Shown: positions 1-64,000 of the stretch, piece by piece | How the letters are laid out: every line of letters starts with the position of its first letter | Position numbering within the stretch: position 1 is the first letter of the stretch | Source of the DNA: Lytechinus pictus | Taxonomy: Eukaryota | Direction of reading: 5' to 3' | Length of the DNA stretch: 64,000 nt | Assembly (NCBI RefSeq): GCF_037042905.1 | Contig: NC_087260.1 | Span: 4,898,001-4,962,000 of the forward strand | Program-made: the position numbers and the translations under genes | Notes under the pieces: model-generated | The model's input: only the letters and a program-made list of their open reading frames with translations | Database searches by the model: none | What the model was told of the DNA's origin: nothing

Positions 1-489
1 CATATCAACTCACGCGAAATGTTCGGCTGGAGAGGTTGATCTGACCCATGAAATCAATTGCCAGTGATACACCAATAATCCACATTAAATCTAATATCGA
101 TTCGATGGACTGTAATGATCGATATCTAAGCCTTCATTCAGTAAGTTTTTCCTCACTCAATATGTACTCGATTTGTTTGAAAAACCATTTTCTTATCCAT
201 GTCATAATCTATTTTAGGTCTGCATTTCGAATATCTCCAGCCATCAGTCGTAATATACATGCATGTATGGTGCGGGTGTCGCGGAAAAGGATTTTGCACA
301 CGAAAAGCAGATCTGTAGGGCCTGTAACCCCCCTGTAACACAAAGCTTAGCATTGATTGTAGAGCAGTTTTCTACGTTTGATTCTATTGACTATAATGCA
401 CAATCAATCTTAAAAATCAAGTGTATGATTAAGCGTTAACTTTTGTGTTAGGGGACCCTAATATTAGCGTCCGTGAGGATTGCGAAAGG

Positions 490-3400
490 TCCCAAGTGTC
501 GCATGTCAGCGACAGCAAGAGGAAGCGAGACATTCACTTCTGAAGATAGTCAGAGCTCTTAGGTTTCTAATCCGTTAGCAGAGGCGTCGATCCTGGGGGG
601 GGGGGCAGGGGGGGCGATCGCCCCACCAATGAAAATATTGGGGGGGGGGGCAAACATATCGTTTTGCCCCCCCCCCCCCAATAATTCCGCATGCATGTGC
701 AAAAATAAAATAAGATTGCAGTATTACACAGAAATCAGCAAGCGAGATTGAGATACACAACTCGTTCTTTATTTAAAATCGTGCTCAAAATGTCCTTTTT
801 TCAGATTGGAATATAAAAATGTTCAGCTCGCGCTTCGCGCTCGCATCATGTATGTACCAAAACCCATACTTTTCATGATTAATTAGGTGAACAGAATGTC
901 CCGTTCTCAGTTCTAAACCTAAAAAGAACTCACGCTCCGATTTGCAATAATCTTTTGTTGAATATATATCTTGTTCTTTATTAAAAACGTCCATTAACCT
1001 GTCAATTTTTTCAGATCGAAATATCAAAATTTTCAGCTCGCGCTTCGCGCTCGCATCTATTGTTATTTTAGATACCCATTCTAATCATTAGTACCAAAAA
1101 TGAATCTTTCAGGTCAGAATATAAAGAAATTTCAGCTCGCTCTCGTTACTCGCATTATCTGTGTAGTGAGATATGTATCCTCCACATGAGTTACTGCTAC
1201 AAACAGTCCTAAACAGGTACCATTCCTGTTTTCAGGTCAGCATTCTAAAAAATTTCAGCTCGCGCTTCGCGCTCGCATTAATTTGTTGGTGAGATATGTG
1301 TCCGAGTCTCTTAATTTCTCACATATATATATATAATAATTAGGCCTGTGTGTGTGTGTGGGTGAGTTTGTTTGGTGTGATCGAGCGCCTTTAGAACGAT
1401 TCATGATTTTGCCCCCCCAATCTGAAAAATGGATCGACGCCCCTGTCCGTTAGGTCTTGCTTTCAGAGGACACACGGAAGTTGATGGGAATTTCCATCAC
1501 CTTATGGAACTGCTAAGGGTAGATGACGATGGTCTAAGCAGTTACCTGAGACGCAAGACAAACTTCACATCCCCTAAAGCTCAAGAAGAAATAATTGATA
1601 TGCTCGCTCGGGAAGTCGTGACAAAGGTCGTCCATGGGATACAGGAGGATGGTCCGTTTGCAGTAATGGTCGATGGTACGCAGGACATCACATCAACTGA
1701 TCAAGAATCCATCTGCTTTCGCCATGTGGATGATGAGCTGCACATCAATGAAGACTTTGTTGGATTGTACGAACTACCAAACACGAAAGGGGAATGCATC
1801 GCGTCAGTGATCTTTGATGTTATGACAAGGCTGTCTCTGTCATCCCAACCTTAGGGCTCAAACATACGATGGGGCAGCGAACATGCAGGTTCCTTACAAC
1901 GGTTGCCAGGCTAAGGTAAAGGAATCACAACCTTTGGCTCTCCATTTCCACTGCGGAGCTCACATCTCCAACCTTGTGCTGCAACATGGAGTCGGTGCAT
2001 GTCCTATTATCCGTAACGCCGTGCAATGGGTCCACGAACTTGGAGTCCTTTTCAAGCGGTCTGGAAAGTACAAGGTAATTTTTATTTACCGTAATTTTCA
2101 ACAAATTTGCAATATTTTATCCTCATGATAATGACAGATTATAGATAACTATTCAAATCGTGTTCCACTGTGCTCCATTTATTTCAGAAATAAATATACA
2201 ATATAAATGAACAAAATAATCTTTTTAAAGTCTCAATTGTCATTATACATAGTATTTTTCTTTTTTTCCTTCTTTCAGGCTCTCTTCAAGGACATCGCGT
2301 TTGACGAATCGACACATGTGTCACAAGCTTCAATCCGTCCCCTTTGTCCTACCCGGTGGTTGTGTCGATTGCCAGCAATTGTCTCAGTGATGGACAACTA
2401 TGATGTCGTCATCGTCAGTTTACGAGAAATGTCAAAGTCTGGTAGCGGTGAAACATCAGTGAAAGCGAATGGTCTCCTCGACAGGTTTGACAAGGGTCAA
2501 ACTCTCCTTGGTCTACAAATGGCCATCAAGCACATTACCATTCTAGAGCAACTCAATTCTGCAATGCAAGCAAGATCCGCCAACGTATCAGGTGAGTCGC
2601 ATCCATTTTTAAATCATGTTATCAATGTTTTCATGGTTATGGGAACTGTACCTGTATGAAGGCTTCTCGGTTTTGTTTGTGCAGTTGTCTTTCTTTTCAT
2701 TTTCATATAAAATGATCATGCTTATGAATATAAACTGATTATATTTTGAATCGTAAGGAACAAATGCAAATTGACTAGGAAGTGTCAAGCAATCATTTAC
2801 CATGGTGACCGATTAAATTGATTTATGATTACTTTCTATCTATCTATTTATCTCTCTCTCTCTATCTATAATTTTGGTGTAATCATAATTTAACATATGT
2901 TTTTAAGAATATATAGATCTAATTCTCATACAATAATCAAGTCTTATCTCTCCCCATTTCTATAGGAATGCTTGAAGCAGCAAGAGTCACAACGAGAGAG
3001 ATTCGTGAAAGCCGGAATGATAATGCATTTCACACTGTATACCCGACAACGGAGCAGAAAGTGGAGGAGTATGACCTTGAAGCTCTTCAGCTACCACGAA
3101 GAAGACGAGTTCCCCAGCGACGTGCAGGTGAAGGAGAGCAGTACAAACCGGACAACCCTGAGGTGTACTTCCGACAGATGTATTTCCCCTTCCTAGATGA
3201 AATCATCATGCAACTTTGATCCATCAAAGTCTGGTTTGGAAGCTTATGTCCAGCTGGAGGAAGCATTGCTTGGCAAAAGAGAGGATCTGGATATTCTCAA
3301 GAGGTATATAAATGTCATCCTTTTACAATATACGGAGTGTCGGAGTATTATCCGTTCATGCTTTAAACAAGTATAATGTTTATTCATAATGTATTGTGGA

Positions 3401-3932
3401 TAACTGAAAAATACTATTAAATATTCAAAAATAGGTCGATTATCACATTATGTTGTTCATGCGTTTGTACTTTGTTTTATCATCTTTCAGCATCTTTTCT
3501 CAAACTAATCCTCACTGAGTAATTCTTGTATGCATTATTTTGTGTCATTAAAGATATCCGGAGATGAGTGCGAACATCCTTGCGATACAACTGCCGATGT
3601 TTCTGCAAATAACAGGGGCGTCATCACTTCACGAGGCCGTGGAAGCATACAGGAAGATGGTCCCGGAGGTCCGAGCACTGTTTCCCGAGGTGAAGACCCT
3701 CATGAAGCTTCTTCTTGTTTGTCCAGTGTCTTCCAGCGAATGTGAGAGAAGTTTCTTTACCTTTCGCCGGTTAAAGTCATGGCTTCGGAATACAATGACA
3801 TAACGAAGACTCAACGCCCTAGCGGTTTGCAATGTTCACTGTGGCATCCTTGACGAAGTCAACATCGAAGAAGTGGCCAAAGAATTTGCAGCCAGATCTG
3901 ACATCAGGAAGAACATTTATGGCAATTTCTAA
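490..3932 (+). pseudogene. hAT-family transposase pseudogene (DUF4371-like region + hATC dimerisation domain) with 3 spliceosomal introns
   Basis: Motifs RFLIR-GLAFRGH, MVDGTQD, TYDGAANM, HCGAHISNL, LCPTRW, CPVSSSECERSF, RLNALAV. Exons ~490-578/1454-2074, 2279-2591, 2966-3303, 3554-3932 with in-phase GT-AG introns. Frameshifts near 1850 and 3217, stop at 3801-3803, MITE inserted at 578. Confidence 0.9.
579..1445. mobile_element. Non-autonomous hAT element inserted in the transposase
   Basis: TIR CAGAGGCGTCGATCC / GGATCGACGCCCCTG; perfect 8-bp TSD TCCGTTAG (571-578, 1446-1453); internal GCTCGCGCTTCGCGCTCGCA repeats. Confidence 0.93.
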
Positions 3933-3989
3933 TCGTACAAAGTAAGAGGATTTCGTACAAGTTGAGTTGATTTACACTGTATCACATTG

Positions 3990-4350
3990 TTATTGTAATT
4001 ATTGATATTATCATTATTAGTTTTATTAATACTGTTATTATCATACTATAAGAATCATTGTCATTATTGTTCTTATTTATAGCATTATTATTACTCTCTA
4101 TCACTATTATTCTTTTAACCATCATAATCATTATTTTTTTATTATTATCATAGNNNNNNNNNNNNNNNNNNNNNNNNNNNNNNNNNNNNNNNNNNNNNNN
4201 NNNNNNNNNNNNNNNNNNNNNNNNNNNNNNNNNNNNNNNNNNNNNNNNNNNNNNNNNNNNNNNNNNNNNNNNNNNNNNNNNNNNNNNNNNTTATCATCAT
4301 TACATAATTATTATTAATATTATTATTATTATTATTATTATCATTATTAT
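3990..4350. repeat. (ATT)n/(ATC)n simple repeat around an N run (4154-4290)
   Basis: Directly visible. Confidence 0.9.
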
Positions 4351-4712
4351 GAGTTAGGAAGAATATTATCCCCTTGTTTTGTTAATTATTTTTTTGTTCT
4401 TTCACTGTTGTTATTTTACTATTATTACACTTTATCGATGAGATTATCCAGCAGTATTATCATGGTGATTATCATGACGTGTTTTGTTTTTTGCCAGAGA
4501 ATGTACATATAGACCTATTATTAAAGCACCACTGTCTGAAAGTAGGAAGTTATATATTGTTTTATATATCGTGTTCATGACTCTCCTTTGATTAATAGTG
4601 TAGACTGATGCATCATTTCATTTGAATAAACTTAGTGATTTGTGAATGTTGATGACATGTGTATATGTGCGTGAGAGAGAGAGAGTGTATGTGTATGTGA
4701 GAGAGAGAGAGG

Positions 4713-4746
<34 letters not shown>

Positions 4747-5004
4747 AATATGCGTGATGGATGTGTGGACATTCGTTAGCTTGAAGTGGATGATTTATTC
4801 ATGAATTAATTTTGAATGTAATCTCTAATAAAACCATTAAACCATCATGGGGTAAAAAAGATAACATTGGAGGGGTATTTGCCATATGGATATAACAATG
4901 ACAATACCTTGCATATCTAAAAACATGATTGCAAAAAAGGCAATATATTTCAATCATCCCCCACCCATCAACACGGATTTACGCCAGTGGGTACATGTAC
5001 GCTA

Positions 5005-5192
5005 GTGTTCGTAATTCCGAAGCTTCGTTATTCCGAAGGATCGTTAGTCCAAAGGTTCGTATTTCCGAAGGTTCGTAATTCCGAAGGTTCGTTTATCCGA
5101 AAACGAAATGATTAACGAACCTTATTTCGTTTTCGGACTAACGAACCTTCGGAACAACGAGCCTTATTTCGTTTTCGGATTAACGAACCTTA
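5005..5192. repeat. Partial copy of the GTTCGTAATTCCGAAG-repeat MITE family (full copy at 59508-59960)
   Basis: Tandem and inverted 15-16-mers identical in motif to the 59.5-kb element. Confidence 0.75.
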
Positions 5193-6109
5193 TTGAACCG
5201 AATGAATGAGTAAAAGTTTTATTTCGTGCCTTGGCATTGTAATATTTTCAAAAGTTATGCAATAGGCCTATCGTCACTCTGGAATGATCAGGTACGCATT
5301 GGCTTCATGCGTAGGGGGGATACCCATTTTCTCCTCCTCATTATCACCTATTAATAAACAGGAAATGACTCATGCATCGTCATGATGATGCCATATTCGT
5401 TTTTAGATCTGACGTCACAATTACATCATGCATAGTCATGATGATGTCATATCCGTATTTAGGTATGACGTCATTGTGGAGCAACCTTGCTCCACCGGGG
5501 ACCCGAGGGGTACCTATATATATACTACTGATAGCAAATAACGAAGTTATTGAATTTTAAAATTTAGCAATATTTTGTCATGTTTGTGAAAACAGTTATA
5601 TGCGCATCGTCATAAATATTCATTTAGTGGGCTGATGATGTTACATCCCCACTTTTTTATTGGTTTTTGCAACATTTTTTCATAACAAAACTCTGGACAA
5701 GAAAATACATATCTGAAATTTGACATCAAGATAATGAACAATAGTTTTCTATATAAATCATCAAATATATCTTACATAAATGAAAAATATTAAGTGGTAT
5801 TTCCTGTTACACAATATATAGGATGGTTGCAAGGGTCGTCACAAAAGCAAAGCTTGAAAACGTAACTTTCTCTTTTCTTATGTTATTACATGAAATCATA
5901 ATTGTTTCATTATTTCATACATGTGTGAATGATATGTCTCCCTGATGATGAAATAAGTTGCAGCAAAGAATATCTAATAATGAAGTTATTGAATTTTAAA
6001 ATTTAGCAATATTTTGTGAAAAACAGTTATATGCGCGTTGTCATGAATACTCATTAGATGGGCTGATTATGTTACATCCCCACTTTCCCTTTTCTTATGC
6101 TATTACATG

Positions 6110-7955
6110 TGTCACATGGGCGGACTCCAAATAAAATTCAAGTAAAACTCATTGTGTACCAAATCACTATTTACAATTTATTTCAGTATACAAAACTCCA
6201 ATATCAAAACACCTCGCTTGGAAGTTCAATATTGTCCAACTTATGAAGTTTAAAAGGGAAATAAAACTGTAACACCTCTAAATGATAAAGTATCCTGAAA
6301 AGTACTCTGATTCACAAGTTAACAATCAAAGGATTCTGCATTGATCCAAGCCATAATATTCAACTCTCGATCTGTCTCTAACTCCAATATAACTGAAAAG
6401 ATCCTGCACTGATCTAATCACCAACTTCAACGTTCAGTGTATTACATTTTCACCTGCAAAATTACCTCCAAAAATATCAATTAAGCCTTTAACTTTGTTT
6501 CATTTTTTTTCACAATAACGACTACCAAAAATTCCTACGAAAGGATCCTGCATTAATCCACCTTCATAGAATTCTATTCTCACCACTTTGTATCTCTTAT
6601 CACAACATTTTTGTGAATACATTTAAAAATCCTTCTAACTCCTGAACTTGAGCTTAAAAAAAAGTATGCACCTAAATTCTAGCTCAAAACTCTGTTAATC
6701 GACATCATATCTTACACGGCTTCAAATTCGAATAAACTCTTCTCACTATCAAACTGTTCATGTTCTGTCATCTTCATAATCAATGTCTTTGCAAGACTTT
6801 CTGGTATTTAGAAAGCTAGTTTCAAATTTAACGAAAAGTCTCCTGCTTTCTCTCTCACTGCTATTTACAACTCATCTGTCAGGTGACATGTTGACCGAAA
6901 ACCTCCAGATTCAGCACTTTATAATGTTCAGCTTAAAACAATTCACAAGTCTCCAAAGCGACCCGGTCTTGGGAAATGTCCCGATCCTGGAAATTATCCG
7001 GTCTTGGAATATATCCTGATCTTAGAACCATCTAAGAACTATCTTAGAACCATCTGAGACAAAACCAAGAATCTCTCTACGATATATCTTAACAGTAACA
7101 TCAACTGGAGGTTTTCATGTCATACTATAATTAATAAAAACTTGTTTGAACATTTACTCTGAGGGTCAAATCACATTCAAGAATATTGTTTTATAAAGTA
7201 TGAATTCACTGTCACATAAACTTGTAGAATGACATCCTTTTATGATACTTATATTCTTCCTCACAACAAGTGTTTAACTATTTCGTAAGGTGTATAAAGA
7301 TTTACATCTACATTTCAAATCATCTCTGAAGTCTTTCAATTTTTTTTTTCTTTTCGATTTTATAAAAGAATTAAGAAGAAATCACAGATTAACTTACCGA
7401 TGGCTTCTTCAATACAGGCATAAAAATAACAGCATAAATTCAGCTAAATCTGACCTCAAACAGGTATCTAAAAGTTCCAGCCAATATCAAACACGAAAGG
7501 CTGCTTTTCTGTTTAAAGTTGAAATTCAAAAATTATCAAGATGGCAGCTAAAATGGCGACTGCCCCAAAATTGCATAGGTGTGTGTTACACAAAGTCTCC
7601 AAGATGCAATGCCAGAAAACTAGTGGAAAGCTACTGGGGTCTCCTCCCAATTTTACAATTTCCCCAAAAGTATCTTAACCAGCTGTTAAAAAGAAAGGCT
7701 CACTGAGCTCACTAAAAGGGACCTATACAAGTCTACATGCACCCTGGACACAACACACAATAGATATGCAAATTATCTCAATTCAATTCTAGCAAAAAGA
7801 ATCTCACACACACTTCTCTCATCTCCTACTCACTCTTGCATAAGATCTACTCCTTGTCTCTTAGCAACCTGGCTGTGGAGTGAAACTTAAATAAAATAAG
7901 CAAGCTTTGCTGAGGAAAATAAATAAAATGAAATAAATGCATTTTCAATGTGACA
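6110..7955. mobile_element. Solo LTR (~1.85 kb)
   Basis: Termini TGTCACA...TGTGACA, 5-bp TSD ACATG (6105-6109, 7956-7960); empty-site paralog TATTACATGAAATCATAATT at ~5885. Confidence 0.85.
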
Positions 7956-8239
7956 ACATGAAATCATAATTGTTTAATTATTTCATACATGTGGGAATGA
8001 TATGTCTCCCTTATAATGAAATAAGTTGCAGCAAAGAATATATGATGCACCAAATCAGTTGTTAATCCATTTTTTAGTTCTTGGAGGAAATATCTGTATA
8101 AACCTAATTTCATATAATAAAATACAAAGAACAAGTGGCGATATGACATCGTTTGCTCATTGAACATTCATGAAGAAATGCTTAGAACTGTTTCCCCGGA
8201 AAAATGCAAAACTTTTAAAATGTTATAACTTTGTTATAC

Positions 8240-8555
8240 CAGAATGCTACGTTCAAGTAAAAAGTCATTAGTACAGGTCCCACATCCTGTGACAAAGTCA
8301 TATGGGGAAAGATCATGTTCACATACAGCTGCTATTTTATGGAATAATCTGCCAGAATATCTCATAAATATACAACCATATGAACAGTTTAGAAATAGCT
8401 TGAAAACACATTTATTCGCCATTTTGTAAACAATTAATGTAAGAACCCAGTGCTCTCCCCTCCATCTCCACTCCTTTTGTAAAAAACGCTTAGAGACATG
8501 CAACTTTGCTTATATATTTTGCGCTATACAAAAACGTTTCATTATTATTATTATT
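8240..8555 (+). mobile_element. L2-type LINE 3' fragment
   Basis: LRSS...YGERSCSHTAAILWNNLP...LKTHLF is a typical L2 ORF2 C-terminus, followed by an (ATT)n tail. Confidence 0.75.
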
Positions 8556-8824
8556 TGTTATTCCTTGTCCGATTTTGATCCAATTATAAGTCTTTCGTTT
8601 GTCTGAATACCTCTATCTGTTCAAATCATATCAGCTTCACCATGGAGTACCCCTTCAATTTGTACTCGATTTGTTTGAAAAATATCCATGTCATAATACA
8701 CCATGTATCTGCAGCTCAGCGGCCGGAGTACAGTCTCGGGGTCAGGCGGGCATGCTGTGATGAGCAGACGTGCGTATACATGAAAGCGCGAGATTTCTAA
8801 CATCACAACTTGCGAATGGCACGC

Positions 8825-9264
8825 ACGGAGCCTTTAAAGTGCCATCGACTTGACGACTTGGTGAGATACTTTATATTGCCATGTCGACATAATAACCTTA
8901 TTATGTCGACATGGCGAGATACAACATAAGTTGACTTATAGAAATTTACATGTCGACATGGTGAGATACGTTATCTCGCCAAGTCGACTTATAAAAAGGT
9001 ATATGTCGACATGGCGAGATACGTTCTCTTGCCAAGTTGACTTACAAAACATGGCGAGATATGAAGTGTCCAAGGCCCGGCGAGAGTCCAAATATCTCGC
9101 CACGTTGACTTTATAAGTCGACTTGGCTAGATAAAATATCTCGCCATGTTGACATAAAACTTTTCAAAAGTCAACTTGGCAAGATAACGCATCTCGCCAT
9201 GTCGACATGGCAAGACAAAGTATCTCGTCAAGTCGTCGAGTCGATGGCACTTTAAAGGCTCCGT
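8825..9264. mobile_element. Palindromic MITE with long TIRs and internal GTCGACATGGCGAGATA repeats
   Basis: ACGGAGCCTTTAAAGTGCCATCGACT / AGTCGATGGCACTTTAAAGGCTCCGT; absent from the paralogous segment at 150-360. Confidence 0.85.
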
Positions 9265-9667
9265 AGGCATGCATGGTGTCGCATGAAAGAAATCTGCACA
9301 CGAATCGTATATCTATGGCCTTTCACACAAAAACTTAGCAATGATTGTGTACGATTAATCGTAATTTAATTTCTTGCTAAAGAAAATTCACGCCGTGGCT
9401 GGGATTCGAACCCTTGCCCCTCTATTTCAAGGTCCGACTTGTTGAAGATGTGACGAGCTGTCAGAAAATGATTATTTGTTGGTGCTGTTAACTTTCATAA
9501 AATGGACCCATACCACATATTCGGGTGAATTTAACGACTTTAACGACTGAAAGGTTGTAATATGTCACCTTGGCATTATGTCAACCTCACCCTCAAGCAT
9601 AATAATGTGCATAAAGACTTACCAACCTAACCAGCTAAAACATGTCATTTGATTCGTAATCATGCAG

Positions 9668-9908
9668 ATCTTTGAGAAAGTTCCCCAGCATTTCCTCAGC
9701 AACTTCAAGAATCCATGTTGGGTACGAAACGGTACGGAACTCAACTGTCTTCCTTACTTTTATGTGATTGGTATGTATAAATGTGGCACGACTGATGTCT
9801 GGTCAAAGATCGTTGCCCATCCTGATGTTGTCGACGTCCCCAAGGAGCCACACTGGTGGGGCCCTCGTCGCCATGGTTTTACCGGAACACCTATTCATAG
9901 GCATGAAG
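9668..9908 (+). CDS. CHST15-like (GalNAc4S-6ST family) sulfotransferase, first visible coding exon (5'-PAPS-binding loop)
   Basis: CAG acceptor, GTAATT donor; KNPCW...CLPYFYVIGMYKCGTTDVW...KEPHWW. Confidence 0.92.
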
Positions 9909-9938
9909 GTAATTAAAAGTACTTTTTTTTTTCTTTTA

Positions 9939-10462
9939 GGAGCCCGTTTCATAAAGCTGTTCGTAAGTTACGAATGACTTTACGCACGACTGATGACCAT
10001 TTCGTGATTATAAATGATATCCCTATATAACTGAATTAGCGCCTAAGAACAGGTTCCAGTCATGCGTTTAGTTGTGCGTTACATTACGAACAGCTTTATG
10101 AAACTCACCCAGGTTTGGAAACCGTTGATCTATTTTACAAACTGCACCTACACGAAAGAGTTTTCGTTTCCAGGATCGACGCATGACGGATTCACGAACA
10201 CAGAAAATGTATTGTCAAAATGGCCTTCATGACAATCAACAACCAAAGAGTGTTTGTCGGAAATTTTGTGAATCAAAGAAAAGGTTTCTTCCAGGTGTTT
10301 CATAAAGCTGTTCGTAAGTTAAGAGCAACTTTAAGAACGACTGGTGATCCTTTTTATGGCAAATGGTATATTCATTAGCGATGGTTTTGCGCGTAAGAAA
10401 GGATCACCAGTCGTTCTTAAAGTCGCTCTTAACTTACGAACAGCTTTATGAAACGGCCCCCT
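9939..10462. mobile_element. Two Harbinger-like palindromic MITEs (~9939-10110, ~10292-10462)
   Basis: TIRs GTTTCATAAAGCTGTTCGTAA / TTACGAACAGCTTTATGAAAC in both copies. Confidence 0.75.
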
Positions 10463-10693
10463 GGACTCTAGACAAAACGACATAGGGGCCTAATTATTTG
10501 CAAATATTTGGTAGCTACAAAACTGCTGTTCCGGTTTACCAGTGATCGAGAAAGACCTCCAAGCGGTTCTGTGTCGTTTGATGGGCATTTAAAAAAAATA
10601 CATTTGTACTGTCTTTATTCCGTTCTGCCTCGCGATGCGAAAACTCCCTACTTACGGGTAACAACATACAGACCCTGATCTCTTTACCATATG

Positions 10694-11497
10694 AAGAGTT
10701 TTATCATATTCCAAAAGGAGCTAAATCCACTTTTGGAGTTTTCCTGTAAATCAAGGTTTTTATATTCACCACTTACCCCTTTCCACGTTTTTTTTTATTT
10801 TGATATATATGATAGTGGTATCCTCTTGAATTAATTAAATCATTTTGTTTTTATTTAGCATTCAATACAAATTTCAAAGCCTTTTTGGGGATGGATTTAG
10901 CTCCTTTTGGAATAAAACCTTAGTTGAATGTCCATTTTTGCCCATTAAAACATCTGTAGTATTGGAAATTGTACACGAGACATATAAATATTGTTAGCAG
11001 GGTATATTTTACATCATATCTGATGTTTATCTATTGGAAATTTTAAGAAGAAAAAAGAGATATTTTTCATCTTTCCTAAGGACAGTGAATTTTCTCTGTT
11101 TTATTCCCAAATTCAGCTAAATCCACAAAATATTCATAAATTTGTAAAATTCGGTTATTTTCATCAAAATTTGCACAAATGGTGTAAACTTGTGTCCACA
11201 ACATGTACCTAAAAATTGAATGCATAACTTTATGTCAAGTAGTAACATTAACAAATTTTAAATGACCCAGCAGTGTATATTTAGCTCCTTTTGGAATAAA
11301 ACTGTTTTGGATTTAGCTCCTTTTGGAATAAAACTCATATTTGCAATAAATTTTTTACCAACCTCCCAGGGTTTTTTATTTTCTTTTGAAATGCGATATG
11401 ATGCATTAGATTCCCACGCCGAAGATGCATATATTTATATATAAAAAAAGCAATTTTGGTTAAAAGTGGATTTAGCCCCTTTTGGAATCAAGCTCTT
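10694..11497. mobile_element. Non-autonomous TIR element
   Basis: ATTCCAAAAGGAGCTAAATCCACTTT / AAAGTGGATTTAGCCCCTTTTGGAAT, motif reiterated internally; TSD not resolved. Confidence 0.65.
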
Positions 11498-12015
11498 ATT
11501 ATGTTCCAAAACTATAAGGGCCTTGAAAACTTAGTTTTAGTAGCTAAGATACGCTTTGTCACGTGGATTTGAATATGAATATCCTTTTAAAGAAGGGCAT
11601 AAGTCACCTGCATTGCAAACTTATAGACTAGATTCTTATTTCTTTCCTTTTCCTTTTTTTTTTGCTGTAATAATACTAAAAAGTGTCATAAGTTTGTAAA
11701 TGCTTGTGCTATGCTCATAAATACTGTTACGATCGCCATACGAATAATTTTTATACATAGCAATGAATGGTATAAAATCGTATGGTGATCATAAAGGTAT
11801 TTGTGGATGTGACATTTTGCATACTAACCAGGTTGTGCGTAATATATATAGATTTTATTGTGAAATCAAGTAAGACTTTAGAATGTCATAACTTTATATT
11901 TTATCATCCAAGTTTGTTGAACTTTTCAATATTAGGCTTGTTGAATTTCAGCCTTACTTTTCTTGTATTCAAATCATTTTTTTTCGGGGTTGAATTGACC
12001 TTTAACATTTTGCAG

Positions 12016-12162
12016 TGCTGGCCATGCGGAAGATAACTGGAGGGGTAGATGATAGTTCGTTGGAATGGTATCTTAATCTTTACAAATCAACTGGAGTTTC
12101 GAAATTAATCAACAATAGAGTTTCAACGGCAGAAGGAGTACCTTATCATCCAAAGATTTTCG
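12016..12162 (+). CDS. CHST15-like sulfotransferase exon 2 (visible)
   Basis: TGCAG acceptor, phase 1-1, VLAMRKITGG...SLEWYLNLY...YHPKIFG. Confidence 0.85.
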
Positions 12163-12317
12163 GTATTAAGACATTCAATTTCTCGTTATTTAGACATCTC
12201 TTTGAAGAGAATGAAACCCTTGGATTAAACAATTTGAATTCATATAAACTCAATGAAAGTTTGAGGAAGATTGAATAAATAATAATAAGTTTTGAGCGTG
12301 TCAATATTGAGATCACT

Positions 12318-14110
12318 CATGGGCGGAAATCCCAGGGGGGACAGGGGGGACGTGTCCCCCCTACCAAAAATAGTAGGGGGGACACAATATCAAATGTCCC
12401 CCTACTATTTTTGGTCTTTTATGATGGAAAAAAATGCATCATTCACATTCGAAATAATACATGTCTTTTGAACTAAATGACCTTACATTTTGGGTGAAAA
12501 CTTTTTTTTTGCTTGTCAAATATTCCAGAGTGAATAAAATAAGATGAGGGGAAGACTTGGAAAATAAAAAGAATCTTTCATGTCACTATATAAAATTTTC
12601 GGTCGCGCTTCGCGCTCGCATTGCCTGTTAGGTGATTGTTCAATATGGATCTTAAATATCAAGTTTGGAAGTCAATATACATTACACATTTCACCTCGGA
12701 AATCGAACTTTCATTATTTTGTGTGATTTACAAACTGATTTTTAAAAGGTGCTCTGTTGAAATTATAGCTTTATGGTCTGAATATTGAAATTTTCTGCTC
12801 GTGCTGAGCGCTCGCAAATTTCGATTTATTAAGTACCTATTATTTTGCGCTCGCATTAATGGTTAAAAAAATATTTTAACTGATGCATTCTATTCAGAAT
12901 TACAAAAGTGCTTGAAATGTCCAGTTTTCAGGCCATAATATCATCAGATCCCCCCCCCCCCCTCATTAGGCATTAATAAATAAGATATTAATTTAATGAT
13001 TAAATTGTCCCTTTTGTTTCATCTCGCGCTTAGCAAGAGGGATAGTAAGATAGTCATCATTTTCATATGACATGTCCTAAGGATGTCCCAGTCCTATGTC
13101 AAAACTCAAATAATAATGAAAAATATCAGCTCTTTATTAAGTGCGATCCATATCCACCTCACGATTTTCCTACAAAGTGCTTGAAATAAATAGCTGAAAT
13201 TAACTTTTTTTTTCAGATTGGAATATCATATAGTTTAAGCTCGCGCTTCGCGCTCGCTCTGATTTTTCATAAGAAAAGATGTGTAGAATGCCTAGATTCT
13301 AGGTCTGAATATGAAACACGCCCGCGCATGTTTATTCAGATACTCAACTTGTTCTATATTTAAATCGTTATCCAGTTTCAGATCACAATATCAAAAACTC
13401 TGCTCGCGCTTTGTGCTCGCATTATTAATGTAGGAAGATCCCCTATTACTCATTCTTTTCATGATTTACAAAACATGAATAGAGTGTGCCGTTTTTAGGT
13501 CTAAATCTCGATTTTTTTTTCCGCTCGCGCTTCGCGCTCGCATCAATTGTTTAATTATATACCTATCTGTTTGAATTACAAAAAGTGCTTAGAATTTTCA
13601 TTCCTTAGGTAAAAATGTCAAAAAATTTCAACTCGCGCTTCGCACTCGCATTATTTAATTGTTGAAATATGTAACGTCTTCATGGCTAACTGCAAGCAGT
13701 CTTTAACAGGTACCTTTTCCATCAGATCATTTCTGCTCGCACTTCGCGTTCGTAGTACTTATTTATTTGCATACACATCTTTTTCGGGATAACAAACATT
13801 GCCCAGAATGTTAAAATTTTAGGAAAAAATACGTAAAATCCCCCCCCCTAAAAAAAAAAAAAAAAAATTGCTCGCGCTTCGCGCTCGCATTATATAAATA
13901 TTGATTATGATATTATATATTTATGTTGATTTATAAGAATAAAGCTAAAAAGTGACCACGAAGACTACCCCTTTAATGAAACAAACAAAAATCATCATCG
14001 AGCGGCCAATCGGGGATTAAAATATGGCTGAACCCCCCCCCCCCCTATTGGCGAAGGCTGGATCCGCCCCTGTGGTCCCCCCTACCTTTCGGGACAGATT
14101 TCCGCCCATG
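12318..14110. mobile_element. Non-autonomous hAT element with a ~110-120 bp internal tandem repeat
   Basis: TIR CATGGGCGGAAATC / GATTTCCGCCCATG; perfect TSD AGATCACT; internal foreign end GGATCCGCCCCTG at ~14060-14072. Confidence 0.92.
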
Positions 14111-14283
14111 AGATCACTAATGCTATGTAAAACCTTCAATTGGCAATGCGATCAAGGAAAGTGATGTCAAGTACATCCGAATCATCTGATTGGTAAATAA
14201 AGTTCTAATTAACAAATTTTCATCAATTTTTGTTTTTATCTCGTAAGCTTCGCCTTCTGGTTTCTGCAAGTTTTTTTTCAGAT

Positions 14284-15586
14284 TAGCGCTGACTCGACGT
14301 AGATGGGGTAGTTTGAGTATCGGCGGTAGTGCGACAGTCCGAGAAAATAGACCTTAGGATATAATTTTGTACTGACCAAAGTTCATGACTCACCTGTATG
14401 GGGTGGTAAACCAAATTCCTTGCCAGGATTGCAACAATGTTTAGATCGAAGAAAAGGTTTAGGATAAGAGAGGCTCAACACAAGCTAGAGGCGGGAATGA
14501 GCAAAGATCACTTCAAAAAATCGAGAAAGGAGGATCGGCACTCGCTTAAGCCTAATTGGTCACAACCCACTTCGTTTGCTTGGCACTGCCAGAGACGCTG
14601 GCCAATACAATTTATCCAGGTAGCCATTTTTCCCGTCAGTACTTCTGCATCTGACGCGAGAGGGCAGTATACCGTAGCTATAACCTTTTTCGTGAATAAG
14701 TCTATGAGAGTGACGATATGATAGATTAATTTAGTCAGACTACGCCTCATGAATATTCATGGCGACACGAAACGTTAGAATAAAGCGCATTCTCCGACCC
14801 CTCGATCAGCTCGATTTGTGTGGCTCAATCAGTAAACCAATCATGTAGGTTCGAGTCTCGCCGAGAACGATTTTTTTAAAGAATAAAAAATATATATATA
14901 TCGAGGCAAGACTCTAAAAAAAAGTCGAAGATTTGTAGTCTGATTCGAAGCCTTAAAAAACCCTCTCGTGTCGGGTGCATAAGAACTGACGAAAAAGAAA
15001 ATCACATCCAAACGATGTGTAAATAATAATAATAATAATAATAGTAAAACTTTCCCTCGGAGGTTACACGGGCATAACTACAACTGGCAGGCAAACGATA
15101 TTCATTCGAGCCAACCCATTCTCGATTTTTTAATTTGATATTGCTGTTTGATGAAAATGAATGAATATAACTGACAATCTAACACTGATTCTATATATGG
15201 AGGGTACCTACTGAACTCTCTTTTTTCACATTGGAAAGATATATCACTACTATGGAGCGGAGTTTTACTGGCGGAAGAATTAGGGCCATTTTATTTTCTA
15301 AAGTGACAAATTTGATCCCGTCAGGTGTAGTCTTCCTAAATGCCGATTTATTTTAAAAATGAGCCGGTCGAGGTACCCTTTTCTGGTCAGATATGGAATG
15401 TCAGACATTTATCATATCCACTGGTAGTAAACATTCAACCCTCGAATTTCCTCCTTATTTTTAATGATTTTTTTTAAAGTGCCACTTTAACACACGAGTC
15501 TATGGGAAAGAATTAGGCCTGTGAAACCCGGACTGTCGTACTACTGCCGATTCTCGAACTACCCCATCTACGGCGAGTCAGAGCTA
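14284..15586. mobile_element. Non-autonomous DNA transposon with ~60-bp TIRs starting TAG
   Basis: TAGCGCTGACTCGACGTAGATGGGGTAGTTTGAG / CTCGAACTACCCCATCTACGGCGAGTCAGAGCTA. Confidence 0.8.
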
Positions 15587-15891
15587 GTCTTGGGGAATTG
15601 GTAAGGCGTCTGACTAGTAAAATGAGGGCCTTTGTCTGGTTCACAATTCACTTAAAGAAGCCTTCACAAACAATGCAGTAGGGGAAAGTCCGCGGGGTAA
15701 ACACAAAATTGATTGTGAAATGATGAAATTTTGTTCATTTATAATGATGATGATAAATGATAATGATAAACAGATGAACAAAAACACCAGTAAAATAATG
15801 ATTATAGTTCTTTTTTCAGTCTTTCTTGTTACTTCCCAGTAAGGTAAACACACTCATACTTGAATTAAAGGAGACATTCAAGTTCTTACTA

Positions 15892-16077
15892 CAGTGAAAC
15901 CTGTGTTAGTGGCCACCTGTCTATAACAGCCATCTGCCTATAGTGACCAGTAAAACTGATTCCCATGAAGGAAGGTTGTGTGTTCATAAGAACCTGTCTA
16001 TAGCAGCCACATGTCTATAAAGGCCACATTTTGTGCTTCCTTTGGGTGGTCACTAATACTATAATCAGGTTTCACTG
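15892..16077. mobile_element. Tc1/pogo-type MITE
   Basis: TA-CAGTGAAACCTG...CAGGTTTCACTG-TA. Confidence 0.85.
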
Positions 16078-16273
16078 TATTTTTGATTTAGACAAAATTG
16101 TGATCTTACCAATATTTGCTTAAATTGAAAAAAAGGTAAATAATTGCACAGCTCGTGATGTCGTTTTTTTTTTATCAAGAATTGGTCTCTTTCTATAACT
16201 ATGCTCGTCAGACAAAAGTACATTGAATCAATTTTCTTTCCTGGTCGTTTCTAAAACCTGTCGAAATTTTAAG

Positions 16274-16427
16274 GTGATGCCTCCATTTCCACAAGCTACA
16301 CCATTGGCCTGAATTGGACGAAGACTTTTCCGAATGCTTCGGAGCCAGTGTACACAAACGCCCAACTCCTCCGGGCAGTTCAACCCGAAGCCAAGATTAT
16401 TCTCATGGTCAGGAATCCCACAGAAAG
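16274..16427 (+). CDS. CHST15-like sulfotransferase exon 3 (3'-phosphate-binding RNP-R motif)
   Basis: GDASIST...AKIILMVRNPTER; phase 1 start, phase 2 end at AG|GCAAGT (GC donor); not in the ORF track. Confidence 0.88.
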
Positions 16428-16461
16428 GCAAGTTTTAATTAAACTACCCCCTCCGTTTTGC

Positions 16462-16720
16462 GGGGGCGTCTTGGTCTAGTGGTTGCGACTCTCGTCATTC
16501 AATCTGAGGGACGTGGGTTCGATTCCGAGCCATGGCGTGGTTTCCTTCAGCAAGAGATATACCCACACTGTGCTGCACTCAACCCAGGTGAATGGGTACC
16601 CGGTAGGAAGAAATTCCGTGAATACTTGAGCACCTACATTGGCAGCGCAGTTAAACCCTGGTGATAATAGCAGCGCTTTGTATCCGCTGTATAAACCCAG
16701 ATATCATATTCATATTATCA
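16462..16720 (+). mobile_element. tRNA-derived SINE
   Basis: A box TGGTCTAGTGG, B box GGTTCGATTCC, body TGTGCTGCACTCAACCCAGGTGAATGGGTACC shared with the copies at 25.7 kb and 55 kb. Confidence 0.9.
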
Positions 16721-17616
16721 TGTTTTTGTTTATACAATTTAAAAGAGAGAAGGGTAAAATGTGATATAATTGTCTAAATATTACGTCAAAATATATCACA
16801 AAATTTGATTTCTGCATGAAAAATGTCAACATTTTGGCTGGCTTGCATCGCTTGCTCATAACTTTTTATAAATTTTGCTCGATACGCCATATCCAGCCCC
16901 CCCCCCCGCCATTTTTTTTCTCATAACGCCACTTGTGAATGTTTACACTAAATATTGTGCTACTTCTGTGAATGTCCTCTCTGAATTCGTTGCATGTATG
17001 TAATCAACTTGAGCCATTTTTACTATTGACATTTTTGCCTCCGCCATTTGTCATTTTTACTTCTGTTTTTTGTTTCCCTGCAAATTTTCCTCTGCCCATG
17101 TAAACTTTTATTTTTCATTTCATTACTACTTTTATTACCTGCGCCATTTTGACCTCTGTCATTTTACCTCGGCCATGCTTACCTGTTAAATTTACCTCTA
17201 CACTACTTTGAATCTGAGATGATAATCTAGACCTTCGAGCTTCTAGAGCCACTAAACGGAAAATACGAAACTGCAAAGGACTTTACGCTTGGCAGAAATC
17301 GTAGGAACCCCCTTGAATCCCTCCCCTCTCCCATACAAACACCCATACACCCTCCCTCACACACATTAACCGACATGGGCATGTTACTAGTACTATTCAC
17401 ACTCTATCTTGTTTTAGTTGGAAGCATTTGGTGGCGTAACTACGGGGGGGAGCATGTGCCCCCCATTGGCTGGCAAAAAAGGGGGAAAAGGAAAAAAAGA
17501 GGGAGAAGGAGAAACGTAATAGGGGAGGAGGAAATAATAATAATTATATCGTGTTCATATCACATAATATTTTTTTTTTTCAAAACTTTATGAAACATTA
17601 TTTGCTTATTTCCTAT

Positions 17617-17928
17617 GGCCCATATTCTGATAACAGTTTTAACTTAAACTCAGGTTTACAGTTGTGGTTTAAGTATGGATAGCCAATTGTTACATAAATC
17701 ACCAACGGTAGAGATATCATATTTCAGCTCATTTGGCTCTCATATCATTCATAATTGTCTAGGAAGTATAAATAGATTATTGTCTTCACCATCGATGAAT
17801 CAGGAAAGAGCACAGTAAACATAAGAAACGTTCAACTTAATAAAAAATTCTGATACTTTTGGCTTCCCATACTTAAACCACAATTTTAAACCTGAGTTTA
17901 AGTTAAACCTGCCTTCAGAATACGGGCC
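17617..17928. mobile_element. Harbinger-like MITE (~310 bp)
   Basis: GGCCCATATTCTGA / TCAGAATACGGGCC flanked by TAT/TAT; same family as 23983-24930, opposite orientation. Confidence 0.85.
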
Positions 17929-18167
17929 TATGTGTTCATCATATCTGGTGCTCGCATTGTATATACTCATGTTGTATTAAAACATCCCATTAAAGTCAAT
18001 ATACGCCAAATGTATTTCCTTGCACTTATTACTTGTTTTATGTAGTGACAGCTTCTTTTTCATGACAGTGATTGCCTTTTTTAAAATTTTAAACATTTCC
18101 AGTCGTTCTTAGGTTCGCATTAGTGGATCGCTGAGATTACGTCTGCTCTTCGTGAATTCATAAAAAC

Positions 18168-18267
18168 CACTGGAGTAAATGCTTGCGTCACCCGTATTGT
18201 TCAGGGGATAGATCATCCCCCTGAACAATAGGTGTGAAGCAGGGGCTTACGTCGAGACGCGTCGGTG
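18168..18267. mobile_element. 100-bp hairpin mini-hAT element
   Basis: Starts CACTGGAGTAAA; TSD ATAAAAAC/CTAAAAAC; absent at the paralogous site ~62470-62490. Confidence 0.7.
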
Positions 18268-18382
18268 CTAAAAACAGTCCTCAAAATGTCCCCCTTCTGG
18301 TCTGAATATCAAAAAGTTTTGATTATTGAAATACGTATGATCTTAGTGAATTCCTAAAAACAAGCCATAGAATGCCCCTTTT

Positions 18383-21300
18383 GTATTGTATTGTATTGTA
18401 TTGTATTGTATTTATTTAATCACGGTAAAACTTACATTCAGTCATAACAGACTGCTTTTCAGCAAGTCCGTGAACATTAAAAACATGTAAAAGTGAGACA
18501 ATACGAAAATATTCAAAAATATTACAGTAACACATAAAATAAAACATACATAATTAAAATGAAAAACAATGATAATTAAAACTACATAAAACCGCATGTA
18601 CGAAAAGAAATTATAGAAATTCTCTAGCCCCCCCCCCCCCCCGGCAGATGAGTTAGAAGTCGATGGAATTAACTGATTTCATAAATAATGAGAACTGATC
18701 CAATTGACGGGTATTACTTGGTAAGGAATTAAATAATTGAATACCTATATAGAGACCGCCGTCCCTTATTAAATTTGTTTTTGGTTTTTCGAGATTAATC
18801 CTACACTGGTAATTTCGAAGAGAATAATTACTTTTCTTGATACTTATTTTGGAGCACAAGAAAGATGGAAGTTGTCCATGAAGTAATTTAAATATAAAGG
18901 AAACTGCCTGTTTTTTCCATCGCAATTCTAACTTGTCAATGTTCAGAGTAGAATACAACAGGTTGGTACTATATCTATAATCAACTCTTAAGACCATACG
19001 CAGTGCTCGATTTTGAAGAACACTCAATTCTTTTAGTAAAACTTTCCCTGCATTGAACCATACTATAGAGCAGTAATCAAAGTGTGGTTGAAAGAGTGAT
19101 TTGTAAAGCATTATAGCAGTATTCAGACTGATGTACGGCCTGAGCCGTTTCAAACAATACAGGGTTTTTGTCGCTTTCGTCTTAACAAATTTAACATGTG
19201 CATTCCAGTTGAGCGGTGCACTGAGCATAACGCCAAGGTACTTGCACTCTTCCACTCTTTTGATTTTTTCACCGTCAATTTGAACTTGTGCATTTGCAAA
19301 TGGTAATAATTTACGCCTTGATCCAAATATGATAAATTCACATTTCTTAGGGTTCAGTAATAATTCATTACATTTCAACCAGTCTGAAATCCGTGCCAAA
19401 TCTTCATTTAGACAGGAACATAAATCAGAAACATTATCTGAGGAATAGTATATACATGTATCATCAGCGTACATTGAAATACTGCTAAACTTTACAACAG
19501 TAGAAATATCATTTATGAAAATGATAAACATCAAGGGACCAATTATACTCCCTTGTGGAATTCCACAGGTAACTGTATTATAAGAAGAAAATGTATTATT
19601 GATAACTGTTACATGTTTTCTTAAAGTTAAATAGTTTTGGAACCATCGTAAGCTTGACTCATCGAACCCCAGAAGATCAAGTTTTCTTAACAGAATATCG
19701 TGGGAAACCATATCAAATGCTTTCCGAAGGTCAAGCGATACTAATCCAACAGCTTGCCCAATATCTAATTCTTTACGAGTATTTTCTGTAATTGTAAAGA
19801 GGGCTGTATTTGTTGAATAATTGGGGCGAAATCCAAACTGATTATTTGAAAGTATATCATTATCAGAAACATATTTATATACTTGTTTAAAAACAACCTT
19901 TTCCATTATTTTCGATAGTACAGGCAATACGGAAATCGGCCTATAATTAGTAGGATCCTTTAAGTTACCACCTTTAAATAATGGCATGAGCTTAGCCATT
20001 TTCCAGTCTAATGGAACTACTCCCTGATTAAGAGAAAGATTTATTATGTGTAACAATGGTACAATAATATGTGATACTGAATCTTTTAAGATACAGGTAG
20101 GTATACCATCTAATCCTGAAGACTTGTTTTTTGGAATCTCATTAAAACACTTTACTATATCGTTCTGTGTAACTTCATTAAAAGAAAACACAGTTGAGTG
20201 TTTGATTGTTGGTTCAAACGTTTTCTTAGCAAACTGAGCACCATCTTTAAGTTCTTTAGTTATATTTGCAAAATAATCATTCATATAATTTGCGTTGTCT
20301 TTAGAATCAGACAATATACTTCCTCCAATATCAAGTGATTTCAAAGTTTGACTTTTGCGTTTGTTTGGAAGGATTTTACCCAGCAGTTTCCATATTCCAG
20401 CACTATTGCCAGAGTTCTCAAGAATGTTCTTTGTTATATATTCCCTTTTGGATTTACGTCGCTTTGCCGTGACTTGATTGCGTAACAGTCTGTATTCACG
20501 CCAGACATCTGGGTCACCAGATGCGAGCCCTTTCTTTACACTGATCACGAACCTTCATCATCGTTAAAATCTGTTCATTGATCCATGGAACACTTTTCTT
20601 ACGAATTCGTTTACGTTTCACAGGTGCAAACCTATTTAGGATATCATTATACATATTTCGAAAATTATCATAGGCTGTGTTTACATCAACTTCAGAAAGG
20701 ATCTGAGACCATGAACATTTATCCAGTTCCTTACAGAATGAGGAAAAATTCATTTTTTTCAAATCACGATAGGTGACGTATTTGTGCTTAGAAAATGTCA
20801 TTTTAGTTTTTCCCAAACGTGCAACAATCATGTAATGATCACTTAAAGAAACTGTTACAACATCACAGAATTGAACTATGTCATCATTAGAAGAAAATAG
20901 TAAATCTATAGTTGAGGAAGACGTGTCAGTTACCCTGGTAGCTTTCGAAATATATTGTTTCATATTGTAATCATTGGCAAGCGATAATAATTTTTTAGTA
21001 TGAAAGTTATGAGGTTTCTTTGATACATCACAATTCATATCACCAAGTATGATAAAATCAAGACACTGAGAATCCAGATATTGTAGTAACAAATTAAAAT
21101 CATCTAAAACATCTTTCTTTGAATCTGGCGGTCTATACCATGTCACAAGGTGAAAATACATATTAATTCCAAGTGACCAAAATCATGTTCTTGCATTTCA
21201 AATACAATGTTATCTCTTAAATATATAACGACACCACCACCATGTCTATTTCGGTCCAGTCTGATAATATTATAGCCACATATGGAAACTTCAGAGTCAA

Positions 21301-21660
21301 ATATATTGCTATCCAATTTTGTTTCACTGAGAGTTAAGATATCCAAATTGCTTTGTTCTAAAATATGATTAATTTCATCTACATTTTTAAACAAAGTACA
21401 TACATTTAGATGTCCAATTTTCAATCCCTTGTTACAATTCAGTTTTTCAAAGACAAGTGGGATAGAGTCATAATGATTGTCATTTGAAGTTTTTTCAATT
21501 ACACTCGGTCCTTCCGTCTCTCCATACTGATCAATAAGATGAAAAGGCAATTCTCTATACAGACATACATCGCAAATCCAGTCAGTATCCGAATGAAAAA
21601 ACTCAGAACTCAGGGATGAGCATTTAAGATGAATCCATCGAAGACATTTTACACATAACA
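18383..21660 (-). mobile_element. 5'-truncated CR1/L2-group LINE (ORF2: PHD finger - APE endonuclease - RT), two frameshifts
   Basis: CVKC..WIHLKC...WICDVC; GHLNV, LSETKL, YRPP, GDMN, SDH; RT NYRPISVLP, QFGFR, DLRKAFD, GIPQGS, YADD, YLG; 3' AATAAA + (TACAA)n tail; CTTTT duplicated at the junctions. Confidence 0.93.
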
Positions 21661-22500
21661 CTTTTAAGGTCTGAATTAAAAAAAATCAGCTCGCGCTTCG
21701 CGCATGCAAAATATGATAATATCACGTTCTTGATTACAATTACTACAAAAAGTGCTTCATGTGGTTATTTGTAATTCTAACAAAATCATCACTCTGGTGA
21801 GATTATGAGATATGTAGCCTATACTCTTCATGAAATCCTAAAAATATAGTCTTTAAATATCCCTGTTTGGGGTCAATATATACACACATTTCAGCTCGCG
21901 CTTCGCGCGCGCATTGTTTGTTTAGTGAAACAGGTGCGTATCATGATTACAAAAATTTGCTTGTAATGTCCATTGTTTAGGTCTGAATATCAAAACTTTT
22001 CAGCTCGCGCTTCGCGCTCGCATTATTTGATTAGTGAGATACATATTCGTTTAATGGCACAGTCCTTAAATCTCTCTTTAGGTCAGCATATGCCTTGCAA
22101 TTGAGCGCGCTCCGCACGCCCACTAAGTGACTCGAAATTTTTGCCGGTGCCCCCCACGCAGCAACCCACGGTACGCCACTTGAAGCATCAGATTAGCGAC
22201 ATAACTTCCAGACTTCTGTCAGATATGTATATCGCTGGTGCAAAAATACTCTTTCTCGTATTTTGCGCATGCGCATAATGCTATTTTGTGGTCAATCATG
22301 TTGCCAAATGTAGCTGTCTATTAATACTTCACGACGTTAATCGTGACTAGTTATATGTTTGCTTATATTATTAGCATTTTAATCAATGTATAATGTCTTG
22401 TTTCAGATTCAAGTGATGATTTGTAATTTGTGTTATGTATGTGCTTATAAACTTTTAATCTGACCCTAACCTTAACCCTATGTCTCCCTTAAAAATGCAG

Positions 22501-22648
22501 GGCTATATCGTGGTACTGGTATACTCACAGCGCTGCAAAAGGGTATAATGAAAGGACTTTTCATAATTTCGTCGTCAAGAATATCGGTTGTTTAAGGAAC
22601 TGTTTGGAGAAGCATAATCCTCGCTACTGTGCATATGCTGCAAATTGT
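22501..22648 (+). CDS. CHST15-like sulfotransferase exon 4
   Basis: GCAG acceptor, GTAAGT donor; (R)AISWYWY...CLRNCLEKHNPRYCAYAANC; phase 2-0; not in the ORF track. Confidence 0.88.
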
Positions 22649-23199
22649 GTAAGTATAACGGGTTTTTTTTCTTATCGGGGTATTGATGATGATGATATTT
22701 GGTGACGAATTTGATGATATTAAGGCCTATTAGTTTGAGCGTGTCACTATTAGTGTTTATTACTTGATCATATTAATACGTGTGCCCCGAAACAATTGTG
22801 GTTTGGGTGAGGACATTAAACAAAAATGTTGCATAATAGATTGTGTATTCAAAACCACTGAAGAGAGACAAATTGCACATTTTTTTTAGAAGCTAGAACA
22901 TGAAATGGGCTTTCTAGTTCTGCATATTTGAGAACAATACATTGTTTTAAAATTAATTTGGCCGTATATCGACAGGACATTAGTTTTCGCTATTTTAAAG
23001 GAGAATGATCTTATATCATTATGATCATAGTAAATCTTTTGAGAATGCCCGTCAAATCAAAATGAAGAGCTGATAGGCTTTCGTCGACGAAAATTGGTGA
23101 AAGAGGACACCCAATCGTTGTAAAATTCTGAGCCGAGGAAAATGTCGTTTGCCCAAAGTCACGGACGACACTGCTGTTTTGAATCACCGATTTTAGGCT

Positions 23200-23635
23200 A
23201 AGGCTGCGTTTATGCGACCTCAAGCCAGAATCATGATTTGAATCATGATCTGTGTCATCGGATTCAAAACACAAACATGAATCACAATATCATAGAATCA
23301 GCGTTTAGACAACCTTCATTCCAATGCTGTTTCTCCTCGGAATCGGGCCGATAAACGCACCCTAAAACTACAAGAGTCAAACCGAAAGTAGCCCGACACA
23401 GTGACGTCAAAAAATCATGATTCAAATCACGATCGCGTTTATACGACCTTTTTCGTTCGCGATTCTACAGAAACGTCTTTCCAAACGCCCCTTTTTCCGT
23501 GTTTCATGTTTGTGATTTGAAAGACGCTTATTTTCCCTTTTGACGAAACGCAATCGCGATTCTGCAGAATCATGATTTGAATCATGATTCTAATTATGAT
23601 TCTAGAGTTTAAAAAAGTGGCGCATAAACGCACCC
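23200..23635. mobile_element. Harbinger-like MITE(s) with GAATCATGATT repeats
   Basis: TAA-GGCTGCGTTTAT ... ATAAACGCACCC-TAA; the right end occurs twice. Confidence 0.65.
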
Positions 23636-23803
23636 TAAAACTACTTTGTCATGAGGGATTTTGACTATATAGATTCTGTACGTTCCAGAAAGGTCAGAAA
23701 ATCAGCCTTCTTACCATTAAAAAATGGTTATGTAATACTTAATACTCATGCAATTCGTACAGAACCCTTTCATGTTTAAAAGACAAACCTTTCCCCTTTT
23801 CAG

Positions 23804-23966
23804 CCATATAATCTAATACCTGAACTCCAAGTTGGACTCTATTATGTGTATGCCCGTGATTGGATGGAAGCTTTCTCACGTGATGGCGTTCTCGTCGTAC
23901 GATTGGAAGACTGGCAAGCCAATCCACTCCAAGTTTATAGAAAGATTATTGAATTTCTTGACTTGA
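23804..23966 (+). CDS. CHST15-like sulfotransferase exon 5
   Basis: PYNLIPELQVGLYYVYARDWMEAFSRDGVLVVRLEDW...IIEFLDL; TTTTCAG acceptor, GTAAGT donor; phase 0-1. Confidence 0.9.
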
Positions 23967-23982
23967 GTAAGTTAAACACAAT

Positions 23983-24930
23983 GGCCCGTATTCTGAAGTC
24001 AGGTTTAACCTAGACCATGGTCTAACTCTGTGTTAAAATTATGGGAAGCCAAAGGTGTCACAATTTTTATTAAATTGTTTGTTTCTTATGTTTACTGTGC
24101 TCATTCCTGATTTATTGATGGTGAAGACAATAATATATCTGTACTTCCTACACCATTATGAATGATTTAAGAGCCAAATGGGGTGAAATATTATATCTCT
24201 ACTGTTAGAGATTTATGTAACAATTGGCTGTCCATACTTAAACCACAACTTTAAACCTGAGTTTAAGTTAAACCCGACTTCAGAATACGGGCCAATGGCC
24301 CGTATTCTGAAGTTGGGTTTAACTTAAACCACGGTCTAACTCTGTGCTAAAATTATGGGGAGCCAAAAGTTCAAAAATTTTGTTTATATTGTATATTCCT
24401 TATGTTTACTATTTTGTTTCCTTTTTCTTTCATAAATGAAGAAAAATCCTTCAGTTATCATTCCCAGACAATTATGAACAATTTGAGTGTCAAATAAGTT
24501 AATAATTGGATGTGTGCTGTTAAGGATGTGTGCCCCAATTGGCTCTCCATACTTAAACCACAACTTTAAACAAGGGTTTGATTTAAACCTGAGTTCAGAA
24601 TACGGGCCAAAGGCCCGTATTCTAAGTCTAATTCAACTTTAGACCGTGGTCCATGGGCTCTGGACTAAAATCATTATGAAAAGCAACGAAATATCAAAAT
24701 TTTGTTTAAAGTGTATGTTTCTAACGTTTAGTGCAGTCTCGCTTATTTGTAATGGTGGAGAAAACTGTGTTATTTATCATTCTAATCTCAGATAGCTTTT
24801 CATGTTTTGGGGGTAAAACAAAGCGATTACTTTGTATTAGACTTCTACTGTTAGGTATTCGTGCCACAATAGGTTATAGGTAAACCACAATTTTAGACCA
24901 GAGTCTTTATTGAACCCGAATCCGAAATCT
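23983..24930. mobile_element. Three abutting Harbinger-like MITEs (23983-24293, 24297-24608, 24612-~24930)
   Basis: GGCCCGTATTCT...AGAATACGGGCC units, each preceded by a 3-mer (AAT, AAT, AAA); the third right end is degenerate. Confidence 0.88.
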
Positions 24931-25343
24931 ATTTTTACTTAGATTTTTCGTTAAAATAGGAATATGTCGATCCTTTTTTTTTAATAGACTCATATTCTGC
25001 TTCTCCGACTTCCATGAGGTAACAACTTAATTGATGAGCATTAAAGGGGTATCCGGGCTGAAAAATAATTATTTCTAAATGAATAAAGTAAAATTTATAA
25101 AGTAAAACGCTGGTAATTTCATCAAACTCTAATAACAAATGACGAAGTTATTGAATTTTACACTGTAGCAATATTGTGTGAAACGGTTATGCACACCGCC
25201 ATGAAGGTGCGCTCATGATTTCTTGTCCTTGTTGGAAATCATTCCCAAGCACCCCCCTCCCGAAGTAGTAGTTGATTTTATGCAAATAATTACTAGGCAA
25301 GCTTGGAATAACCTTTTTCTTTTTATGTTTTGTTTATCAATAG

Positions 25344-25534
25344 GAGAACTAAACGACAAAGAAGCGGATAAAATCATTCATTCTCCTCAACTCAACGTCA
25401 ACAAAAGGCAAAAACATTTCTTGCCGGAGACAAGAAAAATATTGGAAGAGTTCTACCAGCCGTATAACAAAGAAATGTCGCTGTTGATGAACGATGACAA
25501 ATTTCTATATCCTACACATCAGGCATCGAACTAG
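25344..25534 (+). CDS. CHST15-like sulfotransferase terminal coding exon
   Basis: TAG acceptor, phase 1; FLPETRKILEEFYQPYNKEMSLLMNDDKFLY...stop. Confidence 0.9.
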
Positions 25535-25559
25535 TGCGTTAACAAAAGGAAGATTAATA

Positions 25560-25855
25560 AATTATAATAATAATAATAGGTATTTATATAGCGCCATCTA
25601 TCTAGAAATAATCTATCCCGAGGCGCATTGTTATTGTTGTTATTATTACCGCAGCTTGAGCTCGAGCTACCTTCCAGCGCTCAGTGCATTCAAGGAAACA
25701 TTCCTACCGGGTACCTATTCACCTCACCTAGGTTGAGTGCAGCACAATATGGGCACATTTCTTGCTAAAGAAAAACACACGTCATGGCTGAAAATCGAAC
25801 CCTCAAACCTTTGATTGAAAGACGAGAGTCGTAACCACTCGACCACGACGCCCCC
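25560..25855 (-). mobile_element. tRNA-derived SINE, antisense in the sulfotransferase 3' UTR
   Basis: Reverse strand GGGGCGTCGTGGTCGAGTGG...GGTTCGATTTTC, shared SINE body, (ATT)n tail. Confidence 0.88.
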
Positions 25856-26339
25856 ACAGATTGAAGATTGAAGGCTAAAACCGAAGACCGAATACCGAAG
25901 AATAAAGATAAATTTCAAAATCCTACACATTAGGCGTCGTAGTTGGGTGTTTAAAAGGACATCGAAAACCGGAACCGAGAACCAAGACACGTACTCAGAA
26001 GACTTATATTCAGTTTATATATTTTCGGATGAAAATATCTTTCCCGAATCACACTATGCAGAAACATTACAAACAAAGAGAAATTGAGATAATCTTTTTT
26101 TTTTTTCATGGGGGCCTCGGTCTTCGTTTTATACACACCTTGCTACAGGTGTATAAAACGAAAACCGAAGAGCATTTATGGGGATGACTTTGTCCTGTAT
26201 ATGTATATCATTTTACTTCACAAACGTGAATGGAATTAAATAACATCCTGCTCAATACTCACTGCTTGCATGCTTGATTGATTGAAAGATTGATTAATGA
26301 GAGACCATCCTTTTGTTAAAGTTACTTTTCACCGTTTAT

Positions 26340-26952
26340 TCTGTTCTCCCCTTCCCGTTTCTCTCTTTTGCTTCTCTTTATCTCTCCCTCCCCTCTCTCT
26401 TTTTCTCTTCCATTCACATCTTTCCCTTCTCCTTTTCTCTTTCCCTTCTTTATGCTTTTTATTTTTCTATCTCTTCTTCCCTTTTTCCTCTTTACGTTTC
26501 CCTGCTATCTCTTCTCCTTCCCTCTCTTTCTTTCTTTCCTTCTTTTCTTTTCTTTCTCTTTTTCTTTTTGTCTTTTTTCACTTTCTTGTTCGACTCCCTT
26601 CCCTTTCCTTCCACTGTCCCATCTTTTCCCTTTACTCAATTTTCACCTTCCTTTTCTTTGGGGGTTGGGGTCCCATGGATCGAAGTAGTAGTAGTAGTAG
26701 TAGNNNNNNNNNNNNNNNNNNNNNNNNNNNNNNNNNNNNNNNNNNNNNNNNNNNNNNNNNNNNNNNNNNNNNNNNNNNNNNNNNNNNNNNNNNNNNNNNN
26801 NNNNNNNNNNNNNNNNNNNNNNNNNNNNNNNNNNNNNNNNNNNNNNNNNNNNNNNNNNNNNNNNNNNNNNNNNNNNNNNNNNNNNNNNNNTAGTCGTAGT
26901 AGTGGTAGTAGTAGTAGTAGGAGTAGTAGTAGTAGTCGTCGTAGTAGTAGTC

Positions 26953-26991
<39 letters not shown>

Positions 26992-27252
26992 ATATTAGTA
27001 GTAGTAGTAGTAGTAGTAGATTTAGTAANNNNNNNNNNNNNNNNNNNNNNNNNNNNNNNNNNNNNNNNNNNNNNNNNNNNNNNNNNNNNNNNNNNNNNNN
27101 NNNNNNNNNNNNNNNNNNNNNNNNNNNNNNNNNNNNNNNNNNNNNNNNNNNNNNNNNNNNNNNNNNNNNNNNNNNNNNNNNNNNNNNNNNNNNNNNNNNN
27201 NNNNNNNNNNNNNNNNNNNNNNNNNNNNNTAGTAGTAGTCGTAGTAGTAGTG

Positions 27253-27296
<44 letters not shown>

Positions 27297-27395
27297 TGTT
27301 GTAGTAGTAGTAGTAGTAGTAGAAGTAGTAGTAGCAGCAGCACTACTAGCAGTGGAAGTAGTAGTAGTTGTCACAGTAGTCGTCGTAATAATAGT
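26340..27395. repeat. CT-rich low-complexity tract and (TAG)n microsatellite with N runs
   Basis: Directly visible; source of the poly-S/V/L/T ORFs. Confidence 0.95.
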
Positions 27396-30300
27396 AGATG
27401 TTTTGCGTCGCCGCCAAGTGCCAACGACGATTTCTCACAAGTTCAAGAAGAGTCCCGGATGCGAAATTATTTTTCCCACCGCCGTTTAGGAACAGAATAT
27501 GAATATTCATGACTGATCTCCGTTTCGTAAAAGTAAGTCTTGATGAGTAGATTTACTTTCTCTTTCGTAATTCATAATGTAAATACATGTATATTTTAGC
27601 ACTAAGTTCATATCTACCCTAGATCTCGTGTTGTTAATACGCTTCTTTTCTCTAAATTAACAAGTTTAATTTACTCTTTTAGGCATGTTGAATGGTTATC
27701 TAACAACATCTAAACATTTACTATCAAGACGAATATCTGAAAACCTTGGTCATTGATGAAATGAATTTGCGGTACTAAACACGATCGTTTCAATTAAATC
27801 AAGAGCGCCATCTACAGTCGTAATTAAGAAAGATCATGCGACTGCCGTTACCGAGAACAGAACTTTGCCGTTCATTTCCTCAGTGAATGAATCAAAACTA
27901 TGGAAGCGCACAACATGGCAAACAAAGGTGAAAAAATATATTTAAAAAAAGTCGCTAGAGAGCAAAGGGAGTAAATGAAAATTTGACTTTTCGCAAATTT
28001 AAAATCTAATTTTATGTAATATGTAAACATGATGTATATCCAGAAAATCAGTTTAGATTTTGCCCTTTTCCCACGCATTTTTTCCCTCTTTTTTCTCTCT
28101 ATTGGGCAAGTCTCACTTCCCTTCATAATAGCATGCACTTTGGGCAGCTTTTAGACTATTTTCATTCTTATGCTCGCGGTCACAAGAAACATGAAAATAG
28201 AATGGAATCATTATTTTAGCATGTAATCAGGTTCTGAAAGGACACTGACCATTTTTTTATTAGGGGCGGGAGTTATTTTTTTATTGGAGGGGCAAATCAA
28301 TTTCAGCAGCTCCAATCCCTTATTTTTTTAACATTCAAAGCCATATTGAACACATTTGTTCCTGTTTCAATCTGTATAAAATATAATAGCCATATATGGC
28401 TATATATGGCTATATAGGTATACCGAAAATGGTATTACACCCCCCCCCCCTCCCCGGCCTTTATCTTAATTTCGCTTTGTTGATTTGTATTTACGTATAT
28501 GTATCATGCAATCTTTGCATGTATCATGAGGCATTTTTCATTATTTCGTGCGAACAAATTGAATTTCCATTTGTGCCTGATTGCATTATGGAAAATAGAA
28601 ATATCTGAATCTGAATAAGACACCAAACAGCAATATTGATTTATTACGTGATGCATCAAACATCAAGCAGTGCTTGAACTCTGAAACTTTCAAACATTAC
28701 CTTAAAACATTTCTCTTTAATTCTTCTTAATTTCTTTTATAATTTCCTAAAAAGCGCCTCGAGCACTCTACAGAGTGGATTTGGCGCGATATAAGTCTAA
28801 TTATTATTATTATTATTATTAAATATGATATAGGACTACCTGTACGCTACTGTAAAATCAAGTCGTATTGTCCTATCGTTCCATGTGCATAATGCACGTC
28901 TGGGCAAGGAGCGCGTATTGGGGGACACTCAATATTATGGGGAAATTTATAATAGCTTTTAGATTTTAATTTGTGACGTTTAACGTGAGCAGTTCCCCCA
29001 TATCTCCTCAATTCCAACATTTTCATAGAACTTGATGATTTTTTTTTATAGAAAGAAGTATTAAATCACTTAAGTACCCTGCGCAAAATAACAACGTCCA
29101 TTCATTTCTTTAAATTGTATTTAGGGGAGTTTACATTGCAAAACATAACATGGAGCTACGCACCGGTGACGTCACAAAACCAAAGCCTCAAAAATTCATA
29201 ATTCCGTTTTTCTAACCGATTTTTATATTAAAATTTCGACATACCTTTTTTCTGATATTAATTGAATCAATTTAACGTTTGGGTGGAATTCCACTTTAAT
29301 ACTCCCCCTCCCCCTCTTGAACTGAGAGTGGTCAAATAAGTTTTTTTTCAATTAAAATGCTATTCTTGAGTGTTGGATTTAAGGTGTCAAAAGTCTACAA
29401 ATCCCTAAAAATGAGGTGTTGATAAGTATTTTATTTTTAGAAACGAGGTAAAACAATTATCTGGTATATATTTTGAGACTCTGTTTATTTCCTTATAATT
29501 TAGGATATCCCCCATATTAGTGTCGATTATTGTGCTATCAAAAATATCTTGACACTGGGCATATATTATTTTATTCTTTTGATAATTTCGATAAATGATA
29601 AGAGTCAACGTGAAAATAGGCCTAAAGTGGGGTAAGAGGACCTCGACAAAAATTATGAAATTAAAACTATACGTGTTTATTGAGATTACTTTTTGTAATC
29701 CGATTCTTTTAATTAGGTACTCCTTGGGCCAATCGTACTTTACAATCCCTCTAAAATTACAATATGATTATTTCATAGTAGTAAATCAAATTTCTATTAA
29801 TGGGATTTGATCATCATTTTTGTTCTCATATGGAGTCTGACATTTAAAATTATGGACCTACCTAATTGATGAATCGATTGAAATTACAAAAAGTAGGAAA
29901 TCTTACAGAAATTAATTGTAAGCAAAAAACAAATACATGAATAAATTCACAGCGCCCTGGAAGAGAAAGTTTGAAATATTAAACATATCCACCATTTTCT
30001 AAAATTGTTCCTCTTTACATTTCACGAATTGAGACTTTTGAAAATTAAAAAAAAATGATGAGTGTAAACATTTCCAGGATTTCTGACGTGCATTTTGGGG
30101 ATTTCATGAACAAGGTCTGCACCGAGAAAACTACAAGTAAGCTAAGACCCGCCCTAATTGTTTTAATGCATCCATTACCAGCCGGCACTATTTTAAAAAT
30201 GTATAGACTAATACGTGTTGCTAGATTCCATAAATTACGCCATTTTGAATTCGTCAATATCATTTCATAGTGCAAGGTACCGCTGTCTGTAGGTCTAAAG

Positions 30301-30507
30301 GATAATTAAATAAATATGACTGAAACTAAAGTAAAGGCTTATTGGAAGCGAGGGATATATGACAGATTGGATGGTAGAATAGAAACAACCACCGTACCTC
30401 CCAGTAAGTAGATCTGAAAACCAACTGCTAGCGTTGTCGTTCCTGTTATGTATTATTACATGTACCCTTGGGGGTCTAGAATCTAGACCCTATCCTCGAG
30501 TCTAACT

Positions 30508-31061
30508 CAGGGGCGGCGGAGCGAAGTTGAAAGTATGAAAGTTGAAAGCACAGGGGAAAATTGGCACCTTTTCTTTCGAAAAGGGCACTTTCTTGAAAAA
30601 AAGGTCTACAGCGGTGTAAGAAGCCAAAATTTTTAAGGGGGCAAGAAATGTCGTAGGAAGCTACGAGCGAGCAAAAATTTTGATATTTTAAAATGAAAAC
30701 CCAATTTAAAGATAGATTTTGACATAATATTCAGAAAATAAACTTAAGACACGTTAGATTATTCTGACAATTATTTTCCCTTCATAAGTAGTATGAGAAG
30801 ATTGTTGTCTTGTTTCACACGAAACGGGTCCTTCTCAGATATGAAATGGACACAGAACACGTTCGTGAGGGGCACTTTTCTTGGTTAAATAGGGGAACTG
30901 ATTCAAGAAAGGGCATTTACAAGAAAGCAAGGGGCACTTGCTCACACATAAAACGGGTCCTTCTCAGGTGAAAGGGGCATTTTCCTTGCATGAAAGGGGC
31001 ACTTTTCAGTGCTTCAAATAGTGGGGGTGGGAACTGTGCCCTTCCAGGATCACCGCCCCTG
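30508..31061. mobile_element. Non-autonomous hAT element with AAGGGGCAC repeats
   Basis: CAGGGGCGG / CCGCCCCTG termini; degenerate TSD GTCTAACT/GTTTTACT. Confidence 0.7.
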
Positions 31062-31444
31062 GTTTTACTCTAGTATAATTCATAAAAGGAAAGTCCAGTC
31101 GTGGCCACTGCTTGCACTACAGTGTCACTTTTTCTGAATAACAAAACATACTTTACTTAGGCCTACTTTACTTTTAATCCAACGTTGCTTGTAGGACTAT
31201 GCCTGTTTATCAGTCCAGGGAATAAACTGTATGCTTCACACTGTCAGTTTCAATTAGTTGCATGTGGCAAGATATAAAATCCATTACTCAAAATCATACA
31301 CAAAAGCAATATCCTTTCAGTGATTATCAAGCCAATTCTAAAAGGAATTTACAGAAGGTGCTGAAACCACATTTTTTGGTAGACTGTTCAAAGAACGTAA
31401 AACGCGATTTGAAAAGAAGAACCTCCTTACATCAAGCCTTGCAA

Positions 31445-32068
31445 ATTGCTTTATTTATTTATTTCAAATATCGAAAAGAAGGGTAGCCCAATCAGCAACA
31501 AACACAAATATAAAACATGGTGACATATTCAAATATAAACAAAGCATAAAAAATAATATTGAAAAATGATATAATGAAATAATCATAATAATGGAAATAA
31601 CAAAATAAATAAAATATGATACTGTACAGATGTTACCTAAAAGGAAACAAAAATTCTATATGTACATGAAATGAGATGAAATATGTACAAATTGAGGAGA
31701 AAGAATAGAATAAATTCCACCATTGGACCCTTTAAACATATCAAAGGTTTTTTCCCATTTTGCCATTTCCCGTTTAAACTGTTTAATGTTTTCTATGAAT
31801 CGGAGATGTTCGGGTAATTCATTCCAATGCAATGGGCCTGTGACAAAAGAGATTTCTGGTAAAAGGTTGCACGGGCATATGGCACCCTGATTATCATCTT
31901 ATTTGTGCTCCTTGTTGTTTGAGAGGATACTTTCTCTATATAAATAAACTTATCACAAAGCACCTGAGGAGCAGCTTCGTGTAAACATTTATGAACCATT
32001 AAGCAAGATGCTATAAAAAGACATTTTTGGCCGAGATAATATTTTGAAAATTTAGAGAAATTAGATAC
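31445..32068 (-). mobile_element. LINE (L2/CR1 group) 3' fragment
   Basis: MVHKCLHEAAPQVLCDKF...TRST...VPYARATFYQKS; (TAAA)n tail. Confidence 0.65.
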
Positions 32069-32073
32069 CGTGT

Positions 32074-33603
32074 TGTTGCGGCATGAAATATAATAGGGTC
32101 TGAAACCCAAGCCTATTAATGAACAAAGTTACCTGTATGCAAAGTTATTTTATGTCTATTGGTTAGGATCTCACTTTCCTCTCCTGGTGACAAAATGTTT
32201 CTAAATGTACTAATTCTGGTTGGTCAAGTATACCATGCCCAGTGTATAATCAGGTAGCAACAGTAATCCAATTGGTCAACACATTGGCCAAGCATGCAAA
32301 TTAAACATGACTCAGAGATACCAAGAAATAGGAGATACCACAAAGTTATCCCACTTGGCATCAGAAGACAAAGGAAAGTTCCACAGTCAAGACGTGTTCA
32401 CCATTTTGTTATAAAACTTGAAGAAAATTGCATAGATTTGGAGGTCAAACAATTGGTGAGTTGAAATTATATTATTTGTATAGTTATACATATTTGTACT
32501 GATAATCTCGTACTAGTTAAGGGACTTTCTTCTGTATTTAAACCATAAATATTGTTGCTTGTCATGAAGTTGTGATGACTGCATCTCAGTCGAGTATATA
32601 TACTACTCCGCCTAATGTTATATAATACTTCTTTAAGTTAAGAAGGGATAAATTCTGGTTCTGATTGTAATAATGTATATGAATTAATGCATCTCTCTTA
32701 TGTGTAATTAAGTTAATAGACATTACATTACTCTGATTATTAGTATTTGATATACATGTATTAGTAATTCTAAATGAGGTTTCCTAAGAGGATTGCTAGA
32801 GTGAGAGAGACGGAGAGAGAGAGAGAGAGAAAGAGAAAGTTTGACCATATACGTGCACACACACAAGTGCACCTACTATTAAGTCTTTGTTCTGGAGTGT
32901 ACAGATTTGTCAATGGGCAAAAGTTGTGGCTAGGCTGTCAACTTGACGGTTGTCATGGGTACGAAGTTCTGACCATGACTGGGGTCTGTTTACACAACTG
33001 CTTGTGTTTAGTAGTATCATGATTAAAGTTAGTATCGATTTATCTTTGGTATATGATGAGTTTAAGTTCATATTTTAGTTATTATGTTGTATCATCATTG
33101 TATATATACCTGAGCGATATGTATTAGATTGTTATAGTCTTGTTTATGTTTTACTAGTTATCAAGAAGATATTCTGTTGTCGTTAGTTGTTTGATAATGA
33201 TTGTTAATCATGTATTTATCATATGTTTATCTTCTTTCTTATATTTCAGCAAACCACTCACTCACTCAATACACTCGCTTACTACACTCAGTTCATTTAC
33301 TAGCTTCGTTCACTACACTGTTCACTATTCTGTACAGTTGTTCGTCATTTAATTATTCATCTGTATACTTCATTTACGCTCAACTCCGTCAAGTTATTAA
33401 ACTGTTTACATCTTTCGCTTATGATTTGTAAACTGCTTCGATACCTGGAGAATTGTTGATTGCTGTGATTAAATGAAGCATAACTGTATGGAATTGTGTT
33501 CCTGAACTGTTTATTTCGAGTGCGTTCGGAATATCGACCATCAAATTTATAACTACCATCCTACTTTAAACTCCTGTGGCTTAATTTGTTTACAGAAGTC
33601 ACA
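32074..33603 (+). repeat. Complete 1530-bp LTR, inverted relative to the element body
   Basis: TGTTGCGG...AAGTCACA; reverse complement of 33617-35146 (one mismatch seen, 32152 vs 35068). Confidence 0.95.
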
Positions 33604-33616
33604 TAATGGTCCATTA

Positions 33617-35146
33617 TGTGACTTCTGTAAACAAATTAAGCCACAGGAGTTTAAAGTAGGATGGTAGTTATAAATTTGATGGTCGATATTCCGAACGCAC
33701 TCGAAATAAACAGTTCAGGAACACAATTCCATACAGTTATGCTTCATTTAATCACAGCAATCAACAATTCTCCAGGTATCGAAGCAGTTTACAAATCATA
33801 AGCGAAAGATGTAAACAGTTTAATAACTTGACGGAGTTGAGCGTAAATGAAGTATACAGATGAATAATTAAATGACGAACAACTGTACAGAATAGTGAAC
33901 AGTGTAGTGAACGAAGCTAGTAAATGAACTGAGTGTAGTAAGCGAGTGTATTGAGTGAGTGAGTGGTTTGCTGAAATATAAGAAAGAAGATAAACATATG
34001 ATAAATACATGATTAACAATCATTATCAAACAACTAACGACAACAGAATATCTTCTTGATAACTAGTAAAACATAAACAAGACTATAACAATCTAATACA
34101 TATCGCTCAGGTATATATACAATGATGATACAACATAATAACTAAAATATGAACTTAAACTCATCATATACCAAAGATAAATCGATACTAACTTTAATCA
34201 TGATACTACTAAACACAAGCAGTTGTGTAAACAGACCCCAGTCATGGTCAGAACTTCGTACCCATGACAACCGTCAAGTTGACAGCCTAGCCACAACTTT
34301 TGCCCATTGACAAATCTGTACACTCCAGAACAAAGACTTAATAGTAGGTGCACTTGTGTGTGTGCACGTATATGGTCAAACTTTCTCTTTCTCTCTCTCT
34401 CTCTCTCCGTCTCTCTCACTCTAGCAATCCTCTTAGGAAACCTCATTTAGAATTACTAATACATGTATATCAAATACTAATAATCAGAGTAATGTAATGT
34501 CTATTAACTTAATTACACATAAGAGAGATGCATTAATTCATATACATTATTACAATCAGAACCAGAATTTATCCCTTCTTAACTTAAAGAAGTATTATAT
34601 AACATTAGGCGGAGTAGTATATATACTCGACTGAGATGCAGTCATCACAACTTCATGACAAGCAACAATATTTATGGTTTAAATACAGAAGAAAGTCCCT
34701 TAACTAGTACGAGATTATCAGTACAAATATGTATAACTATACAAATAATATAATTTCAACTCACCAATTGTTTGACCTCCAAATCTATGCAATTTTCTTC
34801 AAGTTTTATAACAAAATGGTGAACACGTCTTGACTGTGGAACTTTCCTTTGTCTTCTGATGCCAAGTGGGATAACTTTGTGGTATCTCCTATTTCTTGGT
34901 ATCTCTGAGTCATGTTTAATTTGCATGCTTGGCCAATGTGTTGACCAATTGGATTACTGTTGCTACCTGATTATACACTGGGCATGGTATACTTGACCAA
35001 CCAGAATTAGTACATTTAGAAACATTTTGTCACCAGGAGAGGAAAGTGAGATCCTAACCAATAGACACAAAATAACTTTGCATACAGGTAACTTTGTTCA
35101 TTAATAGGCTTGGGTTTCAGACCCTATTATATTTCATGCCGCAACA
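33617..35146 (-). repeat. 3' LTR (1530 bp) of the BEL/Pao element
   Basis: Preceded on the - strand by the PPT-like TTGGGGCCGGTA (35147-35158); TGT...ACA termini. Confidence 0.95.
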
Positions 35147-35421
35147 TACCGGCCCCAATGGGCTGACTCACCCATAAGCTCATTCCTACCATTAGAACGC
35201 GGCATATATAAACAATACAAGTATGAACAAAACAAACATAACATTATAACAATAATCAACTAGAATGCATATCCAAATGACTTCAAACAATCAATGACCT
35301 GTAGCTATATCTTTCTACATACATATCTAAATCACAATTAAATATTGGGACCCAGAAAACAAAACTCAGAATAAATAGCATTCACTATTATTTACTACAA
35401 CATTAAATAATTTGCCATTAT

Positions 35422-38400
35422 TTAGGGAGCACCCTTCCCTTCCTCCAAAAGGCAAAGTTTTGAAATTGGACGCCGGAAATATTTTGAACCTATCCTAACC
35501 TCGACCTGCCTTACCCTACCTTGCTTGTCTGGATAAGTGGCCACAATTTTCCCCAAAGGCCACTGCCCACGAGGTGCATTATCGTCCGCCACCAAGACGA
35601 GGTCGTCTTGTTCGAAGTTTCTTTTTTCCCTGGTCCATTTCTGTCTCGGTTGAAGGAGTGGAAGATATTCCTTAACCCATCGCTTCCAAAACTGATCCGC
35701 GATGAATTGGACATGGCGCCATCTCCTTCTGCCATAGCTTTCATCCTTTGTGAAGATGCCGGGTGGCAAGGATGGATTATTCCTCAATAGCAGGAGATGG
35801 TTTGGGGTCAAAGGCTCCTCATCCTTTGGATCCATGCTCAATGGGGTGAGTGGGCGTGCGTTTAGGATAGCCTCTACTTCCGTCATCAGCGTAACTAATG
35901 CCTCATCCGACATAACTTGTTGATGAAGTAGGCCTCCTAGTATTTTGCGCACTGAGCGTATTACACGTTCCCACACTCCTCCCATATGGCTGGCTAGAGG
36001 AGGATTGAAGCGCCACTCAATGCCCTTTTGGGTTAAGAGATTCCCAACCTTAGAGTCATTGAGTGCAGCCAGACTTTCCTTCAATTCTTTATGTCCGCCC
36101 TTAAAGTTTGTTCCATTGTCGCTGAATACCTGATCCGGTTTTCCTCTGCGATTGATGAATCTTCTCAGGGCGCAAATGAAGGAATCTGTGTCAAGAGAAC
36201 AGGCAATCTCTATGTGAACGGCTCTTGACGCAAGACAAGTCAATAGACATGCATATCTCTTCACCTCACTGCGTCCCCTCTTAACCATGAAAGGCCCAAA
36301 GAAGTCCACCCCTGTAGAGGTGAACGGTGGTTTATCTGGTGTCACTCTCTCAGCTGGAAGATCTGCCATGAACTGTTCGCCTCGACGGGAACTTCTCCTT
36401 TTGCACTTCATACACCTTTGAAGTACCTTGCGAACAGTGGCTCCTCCTCTGACTATCCAGAACCTTTCTCTTATGGCTGATAAGGTTATGACCGCTCCTG
36501 AGTGCCCAACCTCTTCATGATAGTGTTGGATAATCAAGTCAGTCACATGATTATCTCTTGGGAGTATAGCAGGGTGTTTTGCATCTTCTGCAAGAGTAGA
36601 TCTTGAAAGTCTACCACCAACTTTCAGTACTCCACCAGTGATGATGGGATTCAGTTTGTCCAGAGGACCTGAGGCCTTTTGCCGCCTTGTTGGTTCCCCT
36701 GATCCAGTCATCACTTCTGAAGGAAATGATCTCAGCTGAACTTGTTTAGTAATTTCAAGTTCAGCCTCTTTCAATTCCTCTGCAGTGAGTCCTCGAGGTA
36801 GCCTTGCTGCTGCATCTCGATTTCTCAAGAACATCTTATACCGAAGTACCCAAGCGAAGGCTCCTTTGAGTCTATTCCAGGATGAATACCTGGTCAACAG
36901 TTCTTGCACACTGTCATTTGTTACGACAGTGTTCACATGAACTCTGTCTTTCTTTACTTCCAGGTCATCCTTCTTCAGTTCTCCCAAGATGGCTGGAGAA
37001 GATGGCCAGTTTTCTTCCTCTTGTTTGAGGAAGTCGGGTCCTGAGAGCCATCTTGGATTCGTGATAAGATCCTGAGCCTTCAAACCTCGCGATCCATCAT
37101 CAGCTGGATTGAGTTTAGTGTTCACATGTCGCCACTGGCTCAGTTCTGTTACCTCACGAATCTTAGCAACTCTATTTGCTACAAAGGTATGGAACCTTCG
37201 GCTCTCATTTTGGATGTACATGAGAACAGAAGTTGAATCTGTCCAGTACGTTGTGGTAGCAATCGGTAACCTTAATTCCTCTTGAATCATGTGATTCATG
37301 TCAACAGCTAGTACAGCTGCTGCCAATTCAAGCCTTGGTATTGAGGTGACCTTCAAGGGACTGAGTCTAGACTTACCACAAACAAATGAGCAATGTATGC
37401 GACCAGCAGAATCCTCTAAGCGTAGGTAAGCCACAGCTGCATACCCAAGCTCTGATGCATCGCAGAAATAGTGGAGCTGGTAAAGTACTTGATCTTCAAG
37501 TATTTCTGGTTTGAGACATCTTGGTATCTTTATCTCTGTCAGTCTGGGAAGATCATCAAGCCATTCTTGCCAGGTCTGGAGATCCTTTTCATCCACTGGT
37601 TCATCCCATGCTAGACCTTTCTGGCAGATGCCTTGCAGAAGAACCTTGGCTACCAAGATGAAAGGTGCTAGGAACCCAAGGGGGTCGTATAAAGAGCTTA
37701 CCTTAGACAGTATCCCTCGCCTGGTTGCAGGTCTGTCCTTCAGACTCACCTTAAAGCCGAACCTGTCGGAATCGACATCCCACAACACTCCTAGCGTTCT
37801 CTCGATTGGGAGAGTATCCAGATCCATATCAATTACAGATGGAGCCTTTTCTGTGTCAGGTATTGAGTTAAGCACTTCTCTACTATTACTTACCCATTTT
37901 GTTAAGCGGAATCCTCCTTTCTGCAGAAGACCTCTCAGTTGCTGGACTAGCCTCACCCCATCTTTGTCAGAGGGTACTGATTTGAGGCAGTCATCGACAT
38001 AGAAGTTGTCCAGCACTGTGTTGACGACGTCTTCGTCATATTCATGTCGGTTATCTTCTGCAGTTCTTCTAAGAGCAAATCCTGCGCAGCTCGGTGATGA
38101 CGTTGCACCAAAAAGATGCACCTTCATTCGATACTCTACCGGTTCTGTGGCCAGGTTACCATTTTCCCACCATAGGAAGCGGAGAGCATCGCAATCTTTC
38201 TTCGGCACCTTTACCTGATGAAACATTGCCTCTACGTCACCAACAACTGCCACAGGTTCCTCCCTGAATCGCAGGAGTACACCAACTAAGCTATTGGTGT
38301 GGTCGGGTCCTTGCAGCAATGTGTCATTTAGTGAAGTTCCACGATACTTTGCTGCACAGTCGAACACAACTCTTACCTTGTCAGGTTTGTGAGGATGAAC

Positions 38401-41250
38401 GACCGGATGATGAGGGAGATACCATATACAGGAAGTCTGAAGATTTGCTTCCTTCTTCTGTCTTGGTACCTTCTCCGCATATCCCTTCTCTATATAACCT
38501 TGGACAGTCTCCGTGTACTTGACGGCTAGATTAGAATCCTTCTTAAGCCTCCTTTCCAAGTACTTGAGACGGACTTCAGCCATATGGCGATTGTTCTCAA
38601 GTCCGGGGTCTGGATACTTCCAGGGTAGCCCTACCTCGTAGTGGCCATCGACGAGCTTGATACTTTCCCGCATGAGTTCTCTCGCTCGCATGTCTTGGAT
38701 GGACTCTCCCATCCTCCCTGGATTATCCTCAACCACATGGTCCAACTCCCAGAACTTCTTGACCTGGTCTTGAAGTCTTTCATCTTCTAGCCGGGCAAAG
38801 TTCACATGGAAGGCTGTAGTTTCCTTAGACTTTGTGGTTGGCCCCATTAGCGTCCAACCTAGAGGGCAGCGTATCGCATAAGGTTCCTTCCTTTTCCCTC
38901 TCCTCTGTTCCAGGACCCAAAACGCTTCAGGGGTGTCGGCTCCTATGAGAAGCTTGACCTCCCTTGCGTCGATCGATGGGAACTCAATACCTCTTAAGTG
39001 TCTCCACTTAAGAAGGTCCTTGTTGTCTGGAATCAGAGAATCGGAAAGCGGTAAGGACTTCACTGTCCAGACACGTGGAATATCCAACTCTTCCTTGTAA
39101 TGGATATCCCTGACCTTGAGGCTGACCTCTTCACCTTGCTGGGAATCAACCCCATTGACAGTTGTGAGTTGAATTCGCCGTGGTGACCCTGTCATCCCAA
39201 GGTCTCTTACCAAATCCTTGGAGCAGATTGATATATCGCTCCCTTCATCTAGTAAGGCCCATGTCTGTACTTCACGTCCATTACCTTGGACCTTCACTGG
39301 CAAGACCCTTAGACTTACCTTTCCTTGTGAAGTTACACTGCTGTAACAGTCGCCCGCTTCTCTGCTAGAGGCTTCTTCATCTGAACTACCGGCCCCGGTG
39401 TCTGAGTTGGATTCTTGGGAATTGCTAGACTTCTTGGGGTTAGCTTTGTCAAGTTTTCTTTCCTTGAAGAAGGATGCAGGAGCATGAAGAAGGGTGTGAT
39501 GCTTCCGTTGGCATCCCTTCTCAGTACATCTAGATTTCATCATGCATCCGGACGACATATGCGAAGGTCGGAAGCAGTTATCACACAACTTGTGCTTCCT
39601 GGTAATGTTCCTCCTCTCTTCGAAGGATTTCTTGACAAAGTTCCTACAGTCCTCTAGGTTATGCCGCCCAGAGCAGCAAAGACAACTTCTATCGCTCTTT
39701 GCTTTGGACTTACCTTTACCAGCTGCGGGGTTGCTCTGAGTTGACATTGTTGTTACCTTGAACCCTCCTTTTGGCTTTGAGGATTTGTCAGATGGTTTGT
39801 TTTTCGATTTGCCAATGTTTTGGCCAAACAAATTACTTGATAACTGGGCAGACTCCTCAATGAACATAGTCATGGCTTCAAACGTTGGAGCCATGAACCT
39901 GGTCATCATTGAGTGCGCCCTCCTTGCCCACTCGGACTGCAAGTGGACTGGCAAGAACTGTTGGATGCGCAGAAGGTTTTCTGTGCTATCCATGTCGGCT
40001 CGATAATTTCCTTGCGACAAAACCATCTGACATTTCCTCATGCCGCGAGCAAGGTCCCATAGTGCTTCACCGTCATTTGGTCTGATGGGCTGACGACTTA
40101 GCACCTTTTTCATGTGAGCAGTGGCAACCATGTATGGCTGCCCAAATTGATTTTCTAGAATATCCCTTGCCTTTTGGTATCCGGTCTGGGGCCCTAGGAA
40201 GACACAATTTTCAATGCTATCCTTAGCCTTACTACTACAGTATTGTATTAAATACGTTAGCTTAGCCCTATCATCACTTATCTTAGAAGCTACAGTGGCG
40301 TCAAAGCTGGAAATGAAGGCACAATAATCTAATGGGTTACCATCGAATACTTTCATTTCCGGCTTTGGCATGTTCATCACTAAGTCCAAAGCGTTAAACA
40401 TTTTAGTCATGTTAGACATGGCTGCACCATCCCCCTTGACACTTTCTACCTTTACCCCTATCCCAGTGTATTCTGGGGCATTTGGATTCAAATTTGTTAC
40501 CATGGGGACATGTGCAGCTTCATCAAGAGAATATCTATTATCCCTTGTTTTGACATCATTAAAAGTAGAGTCATTAACATGTATCTTATTTGACTTATCT
40601 ACTCTTACTTGACTTTCATCGTCCGATTCTTCCTCAAGACACTGAAGCTCAACTTCAGCGGCTGCGATGTCCTTGTCGGCTTCCATCGCCGCAAGCTTCT
40701 GTTCAAGCTTCAATTGTTCTTGTTTAAGTTCATGGGCCTTTGCCATGTGCTGTCTATTGAGGCGTGCAACAGCCGCCTTGGCTCTTGCTTCTCTCAGTCG
40801 TGCTGACGATGTCGAGCTCGCTACGGTGAACCGCGATGCCTTGCTACTCGACGATCGGGAAGACCGCACTGACCGCCTGTCGTCATCGACGTCGCCGTCA
40901 ACGTCGGCTGGCCGACCTCCCACGTCAACTCTTTTCTCCGCTGCTTCCATCCAATCTTGTAGTCTGACTCGGAACTCTCGATTGTTCTCGACATTTCTCT
41001 CGAATTTCTCTGACGCAGCCTCCGCTTCTGCTCCACTCAACTCGCTTATGTATTCATCGCTTTTTTCCTTGTACGAGGTGAATACCCTTTCGAGCTGGAG
41101 ATGCTTTTGCACGACTGCGTCCTTATTTTCGAAGTCTGCCATTAAAACCTCTAGTTCCTTGTAGAGTCGGGATAATGTCCCTATGTATCCCCTACATGAA
41201 TGCTTCAGCGAAGTGACGTTATCATCATTTGAAAAATCTGAATCTGCCAT
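35422..41250 (-). CDS. BEL/Pao gag-pol polyprotein, 1942 aa, uninterrupted
   Basis: Gag FDGNPLDY and three Cys/His knuckles; protease LLDEGS; RT YLPHH, RVVFDC, FYVDD; RNase H HYFCDAS, NPADDGSRG; integrase HHCC, GVDFFGP, SDNGTNF, GGVWER; order PR-RT-RH-IN. Confidence 0.97.
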   Translation of the reverse strand: MADSDFSNDDNVTSLKHSCRGYIGTLSRLYKELEVLMADFENKDAVVQKHLQLERVFTSYKEKSDEYISELSGAEAEAASEKFERNVENNREFRVRLQDWMEAAEKRVDVGGRPADVDGDVDDDRRSVRSSRSSSSKASRFTVASSTSSARLREARAKAAVARLNRQHMAKAHELKQEQLKLEQKLAAMEADKDIAAAEVELQCLEEESDDESQVRVDKSNKIHVNDSTFNDVKTRDNRYSLDEAAHVPMVTNLNPNAPEYTGIGVKVESVKGDGAAMSNMTKMFNALDLVMNMPKPEMKVFDGNPLDYCAFISSFDATVASKISDDRAKLTYLIQYCSSKAKDSIENCVFLGPQTGYQKARDILENQFGQPYMVATAHMKKVLSRQPIRPNDGEALWDLARGMRKCQMVLSQGNYRADMDSTENLLRIQQFLPVHLQSEWARRAHSMMTRFMAPTFEAMTMFIEESAQLSSNLFGQNIGKSKNKPSDKSSKPKGGFKVTTMSTQSNPAAGKGKSKAKSDRSCLCCSGRHNLEDCRNFVKKSFEERRNITRKHKLCDNCFRPSHMSSGCMMKSRCTEKGCQRKHHTLLHAPASFFKERKLDKANPKKSSNSQESNSDTGAGSSDEEASSREAGDCYSSVTSQGKVSLRVLPVKVQGNGREVQTWALLDEGSDISICSKDLVRDLGMTGSPRRIQLTTVNGVDSQQGEEVSLKVRDIHYKEELDIPRVWTVKSLPLSDSLIPDNKDLLKWRHLRGIEFPSIDAREVKLLIGADTPEAFWVLEQRRGKRKEPYAIRCPLGWTLMGPTTKSKETTAFHVNFARLEDERLQDQVKKFWELDHVVEDNPGRMGESIQDMRARELMRESIKLVDGHYEVGLPWKYPDPGLENNRHMAEVRLKYLERRLKKDSNLAVKYTETVQGYIEKGYAEKVPRQKKEANLQTSCIWYLPHHPVVHPHKPDKVRVVFDCAAKYRGTSLNDTLLQGPDHTNSLVGVLLRFREEPVAVVGDVEAMFHQVKVPKKDCDALRFLWWENGNLATEPVEYRMKVHLFGATSSPSCAGFALRRTAEDNRHEYDEDVVNTVLDNFYVDDCLKSVPSDKDGVRLVQQLRGLLQKGGFRLTKWVSNSREVLNSIPDTEKAPSVIDMDLDTLPIERTLGVLWDVDSDRFGFKVSLKDRPATRRGILSKVSSLYDPLGFLAPFILVAKVLLQGICQKGLAWDEPVDEKDLQTWQEWLDDLPRLTEIKIPRCLKPEILEDQVLYQLHYFCDASELGYAAVAYLRLEDSAGRIHCSFVCGKSRLSPLKVTSIPRLELAAAVLAVDMNHMIQEELRLPIATTTYWTDSTSVLMYIQNESRRFHTFVANRVAKIREVTELSQWRHVNTKLNPADDGSRGLKAQDLITNPRWLSGPDFLKQEEENWPSSPAILGELKKDDLEVKKDRVHVNTVVTNDSVQELLTRYSSWNRLKGAFAWVLRYKMFLRNRDAAARLPRGLTAEELKEAELEITKQVQLRSFPSEVMTGSGEPTRRQKASGPLDKLNPIITGGVLKVGGRLSRSTLAEDAKHPAILPRDNHVTDLIIQHYHEEVGHSGAVITLSAIRERFWIVRGGATVRKVLQRCMKCKRRSSRRGEQFMADLPAERVTPDKPPFTSTGVDFFGPFMVKRGRSEVKRYACLLTCLASRAVHIEIACSLDTDSFICALRRFINRRGKPDQVFSDNGTNFKGGHKELKESLAALNDSKVGNLLTQKGIEWRFNPPLASHMGGVWERVIRSVRKILGGLLHQQVMSDEALVTLMTEVEAILNARPLTPLSMDPKDEEPLTPNHLLLLRNNPSLPPGIFTKDESYGRRRWRHVQFIADQFWKRWVKEYLPLLQPRQKWTREKRNFEQDDLVLVADDNAPRGQWPLGKIVATYPDKQGRVRQVEVRIGSKYFRRPISKLCLLEEGKGAP

Positions 41251-41280
41251 CCTTATTATTGTCTGGAAATTGCAAACTTA

Positions 41281-41986
41281 TGTGACTTCTGTAAACAAAT
41301 TAAGCCACAGGAGTTTAAAGTAGGATGGTAGTTATAAATTTGATGGTCGATATTCCGAACGCACTCGAAATAAACAGTTCAGGAACACAATTCCATACAG
41401 TTATGCTTCATTTAATCACAGCAATCAACAATTCTCCAGGTATCGAAGCAGTTTACAAATCATAAGCGAAAGATGTAAACAGTTTAATAACTTGACGGAG
41501 TTGAGCGTAAATGAAGTATACAGATGAATAATTAAATGACGAACAACTGTACAGAATAGTGAACAGTGTAGTGAACGAAGCTAGTAAATGAACTGAGTGT
41601 AGTAAGCGAGTGTATTGAGTGAGTGAGTGGTTTGCTGAAATATAAGAAAGAAGATAAACATATGATAAATACATGATTAACAATCATTATCAAACAACTA
41701 ACGACAACAGAATATCTTCTTGATAACTAGTAAAACATAAACAAGACTATAACAATCTAATACATATCGCTCAGGTATATATACAATGATGATACAACAT
41801 AATAACTAAAATATGAACTTAAACTCATCATATACCAAAGATAAATCGATACTAACTTTAATCATGATACTACTAAACACAAGCAGTTGTGTAAACAGAC
41901 CCCAGTCATGGTCAGAACTTCGTACCCATGACAACCGTCAAGTTGACAGCCTAGCCACAACTTTTGCCCATTGACAAATCTGTACA
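41281..41986 (-). repeat. 5' LTR truncated to its downstream 706 bp
   Basis: Matches 33617-34322 wherever compared; the upstream 824 bp of the LTR are missing. Confidence 0.93.
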
Positions 41987-41991
41987 CGTGT

Positions 41992-43620
41992 AATGCTGCC
42001 CTCTTATGTTCCTGGGAATGACCTCTAGTCCTTCCGTCCTTACTGCGTACAAGCAGATGCTAGAGTTATGGATACCATGCATTATCTTATAAACCTCTAT
42101 CATGTCTCCTCTTCTACGTCTGTGAAGAAGAGATGGTAGTTTCAAGTGATGCTGTAGCTTTGGATAGGACAAGTTCCTCAGTCGTGGGATTAGCTCTTCG
42201 TTTCACACTCTCTAGCCGTTTCTGATCACATATTCTAAAAGGTGACCAAACTGAATGGCCATATTCTAATAACGGTCTTATTGGACCCTTAAACTTAAGT
42301 TTCACTGTATCTTCATCCAAATTTACAAAAGACCTCCTTATTAAACTTAGCAATTTATTTTATTTAGAGACAGCTTGTGAGATGATGTCTTTGAAGGTAA
42401 GCGTGCGTCAACTAGTACTCCCAAGTCCCTCACTACCTGACTTTAAGAAATAGAGAATCATCTTCTTTACCCGTGTGGTATTCAAATGCAGACTGCACAC
42501 GAGCAACTTTCAGAATAGTACACTTGTCTGGGTGGAAGCAAAGTTGTCATTCTCAGCCCAGCTTTCTAACAGTGACATGCCATTTTGAAGTTGCTGACAA
42601 GACCCAGATAAATTTGAGCAGGCATAAAACTTTGTATCATCCGCAAAAGGCGTTGAATTTGGAAGATTTGATCATTAATGTTATGCCAAGAACAGACAGG
42701 GATCGAGCACAGTACCCTGAGGAATACCACGCTAGTCTTCGTACCAGTTTGACTCCTGACCTTTGACCATGTTGACATAAACACGTTGCCTTCGCCCAAA
42801 AAGGAAGGCCTTAATCCAAACATGGACATGTCCTCGAATACCATATGCCTCTAGCTTTGTCAGTACGATGTAGCACAGTGTCAAAAGACTTCATGGAATC
42901 CATGTAGATGGCATCAATTGTGCCGCCATCATCTAATACTCGAGTCCATTCATCAATGACTTCCAACAAATGTGTGGTACATGACTTACCCACAACAAAT
43001 CTATGTTGATGAGGAGAAAGAAGTGCATTTCTATAGAAATATTCCATGAAAACTGTCCTTATCAAAGATTCAAGTACCTTATAGACAATACATGTCAAGC
43101 TAACTGGCCGATAATTCTTACTCTGAATTTTATTCCCCTTCTTAACATTTGCAGGTCTGCAATCTACTGGTAATTTACCTCTCTATATAAGCTTGTCTGG
43201 AATATAACAGCCAGTGGAACTGAAAGCACGTGAGCCAACTCATTAGGTAAACGAGGGTGTAAATTATCAGGGCCAGGAGACTTGCTTGGGTTGAACTTTT
43301 GTAGGAGCTCCGAAACATCACTCGATGTGATTTCCATGTTTTTAAAGCAGAATCATAGACCACAGGTTGAAGAACAGATATGAATTCCACATCTCCCTAG
43401 ATGAACACAGAAAAAAAATCTGTAAAACTTCTGCCTTCTCTTTATCTGAAGTTGTCATGTTACCATCTGGTTTGACTAGAGTTGACAAAGTTTGCATGGT
43501 GGATATATTACACATTATATCCAGAAAGGTTTAGAGTCGCGTTTGACTCTTGGAGCAATGCTCATTTCAAAGTCTTTAACTGCATTCCTACAAGCCGATT
43601 TGCTTGATTACGAGCCTACA
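41992..43620 (-). mobile_element. Degenerate CR1-clade LINE (RT region)
   Basis: LTCIVYKVLESLIR, QHRFVVGKSCTTHLL, DAIYMDSMKSFD, GIPQG, FADD, RPLLEYGHSVWSP, RRRRGDMIEVYKI; many frameshifts. Confidence 0.88.
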
Positions 43621-45699
43621 ATATTCTAAACGGTCTAATTCACGTAAAATATCTATAATAAAACAAATGAAAAATCGAGGATGTAAGAGAGAAAAAGCTA
43701 ACTAAATATATTTTGGTCATTCCTATACACTTTGGACAAAATTATTTTTTGAATTGAACTGAATATAACTAACAGATAAATTTGAAGGAATCAAAGTACT
43801 GTTACCAGCAGATGTATTCCTTCTAAATTTCGAGAAGCACTATATACAAAGTGTGTTTAGTGCACCATAATACTAAGATTTATTATTGAAATTTTCAAAT
43901 TATGCCTACATTACTTGATCGCTACGTTCCGACTCGCATACAAGTGACTGGACAATTCTCCTGGAGGCATACAATATAACCAATTCACAGCTATACCCAG
44001 TGGTATAGGTTGGACCATACACTCCCTTGCATGAGGAGATCAACATTTCAGCCGCCCCTGTCTCAATTCTATGCCATATTCTCACTCTACCGAGTGAGTA
44101 AAAAATTACACCTCACAGACCCCAATTTAAGGGGGAAAAATATGTAATGGATGCCTAATTATCATATATGACCTGAAAGAGAATGTTATCCCAAATAATT
44201 TGATACCATATTTATGTGGTATCAGGTATGTGTTAATGTTAGGATAATCAGATGATCAGGGGGTATTCTTTGCAGTGATGCGAATTTCAATTTGCGCCAA
44301 AGTATAAAGGCATGACTACAATGAATTAACCCAGATGTCAATGATGTCACAATCCTACAAGGGTTCCATTTCAAAACACTTTTTAAAACGTAATTTATAT
44401 TAGACAGGACCAATATGGGGAGAATTTGAGTTCAAGGAGCATTTTGGGGTAAAAGTTGGGAACCGGTCTATTTCACCTAATTTGAATGTGCTGAATCTGA
44501 TAAGACCGGTTCGCAAGCCAATTTTTCATGTTTTGACCACCTAATTTGCATAAACAAAATGGCTGCCAAATTGACAATTTATAATCTTATTTCTACAGTA
44601 TTCTTTTAAAATATTCGCTTTCACCGATATGGATACTGCAAAATCCTGCATACTAAACATGTACCATTTGGGAAAATTTGTTATTTCTTTTTGCGGCTCA
44701 TTAATTATGCAAATTTATGCATATTTTGCAATATAATGCTATAATTTGAAAATTACACCCCTAAAATGTTTATTATTTTGAGTACAAATAGCATTTGTAT
44801 CATTATAATAATTGTTTAGCCCTTAAATATAATATTCAAGTCAATTTTTATACGTATTTTATTGTTCTTTGATATTTCTTTTGTGTTCTTGTATTTTCTG
44901 CCATTTGCTTTGTATATGTTTGATATGAGATCTTAAAAAAAATAATATCAATGGCAGACAAATATTGAGCTTCAATGATTGAATCATTTGATAAACTTCT
45001 TTTGCCACAACTGTTAATTGTACTCAGGAACAAATACACACACATGCTCCCACACCCACACCTGTATATAGAAAGTAATATACTTGCAAGGTATAGTAGA
45101 CATGCCCAATATAAAAACATTGATGCTGATCCTATAATCATGACACTTACCAAATTCAATGAACCCGTAAGAAAAGAGTTTAGAAGTTGGAAAACCTGTA
45201 GTCATGCTGAACTTAAATTTCTTGAAATAGATATGTTAAAATGTTTCATAACAGATCAAATAATCAATTAAACGTATGATTTACGCAGTGTAGTTTATCA
45301 ATCGGATATAAGTATCAGTACATTGTTATTATCCTTGCAGCAAAATTATATTTTTGATTCAGCTCCATCAGAACTGCAATCATGGCAGTTAACCAAAAAA
45401 CAATTTGTAATAAATGCAAAGGGTCTGTATTACTGGATCACTTACTAGTTTTTTGGTCATTACCGATTTATTTATTTATGTGGCAACGATACATTTTCCC
45501 CAAGTCAACCATCAAAGTGAAAACTGAAAACCACAGCTTTTATCCAATCCTTACCTTGGAAGATTCTTTGACGAACGATACTGAATACAGAAGAGGAAAT
45601 GATAAAAAAATGGGGCTAAACACAGATTAGCTCCATGGTTAAAACATGGGCGAGGAAGGTTTCCAGCCCAGTCACTACCCAATGCAGAACAAATTTTCA

Positions 45700-46490
45700 C
45701 ATTGTGACCTATGGTTAAAAAGTGCTAGAGATGCCTGTTGAAGGTAAACCATCATGGAGACAGTTGCAGAAGTCCAGTCTAGAGGTTATCCGGTCATGGA
45801 TGATATTTTCTGCACCACCTAGTGTAAGAAATGTCTGATCTCAGCAATTATGTGGAGCAGCTAATATGCAGATTGGCAGACATGTGATGTGTGTTTCTTC
45901 ATGCTCATTGTTCTATCAAAGACTACGCCAAGAGATCTAGCCTTGCATACTGCAGATATATAGCTTCCTCACCTATTAAGACTGGAGTTGTAGTCATAAT
46001 AATTACGCATATATGGAGATGACAGAACGAGATACCGGTACCTCGCTTTTTATCGTTAAGCTCCAGGAAGTTGACCTTCATCCAACATCGAATCCTCAAT
46101 GGCAGCACCAACAACAGCAGCTGCACGAACCTCTGTATATTTACCTTTTGGATCAAAAGTGAGGTATACAGCTGGATGTCACCAGCATAGAAGTGTATAC
46201 CAACACCATGTAGCCACATTACAGAGCCAAGAGGAGTGATGTACAGTTTGAAGAACAAGGGACAAGGACAGACTCCCAAGGAACTCCATATCAAAGGGTA
46301 GTTACAGGAGACTGCATGCCAGTGATGAATACAGCTTCATTCAGCTCTGTTGGCAAGGTAAGAGAAACCTGCCATTAGAGTGCAGAATCATCAATTCCAA
46401 AACAGACTGTCAGTCTCCCAAGAAGAATGGCATGTTTACTGGTATCAAAACCGGTTGACAAGTCAAACATAACTTAGGCAACTGCTTTCC
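45700..46490 (-). mobile_element. Degenerate L2 LINE RT fragment
   Basis: LYITPLGSVM...HFYAGDIQLY (YADDTQLY-like), WMKVNFLELND. Confidence 0.75.
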
Positions 46491-46829
46491 TCATAGAAAG
46501 AGAAATCCTGGCTCTACAATCGAAGAAATTCTCGACCTAGTCTTTGATGGTGATATATCAGACTTGCATGCAGCCTATCAGAGCTGGGTAAGCTATTAGA
46601 TGCTGTTGGGTTTAATACCGATCAAAATAAGTGGATTAATAATCACCCACAGGAACGCCAAACATTCCAGGAACCCACCATCCTCTGAAAGATATCTTCG
46701 TTATCAATTAGAAATAGTCTATCTTATGAAGATATGAAGATGTGTGAATATTAGAAGTTCGATAAATGGCCTAGAAGACATTACACAATTCACTGCGGTA
46801 TTGAAAATATGCACTCCGAGCATTTTAAC

Positions 46830-47075
46830 ACCTGAAACAAGATCTGGTTAGACAGCAGATTCTCTCTCAAGACAAAAGTTTAGGTTTTCTCTATGGATCT
46901 GTGACATGAGAATCGGATTTATCTCAAGAACACAAACACGATGACGTCGATACGAACTGCCTCCGCAAAATATTTGTACTAAATTGGTTTGATTTCAACA
47001 ATTAGAGATGACTTTTATAATATGAGGCTGCCCTATCAATCAAGCCATCCAATTGAACACCAAATCGATGATAAC
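46830..47075 (+). mobile_element. Degenerate RTE-clade LINE fragment
   Basis: Manual translation gives NKIWLDSRFSLKTK, LYGSVT, CLRKIFVLNWFD, RLPYQ. Confidence 0.55.
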
Positions 47076-48879
47076 TGAAATTGATCATTCAACACCCCGA
47101 AGGTAAAGGTGTATATCAAGCTGGGGAAAGCTGGATGCCTCTAAGTTGGATGAAGCGGCAATCCTTGATAGGACAGGTGCAGTACTGCATTGGAAAAGAT
47201 ATATTATGGAGATGCACATGTAATCCGTTCATGAAGTCCAATGATAGAAAAATTGGCTTTTAAAACACGGAAAACGGTCTAATTGATAGGCAAAATGAGA
47301 AATTAGATGGATTATATGCGGGTTCAGTTCTGATAATTTTTTTTCAATATTGGGACAATTTGACGAGCGTAATGGAGAAAAACACAGGACATCTCATTTT
47401 TAGCAGACGGTTTTCACTTCATTTTGCTGAAGAAAAACACACTAAATATATATATATGTATGTGTGATCAGATTCTGTTGGTCGGGAACATAACTACTTT
47501 AAAGGATATTAAATGCAACTGATTGACTATTAAGGAGTTGAGAATTACAGTACTGTTATGACTCAAATTTAATAATTCATAATCTAAAATTGAAAATATG
47601 AATGAATTGATTAATATCATAATTCAAGATATCATTTTATATTAAAAATATAAGCAATTAATAGTGACATTCGCTTGAATACAGATAGGTTCATGAAATT
47701 CGTTGGATCTCCACCGGTGTGGCTTTTAAATGGGAAGGCCCTCCGTGCAGGAGTTTACCTTTGTATGCAGATGTGGGTGTGGGAGTGGGTGAATCTGTTT
47801 ATGCCCATGGATATATGCGAATAAAAAAGTGATTACATAATTAAATAATTGAAGCTTATTATTTTCTGCCACTGATAATCAATAATTTGACAGATCCAAT
47901 AACAAAACATGTACAAAACAAAAGGTACAAAATACAAAGAAATACATAAGAAATTCAAAAACAATAAAATACATTATTATTCACTGTGATATTATATTCT
48001 AAGGGCCGTACAATTATTTATAATGATGTAAATGCTATTTGTACCAAAAATATAAACAATTGAGCTGAAATTATCAAATTATAACATAATGATTCAAAAT
48101 ATGCATAAATTTGCATAATTAATTAGCCGCAAACAAAAATAACAAGTTTTCCCGAAAGGTACACGTATGTATGCAGGATTTTGCAGTATTCTTGTCTGTG
48201 AAAGCGAATATAATTAAAGAACATTGTCGAAATAATATTCTGAATTGTCAATTTGGCAGCCATTTTGTTTATGCAAATTAGGTGGTCAAAACATGAGAAA
48301 TTACCTTGGGAACCGATCTTATCAGATTCAGCATATTTCAATTGAGTGAAACAGTCCGATTTCCAACTTTTACCCCAAAATGCTTCTTAAAGTTTATATA
48401 GGCCTGTTCTTCCAGAATGTGTCTAGTCTATATTATAATTCTTGAATAAACATTTTAGTATCAATTCCCAAGTCAATTTCATTGAAAAGGGATTTGCAAA
48501 TATGTTTACTAACCCTCGTGGGATTACGACATCGTTGGCAATTGGGGTTTATTCGTTGCATTCGTTGTAAATCAAAATTTACATCACCTTTAATGTAGAC
48601 GATAACTGACGTCATTCAAACTTAGTGATAAAGACCCGAATATTACTTATTTTTAAACTACCACTTTTTTCACTCATATGTATTTTTTTATACCAAAACT
48701 TCATGTAATATTTGTGCCTATTGGAATAAGTATTTTTATGATTTGTGATATGAATAGGAAAGGTTGAAAATATAATACCCTCTAAAATTAATCTAGATGT
48801 GAAAATGAAGTGTTTCCTTTTTTGTTCTTCCTTTCCTCCTCTTTTAATGCTCCTGGTGAAGCTTTTTGGTTCTATGAAA

Positions 48880-49280
48880 TTTGCTCCGATGACAAATGCT
48901 CCGCCCTAAAGTCCACACACTCATGGAATGACCATTTTTAACCCTGGGTTTAACACTACATTTGCTCCGGCGACAATTGCTCCGGTCTTAATATCTCAGA
49001 AAGCATAGGGTTAAAATTGTTAGACTTTATTATAATAGAGTTTTTGGTTCAGAATTAGGTAAATATTAAGATCAGGGTTTATTTAATTTTTGGGGGTTAG
49101 GTTTTATGTTTTGCTTACTATGCAGATTTTCCAGCGGAGCAATTGCCGCCGGAGCGAATGTCTGAACCAACACTATACCCTACGATTAACCTAACATAAA
49201 ACTCATTGCAACCCTAACTTAAACCCTACATCTTAGACGAAATAAAGCCCGGAGCAATTGTCACAGGATAAAATGTCGTG
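48880..49280. repeat. Nested TGCTCCGG/CAATTG-AACCCTAA repeat family copies
   Basis: TTGCTCCGGCGACAATTGCTCC and the inverted GGAGCAATTG motifs. Confidence 0.6.
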
Positions 49281-49350
49281 TTAACAGTTTTTAAGGGGAT
49301 CGTTGGAAAGAGAGTTCGAACTAAAAATAACATCACACGAAAGCCTTCTA

Positions 49351-49634
49351 CACTGCAAAAACTCCGGTGTTGATTTAACACCAATCCGGAATCTCCTAAT
49401 GTCCATAGCAGAGAAGTATTGTAACAACACCAGTTTGTCCACACCAGAGAAGTATTGTAACAACACCAGTTTGGAATTAAACCGATGATGTTTTAATGCT
49501 ATTTGATGTTGTATAAACACCTACCTGGTGTTAGACCAAAACGAAACTGGTGTTGTTTAACACTTCTCTAGTGTGGACATACATGTATATAGATTCCGGG
49601 CTGGTGTTAAATCAACATCAGAGCTTTTGCAGTG
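49351..49634. mobile_element. CACTG-terminated MITE (CACTA/EnSpm-like)
   Basis: TA-CACTGCAAAA...GGTGTTGATTTAACACCA / TGGTGTTAAATCAACATCAG...TTTTGCAGTG-TA. Confidence 0.8.
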
Positions 49635-49882
49635 TAATACGCACATTCCATTGGTTGAAAGTCAAGTTATGTTTGATGTTTGAAGTAGTGTTTGATTGCA
49701 GTCCTTCCTGCAATTGGGACTCAGGGCAGTAGGGCCTATACTTAACTTATTAGGCGCACTCTTTTCTTTTACAACTTAGAAACAAGGTCTGAATACGAAC
49801 ATTAAGCAGGGCGTTGAAAGGTTTAGAATTTAAAAGTATGCCTTAGAGACTAATTAATCGTTTAACATCTCTGATCACACAG

Positions 49883-50229
49883 AAAAGTCTCTCAAAGCTA
49901 AGGGAAATCCAAAGCCCGCGAAAAAACTTAAGGTAAGAGGTGGGAGCAATCAACGCGGAGGAACTGGTGGGAAAACCAAACGTGGTGGAGCTGGTAGGAC
50001 ATCCAAGCGTGGGGGAGCTGGTGGGAAAACCAAACGTGGAGGAGGAGCTGGAAGGACATCCATACGTGGGGGAGCTGGAAGGACATCCATACGTGGAGGA
50101 GCTGGTAGAAAATCCATACGTGGGGGAGCTGGTAGGAAATCCATACGTGGAGGAGCTAGTGGAAAAACCAAACGTGGGGGAGCTGGTGGAAAAACCAAAC
50201 GTGGAGGAGCTAGTAGGAAAAAGAAGTGA
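49883..50229 (+). CDS. Probable terminal coding exon of a highly basic RGG-repeat protein (~115 aa)
   Basis: CACAG acceptor; KSLKAKGNPKPAKKLKVRGGSNQ then ten 9-aa RGG(A/T)(G/S)(G/R)(K/T)(T/S)(K/I)-type units ending RKKK-stop; much of the variation is synonymous in this frame; donor CAG|GTAAAC 10 nt after the stop. Confidence 0.65.
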
Positions 50230-51538
50230 TTCAAGTCAGGTAAACAAGCAATCCTTTTTAATTACCATCACGTGCTTATGTAAAATTACCTTGCATATTT
50301 AGTATCTGATTTTTCTTTTTCGCAAAACAAACATGCAATCTGTTATACAGAAGCATTCATTGCTGTCTTACCATGTTTGGCTGATGGTTAATGGTGAAGT
50401 TTAACTCTCGTATGATTTTGTTTTTTAAATGACCATGTTTTGCAGAGCATCCATCACACTACACACGCTCACAAACACCCACATACACACACACATTCAT
50501 TCTCTCACATACACACACACTCACACACACAAATCCACACACCAACACACACCCTTACATACATACATACATACATACACCCATACATACATGTAAATAC
50601 ACCCATAGAGAAAAAGAATATGCAATGGTTATTTATTCTTAAAAAGCCCCTCGAGCGTTCACCAGATACATGTCTAATTCATCATTATCATCATTACAAC
50701 TATTTTTTTTTAATTATTATTAATACTTCTAATAATATTATTATCATTATTATCAATATTATGATTATAATCATGATCATCATTATTGTTATCATAATTA
50801 ATACTATTTTATTATTACCATTATTATACTTATATCATCCTTCATCCTTGACTAGAGACGAAGCAGTTGGGGATTCGAACCCAAGAATACAGTATATACT
50901 TTTTCTCCATTTATCATACATTAAATGAATAAGCTAAAGAATTTCAAGCCAAGAGTACTGACGCGTTCACGACTTGTATTTGATTAGACAGTGTGTGTGG
51001 GTATTTAGGGGTGTGTTTCTAAGATGTGGTGTTTGTGTGTATGGGTGGGTTGATTTATACTTTTTATAATTTCATACTTTTATGTATTTTTGTATTTTTC
51101 AGATGGATTCAGTGGTCATTTGACATTAGTCATCTCACTCTCTTCGTGTTTGCCAAGGAAGAATCGTTTTACCTTCATATATAATTGCAATGGAGCTGAT
51201 AAACATTCCAATTAATTTATTTTTCTTATTTATTCTTAATACATATTGTAGCCTTGTTTTAAACGAAGCAATATGATTAGTATACTATTATTTCTTGTTT
51301 CGTTTTTATTATTTTTCTCTTAAAAGCTGCTTGAACTTGATCTATAAGTCATCTTGAATAAATTGCAACAGGCCTACAGAGTTACCTTCAATTTTTAAAT
51401 TATTTGTTAAGATATTGTATATACATGTAGATGGAAAAAAAACGTGATTGGTTTACTATATCTAAGAGGATTTGTGCGGAGGAAAACATATGATCAAAAT
51501 AGAATAAGGAGAATTTTTAAGAATAAGGTCACCAAGAC

Positions 51539-51727
51539 CATTGGCGGTGGAACCAAAAACAATTAGGTGTTGGACCCTAAAAAAAGGGTTATCAACTACA
51601 AATTATTGGGGAACGCAGGAAAAAAAATGACAAGCAAAAAAAAAGGTTATAAAAAAATTAGGGGGAACGTCCCCCCACTTAAAATTTAGGGGGGACACCT
51701 CCCCCCCCCCAACTTCCGCCGCCTATG
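51539..51727. mobile_element. hAT MITE
   Basis: CATTGGCGGTGGAA / TTCCGCCGCCTATG; perfect TSD ACCAAGAC. Confidence 0.88.
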
Positions 51728-52744
51728 ACCAAGACAATGTGAGTTTCAAATTTGTGATCTCTACTGTATTACAAACACTGACTAGTAATGGCATGTACTG
51801 AAGGAAAACTATCCCCTGTGCTCATTTAATCAAAGAATCCAAATAATATATGCTAAGTGAAACTTTTGAAAAGGATGACATTTCAGTCGTTTTTTTTATT
51901 AGAGCCAATAGAGGATTTGTCTCTAGCATGTATATATAAAAATGATATGACGTATGTGGCTAATTAGTAATTAAAATGTGATTACAACTTACGTATTATT
52001 CAATGTATTCAAATATTCTTCAATTTGTTTCTTCTCTCTCTTTCTCCCCGCCCCCCCCCCCCCTCTCTCCTTCTCTGGTTTTATTTACCGTATACAATTA
52101 TAAAACTCTCCTTCTCTTTAAGGAACTTTAACTTTGATAAGGATTAGCCTTTAAAATTCTGCATCAGTACTTTACATCATTATTTTTATGTTTTGATAAG
52201 TTTACAACGATGTAATAGTTTAGAACGGAAACTAGGGAAGGTCGCTGTGTTTATGGGAAAATTTGATATGTTTCAAGTTATGAAAGTAGGCCCTATAATA
52301 TTTTTGTATTCTCCTATAATATTCAGTTCTTTAGATGAAATCAATTTTAATGTTATCAGTTACGGAAATAGTGTGTTAAATCGTAAAACAGGGCACTGTA
52401 GTAAAAATTTAATCTTTTAAGGAAAATTGTTGATCTTAATTTTACATTTTGAATTCGTAAATCGCTACACATGCATATATTTCTTTAAGTAAATTCAGAT
52501 AATCAATAATTTCCCCTATGTAAAGTGATGGTATTACTTTTTTTCAAATATACATTTTTTGCATTACTAAGATAATATTGTTGCGATTTCTACTTTGTTT
52601 TAGTAATAGTATTATTGCCTTTTTCTAACTCGGCATGATTAATTATTTGAATGCACTGGGCGCCTAGGATGGTAGCTCGAGCTAAAGCTGGGGTAATAAT
52701 AGCAACGCTTTGTATCCTCATGCAAAAAGTGCTATATAAATCCA

Positions 52745-52863
52745 GATATTATTGTTAGTATTATAATTATAATTATTAATATTATTATTATTATATCATC
52801 ATCATCACTATTATTATTGTTATCAGTTATTATTAATAATATTATCATTCATTTATATTATCA

Positions 52864-52915
<52 letters not shown>
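52745..52915. repeat. (ATT)n microsatellite (tail of a SINE remnant at ~52660)
   Basis: Directly visible. Confidence 0.85.
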
Positions 52916-53467
52916 GGTTTTCCCGTCCAATTTCGTCAAAATTTCAACCAATTTAATGATGTAATAATTCAATTTGCAACTAATTTGAATGACCTATGAG
53001 ATCGGCATTTAAATATCCAAATACTTAATTCAATTTGATTCTATTGGCACGTGATTTCATGGTTATCGCATTGAAACATGTATAAAACACGATCAAATTA
53101 AAATAGCTGAAGAAGTGTTTTCAAATTCGCACCGGTACCTTCCTTGCGAACGTTTATGAATTCAAAATCATTAATATGCAATCACTTATAGGGTATGGAC
53201 AGTGTTTTTCGTTGTTGTTGTTGTTTACTTCTTTTGAATAATTATGGAAATGGATTTTACTCCTAGATTGGATGTTTACAATTTTACTGAAATGTATCAA
53301 CCGTTTGACAAACCATCATCGGAACAACAACTCGTTTTTGTGCCACTTTCAATACCATGTTTCTTATCCCTATCCCCAAAACGATATAAATTACAATTAT
53401 GTAGAATAAAAAAGAACAAGATGATGAAGAGAAAATACCTGCCATTGCCATAGGTCACCCACCCACT

Positions 53468-53653
53468 CACTGGCGGATCCAAGGGGGGAGAGGGGCACAG
53501 CTGACTCGTGCCCCCCCCCCCCCCCACTTTCAGCAATTTTTTTTTCGTGGACGAAATACCCTTATTCTTTGGTTAAAAACATTTTTTTGCTCGTCAAATT
53601 CCACGGGAAAATGTGCCCCCCCTCTTTGGGGGGAAATCCTGGATCCGCCCCTG
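53468..53653. mobile_element. hAT MITE
   Basis: CACTGGCGGATCC / GGATCCGCCCCTG; perfect TSD CACCCACT. Confidence 0.9.
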
Positions 53654-54897
53654 CACCCACTCATCAATCACTAAAAGAATAAGCGTTTACAACCATATCC
53701 TATAAGTTTTACATGAATAAAGTCTTTATCAAACATAATGGAATAAAATTATTTTCACTGAAATGGTTAGAAAAAATTGAAAACTAGGGTAAATTTAAAA
53801 AAAATTGTATAACGTAGTAAACAAAAATGAACACAGAAACATGCTATCTAAATTTGGATGTTTAAAGTGCAATTATGTGTGCCGATAAATTAAATTGAAA
53901 ATGGTATTTTAGGCGAAATTGAATGATCAGTTCGTCGTCGCGAAATTAAATGACACCTTTGGGCCATTAATTTGAACGAATTTCTCTCTAAATTGAATTT
54001 CTACAAAATTCAGAGGAATGATATAGAACGGAATTAAATGCAAAACAAATGAAAATGAACCATGTGTGCAGAGGGTGGACGAAATATTTCGAATTTGAAC
54101 GTCCTTTCATTAATTTACATCATCTCATTTGCATATCACTGAGTTTTGCTTATAACTGTTTTGTTTATCTTAATTGACATTCGATTTTGATTAAATTTTC
54201 AACATTATGCTCGTTTTTTCTAATGATACAAATCTAAATCTGAATACTTTGTAGCTCAGAATGTTATGTGATATAAATGTCATGATACACGATTACGTTT
54301 CGTGATAAAGAACACAAACTTAATTGAATTCTGAAAAAAAAAATACTTTTTAAAGTCGAGATGTAGTATAAGGAGTAAACATATCAGGTTGAATTAGAAT
54401 TGAAACATTTTGTTGTAATAAATGAACAATAAATTTTTAAAAAGCACTTCATCCGATGAAGAGAGACAGGGGGGATAGCACAGGGAGTAAGGAAGGAAGA
54501 GAAGGAGGAGAGAGAGACATTGGAGGGGGTATGAAAAGATCAGAGATAGAGGGGGTGGCAAAAAGATCGAGAGGGGGGGAGAGAGACCGTAGAATTAGGA
54601 AGGGGGAACTGACTAGAGAGAGAACTAGGGACTGAGGACTGTCAGAAAACAATGGGAGGTTTGCTCCGGAACGCACGACGAATTTAAAAACACAGTTAAC
54701 GCTTTGAAGATGCCTGTCAAATTACAAAGATCAGCTGGGGGTCTTTGTTGAAACTTGGTGAAACGGAGCAGCAGTTACGAGGCAGACGAAAAATTGAAAA
54801 TATGTCGTTTGCCCAGAGTCAATGACGAAACTGCTGTTTTGATTTACCAATTTTTGACAAAGACTTCTTGGTTATTCTCTTCATGGGGTGGATTTTT

Positions 54898-55170
54898 GGA
54901 GCGTTGTGGCCCAGTGGATAAGTCTTCTGACTTTGAAACAGAGGGTCGTGGGTTCAAATCCCAGCCATGGCGTAATTTCCTTCAGCAAAATTGTGCTGCA
55001 CTCGACCCAGGTGAGATGAATGGGTACCCGGTAGGATTAATTCCTTGAATGCATGAGCGCTGAAAGGCAGCTCGAGCTAAAGCCGGGGTAATAATAATAA
55101 TAACAACGCGCCTCGGAATAGAATATTTCTAGATATGATGGCGCTATATAAATGCCTATTATTATTATTA
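54898..55170 (+). mobile_element. tRNA-derived SINE
   Basis: TGGCCCAGTGG A box, GGTTCAAATCC B box, shared SINE body, (ATT)n tail. Confidence 0.9.
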
Positions 55171-58100
55171 TCATTTGACAATCTAGGTTTTTTAATCCGT
55201 CGTGGAGCGAANNNNNNNNNNNNNNNNNNNNNNNNNNNNNNNNNNNNNNNNNNNNNNNNNNNNNNNNNNNNNNNNNNNNNNNNNNNNNNNNNNNNNNNNN
55301 NNNNNNNNNNNNNNNNNNNNNNNNNNNNNNNNNNNNNNNNNNNNNNNNNNNNNNNNNNNNNNNNNNNNNNNNNNNNNNNNNNNNNNNNNNNNNNNNNNNN
55401 NNNNNNNNNNNNNNNNNNNNNNNNNNNNNAGAGAGAAAGAAATAAATGAAAGAAAGAAAGAAAGAAAGAACGAAAGAAAAGAAGGAAAGAGAGGATCCTT
55501 TTTAAAAGTTTATTGGAGTTTTGAGTTTAGCATGTTGTTATTCTTGTGATATTCCTATCCCCTTACCTTCTCTCGAAACACATCTCTTCCTATGTATCTT
55601 TTTCTCCATCTCCTCTCACTCTCCACTTTCCGTTAATTTTTCTCTTAATACCTGACCCCCCCTCCCATTTCTCCTCTCTCTCTCTCCCTCTCACCCTCAC
55701 ACTCTCTTTCTTTCGTATTCTCTCTTTTCCCCTACTTGTCTCTCCCTCTTCCTCTCTGTTGTTCTCCCCTCTTTTTCCCTCTCCTTTTTCATTTTCCCCA
55801 TCCACCCCTCATCTATTCTCCCCTTCCCACTCTCTAGCGCTCTTTCTGTCTCTTTGTCTCATTCTGTCTTATGAATAAAAAAACAAACAAGAAACTTCAC
55901 ACTTTAAATATTGATTTTATTAAAACTTTAAAAAAGAATACAAGCCATATCACCAGATGCATTCATAAATAAAAATTCAAAAATCCAATATCACAAAAGA
56001 AAATTGATAGATAAATATATTCTACTGCAAGTAGTAGCAATGGGATTGGTATTAATAAACGTAACCTCAGCCACCTCACTAATGGAAATTAGTTTTGATA
56101 TCACAGATATCAAAGACATTAATTCAAAAATGAGAAAGACAATGGCGATACAGAATGTACTAGAAGACCACCGAGTTACATTTTCAGGAATAGTACGAAA
56201 AGTAAATACACCGGGTACATATTTACCAAGAATAATATTTTATAATTCAAAATCGCATTGTATGAAGGGGTGTTTTGTACATGAAAATCCTAAATTTTGA
56301 TAATCATTTAATAGCTTCTGATGACACACAAAAAAAATGTCTTTGTAATTTAGATTCGAATTATAACTTAAACCCTAACTCTGTATGTACATGTATGTCA
56401 AATCGATTGCTTAAACCTTTTTTTCTGGGAGACGCTTTTGAATTAGATCAACGTTATCATGGCATGATGATAAGTTCACATTTTTGTGTAAAGTCAGTTG
56501 CATACGTTTTTTTCATGGCCGTACGCAAAAATTGGCTGAGGGCAGGACGTGTAAACTTTTTCTGAAAAGAAAAATGAAAGCGAGCATTTTGCATTTTGTA
56601 AAGTGATATTGAAGGATTTCATCCATACCTTTGGTGAATTTTGAAAAAAGAAGAATCAGTAAAAACAACCAAATGTATTCAAATTTTTTGACGGGTAATT
56701 AACCCTGCCCCCACCGCTGCGTACTGCCATGATTACTCCCATTAATGTATTTCATGTAAAATCAATAACAACTCTTTTCACTTGTACTGTAATATAACAA
56801 CCTACGATTTTATATCACCTTTGTACGATAAATCAAGCAAATTGTTAGTATCTTGAATAAAATAAATCTATATTTAACAATCACCGATATAAGAAAATGA
56901 AGATTCTGCAAATAGATATTTCAGTAATTTTTCGATTGTCTTTATCATCCATCCAGAATGACTTATGTGCGTAAAAGTTATCAACTCAAGTTCAAATATC
57001 ACAAATTTAAACCGCGTTTTTACGGTGTGCATAAACGAGTTGCTGAGGATGCAAACTGATTTCTTCATTTAGATCTTTTAAAGTTTTTCTCTGTGGAGAG
57101 TGAACTGCCCCAAAAGTAAACAAAATCATATTGTTTGAAAAATAATTTAAATTTTATGTCCTAGAAAAAGTTCATTTCGATGTTATCAATTACTTTCTAA
57201 AAGCATGATGCATGGATTTCATTACACGTTATGATTATTTTTATTTCCTCCCTTTCACATACTACCGATTCAAATTTACAAAAGAGCCTAATAAAAATGG
57301 AATATAGCCATAAAGTCTTAGAGTTTCATATATATTCCACTATCAAGGAATATCAATACACTTCGACACGTTTAAAGATTCATCATGAACAATACCGTTC
57401 CCCTCAACTCATTTGTAACTTGGTCAATAAATCAGGTAAAAGCTGACATAAAAAAGCTACGTATTAAAAGCTAAAATCAATAAGAAAATAAACCACAGCA
57501 TGGCTCTATTAAACGGTTTTCAAAGTGGTGGGGGGGGCTGAGCCAAAAGTGGGGGGCTGACCATGCTAAAAATCACAATCATATGGTCATTTTTACATTT
57601 TTGTACACGGTTTGGAAAAAAGTGGGGGCCGAAGCCCCCCCCCCCCCCCCCGGTTCCGCGGCCCCTGTTAAATGTAAATTCAGATTACCAGCGGGGCTCA
57701 CTCCACCCATTTCGGATTAGACACAGTTTTGCTCCACTTGATTTAAAAAAAATATCCCCCTAGTTTCATGGTCCCAAATTTAATATCTGAAGTTACAAAA
57801 GCATTATCATTGGGATTAAATTTTTATAGAAATGAGAACAACAAAAGACAATCGTGCAATGAATAGATTATTTACTCTTTATGTTTCTAGACTAGCAAGA
57901 TACTTCTTGGTTGTTTTTGTGTTTGTTTTACTTGAGGATCAGACGATTTTTGTTGTCAAAGGAGTAATTTTTTCTCCGCCTGTTTTTCTTGTATTAGATT
58001 GAATCAGGAAATACAGAACGGATCGTATATATACAGACCTATATATTCAATTGAACTTAAAGATTAGTTGATTACAATAGTAAAGGTAAATGAAAGATGA

Positions 58101-58181
58101 AGAGAAAGTATAGAAAGATAAGTCGATTATACGTGATCAGACTCAATTGGAGTAATATGGTCGACGTATCAGGTTCGTCGC

Positions 58182-58495
58182 TTAATCTTCATCAGTTATC
58201 TCTCTCTCCGAAGTAAGTGGTTTGCCGACGACGTAATATACATATACAGACAATTTCCATTTTCCTTTCTTTTCTTTGGCGTCAGTAATATCGACTTTCA
58301 CTGTGAATTTTTTAGGATCTTTTGATTCACCTGATCTCTTTTGATGAAGGAATATGGGTGGTGAGTGTTTACCCTCGCAGCTGGTAACTTGGGCCATCAC
58401 ATTCTCTCCAGTATAGTAAAAGCCGTAGAATTTTATCAGTCGCCGATTACCTTGATTCAGTATTTTATTGGCCTTTCCTTTGAAATATGGCTTGT
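58182..58495 (-). CDS. Terminal coding exon of a small uncharacterised protein (alternative acceptor at 58559)
   Basis: TCCTCTTTTACAG acceptor; KPYFKGKANKILNQGNRRLIKFYGFYYTGE...KWKLSVYVYYVV...EDstop; protein-like composition. Confidence 0.65.
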
Positions 58496-58906
58496 CTGTA
58501 AAAGAGGACATAAAGATAGGTCACTCGCTTGCATCATGCAATTTGAGATCCGAGTGGCTCTGAAATAAGGCAGAAATAAAGGAAACTTGAGAGTATTACA
58601 AATTGTGCAACTGGTCAATTAAGTATTTAACTCAATCTGTTGAACAAATTTCAACAGATTTTTTTTATACAGCAGTTAATTTTTTGAGGTCCCGTTAGTA
58701 CTTGGCCATGATATCCAAATAGAGGAAAGGCTTCTAACTTGAATACATCCAAGATGGCCATCAAATCAAATATTTTCACTTGGGGGTTCTTATTGAGCTT
58801 ATTTTCATCAATTCATTCATACACATCTATTCATTCATACCCTACACGTAACTATTCAAATTATCATTTAATCAACCCTATAGGCTTATTCCACACAGAT
58901 CTATAA

Positions 58907-59319
58907 AGGCCACCGCACACCTTACGACTGTTCGCGATCCGATTTTGGAATAAATCGCATTTTGCTCATTTTCTGAAAATGTGAATGGAACATATCATTT
59001 TATTTGAGGTTAATATTAATTGAAAGAATACTAGTATAACCATTTTGAAAGATTGCAAGCCTATATTTTGGAGTAAAAACCAAATTAGTTTCAAATCGTA
59101 GCCAATCGTAAGACTGCTATGACGTCATTACGACTAGATATTAAATTTGCTTTAATTCTAAGAAGGATAATAGCATAGTCAAAGATTTGAAGATATGTTT
59201 TCGTACGATGATTTCGAACACTACACAGTAAGATATTTTAAGTCTCAATATTAGCATCAAATTCTACTACGTTTATTCCAAAATTGAGTCGCAGACCAAT
59301 CGTAAGATGTGCGTCGCCT
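58907..59319. mobile_element. Harbinger-like MITE
   Basis: TAA-AGGCCACCGCACACCTTACGA / TCGTAAGATGTGCGTCGCCT-TAA. Confidence 0.8.
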
Positions 59320-59507
59320 TAAGACATAATGTTTCCGATTTATGGAACTCCCTATCAGAGTCAATAAAAAGATGCCCGTCTGTTCATTAAGGCAGACGTT
59401 GTATCCATGTTATTATCAGAACAATTGAAGTAAATTTTCTGTGTCAAATGTTTTCGTTTATCACGGAGGCATTCTTCATTTGATTTAATCATCACCATTA
59501 GCTCCAC

Positions 59508-59960
59508 CCGCATACATTCGTAATTCCGAAGCTTTGTTATTCCGAAGATGCGGATATTCCGAAGGTTCGTTATTCCGAAGGTTCGGATTTCCGAAGGTTC
59601 GTAATTCCGAAGGTTCGTTAGTCCGAAAACGAAATGAGGTTCGTAATTCCAAATGTTCGTTAGTCCGAAAACGAAATGTAAACGAACCTTACTTCATTTT
59701 CGGACTAACGAACCTTCGGAACAACGAACCTTATTTCGTTTTCGGATTAACGAACCTTCGGAACAACGTACCTTATTTCGTATTCGCATTATCGAACCTT
59801 CGGAACATCGAACCTTATTTCGTATTCGCATTATCGAACCTTCGGAATAACGCCATAAATGATTAACGAACCCTTTTACGTTTTCGTATTAACGAACATC
59901 GAGTTATAGGCAATTTACGTGTTTCGGAATTACGAACCTTCGGAATTACGAAGTGTAACC
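59508..59960. mobile_element. MITE built of GTTCGTAATTCCGAAG repeats
   Basis: Inverted arrays of the 15-16-mer; direct repeat AGCTCCAC at 59500-59507 and 59961-59968. Confidence 0.8.
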
Positions 59961-60294
59961 AGCTCCACTATCACCATCATCATCTCAAATCGAAATGTAA
60001 TGTTTGTTTTGTTTCGTGCAAGATTATTAATCATAATATGTTGGCGGCTACAGCAGGCCAAATTCCGTTCAGTATATTACTATATAAAACAATTCGTTTC
60101 TGCTGCTCTATTTTCCCTTTTACACACACCTCTACTTTCTATTAGTCAGGACAATTCAGGACCAAAAAAGGGCCTCTAAATTGGATGATAAGAATTTATG
60201 GCGTTTATACTTAACCGTTCGCATTTTTTTATTATGTTAGCCCTGAGGTCCCATACTAAAAAAATGGATTCTGGATTGGATTCTCAGTGACCTC

Positions 60295-60341
<47 letters not shown>

Positions 60342-60562
60342 ATTTATTTATTTATATCCCTCTTATCTTATGAATATTCATGAGTATTCTAGATAAACGA
60401 TTGGTCAATTCGCGTTTATGTGACAAAATATAATTTCAATGGGAAAGCACATCACTGCAGTAGCTCTGTATATTTTTCTATATACTTTAATGGGAAGAAC
60501 TGCGCATGCTCATGCTCGATATGTTCCCTCCTCAAGGTTGAACTGCGCACGCTCCCTGACCT

Positions 60563-60722
60563 GAGGACCGTTTCATCAACATTTTTGTCTGACAAGTTGT
60601 CAGATCTGACATCTTTCCTTGATTCTGATTGGCTGAGAGGCACTGTTACTATAGTAACTGTCGGATAAAATGGGACTTGTCGGATAAAACGTCCGACAAG
60701 TCCCTTCATGAAACGCTCCCCA
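60563..60722. mobile_element. Harbinger-like MITE
   Basis: GGACCGTTTCATCAA / TTCATGAAACGCTCCCC termini. Confidence 0.65.
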
Positions 60723-61278
60723 GATATCTGCAAAAATAAATGAATACAATGAAATACAAGCTTTTGCTCAAATTACTTACCGACAATCTGGAAAAAAAAC
60801 AGTGTGGAATCAAGTCTAGATCATCATGCAGAAAATGTAATTCCATGACGACCTTTCATACAGGATTATTCAAATAATAGGGCCTACCTAATGTCAGGAT
60901 CAGATTTATAAGTTAGCCTGCGCGTTTACAATTTGAGTGCAACTGCAGCGGCGCAGCGGACTAGATCCGGCAACGATAGAATTGGTCTAGATTGTTTACA
61001 CATCAGCAATGATGAGGTCTACAAGTCAAAGCGGGATATAAAACAAATATATCAGGAGTTTCTTTCGGAACGCCTGATGTGTGTGTGTGTGTAAGGATGT
61101 GTGTGTGTGAGGGTGTGTGTGTGTGTGTGTGTATTCATGTAGAGCAAGCATTTAAGGAAAACAGCATTTGGCATTTGACAAATAGTGACAAATCACAGCA
61201 TTTTATGTACAAACTGACACAAATACTTCAACGAGTGCGTGAAATAGTCGCCCTATTATACTAATAAAAACAACCTAC

Positions 61279-61387
61279 TCGCTCTTTGGTCAAGTTCGTC
61301 ACGAGTCTCCAGCCATCCAGCAGGGCTATCATATGTATCCTTCCAGATAATTTCAAATTCAGAGCTTGTTTCACTTCTTTCTGCCAT
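61279..61387 (-). CDS. First coding exon of the small uncharacterised protein
   Basis: Acceptor TTTATTTCTTTATTCAG (exon starts 61453), start context AAATC-ATG-G, MAERSETSSEFEIIWKDTYDSPAGWLETRDELDQR; donor GCGAGT (61282) or GTAGGT (61278). Confidence 0.6.
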
Positions 61388-62009
61388 GATTTCAAATGTC
61401 AATTATGATCTATTTTATCTGCATACATGCATCTAAGTAGCACACTGAAAGACCTGAATAAAGAAATAAAGTAGTTCCGTTCCCACTAAATGTGATTGGA
61501 TAGTTTGTTTTATTTACTGAAGTGTAAATGACGAATGGGGCAGTTCGTTGTCGTTAATTTTTTTTTCATTTCTTGCTATTCAGGAAAACCAACTCCAAGT
61601 AAAAACCCGCGAACAATTTGCAAAGGTTCCGAACATTATAAGCGCACGCGTGTTGCTGCGTACCCCATTCTCATGAAAGATACGTAGTTGGGCTTTGCAA
61701 TTTGTTGACGTTCCGTCTATTGAAAAAAAATTCGCAACATTTCAGAGCTCCGAGAAAACTGGACCTTAATCATCCATTTGAAGCTTCAGAAGCTTTCCTT
61801 TTTCTGTTCCGTAGAGTTTTCGTTTTAATCATGTATCTAAATTTTGACTGATTTTAGATACACAGGTAATGATAAAGTAGTAACATATCAAACGTTAGCA
61901 TAGAGCAGTAGGTATATGATTCTCTTTCGGCGCGCCAAGTAGATAGCCCCCACCCATACAATCTAAAAATATTGAGTAAAAATCTACCCAAAGTTGGGTA
62001 TAAAGGGAA

Positions 62010-63352
62010 CATGGGTGTCGATCACGGGGGGGATGGGGGGATATATCCCCCCAATATTTCAAGTGGGGGGGGATGGCCTGTATTATCATCCCCCCAATAA
62101 TTCAGGGTAGAAAAATTGTAATAATGATGATGAAAAAATTCAAAAGTTTGAAAATGGTGATTATAATGATGATTATAGTATGCCATCAATCAGTTTGTTT
62201 CCCTCGCAATTTGTGTATATTGTTATTAAATAAAAACATTATTTTCCAGGACTTTTAAACAGATGGGTGGAGGTTCAAGATGAAAAAGAATGAAATGTTT
62301 ATGTACCTGTTTTCAATATACTTCCTCGCACTTCGAATTATTATTTTATGTGCAATAGTATGCTTCTTTTCATGACTACTTAAAGTGATTGCCACATTTA
62401 AGGGTCTTAATATAAAAAATTTCTTGTCCGTGCTTATGTTCGCATTAGTGAGATATGTCTGCTCTCCATGAATTCCTAGAAACAGTCCTTAAAATGTCCC
62501 TTTTTCTGATCTCAATATAAAGAAATTTCAGGTCGCGCTTCGCGCTCGCATCATTTGGTTAATGAAATACGTATGGTCTTAGTGAATTCCTACAAACAAG
62601 CTATAGAATGCCCCTTTTCAGGTCAGAATTTCCTAAATTTTCAACTCGCGCTCGCAATATTTGATTATTGAGATGCGTAAATAATCATGATTACAATGAC
62701 TTCAAGTGTTTCATGTGTAATTCTAACAAAATCAGCTAGCGCTTAGCACTCGCATTAGATGACTGTGGTGAGATATGTAGTGGACTGGATTCCTTAAATA
62801 TAGTCTTTAAAATATCCCTGTTTGGGATCAATATATACAAAAATTTCAGCTCGCGCTCGCATTGTTTAGCGAGACAGGTACGTATCATGATTACAAAAAG
62901 TTGATTATCATGTCCCTTTTTACGTCCGAATATCAAAAATTTTAAGCTCGCGCTTCGCACTCGCATTATTTCATCTGTGAGATACATATCTGTTTAATAT
63001 ATGGCACTGTCCTTAAAATGTATATTAGGTCAGTATACCTGGCAACTGAGCGCGCTTTGCACGCTCATAAGTGACTCAAAATTTTTACTGGTGCCCCCAA
63101 TTCCATGACCCACGGTACGCCACTGGGCTTACTTGTAACACAAATTGAATTTTTAAAAAAATTATATAAATACAGTACACTGCAACAATGAAGGAATTTC
63201 CAAGCATGCCAAGAGCACCATGCATATCAACCACTTCCAAATGTCATAACTTGTGATTTTAGTGGGGGTAATATTGAAAGATCCCCATCCACATGAATAT
63301 TTGTGTCAATCATCCCCCCCCCCCCAACCAAGAATACCGATCGACACCCATG
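62010..63352. mobile_element. Composite non-autonomous hAT element
   Basis: TIR CATGGGTGTCGATC / GATCGACACCCATG; perfect TSD AAAGGGAA; contains the body and right end (GGTACGCCACTG, ~63125) of the 17429-22181 family. Confidence 0.9.
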
Positions 63353-63445
63353 AAAGGGAATATGCATGTCTGCTGGATAGATTGTTTCAAGTTTACCCAA
63401 TATTTGGTTAACTTTTTTTAGAGTGTACCGACTCCTTCTAAAGAG

Positions 63446-63989
63446 CAGTGGCGTACCTAGGATTTTCCACAGGGGGGGGAATCGGCCGCCAAAAAATGTG
63501 ACAAGCAAAAAAAAGGTCTTCAAAAAAAAATAAAGGTTTTCGTACCAGAAAAAAAATGAAAAGCAAAAAAAATAAAAAAGGGCTTTAATAAAAAAATAAA
63601 GGTTTTCGTACCAGAAAAAAAAATGAAGAGCAAAAAAAAGTCTTCGAGCTCGTCAGGGGGGAATAAAGGTCTTCAAGCTCGTCGGGGGGGGAGGGGGCAA
63701 TAAAGTCTTTTATCCATTATACTGTGATCCATTATACCATGAATATGTGATCCATTATACCATGAATCTGTGATCCATTATACCATGAATGTGATCCATT
63801 ATACCATGAATGTTTTGTTATGTATATTTTGATGAAAAGGATCAATAAAACATGAATTACAAAAAAAAAATAAAGTCTTTTAAGCTCGTCAGGGGGGGCA
63901 GGTATATGTTTTTTGTATGGGTTGTGGCGCGTCAGGGGGGGGGGCAGAGTGCCCCCTGCCCCCCCCCCCCCCCCGTAGGTACGTTAGTG
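63446..63989. mobile_element. hAT MITE with an internal ~24-bp minisatellite (63710-63810)
   Basis: CAGTGGCGTACCTA / TAGGTACGTTAGTG; TSD CTAAAGAG/TTAAAGAG; TGTGATCCATTATACCATGAAT repeats. Confidence 0.78.
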
Positions 63990-64000
63990 TTAAAGAGTGT

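What the first reader, a model, noticed from the sequence alone, without database searches (positions are those of the whole stretch)
32069..41991. BEL/Pao insertion shaped like an unfolded hairpin reverse-transcription intermediate, integrated as one unit
Seen on the + strand: CGTGT | full LTR sense (32074-33603) | TAATGGTCCATTA | full LTR antisense (33617-35146) | PPT | intact gag-pol antisense | last 706 bp of the LTR antisense ending ...TGTACA | CGTGT. The 3073-bp palindrome centres on 33610 and stops exactly at the LTR/PPT boundary. Established: plus-strand strong-stop DNA starts at the PPT and copies the LTR plus a few primer bases from the minus strand; BEL/Pao integrases join CA-3' ends and typically give ~5-bp TSDs. 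Inference: joining the strong-stop 3' end to the minus-strand 5' end, with failed second strand transfer and run-off at the RNA 5' end, yields this linear order. The shared 5-bp repeat suggests integrase inserted it whole. This would be an unusual route to large genomic palindromes. The intact ORF and near-identical LTRs imply a very recent event.
Basis: partly seen in the sequence, partly recalled or inferred. Interest (0 to 1): 0.9.

Follow-up and report, generated by a model that had tools for sequence, protein, structure and literature searches.

The report
Retrotransposon insertion with folded-back LTR
A young sea-urchin BEL/Pao retrotransposon copy was inserted in one event carrying an extra, mirror-image copy of its terminal repeat, which looks like a preserved accident of reverse transcription and makes a 3-kb near-perfect palindrome in the genome.

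Summary
Window 32074-35146 is a 3073-bp palindrome: 1536-nt arms, one mismatch, axis at 33610. Each arm is one full 1530-bp LTR plus 6 nt. It is followed by an intact antisense gag-pol (1942 aa) and the last 706 bp of an LTR. CGTGT flanks the whole unit.

The window is Lytechinus pictus. Four canonical copies of the same family have two full LTRs, and the three intact L. pictus ones have 5-bp target duplications. So the LTR limits, the truncation point (LTR position 825) and the duplication length are independently anchored.

The best reading is one integrase-mediated insertion of an aberrant cDNA whose U5 end carries an inverted LTR (about 0.8 for this umbrella claim). A fold-back assembly artefact cannot produce the flank/U3 junction with a matching duplication.

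The central TGG/CCA is not encoded by the family, which has no TGG-type primer site. Position 825 shows no sign of being the RNA 5' end; conserved promoter-like motifs lie about 460 nt upstream. It does copy the GG-NN-TGT context of the natural plus-strand start.

I favour a reverse-transcriptase-only route: a second plus-strand start, strand displacement, then a template jump onto the displaced strand. No read-level or empty-site check was possible.

The parts
32069..32073 (.). Left copy of the 5-bp target-site duplication, CGTGT
   Evidence: Identical to 41987-41991. Canonical family copies also have 5-bp duplications.
32074..33603 (+). Extra outer LTR, full length (1530 bp, TGTTGC...GTCACA), inverted relative to the element. 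Its U3 terminus is joined to host DNA.
   Evidence: It is 97-98% identical over its full length to the LTRs of canonical copies L001, L002 and L004. It carries the one derived base (A at 32152, LTR position 79).
33604..33616 (.). Central 13 nt, TAATGG-T-CCATTA; the palindrome axis is at 33610
   Evidence: TAA equals the first 3 nt that follow the 5' LTR in all copies. TGG/CCA is not found at that place in any copy. AGTCACATAATGG occurs nowhere else in the loci held.
33617..35146 (-). 3' LTR of the element, full length; inner arm of the palindrome
   Evidence: It has the ancestral G at LTR position 79.
35147..35159 (-). Plus-strand primer region (reads ATTGGGGCCGGTA on the - strand), abutting U3
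   Evidence: The same motif sits in the same place in L001, L002, L004, L005, L006 and L007.
35422..41250 (-). Intact gag-pol ORF, 1942 aa
   Evidence: Peptidase_A17 7.8e-49, DUF5641, Integrase_H2C2, rve, RVT_1.. 99% identical to P0125. Collinear with canonical copies over 8370 nt.
41251..41280 (-). 30-nt leader between the 5' LTR and the ATG (TAAGTTTGCAATTTCC...), where a primer-binding site would be expected
   Evidence: The motif TAAGTTYGCAATTG is conserved in a second family.
41281..41986 (-). Truncated 5' LTR: LTR positions 825-1530 only. Its outer end, TGTACA..., is joined to host DNA.
   Evidence: In the full LTR it is preceded by CTGGAG, one of only two GG-NN-TGT sites among the 56 TGT in the LTR.
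41987..41991 (.). Right copy of the 5-bp target-site duplication, CGTGT

Best explanation
A real, single, integrase-mediated insertion of an aberrant reverse-transcription product of an active Lytechinus BEL/Pao family.

Proposed route (all inferred):
1. On the minus-strand DNA of the 3' LTR, plus-strand synthesis starts twice. One start is at the authentic primer (ATTGGGGCCGG-TA|TGT), giving strand 'a' (LTR 1-1530). The other is at a look-alike site inside the LTR (CTGG-AG|TGT), giving strand 'b' (LTR 825-1530 plus the primer copy).
2. Strand 'a' displaces 'b' and runs to the 5' end of the minus strand, ending ...ACA-TAA-TGG. TGG would copy a CCA left from the primer.
3. The freed strand 'b' makes the second strand transfer. 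The minus strand is therefore completed only back to LTR 825, which gives the truncated 5' LTR.
4. Strand 'b' is extended across the whole element and displaces 'a' from the right LTR. At the template end it adds one non-templated base and jumps onto the 3' end of the just-displaced 'a'. Copying 'a' back to its 5' end, the U3 terminus, creates the inverted LTR.
5. Both ends of the resulting duplex are plus-strand-start-type ends that finish in ...ACA-3'. Integrase joins them to the target with the usual 5-bp stagger, and host repair seals the centre.

Shown: the structure; the family's LTR limits; the 5-bp duplications; the exact arm ends; the foreign TGG/CCA at the axis; the GG-NN-TGT context at 825.
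Inferred: every enzymatic step.

The umbrella claim (a real, one-event insertion of a pre-formed fold-back cDNA) I put at about 0.8. This specific route I put at about 0.4.
For: - Structure and duplication.
- Canonical copies with two full LTRs (L001, L002, L004, L005); the three intact L. pictus ones have 5-bp duplications. All are collinear with the window copy apart from the two anomalies.
- The outer arm stops exactly at U3 nt 1, which is the 5' end that a PPT-primed plus strand has.
- The axis lies 6.5 nt beyond the U5 CA, where the minus-strand primer junction is, and holds 3+3 nt not encoded by the element.
- The truncation point is TGT preceded by CTGGAG. The natural junctions read CCGGTA|TGT and CCGGAA|TGT. 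GG..TGT occurs twice, and GG[AT][AG]TGT once, among 56 TGT sites in the LTR.
- The single arm difference is a derived base on the outer arm. The inner arm and 6 of the 7 full-length LTRs from other copies keep G. That fits an RT error in strand 'a' fixed by its being copied.
- One anomaly, the second start, explains both the short 5' LTR and the existence of a displaced acceptor strand.
- Precedent for integrase pairing one authentic end with an internal end, with a target repeat: HTLV-1 proviruses lacking the 5' LTR (PMC6950816).
- Precedent for inverted LTR sequence appended to a lentiviral insertion (PMC13769313).
Against: - There is only one example. No other copy with this form was found in the 5 other family loci held.
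- No read-level or empty-allele evidence is available.
- The PPT-like context at 825 is short and was noticed after the fact. Conditional on a TGT end, it is about 2 in 56.
- The family shows no TGG-type primer-binding site, so a CCA primer remnant is itself unexplained.
- A template jump onto a displaced strand is known to me for other polymerases and for retroviral RT in vitro. That is from memory and was not found in the library searches.
- The sequence cannot distinguish this route from a ligated hairpin.
Confidence: 0.4

Rival explanations
1. The 3' end of plus-strand strong-stop DNA is covalently joined to the 5' end of the minus strand, giving a closed hairpin at the U5/primer end. The second strand transfer fails. 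The minus strand runs off at the 5' end of a second RNA. The 9.9-kb strand is made double-stranded through the hairpin and integrated.
For: It gives exactly the observed order. It explains why the arm starts at U3 nt 1 and why the axis sits at the primer junction. The single duplication fits. The arm mismatch could be an RT error kept in a hairpin stem.
Against: - It needs a ligase or transesterification with no known source in a virus-like particle.
- It also needs three further independent failures and a primer at the extreme 3' end of the minus strand.
- LTR 825 has no conserved promoter context. TATTAA lies only 21 nt upstream, while the motifs conserved between families (CCAAT-like, ATGCAAAT, TATAAA at 337, a conserved block and GT donor at 365-389) lie about 460 nt upstream. 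So 825 is probably inside the transcript, not at its start.
Confidence: 0.17
2. Host end-joining before integration. Two cDNA ends, each ending ...ACATAATGG, were ligated tail to tail. One came from a 5'-truncated element and the other from an LTR-length duplex. Integrase then used the two outer ends.
For: Ligating two identical ends automatically gives a palindrome. End-joining of unintegrated retroviral DNA (2-LTR circles) is established knowledge. The duplication shows that integrase acted afterwards.
Against: - It needs a free, LTR-only duplex with an intact U3 end.
- The odd centre, a single unpaired base, needs an extra nucleotide.
- The truncated 5' LTR remains a separate, unexplained accident.
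Confidence: 0.1
3. Assembly or sequencing artefact, such as a fold-back chimeric read or a graph mis-join through LTR repeats. The true allele would be simpler.
For: Near-perfect kilobase palindromes are a classic signature of fold-back reads. The locus is present in only one assembly in the collections searched. I could not see reads or learn the sequencing chemistry.
Against: - A fold-back read would continue the mirror image past the LTR into the PPT and pol. It would not end at U3 nt 1 against unique host DNA carrying the matching 5-bp repeat.
- The axis sits at a biologically meaningful base, and the arms differ at one position.
- No simple canonical insertion in either orientation predicts both observed host junctions.
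Confidence: 0.08
4. Several genomic events: two independent insertions (an element and a solo or partial LTR) or a later inversion or duplication of an ordinary copy.
For: Nested and rearranged LTR elements are common. This window is rich in transposable elements.
Against: - The 13 nt between the two LTR ends are themselves palindromic.
- The bases after the 3' LTR (TAATG) do not repeat the ACACG at the other end of that element. The only matching 5-mers flank the whole unit.
- Inverting a canonical copy in either orientation does not give this order.
- The internal region is collinear with canonical copies.
- All three LTR pieces are practically identical.
Confidence: 0.04

Closest known systems
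Canonical copies of the same Lytechinus BEL/Pao family (L001, L002 and L004 in L. pictus; L005 in L. variegatus)
   Same: The LTR is 97-98% identical in L. pictus and about 93% in L. variegatus. They share the TGT...ACA ends, the ATTGGGGCCGGTA plus-strand primer region, the leader and a 1942-aa gag-pol. Duplications are 5 bp.
   Different: They have two full direct LTRs. None has an inverted third LTR or a 5' LTR cut at position 825.
HTLV-1 'type 2' defective proviruses lacking the 5' LTR (Miyazaki et al. 2007, as summarised in PMC6950816)
   Same: A defective genome formed before integration. Integrase pairs the authentic end of one LTR with an internal sequence, and the normal short target repeat flanks the product.
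   Different: There is no inverted LTR and no palindrome. It is a vertebrate retrovirus with a 6-bp repeat.
Snap-back or turn-around synthesis and end-to-end template jumping by reverse transcriptases, and inverted chimeras made when a strand-displacing polymerase switches to the displaced strand (from my own knowledge, not from a tool)
   Same: A polymerase at the end of its template goes on copying a strand of the same polarity as its own product. This gives an inverted repeat with zero to a few extra bases at the turn.
   Different: Those are in vitro or amplification artefacts, or short self-primed strong-stop products. Here the product is 1.5 kb per arm, is bounded by natural replication landmarks, and has been integrated into a germline genome.
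L1 'twin priming' inversions (non-LTR retrotransposons; from my own knowledge)
   Same: A replication accident during reverse transcription gives an insertion with an inverted segment flanked by one target-site duplication.
   Different: It is target-primed, with no LTRs or integrase. The inverted part is not a duplicate, so no palindrome results.
Lentiviral vector insertion with extra sequence and 24 bp of inverted 3' LTR at its 3' end (PMC13769313)
   Same: A long-read-resolved insertion in which inverted LTR sequence is appended beyond the 3' LTR.
   Different: Only 24 bp are inverted. It is joined through a duplicated internal segment and is not a full-LTR palindrome.

Membership tests
BEL/Pao (Belpaoviridae) LTR retrotransposon | Polyprotein with Pao-type aspartic peptidase (Peptidase_A17), RT, and DDE integrase with DUF5641 tail | tested here: met
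   Peptidase_A17 7.8e-49, DUF5641 5.2e-31, Integrase_H2C2 2.6e-10; rve and RVT_1 are below the curated cut-offs; the best relatives are all urchin Pao-type polyproteins.
BEL/Pao (Belpaoviridae) LTR retrotransposon | Direct LTRs with TG...CA ends and a short target-site duplication | tested here: met
   Canonical copies L001, L002 and L004 have TGT...ACA LTRs of 1507-1542 bp with 5-bp duplications. The window copy departs from this: it has an inverted extra LTR and a truncated 5' LTR.
BEL/Pao (Belpaoviridae) LTR retrotransposon | [quoted passage not shown] | tested here: inconclusive
   The leader is TAAGTT[T/C]GCAATTG..., with no TGG start, in three related families. No tRNA genes were present in the sequence held. 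No self-priming complement was found.
   The axis at 33610 is 6.5 nt beyond the U5 CA. The arms end at 32074 and 35146, which is U3 nt 1 as defined by canonical copies.
   TGG/CCA is not element-encoded and equals a CCA-3' end. However, the family has no site that would pair with CCA.
   There are no transcript data. Promoter-like motifs conserved between families lie at LTR 139-389, and only a TATTAA sits at -21 from position 825. The motif evidence leans against this feature.
   The sequence is equally well produced by a template jump or by end-joining.
Integrase-mediated single insertion | Both ends finish in CA-3' and are flanked by one family-typical target duplication | tested here: met
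   The ends are ...GCAACA-3' and ...TCTGTACA-3'. CGTGT lies on both sides. The family norm is 5 bp.
Fold-back read or assembly artefact | The mirror image continues through any landmark to the end of the read, with no independent host junction for the second arm | tested here: not met
   The outer arm ends at U3 nt 1 against unique host DNA carrying the matching 5-mer. Read support itself could not be tested.
Autointegration (intramolecular integration) product | An internal segment is inverted or deleted at a target site inside the element, with a 5-bp repeat of element sequence | tested here: not met
   The partial LTR, internal region and 3' LTR are collinear with canonical copies over 8370 nt. 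The only rearrangement junction is the palindrome centre.
DIRS-like elements (naturally inverted terminal repeats) | Tyrosine recombinase instead of DDE integrase | tested here: not met
   Integrase zinc-binding and rve domains are present. No tyrosine recombinase hit was found.

The most novel reading that the evidence does not exclude
The locus is a natural, base-resolved record of a normally invisible replication intermediate of a Belpaoviridae element. If so, it shows three things. First, fold-back (hairpin or turn-around) cDNAs are made in vivo and remain substrates for integrase through a U3 end paired with a U3-like cryptic end. Second, this is a recurrent, previously unrecognised way in which LTR retroelements seed kilobase-scale perfect palindromes in animal germlines, with consequences for fragility and for hairpin-RNA-based silencing of the family. 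Third, the family's minus strand is primed by a CCA-ended RNA even though no complementary primer site is present.
Probability: 0.2. Interest if true: 0.8.

Novelty: new variant of a known kind. Interest (0 to 1): 0.58.

Why it matters
Replication of BEL/Pao elements has not been studied directly; the ICTV profile (PMC8742986) calls it poorly understood.

If the locus is real, one insertion fixes several otherwise unobservable points:
- where the plus strand starts;
- where the minus strand's 5' end lies, and that it carried CCA;
- that integrase accepts a U3 end paired with a cryptic ACA end.

It would also be a documented route from reverse transcription to a 3-kb near-perfect palindrome. 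Palindromes of this kind are expected to be unstable. Read-through from the 3' LTR would be transcribed into a 1.5-kb LTR hairpin RNA, a possible trigger for small-RNA silencing of the family.

The limits are that it is a single locus in one assembly, so it may be no more than a one-off accident.

Tried and rejected
1. Empty site through the sister species. I recovered the neighbouring CHST15-like gene product (P0127). I then found its L. variegatus ortholog (P0217) and fetched that locus (L009). It is collinear with window 24626-29274 at 84-88% identity but ends about 2.8 kb short of the insertion site.

2. A second route through the 144-aa host gene that spans the insertion found nothing usable.

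3. An independent L. pictus assembly. The element protein and the neighbouring gene are on record for one assembly only. The flanks have no paralogue in the sequence held.

4. Identifying the primer. There are no tRNA genes in the window or loci. No Tf1-like complement of the leader occurs in the LTR. No Rfam family matches 31000-43000. Comparisons with tRNA-Gly/Arg recalled from memory were suggestive at best, and I do not rely on them.

5. Transcription start. No transcript data were reachable, only motif positions.

6. Literature. Five searches found no description of an LTR fold-back palindrome insertion. That is not proof of absence, because the library is open-access only.

7. Rejected on the evidence: autointegration, a DIRS-like nature, two independent insertions, and inversion of a canonical copy (see Membership tests and the rival explanations).
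Full report
**1. What is there**

- On the + strand, CGTGT lies at 32069-32073.
- A full LTR in sense follows at 32074-33603 (TGTTGC...GTCACA).
- The 13 nt TAATGGTCCATTA are at 33604-33616.
- The same LTR in antisense is at 33617-35146.
- On the - strand, the G-rich ATTGGGGCCGGTA abuts U3.
- An uninterrupted 1942-aa ORF lies on the - strand at 35422-41250.
- A 30-nt leader follows, then the last 706 bp of the LTR in antisense (41281-41986), ending ...TCTGTACA, and CGTGT again at 41987-41991.

A base-by-base check gives 1535 of 1536 complementary positions between the arms. The single mismatch is 32152 (A) against 35068. There is no mismatch between the partial LTR and the arms. Complementarity stops exactly at 32074 and 35146.

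The ORF has Pao peptidase, RT, integrase and DUF5641 domains.

**2. Where it comes from, and the family**

The polyprotein is on record once, in Lytechinus pictus GCA_037042905.1, chromosome CM073241.1. Its 90% cluster led to three other L. pictus copies (L001, L002, L004) and one L. variegatus copy (L005).

All four are ordinary: LTR - internal - LTR. They are collinear with the window copy over its 8370 nt. LTRs are 1507-1555 bp. They start TGTTGCGG directly after ...GGGGCCGGTA and end ...GTCACA.

The three L. pictus copies have 5-bp duplications: ACTAT, GGTAT and GCCAA. L002 has identical LTRs (0 of 1542), so the family has been active very recently. A second BEL family about 55% identical (L006) also has identical LTRs and a 5-bp duplication.

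The LTR limits, the 5-bp rule and the 'missing' 824 bp of the 5' LTR are therefore anchored independently of the palindrome.

**3. Real or artefact**

I could not see reads, and no second assembly holds the locus. The argument is structural.

A fold-back read mirrors everything up to its turning point. The second arm would then continue into the PPT and pol. Instead it stops at U3 nt 1 and meets unique host DNA carrying the same 5-mer that follows the other end.

Neither orientation of an ordinary insertion predicts both host junctions. Two separate insertions would not leave a 6+6-nt palindromic spacer. They would also carry their own duplications, but the bases after the 3' LTR (TAATG) do not match the ACACG at the other end of that element. 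Autointegration would rearrange the interior, which is collinear.

I put a real, single, integrase-mediated insertion of a pre-formed aberrant cDNA at about 0.8, and an artefact at under 0.1.

**4. The centre**

In all five family copies and in L006, the 5' LTR is followed by TAAGTT[T/C]GCAATTG. L007 has the related AGTTAGCAACTCG. Of the six bases beyond U5 in each arm, only TAA is element-encoded. The TGG (CCA on the other strand) is foreign.

Both arms carry it, so the strand that served as template already had it. The simplest source is a CCA-3' primer end left on the minus strand.

None of the three families has a TGG-type primer-binding site. No tRNA gene was available for comparison, and no Tf1-like self-primer was found. 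The ICTV profile states that tRNA-Arg or tRNA-Gly primes this virus family. I record the primer as unexplained.

**5. The truncated end**

I found no support for that.
- The only TATA-like motif nearby is TATTAA at -21.
- The blocks conserved between this family and L006/L007 lie at LTR 139-389. They are a CCAAT-like motif, ATGCAAAT, TATAAA at 337, then GGAGGTCAAACAATTG|GTGAGTT, which looks like a short first exon with a splice donor.
- This is motif evidence only, but it places position 825 inside the transcript.

Position 825 does mimic the natural plus-strand start. The natural junction reads CCGG-TA|TGT (CCGG-AA|TGT in L006), and the truncation point reads CTGG-AG|TGT. GG..TGT occurs at only 2 of the 56 TGT sites in the LTR.

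**6. Mechanism**

I favour a route that needs only known reverse-transcriptase activities and one initial error.
- A second plus-strand start at 825 yields a short strong-stop DNA.
- The PPT-primed strand displaces this short strand, which then makes the second transfer. Hence the 706-bp 5' LTR.
- When its extension later displaces the PPT-primed strand from the right LTR and reaches the template end, it adds one base and jumps onto the 3' end of that displaced strand.
- It copies that strand back to U3 nt 1. Hence an inverted LTR of exactly this extent, with a single odd base at the axis.
- Both duplex ends are plus-strand-start-type ends finishing in ACA-3', and integrase joins them with a 5-bp stagger.

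The derived base sits on the outer arm. The inner arm and 6 of the 7 full-length LTRs from other copies keep G. That fits an RT error in the displaced strand that was then copied, though a later mutation is equally possible.

Transcription-start mapping and end mapping of particle cDNA would separate them.

**7. What is known**

- Integrase pairing one authentic end with an internal sequence, leaving the normal target repeat, is described for HTLV-1 proviruses lacking the 5' LTR (PMC6950816).
- Inverted LTR sequence appended to a lentiviral vector insertion has been seen with long reads (PMC13769313).
- Snap-back synthesis, non-templated addition and template jumping by reverse transcriptases are established knowledge. 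I cite these from memory.
- I found no description of a full-LTR fold-back palindrome integrated as one unit. The search covers open-access papers only.

I class the finding as a new variant of a known kind: an aberrant or defective LTR-retroelement insertion.

- In one search, a window-versus-L003 comparison printed 20 letters of L003 at the window's N run (26704-26723). I did not use them or look at any masked stretch again.
- In one search, a script variable joined a full LTR to the rest of the element in memory. It was never used, printed or saved.

**9. Verdict**

A one-event integration of a fold-back reverse-transcription product is supported. The ligation, the run-off at the RNA 5' end and the primer bases are not shown, and the motif evidence leans against the run-off.
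- Interest is 0.58. It is a striking and informative single locus whose weight depends on read-level confirmation and on whether it recurs.

Noticed in passing
window 32212-32462 (LTR positions 139-389); L006 2597-2836; L007 about 2420-2490: Blocks conserved between three urchin BEL families about 55% identical. They are AATTCTGGTTGGTCA, a CCAAT-like motif plus ATGCAAAT (octamer-like), TATAAA (LTR 337, this family only), then GGAGGTCAAACAATTG|GTGAGTT. The last looks like a transcription start followed after about 15-20 nt by a 5' splice donor. An acceptor-like TTTCAG|CAAACC lies at LTR 1171. Together they suggest an intron of about 790 nt inside the LTR.
   Followed up: partly
window 41251-41280 (-); L001/L002 9971-10000; L004 8623-8652; L006 3887-3902; L007 3898-4000: The sequence after the 5' LTR is TAAGTT[T/C]GCAATTG in two families and AGTTAGCAACTCG (repeated) in a third. 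None has a TGG-type tRNA primer-binding site. The LTR block hexamer is CAATTG in two families and CAGTTG in L007, whose leader carries the complement CAACTG. This could mean pairing between the 5' block and the leader, but it rests on a single covariation.
   Followed up: partly
window 32798-32836 and 34384-34422: A (GA)n tract of about 39 nt lies in the LTR about 60 nt upstream of the truncation point, followed by the inverted repeat GTGCAC-N8-GTGCAC. Neither coincides with position 825.
   Followed up: no
window 30316-50229 (+): The insertion lies, in antisense, in the single intron of a predicted 144-aa gene. Exon 1 is 30316-30405. Exon 2 is 49885-50229 and consists of 27-nt G/K/R-rich tandem repeats. 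The gene model looks weak.
   Followed up: partly
window about 1-25534 (+); L009: A CHST15-like carbohydrate sulfotransferase gene (378 aa, P0127) ends at 25534. The L. variegatus ortholog region is collinear to window 29274 at 84-88% identity, with an extra 3.3 kb in L. variegatus.
   Followed up: partly
window 18653-21661 (-), flanked by inverted repeats 17616-17846 / 24064-24294: Three adjoining ORFs of a non-LTR retrotransposon (endonuclease plus reverse transcriptase, 631+215+172 aa) lie inside an intron of the sulfotransferase gene. Diverged inverted and direct repeats lie around them.
   Followed up: no
window 799-1310, 12770-13683, 21867-22055, 62504-62998: Eleven dispersed copies of an approximately 80-nt unit with the core TTTCAGCTCGCGCTTCGCGCTCGCAT, probably a short interspersed or miniature element.
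   Followed up: no
window 4997-5197 and 59539-59848: Arrays of 16-nt (TTCCGAAGGTTCGTAA-like) and 42-nt units that also form inverted repeats with each other, at two places 54 kb apart.
   Followed up: no
window 1429-2659 (+): Two ORFs (141 and 150 aa) that look like remnants of a hAT-type transposase, judged by eye only.
   Followed up: no
window 4154-4290, 26704-26890, 27029-27229, 55212-55429: Four N runs. The loci fetched from the public assembly (L003, L008) carry letters there. Apart from the slip, these were not read.
   Followed up: no

Follow-up and report, generated by a model that had tools for sequence, protein, structure and literature searches.

The 13 bp at positions 33604-33616 of the window (the whole 64,000-nt stretch of Lytechinus pictus DNA that was analyzed) read TAATGGTCCATTA directly in the window sequence and form the junction of two tail-to-tail 1,530-bp LTRs within one BEL/Pao-type insertion. 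We favor, with modest confidence, the interpretation that these bases record an error of reverse transcription: a plus-strand LTR copy ran off a primer-free cDNA end, jumped to the CCA end of tRNA-Tyr, copied 7 bases, and folded back. The original prediction had proposed the remnant of a tRNA primer. Non-canonical tRNA priming may have occurred in this one event; as the regular primer of the element, however, a tRNA is probably to be disfavored on sequence grounds, because the leader pairs instead with the joint of a predicted splice in the element's own LTR, starting right after the TAA that follows the LTR.

The insertion spans 32074-41986 (approximately 9.9 kb) and is bracketed by a 5-bp target duplication, CGTGT; siblings of the element have 5-bp target duplications as well. 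That CGTGT flanks the full 9.9 kb points to a single insertion made by integrase. Its features, with the strand of the window on which each is read, are as follows.

32069-32073, +, target-site duplication CGTGT, left copy
32074-33603, +, LTR-A, the extra inverted LTR, 1,530 bp, starting exactly at the TGT of the LTR
32450-32461, +, end of exon 1 (CAATTG) and splice donor (GTGAGT) in LTR-A
32456-33249, +, predicted 794-nt intron inside the LTR, precisely missing in a copy on C2
33244-33254, +, splice acceptor (TTTCAG) and start of exon 2 (CAAAC); the joint CAATTG/CAAAC is the predicted self-primer
33604-33606, +, TAA, which separates the LTR end from the primer site and is carried on the cDNA end; same as 41278-41280 (-)
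33607-33613, +, TGGTCCA, likely copied in reverse from the 3'-terminal 7 nt of mature host tRNA-Tyr, judged by host tRNA-Tyr ends and by analogy with an insertion on C6
33614-33616, +, TTA, read from the sequence as the mirror copy of TAA after snap-back
33617-35146, -, LTR-B, the true 3' LTR of the element, 1,530 bp, intron kept
35147-35158, -, polypurine-tract region TTGGGGCCGGTA
35188-35194, -, TAATGGT in the 3' UTR, 42 nt upstream of the 3' LTR, a rival template for the spacer by sequence
35422-41250, -, uninterrupted Gag-Pol ORF with Pao-type domains, open frame of 1,951 aa, first ATG at 41250
41267-41277, -, predicted self-primer binding site GTTTGCAATT(T), 10/11 bases pairing with the splice joint
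41278-41280, -, TAA between 5' LTR and primer site
41281-41986, -, 5' LTR without its first 824 bp, the last 706 bp left, its start being an internal TGT at LTR position 825, within the intron
41987-41991, +, target-site duplication CGTGT, right copy

The Gag-Pol frame, which follows a leader of TAA plus 30 nt after the 5' LTR, matched Peptidase_A17 (E 8e-49), Integrase_H2C2, rve, and DUF5641. Pol, an integrase located after RT, LTRs bounded by TG..CA, a short target duplication, and a polypurine tract were all found, as in BEL/Pao elements. We call the element BEL/Pao-type by its Pol and not a typical member, because TGG was lacking from the first 9 nt of the leader in 34/34 related leaders. 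The missing 824 bp of the 5' LTR were probably deleted later, between two GTGT microhomologies; less simply, the short LTR could stem from a cryptic integrase end at TGTACA. A reading of the 706-bp 5' LTR as R-U5 up to the transcription start was dropped, position 825 falling inside the intron. Just upstream of the polypurine tract, a hairpin (window 35157-35184, -) was observed in most families, although individually it is weak (median z of -1.1 vs. +0.2 for a control stretch, 23 rows).

The palindrome around the spacer has arms of 1,536 nt (32074-33609 and 33611-35146), each composed of the 1,530-bp LTR plus TAATGG. A single mismatch separates the arms, at LTR position 79, which is A in arm A but G in arm B and in the three sibling LTRs matched. 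Re-reading of the sequence and of the palindrome center confirmed that the 13-bp spacer is present and palindromic as described; the proposed 1-nt loop, in contrast, cannot fold, and the predicted DNA hairpin of the spacer has a 3-nt loop and a 2-bp stem. We parse the spacer as leader TAA, then TGGTCCA, then a snap-back. Two further statements were borne out: the TAA corresponds to the three bases after the 5' LTR (ACA-TAA-GTTT), and TGG is missing from the leader of the element. CCA does adjoin templated sequence, as had been noted, but the reading had to be corrected, in that the tRNA sense is the minus strand, TGGA-CCA-TTA-TGTGAC, with A before CCA, and not (T)CCA on the plus strand. Across the window, TGG follows TAA in 1.4% of cases.

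Host tRNA-Tyr-type genes were located by an anticodon-arm pattern, which gave 47 matches, and the GGTGGA end was present in 10/10 of those fetched; two patterns for the tRNA-Tyr 3' end found nothing. The mature tRNA-Tyr end with CCA is TGGA-CCA, and its reverse copy, TGGTCCA, is the spacer core. The match is 7/7 nt, 4 of them independent, and the copy is too short to reach position 58. The independent information in the spacer amounts to four bases (TGGT), with CCA-TTA dictated by symmetry. The spacer core is thus likely, not proven, to be a copy of the tRNA-Tyr end, because only TGGT is independent and TAATGGT also occurs in the 3' UTR. The tRNA origin of the TGG/CCA is nonetheless supported by the tRNA-Tyr-type ends (10/10) and by a whole tRNA at the same position in a sister structure on C6.

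This sister structure is a second fold-back insertion (G000:C6:1001637-1011956; L191, L102) of a distant family, with tail-to-tail LTRs and no 5' LTR. Its spacer (at about 1003104) consists of the LTR end, TCA (the first three leader bases), and TGG plus a 74-nt reverse copy of tRNA-Lys(CTT) with CCA, so that the tRNA copies of C6 and of the window stand at the same LTR+3 point. The tRNA-Lys copy matched the gene at 73/74 nt, the sole difference being A58 to T; A occupies position 58 in 40 of the 41 genomic tRNA-Lys matches, and T only in the C6 copy. Misreading at methylated A58 is an established signature of a mature tRNA being copied, and the A58 to T change is presumably a misreading of m1A58. 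The C6 strand re-enters the inverted LTR via a 2-nt GG match. At its leader end, the same insertion folds back a second time, over 1,743 bp, with the minus strand turning within leader bases 2-4; the insertion is flanked by AGGGG inside a tandem repeat. The C6 fold-back is 1 of the 22 LTR ends listed for its family. In that family, no complement to tRNA-Lys was found (longest match 8 nt vs. a shuffled mean of 9), and a split or internal pairing with tRNA-Lys was likewise looked for and rejected.

A third capture is located on C13, where a whole tRNA-Asp with CCA was captured mid-pol (L195:6822-6896) with 1 nt of microhomology, which indicates that these enzymes pick up tRNA ends away from any primer site. 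Each of the three captures is a different tRNA. Other aberrant ends stop after the bases that precede the pairing motif: CGACA twice and CGACAG once in a third family, and CAAA and AAAA in a fourth. These CGACA, CAAA, and AAAA ends are weaker evidence, because CGACA has CA at its own end and some genuine target duplications happen to look like leaders. A poly(A) tail at the LTR end was considered and rejected, as the AAAA of the leader can account for the A-runs at C13. A genome-wide pattern for tRNA with CCA beside an LTR returned 100 matches compared to 45 for the control, mostly unrelated repeats and tRNA retrocopies; the pattern misses C6 by design and led to C13. The C13 region as a whole (G000:C13:15786000-15821000; L192-L196) is a scrambled BEL/Pao cluster with many inversions, and an LTR end in it is followed by CAAA and a short snap-back, TG-ATA-CCA-TTT.

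Copies of the window family were searched for a conventional primer site. An exact search of the genome gave 8 LTR ends, and a DNA search gave 14 matches. TGG followed the LTR at 0/7 LTR-leader junctions of the family, including diverged C2 and C17 copies, and all 7 start TAAGT. TGG was likewise present in the first 9 nt of 0/34 leaders of a wider group of related elements, namely 32 of 38 related elements fetched (those with a delimited LTR pair), the window copy, and one sibling. Two families delimited later lack it as well (L073, L079, and L097 were not delimited), and TGG is found at 0/8 junctions of the C6 family. Among 80 metagenome contigs, 6 have a clear LTR-leader boundary ending in ACA, and TGG is next in 0/6. 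The absence of TGG in the family and in its relatives, with RT-RNase H identity down to 33% in a tree composed of elements of the L. pictus genome only, indicates that there is no canonical primer site there. A donor copy with TAATGG as its genomic flank would have been a trivial source of the spacer; it found no support, TAATGG following 0/4 of the other 3' ends of the family. Near-identical copies in 2 groups (L260-L280 and L192-L196) differ in the base immediately following the LTR (TCA/ACA; TAAA/CAAA/AAAA), which suggests an error-prone step at the junction. One sibling 3' LTR (G000:C1:34346261-34357000; L029, L030) is interrupted near LTR position 714 by about 1.17 kb of inserted sequence, and a solo LTR of the family on C26 has two insertions.

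What the leader does pair with is a predicted splice joint. The LTR donor CAATTG/GTGAGT and acceptor TTTCAG/CAAAC enclose 794 nt, and splicing would create the joint CAATTGCAAAC, to which the leader is perfectly complementary over the 11 bases that follow TAA in siblings and over 10 in the window copy. Pairing was 11/11 for the C7, C9, and C1 copies, the window copy alone having 10, and it begins at exactly the base that follows TAA. A diverged copy on C2 (G000:C2:22202319-22202800; L026, L033) has an LTR lacking precisely the intron. With consensus splice sites required, pairing of at least 10 nt was found in 19/26 families compared to 30/5,200 shuffled leaders; under these strict rules splice-joint pairing was not found in 7/26 families. 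With looser splice sites, pairing of at least 11 nt was found in 21/29 own pairs vs. 40/812 crossed pairs, some rows being close kin. Of the metagenome contigs with a delimited LTR, 3/4 showed an 11-14-nt match to the splice joint. The predicted primers end at TAA, TCA, CGACA, and AAAA, which are the points where tRNA copies begin and aberrant ends stop; the tRNA-copy starts and aberrant ends were mapped before the splice test.

Pairing of the Tf1 type with the unspliced LTR gave a negative result, the own leader ranking best in 2/22 only, and a later explanation is that the intron interrupts the complementary bases. Three RNA runs, at a low depth of 18-23 reads each, contained no pile-up of starts and no joint at the intron. 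Some RNA reads have loose ends resembling the C2 copy. TATAAAA is located 46 nt upstream of the donor in the window family, and a TATA-like word was found in 3/26 families. Two other ideas were set aside: the leader as a T-loop mimic, a loose post-hoc motif (24/25 leaders vs. a shuffle mean of 6.9) superseded by the splice-joint pairing, and a displaced primer site in the 3' UTR, the motif of which is not conserved.

The scar could have arisen as follows. Priming would normally be by the element's own spliced 5' end, in a Tf1-like manner, and after removal of the primer the cDNA would end at LTR+TAA. A strong-stop strand made after primer removal would have no primer copy for transfer, and reverse transcriptase would then jump to the 3' end of a tRNA; we infer that LTR-A is this plus-strand strong-stop DNA. 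Because the TGGA-CCA end is self-complementary, TGGTCCA could snap back after 7 copied bases (2 bp, 3-nt loop), which accounts for the otherwise impossible 1-nt loop, and the hairpin would cap the end. Read-through of the hairpin by the main plus strand would add the extra inverted LTR and create another U3-type end, for integrase to insert. The tRNA stands exactly at the predicted primer-DNA boundary, so that the spacer would be a by-product of copying by which the start site is marked. The 5' end of the window copy has a normal junction of LTR, TAA, and primer site, which fits a self-primed minus strand.

The strongest competitor, which we consider clearly less probable than the jump but still a real possibility, is that tRNA-Tyr was a substitute primer in this event, with the minus strand begun unpaired at the authentic site, 7 bases copied, and a fold-back. 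Jumping and substitute priming result in identical sequence. The minus strand TGGA-CCA-TTA-TGTGAC is exactly a primer plus templated DNA, attachment of the tRNA is exact and without homology in two families, and a spurious tRNA primer has been proposed for MMLV (Colicelli and Goff, as summarized in the available part of PMC12220202). The C6 copy, with no 5' LTR and a leader fold-back, is as expected if there was no primer copy for the second transfer. Compared with its siblings, the window copy has one fewer pairing base at the primer site, which could have favored a substitute primer; this weaker site and the missing 5' LTR at C6 fit substitute priming. However, there would be no pairing to keep the tRNA in register, tRNA-Lys having no complement in the C6 family, and the three captures are three different tRNAs. 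A tRNA-primed minus strand alone also cannot yield the normal 5' junction of the window copy, and a second molecule would be needed. The intact 5' junction and the mid-pol tRNA capture favor jumping. More speculatively, and with slightly less confidence than we give to a substitute primer here, there may be two priming modes at one structure-defined site, namely the splice-built self-primer and, on its failure, any tRNA CCA end without base pairing; the scars would then be direct records of the second mode and of a bridge between tRNA priming and self-priming.

That no tRNA was involved appears improbable. A TAA-ended strand would have been mis-transferred to the TAATGGT of the 3' UTR, or would have gained untemplated bases, before the hairpin was joined. 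The 7-nt match lies 42 nt from the 3' LTR, and TGG follows 5/144 TAA sites on the sense strand. At that template, however, the next base is A and not C, leaving the snap-back without a starting base pair; a leader triplet plus TGG occurred in the last 120 nt in only 2/33 rows, both of the window family; and the C6 sister structure holds an unmistakable tRNA.

An assembly or library artefact, which the near-identity of the arms might suggest, is very improbable, as the 5-bp duplication flanks the full 9.9-kb insertion, arm A begins precisely with the first LTR base, the arms differ at one base, and the second such structure holds a reverse-transcribed mature tRNA. A search for the empty site via paralogues of the left flank found 0/14 that continued into the right flank. 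Least probable of all is that priming took place on the RNA of a co-packaged sibling bearing a canonical TAA-TGG primer site. This reading, part of the original prediction, would give the same junction and could involve copies missed by the assembly, but is unsupported by the 0/7 family junctions, 0/34 related leaders, and 0/8 C6-family junctions with TGG.

The self-priming of Tf1 and Tf2 of Schizosaccharomyces pombe, which are Ty3/gypsy elements, involves an 11-base primer site complementary to the transcript of the element itself, with RNase H as the presumed agent of primer release (available part of PMC7175516). The predicted primer site of the window element similarly complements its own LTR transcript, but only once the intron is spliced out (over 11 nt in siblings and 10 nt in the window copy), and its Pol is Pao-type and not Ty3/gypsy; it is predicted to work like Tf1 without being a Tf1/sushi member. 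According to the available part of PMC12220202, tRNA-Gly was found between the LTRs of circular MMLV DNA (Colicelli and Goff 1986), tRNA-Asp/Glu inserts occur in HIV-1 (HITME), and tRNA-Gly occurs beside an HIV provirus. As far as that text goes, these cases resemble ours in that a non-cognate mature tRNA with CCA, minus its first few bases, is reverse-copied beside an LTR end. Those viruses have a canonical tRNA primer site, whereas the window element has none, and here the copy abuts the boundary predicted for a self-primer, and what has been fixed, in an animal genome, is an inverted LTR in tail-to-tail orientation.

In the ICTV profile of Belpaoviridae, the primer site is 18 nt long and complementary to tRNA-Arg or tRNA-Gly, LTRs measure 0.2-1.2 kb, and the start of BEL/Pao reverse transcription is described as poorly understood, with a tRNA primer site assumed to be needed (PMC8742986). 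The window element shares the single gag-pol ORF, Pao-type Pol domains, LTRs, and polypurine tract, but lacks the 18-nt tRNA site and has an LTR of 1,530 bp, 794 of them predicted intron. Fungal GalEa Copia elements and bivalve TRIMs have no tRNA primer site after the 5' LTR (available parts of PMC5445492 and PMC6934838); according to the same parts, they differ in carrying a conserved hairpin of unknown role, with no primer or splice joint identified for them. A literature search, with most subscription journals, Repbase, and supplements outside its scope, found no report of BEL/Pao elements that lack a primer site or are splice-primed, nor of such scars, and the available portions of PMC554778, PMC3118150, PMC2774666, PMC9094657, and PMC8220671 held nothing specific on BEL/Pao primer sites.

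These data describe a wide set of BEL/Pao-type families without the assumed tRNA primer site. The first base to be copied is marked by abortive cDNAs preserved in the genome, and it coincides exactly with the expected end of a splice-built self-primer; the fold-back scars, with their exact junctions named, offer physical support for self-priming that is independent of the pairing statistics. Finding TGG or a copied tRNA next to an LTR does not by itself establish that a tRNA routinely primes the element. As for the spacer, it is a by-product of a single event, yet an informative one.

Several other structures were observed. Tandem BEL/Pao arrays that share LTRs, along with tandem partial duplications, are present at G000:C6:18572000-18602000, C8:26828000-26848000, and C5:35544000-35564000. 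A 573-bp LTR pair without a BEL/Pao Pol match (L256; G000:C11:1834000-1843999) has a near-whole tRNA-Leu copy where a primer site would be, and many other reverse copies of tRNA-Leu and tRNA-Ser with CCA occur elsewhere in the genome. In the window itself, a LINE-like element at 18653-21685 (-) has three frames with matches to a PHD finger, an endonuclease, and a reverse transcriptase.
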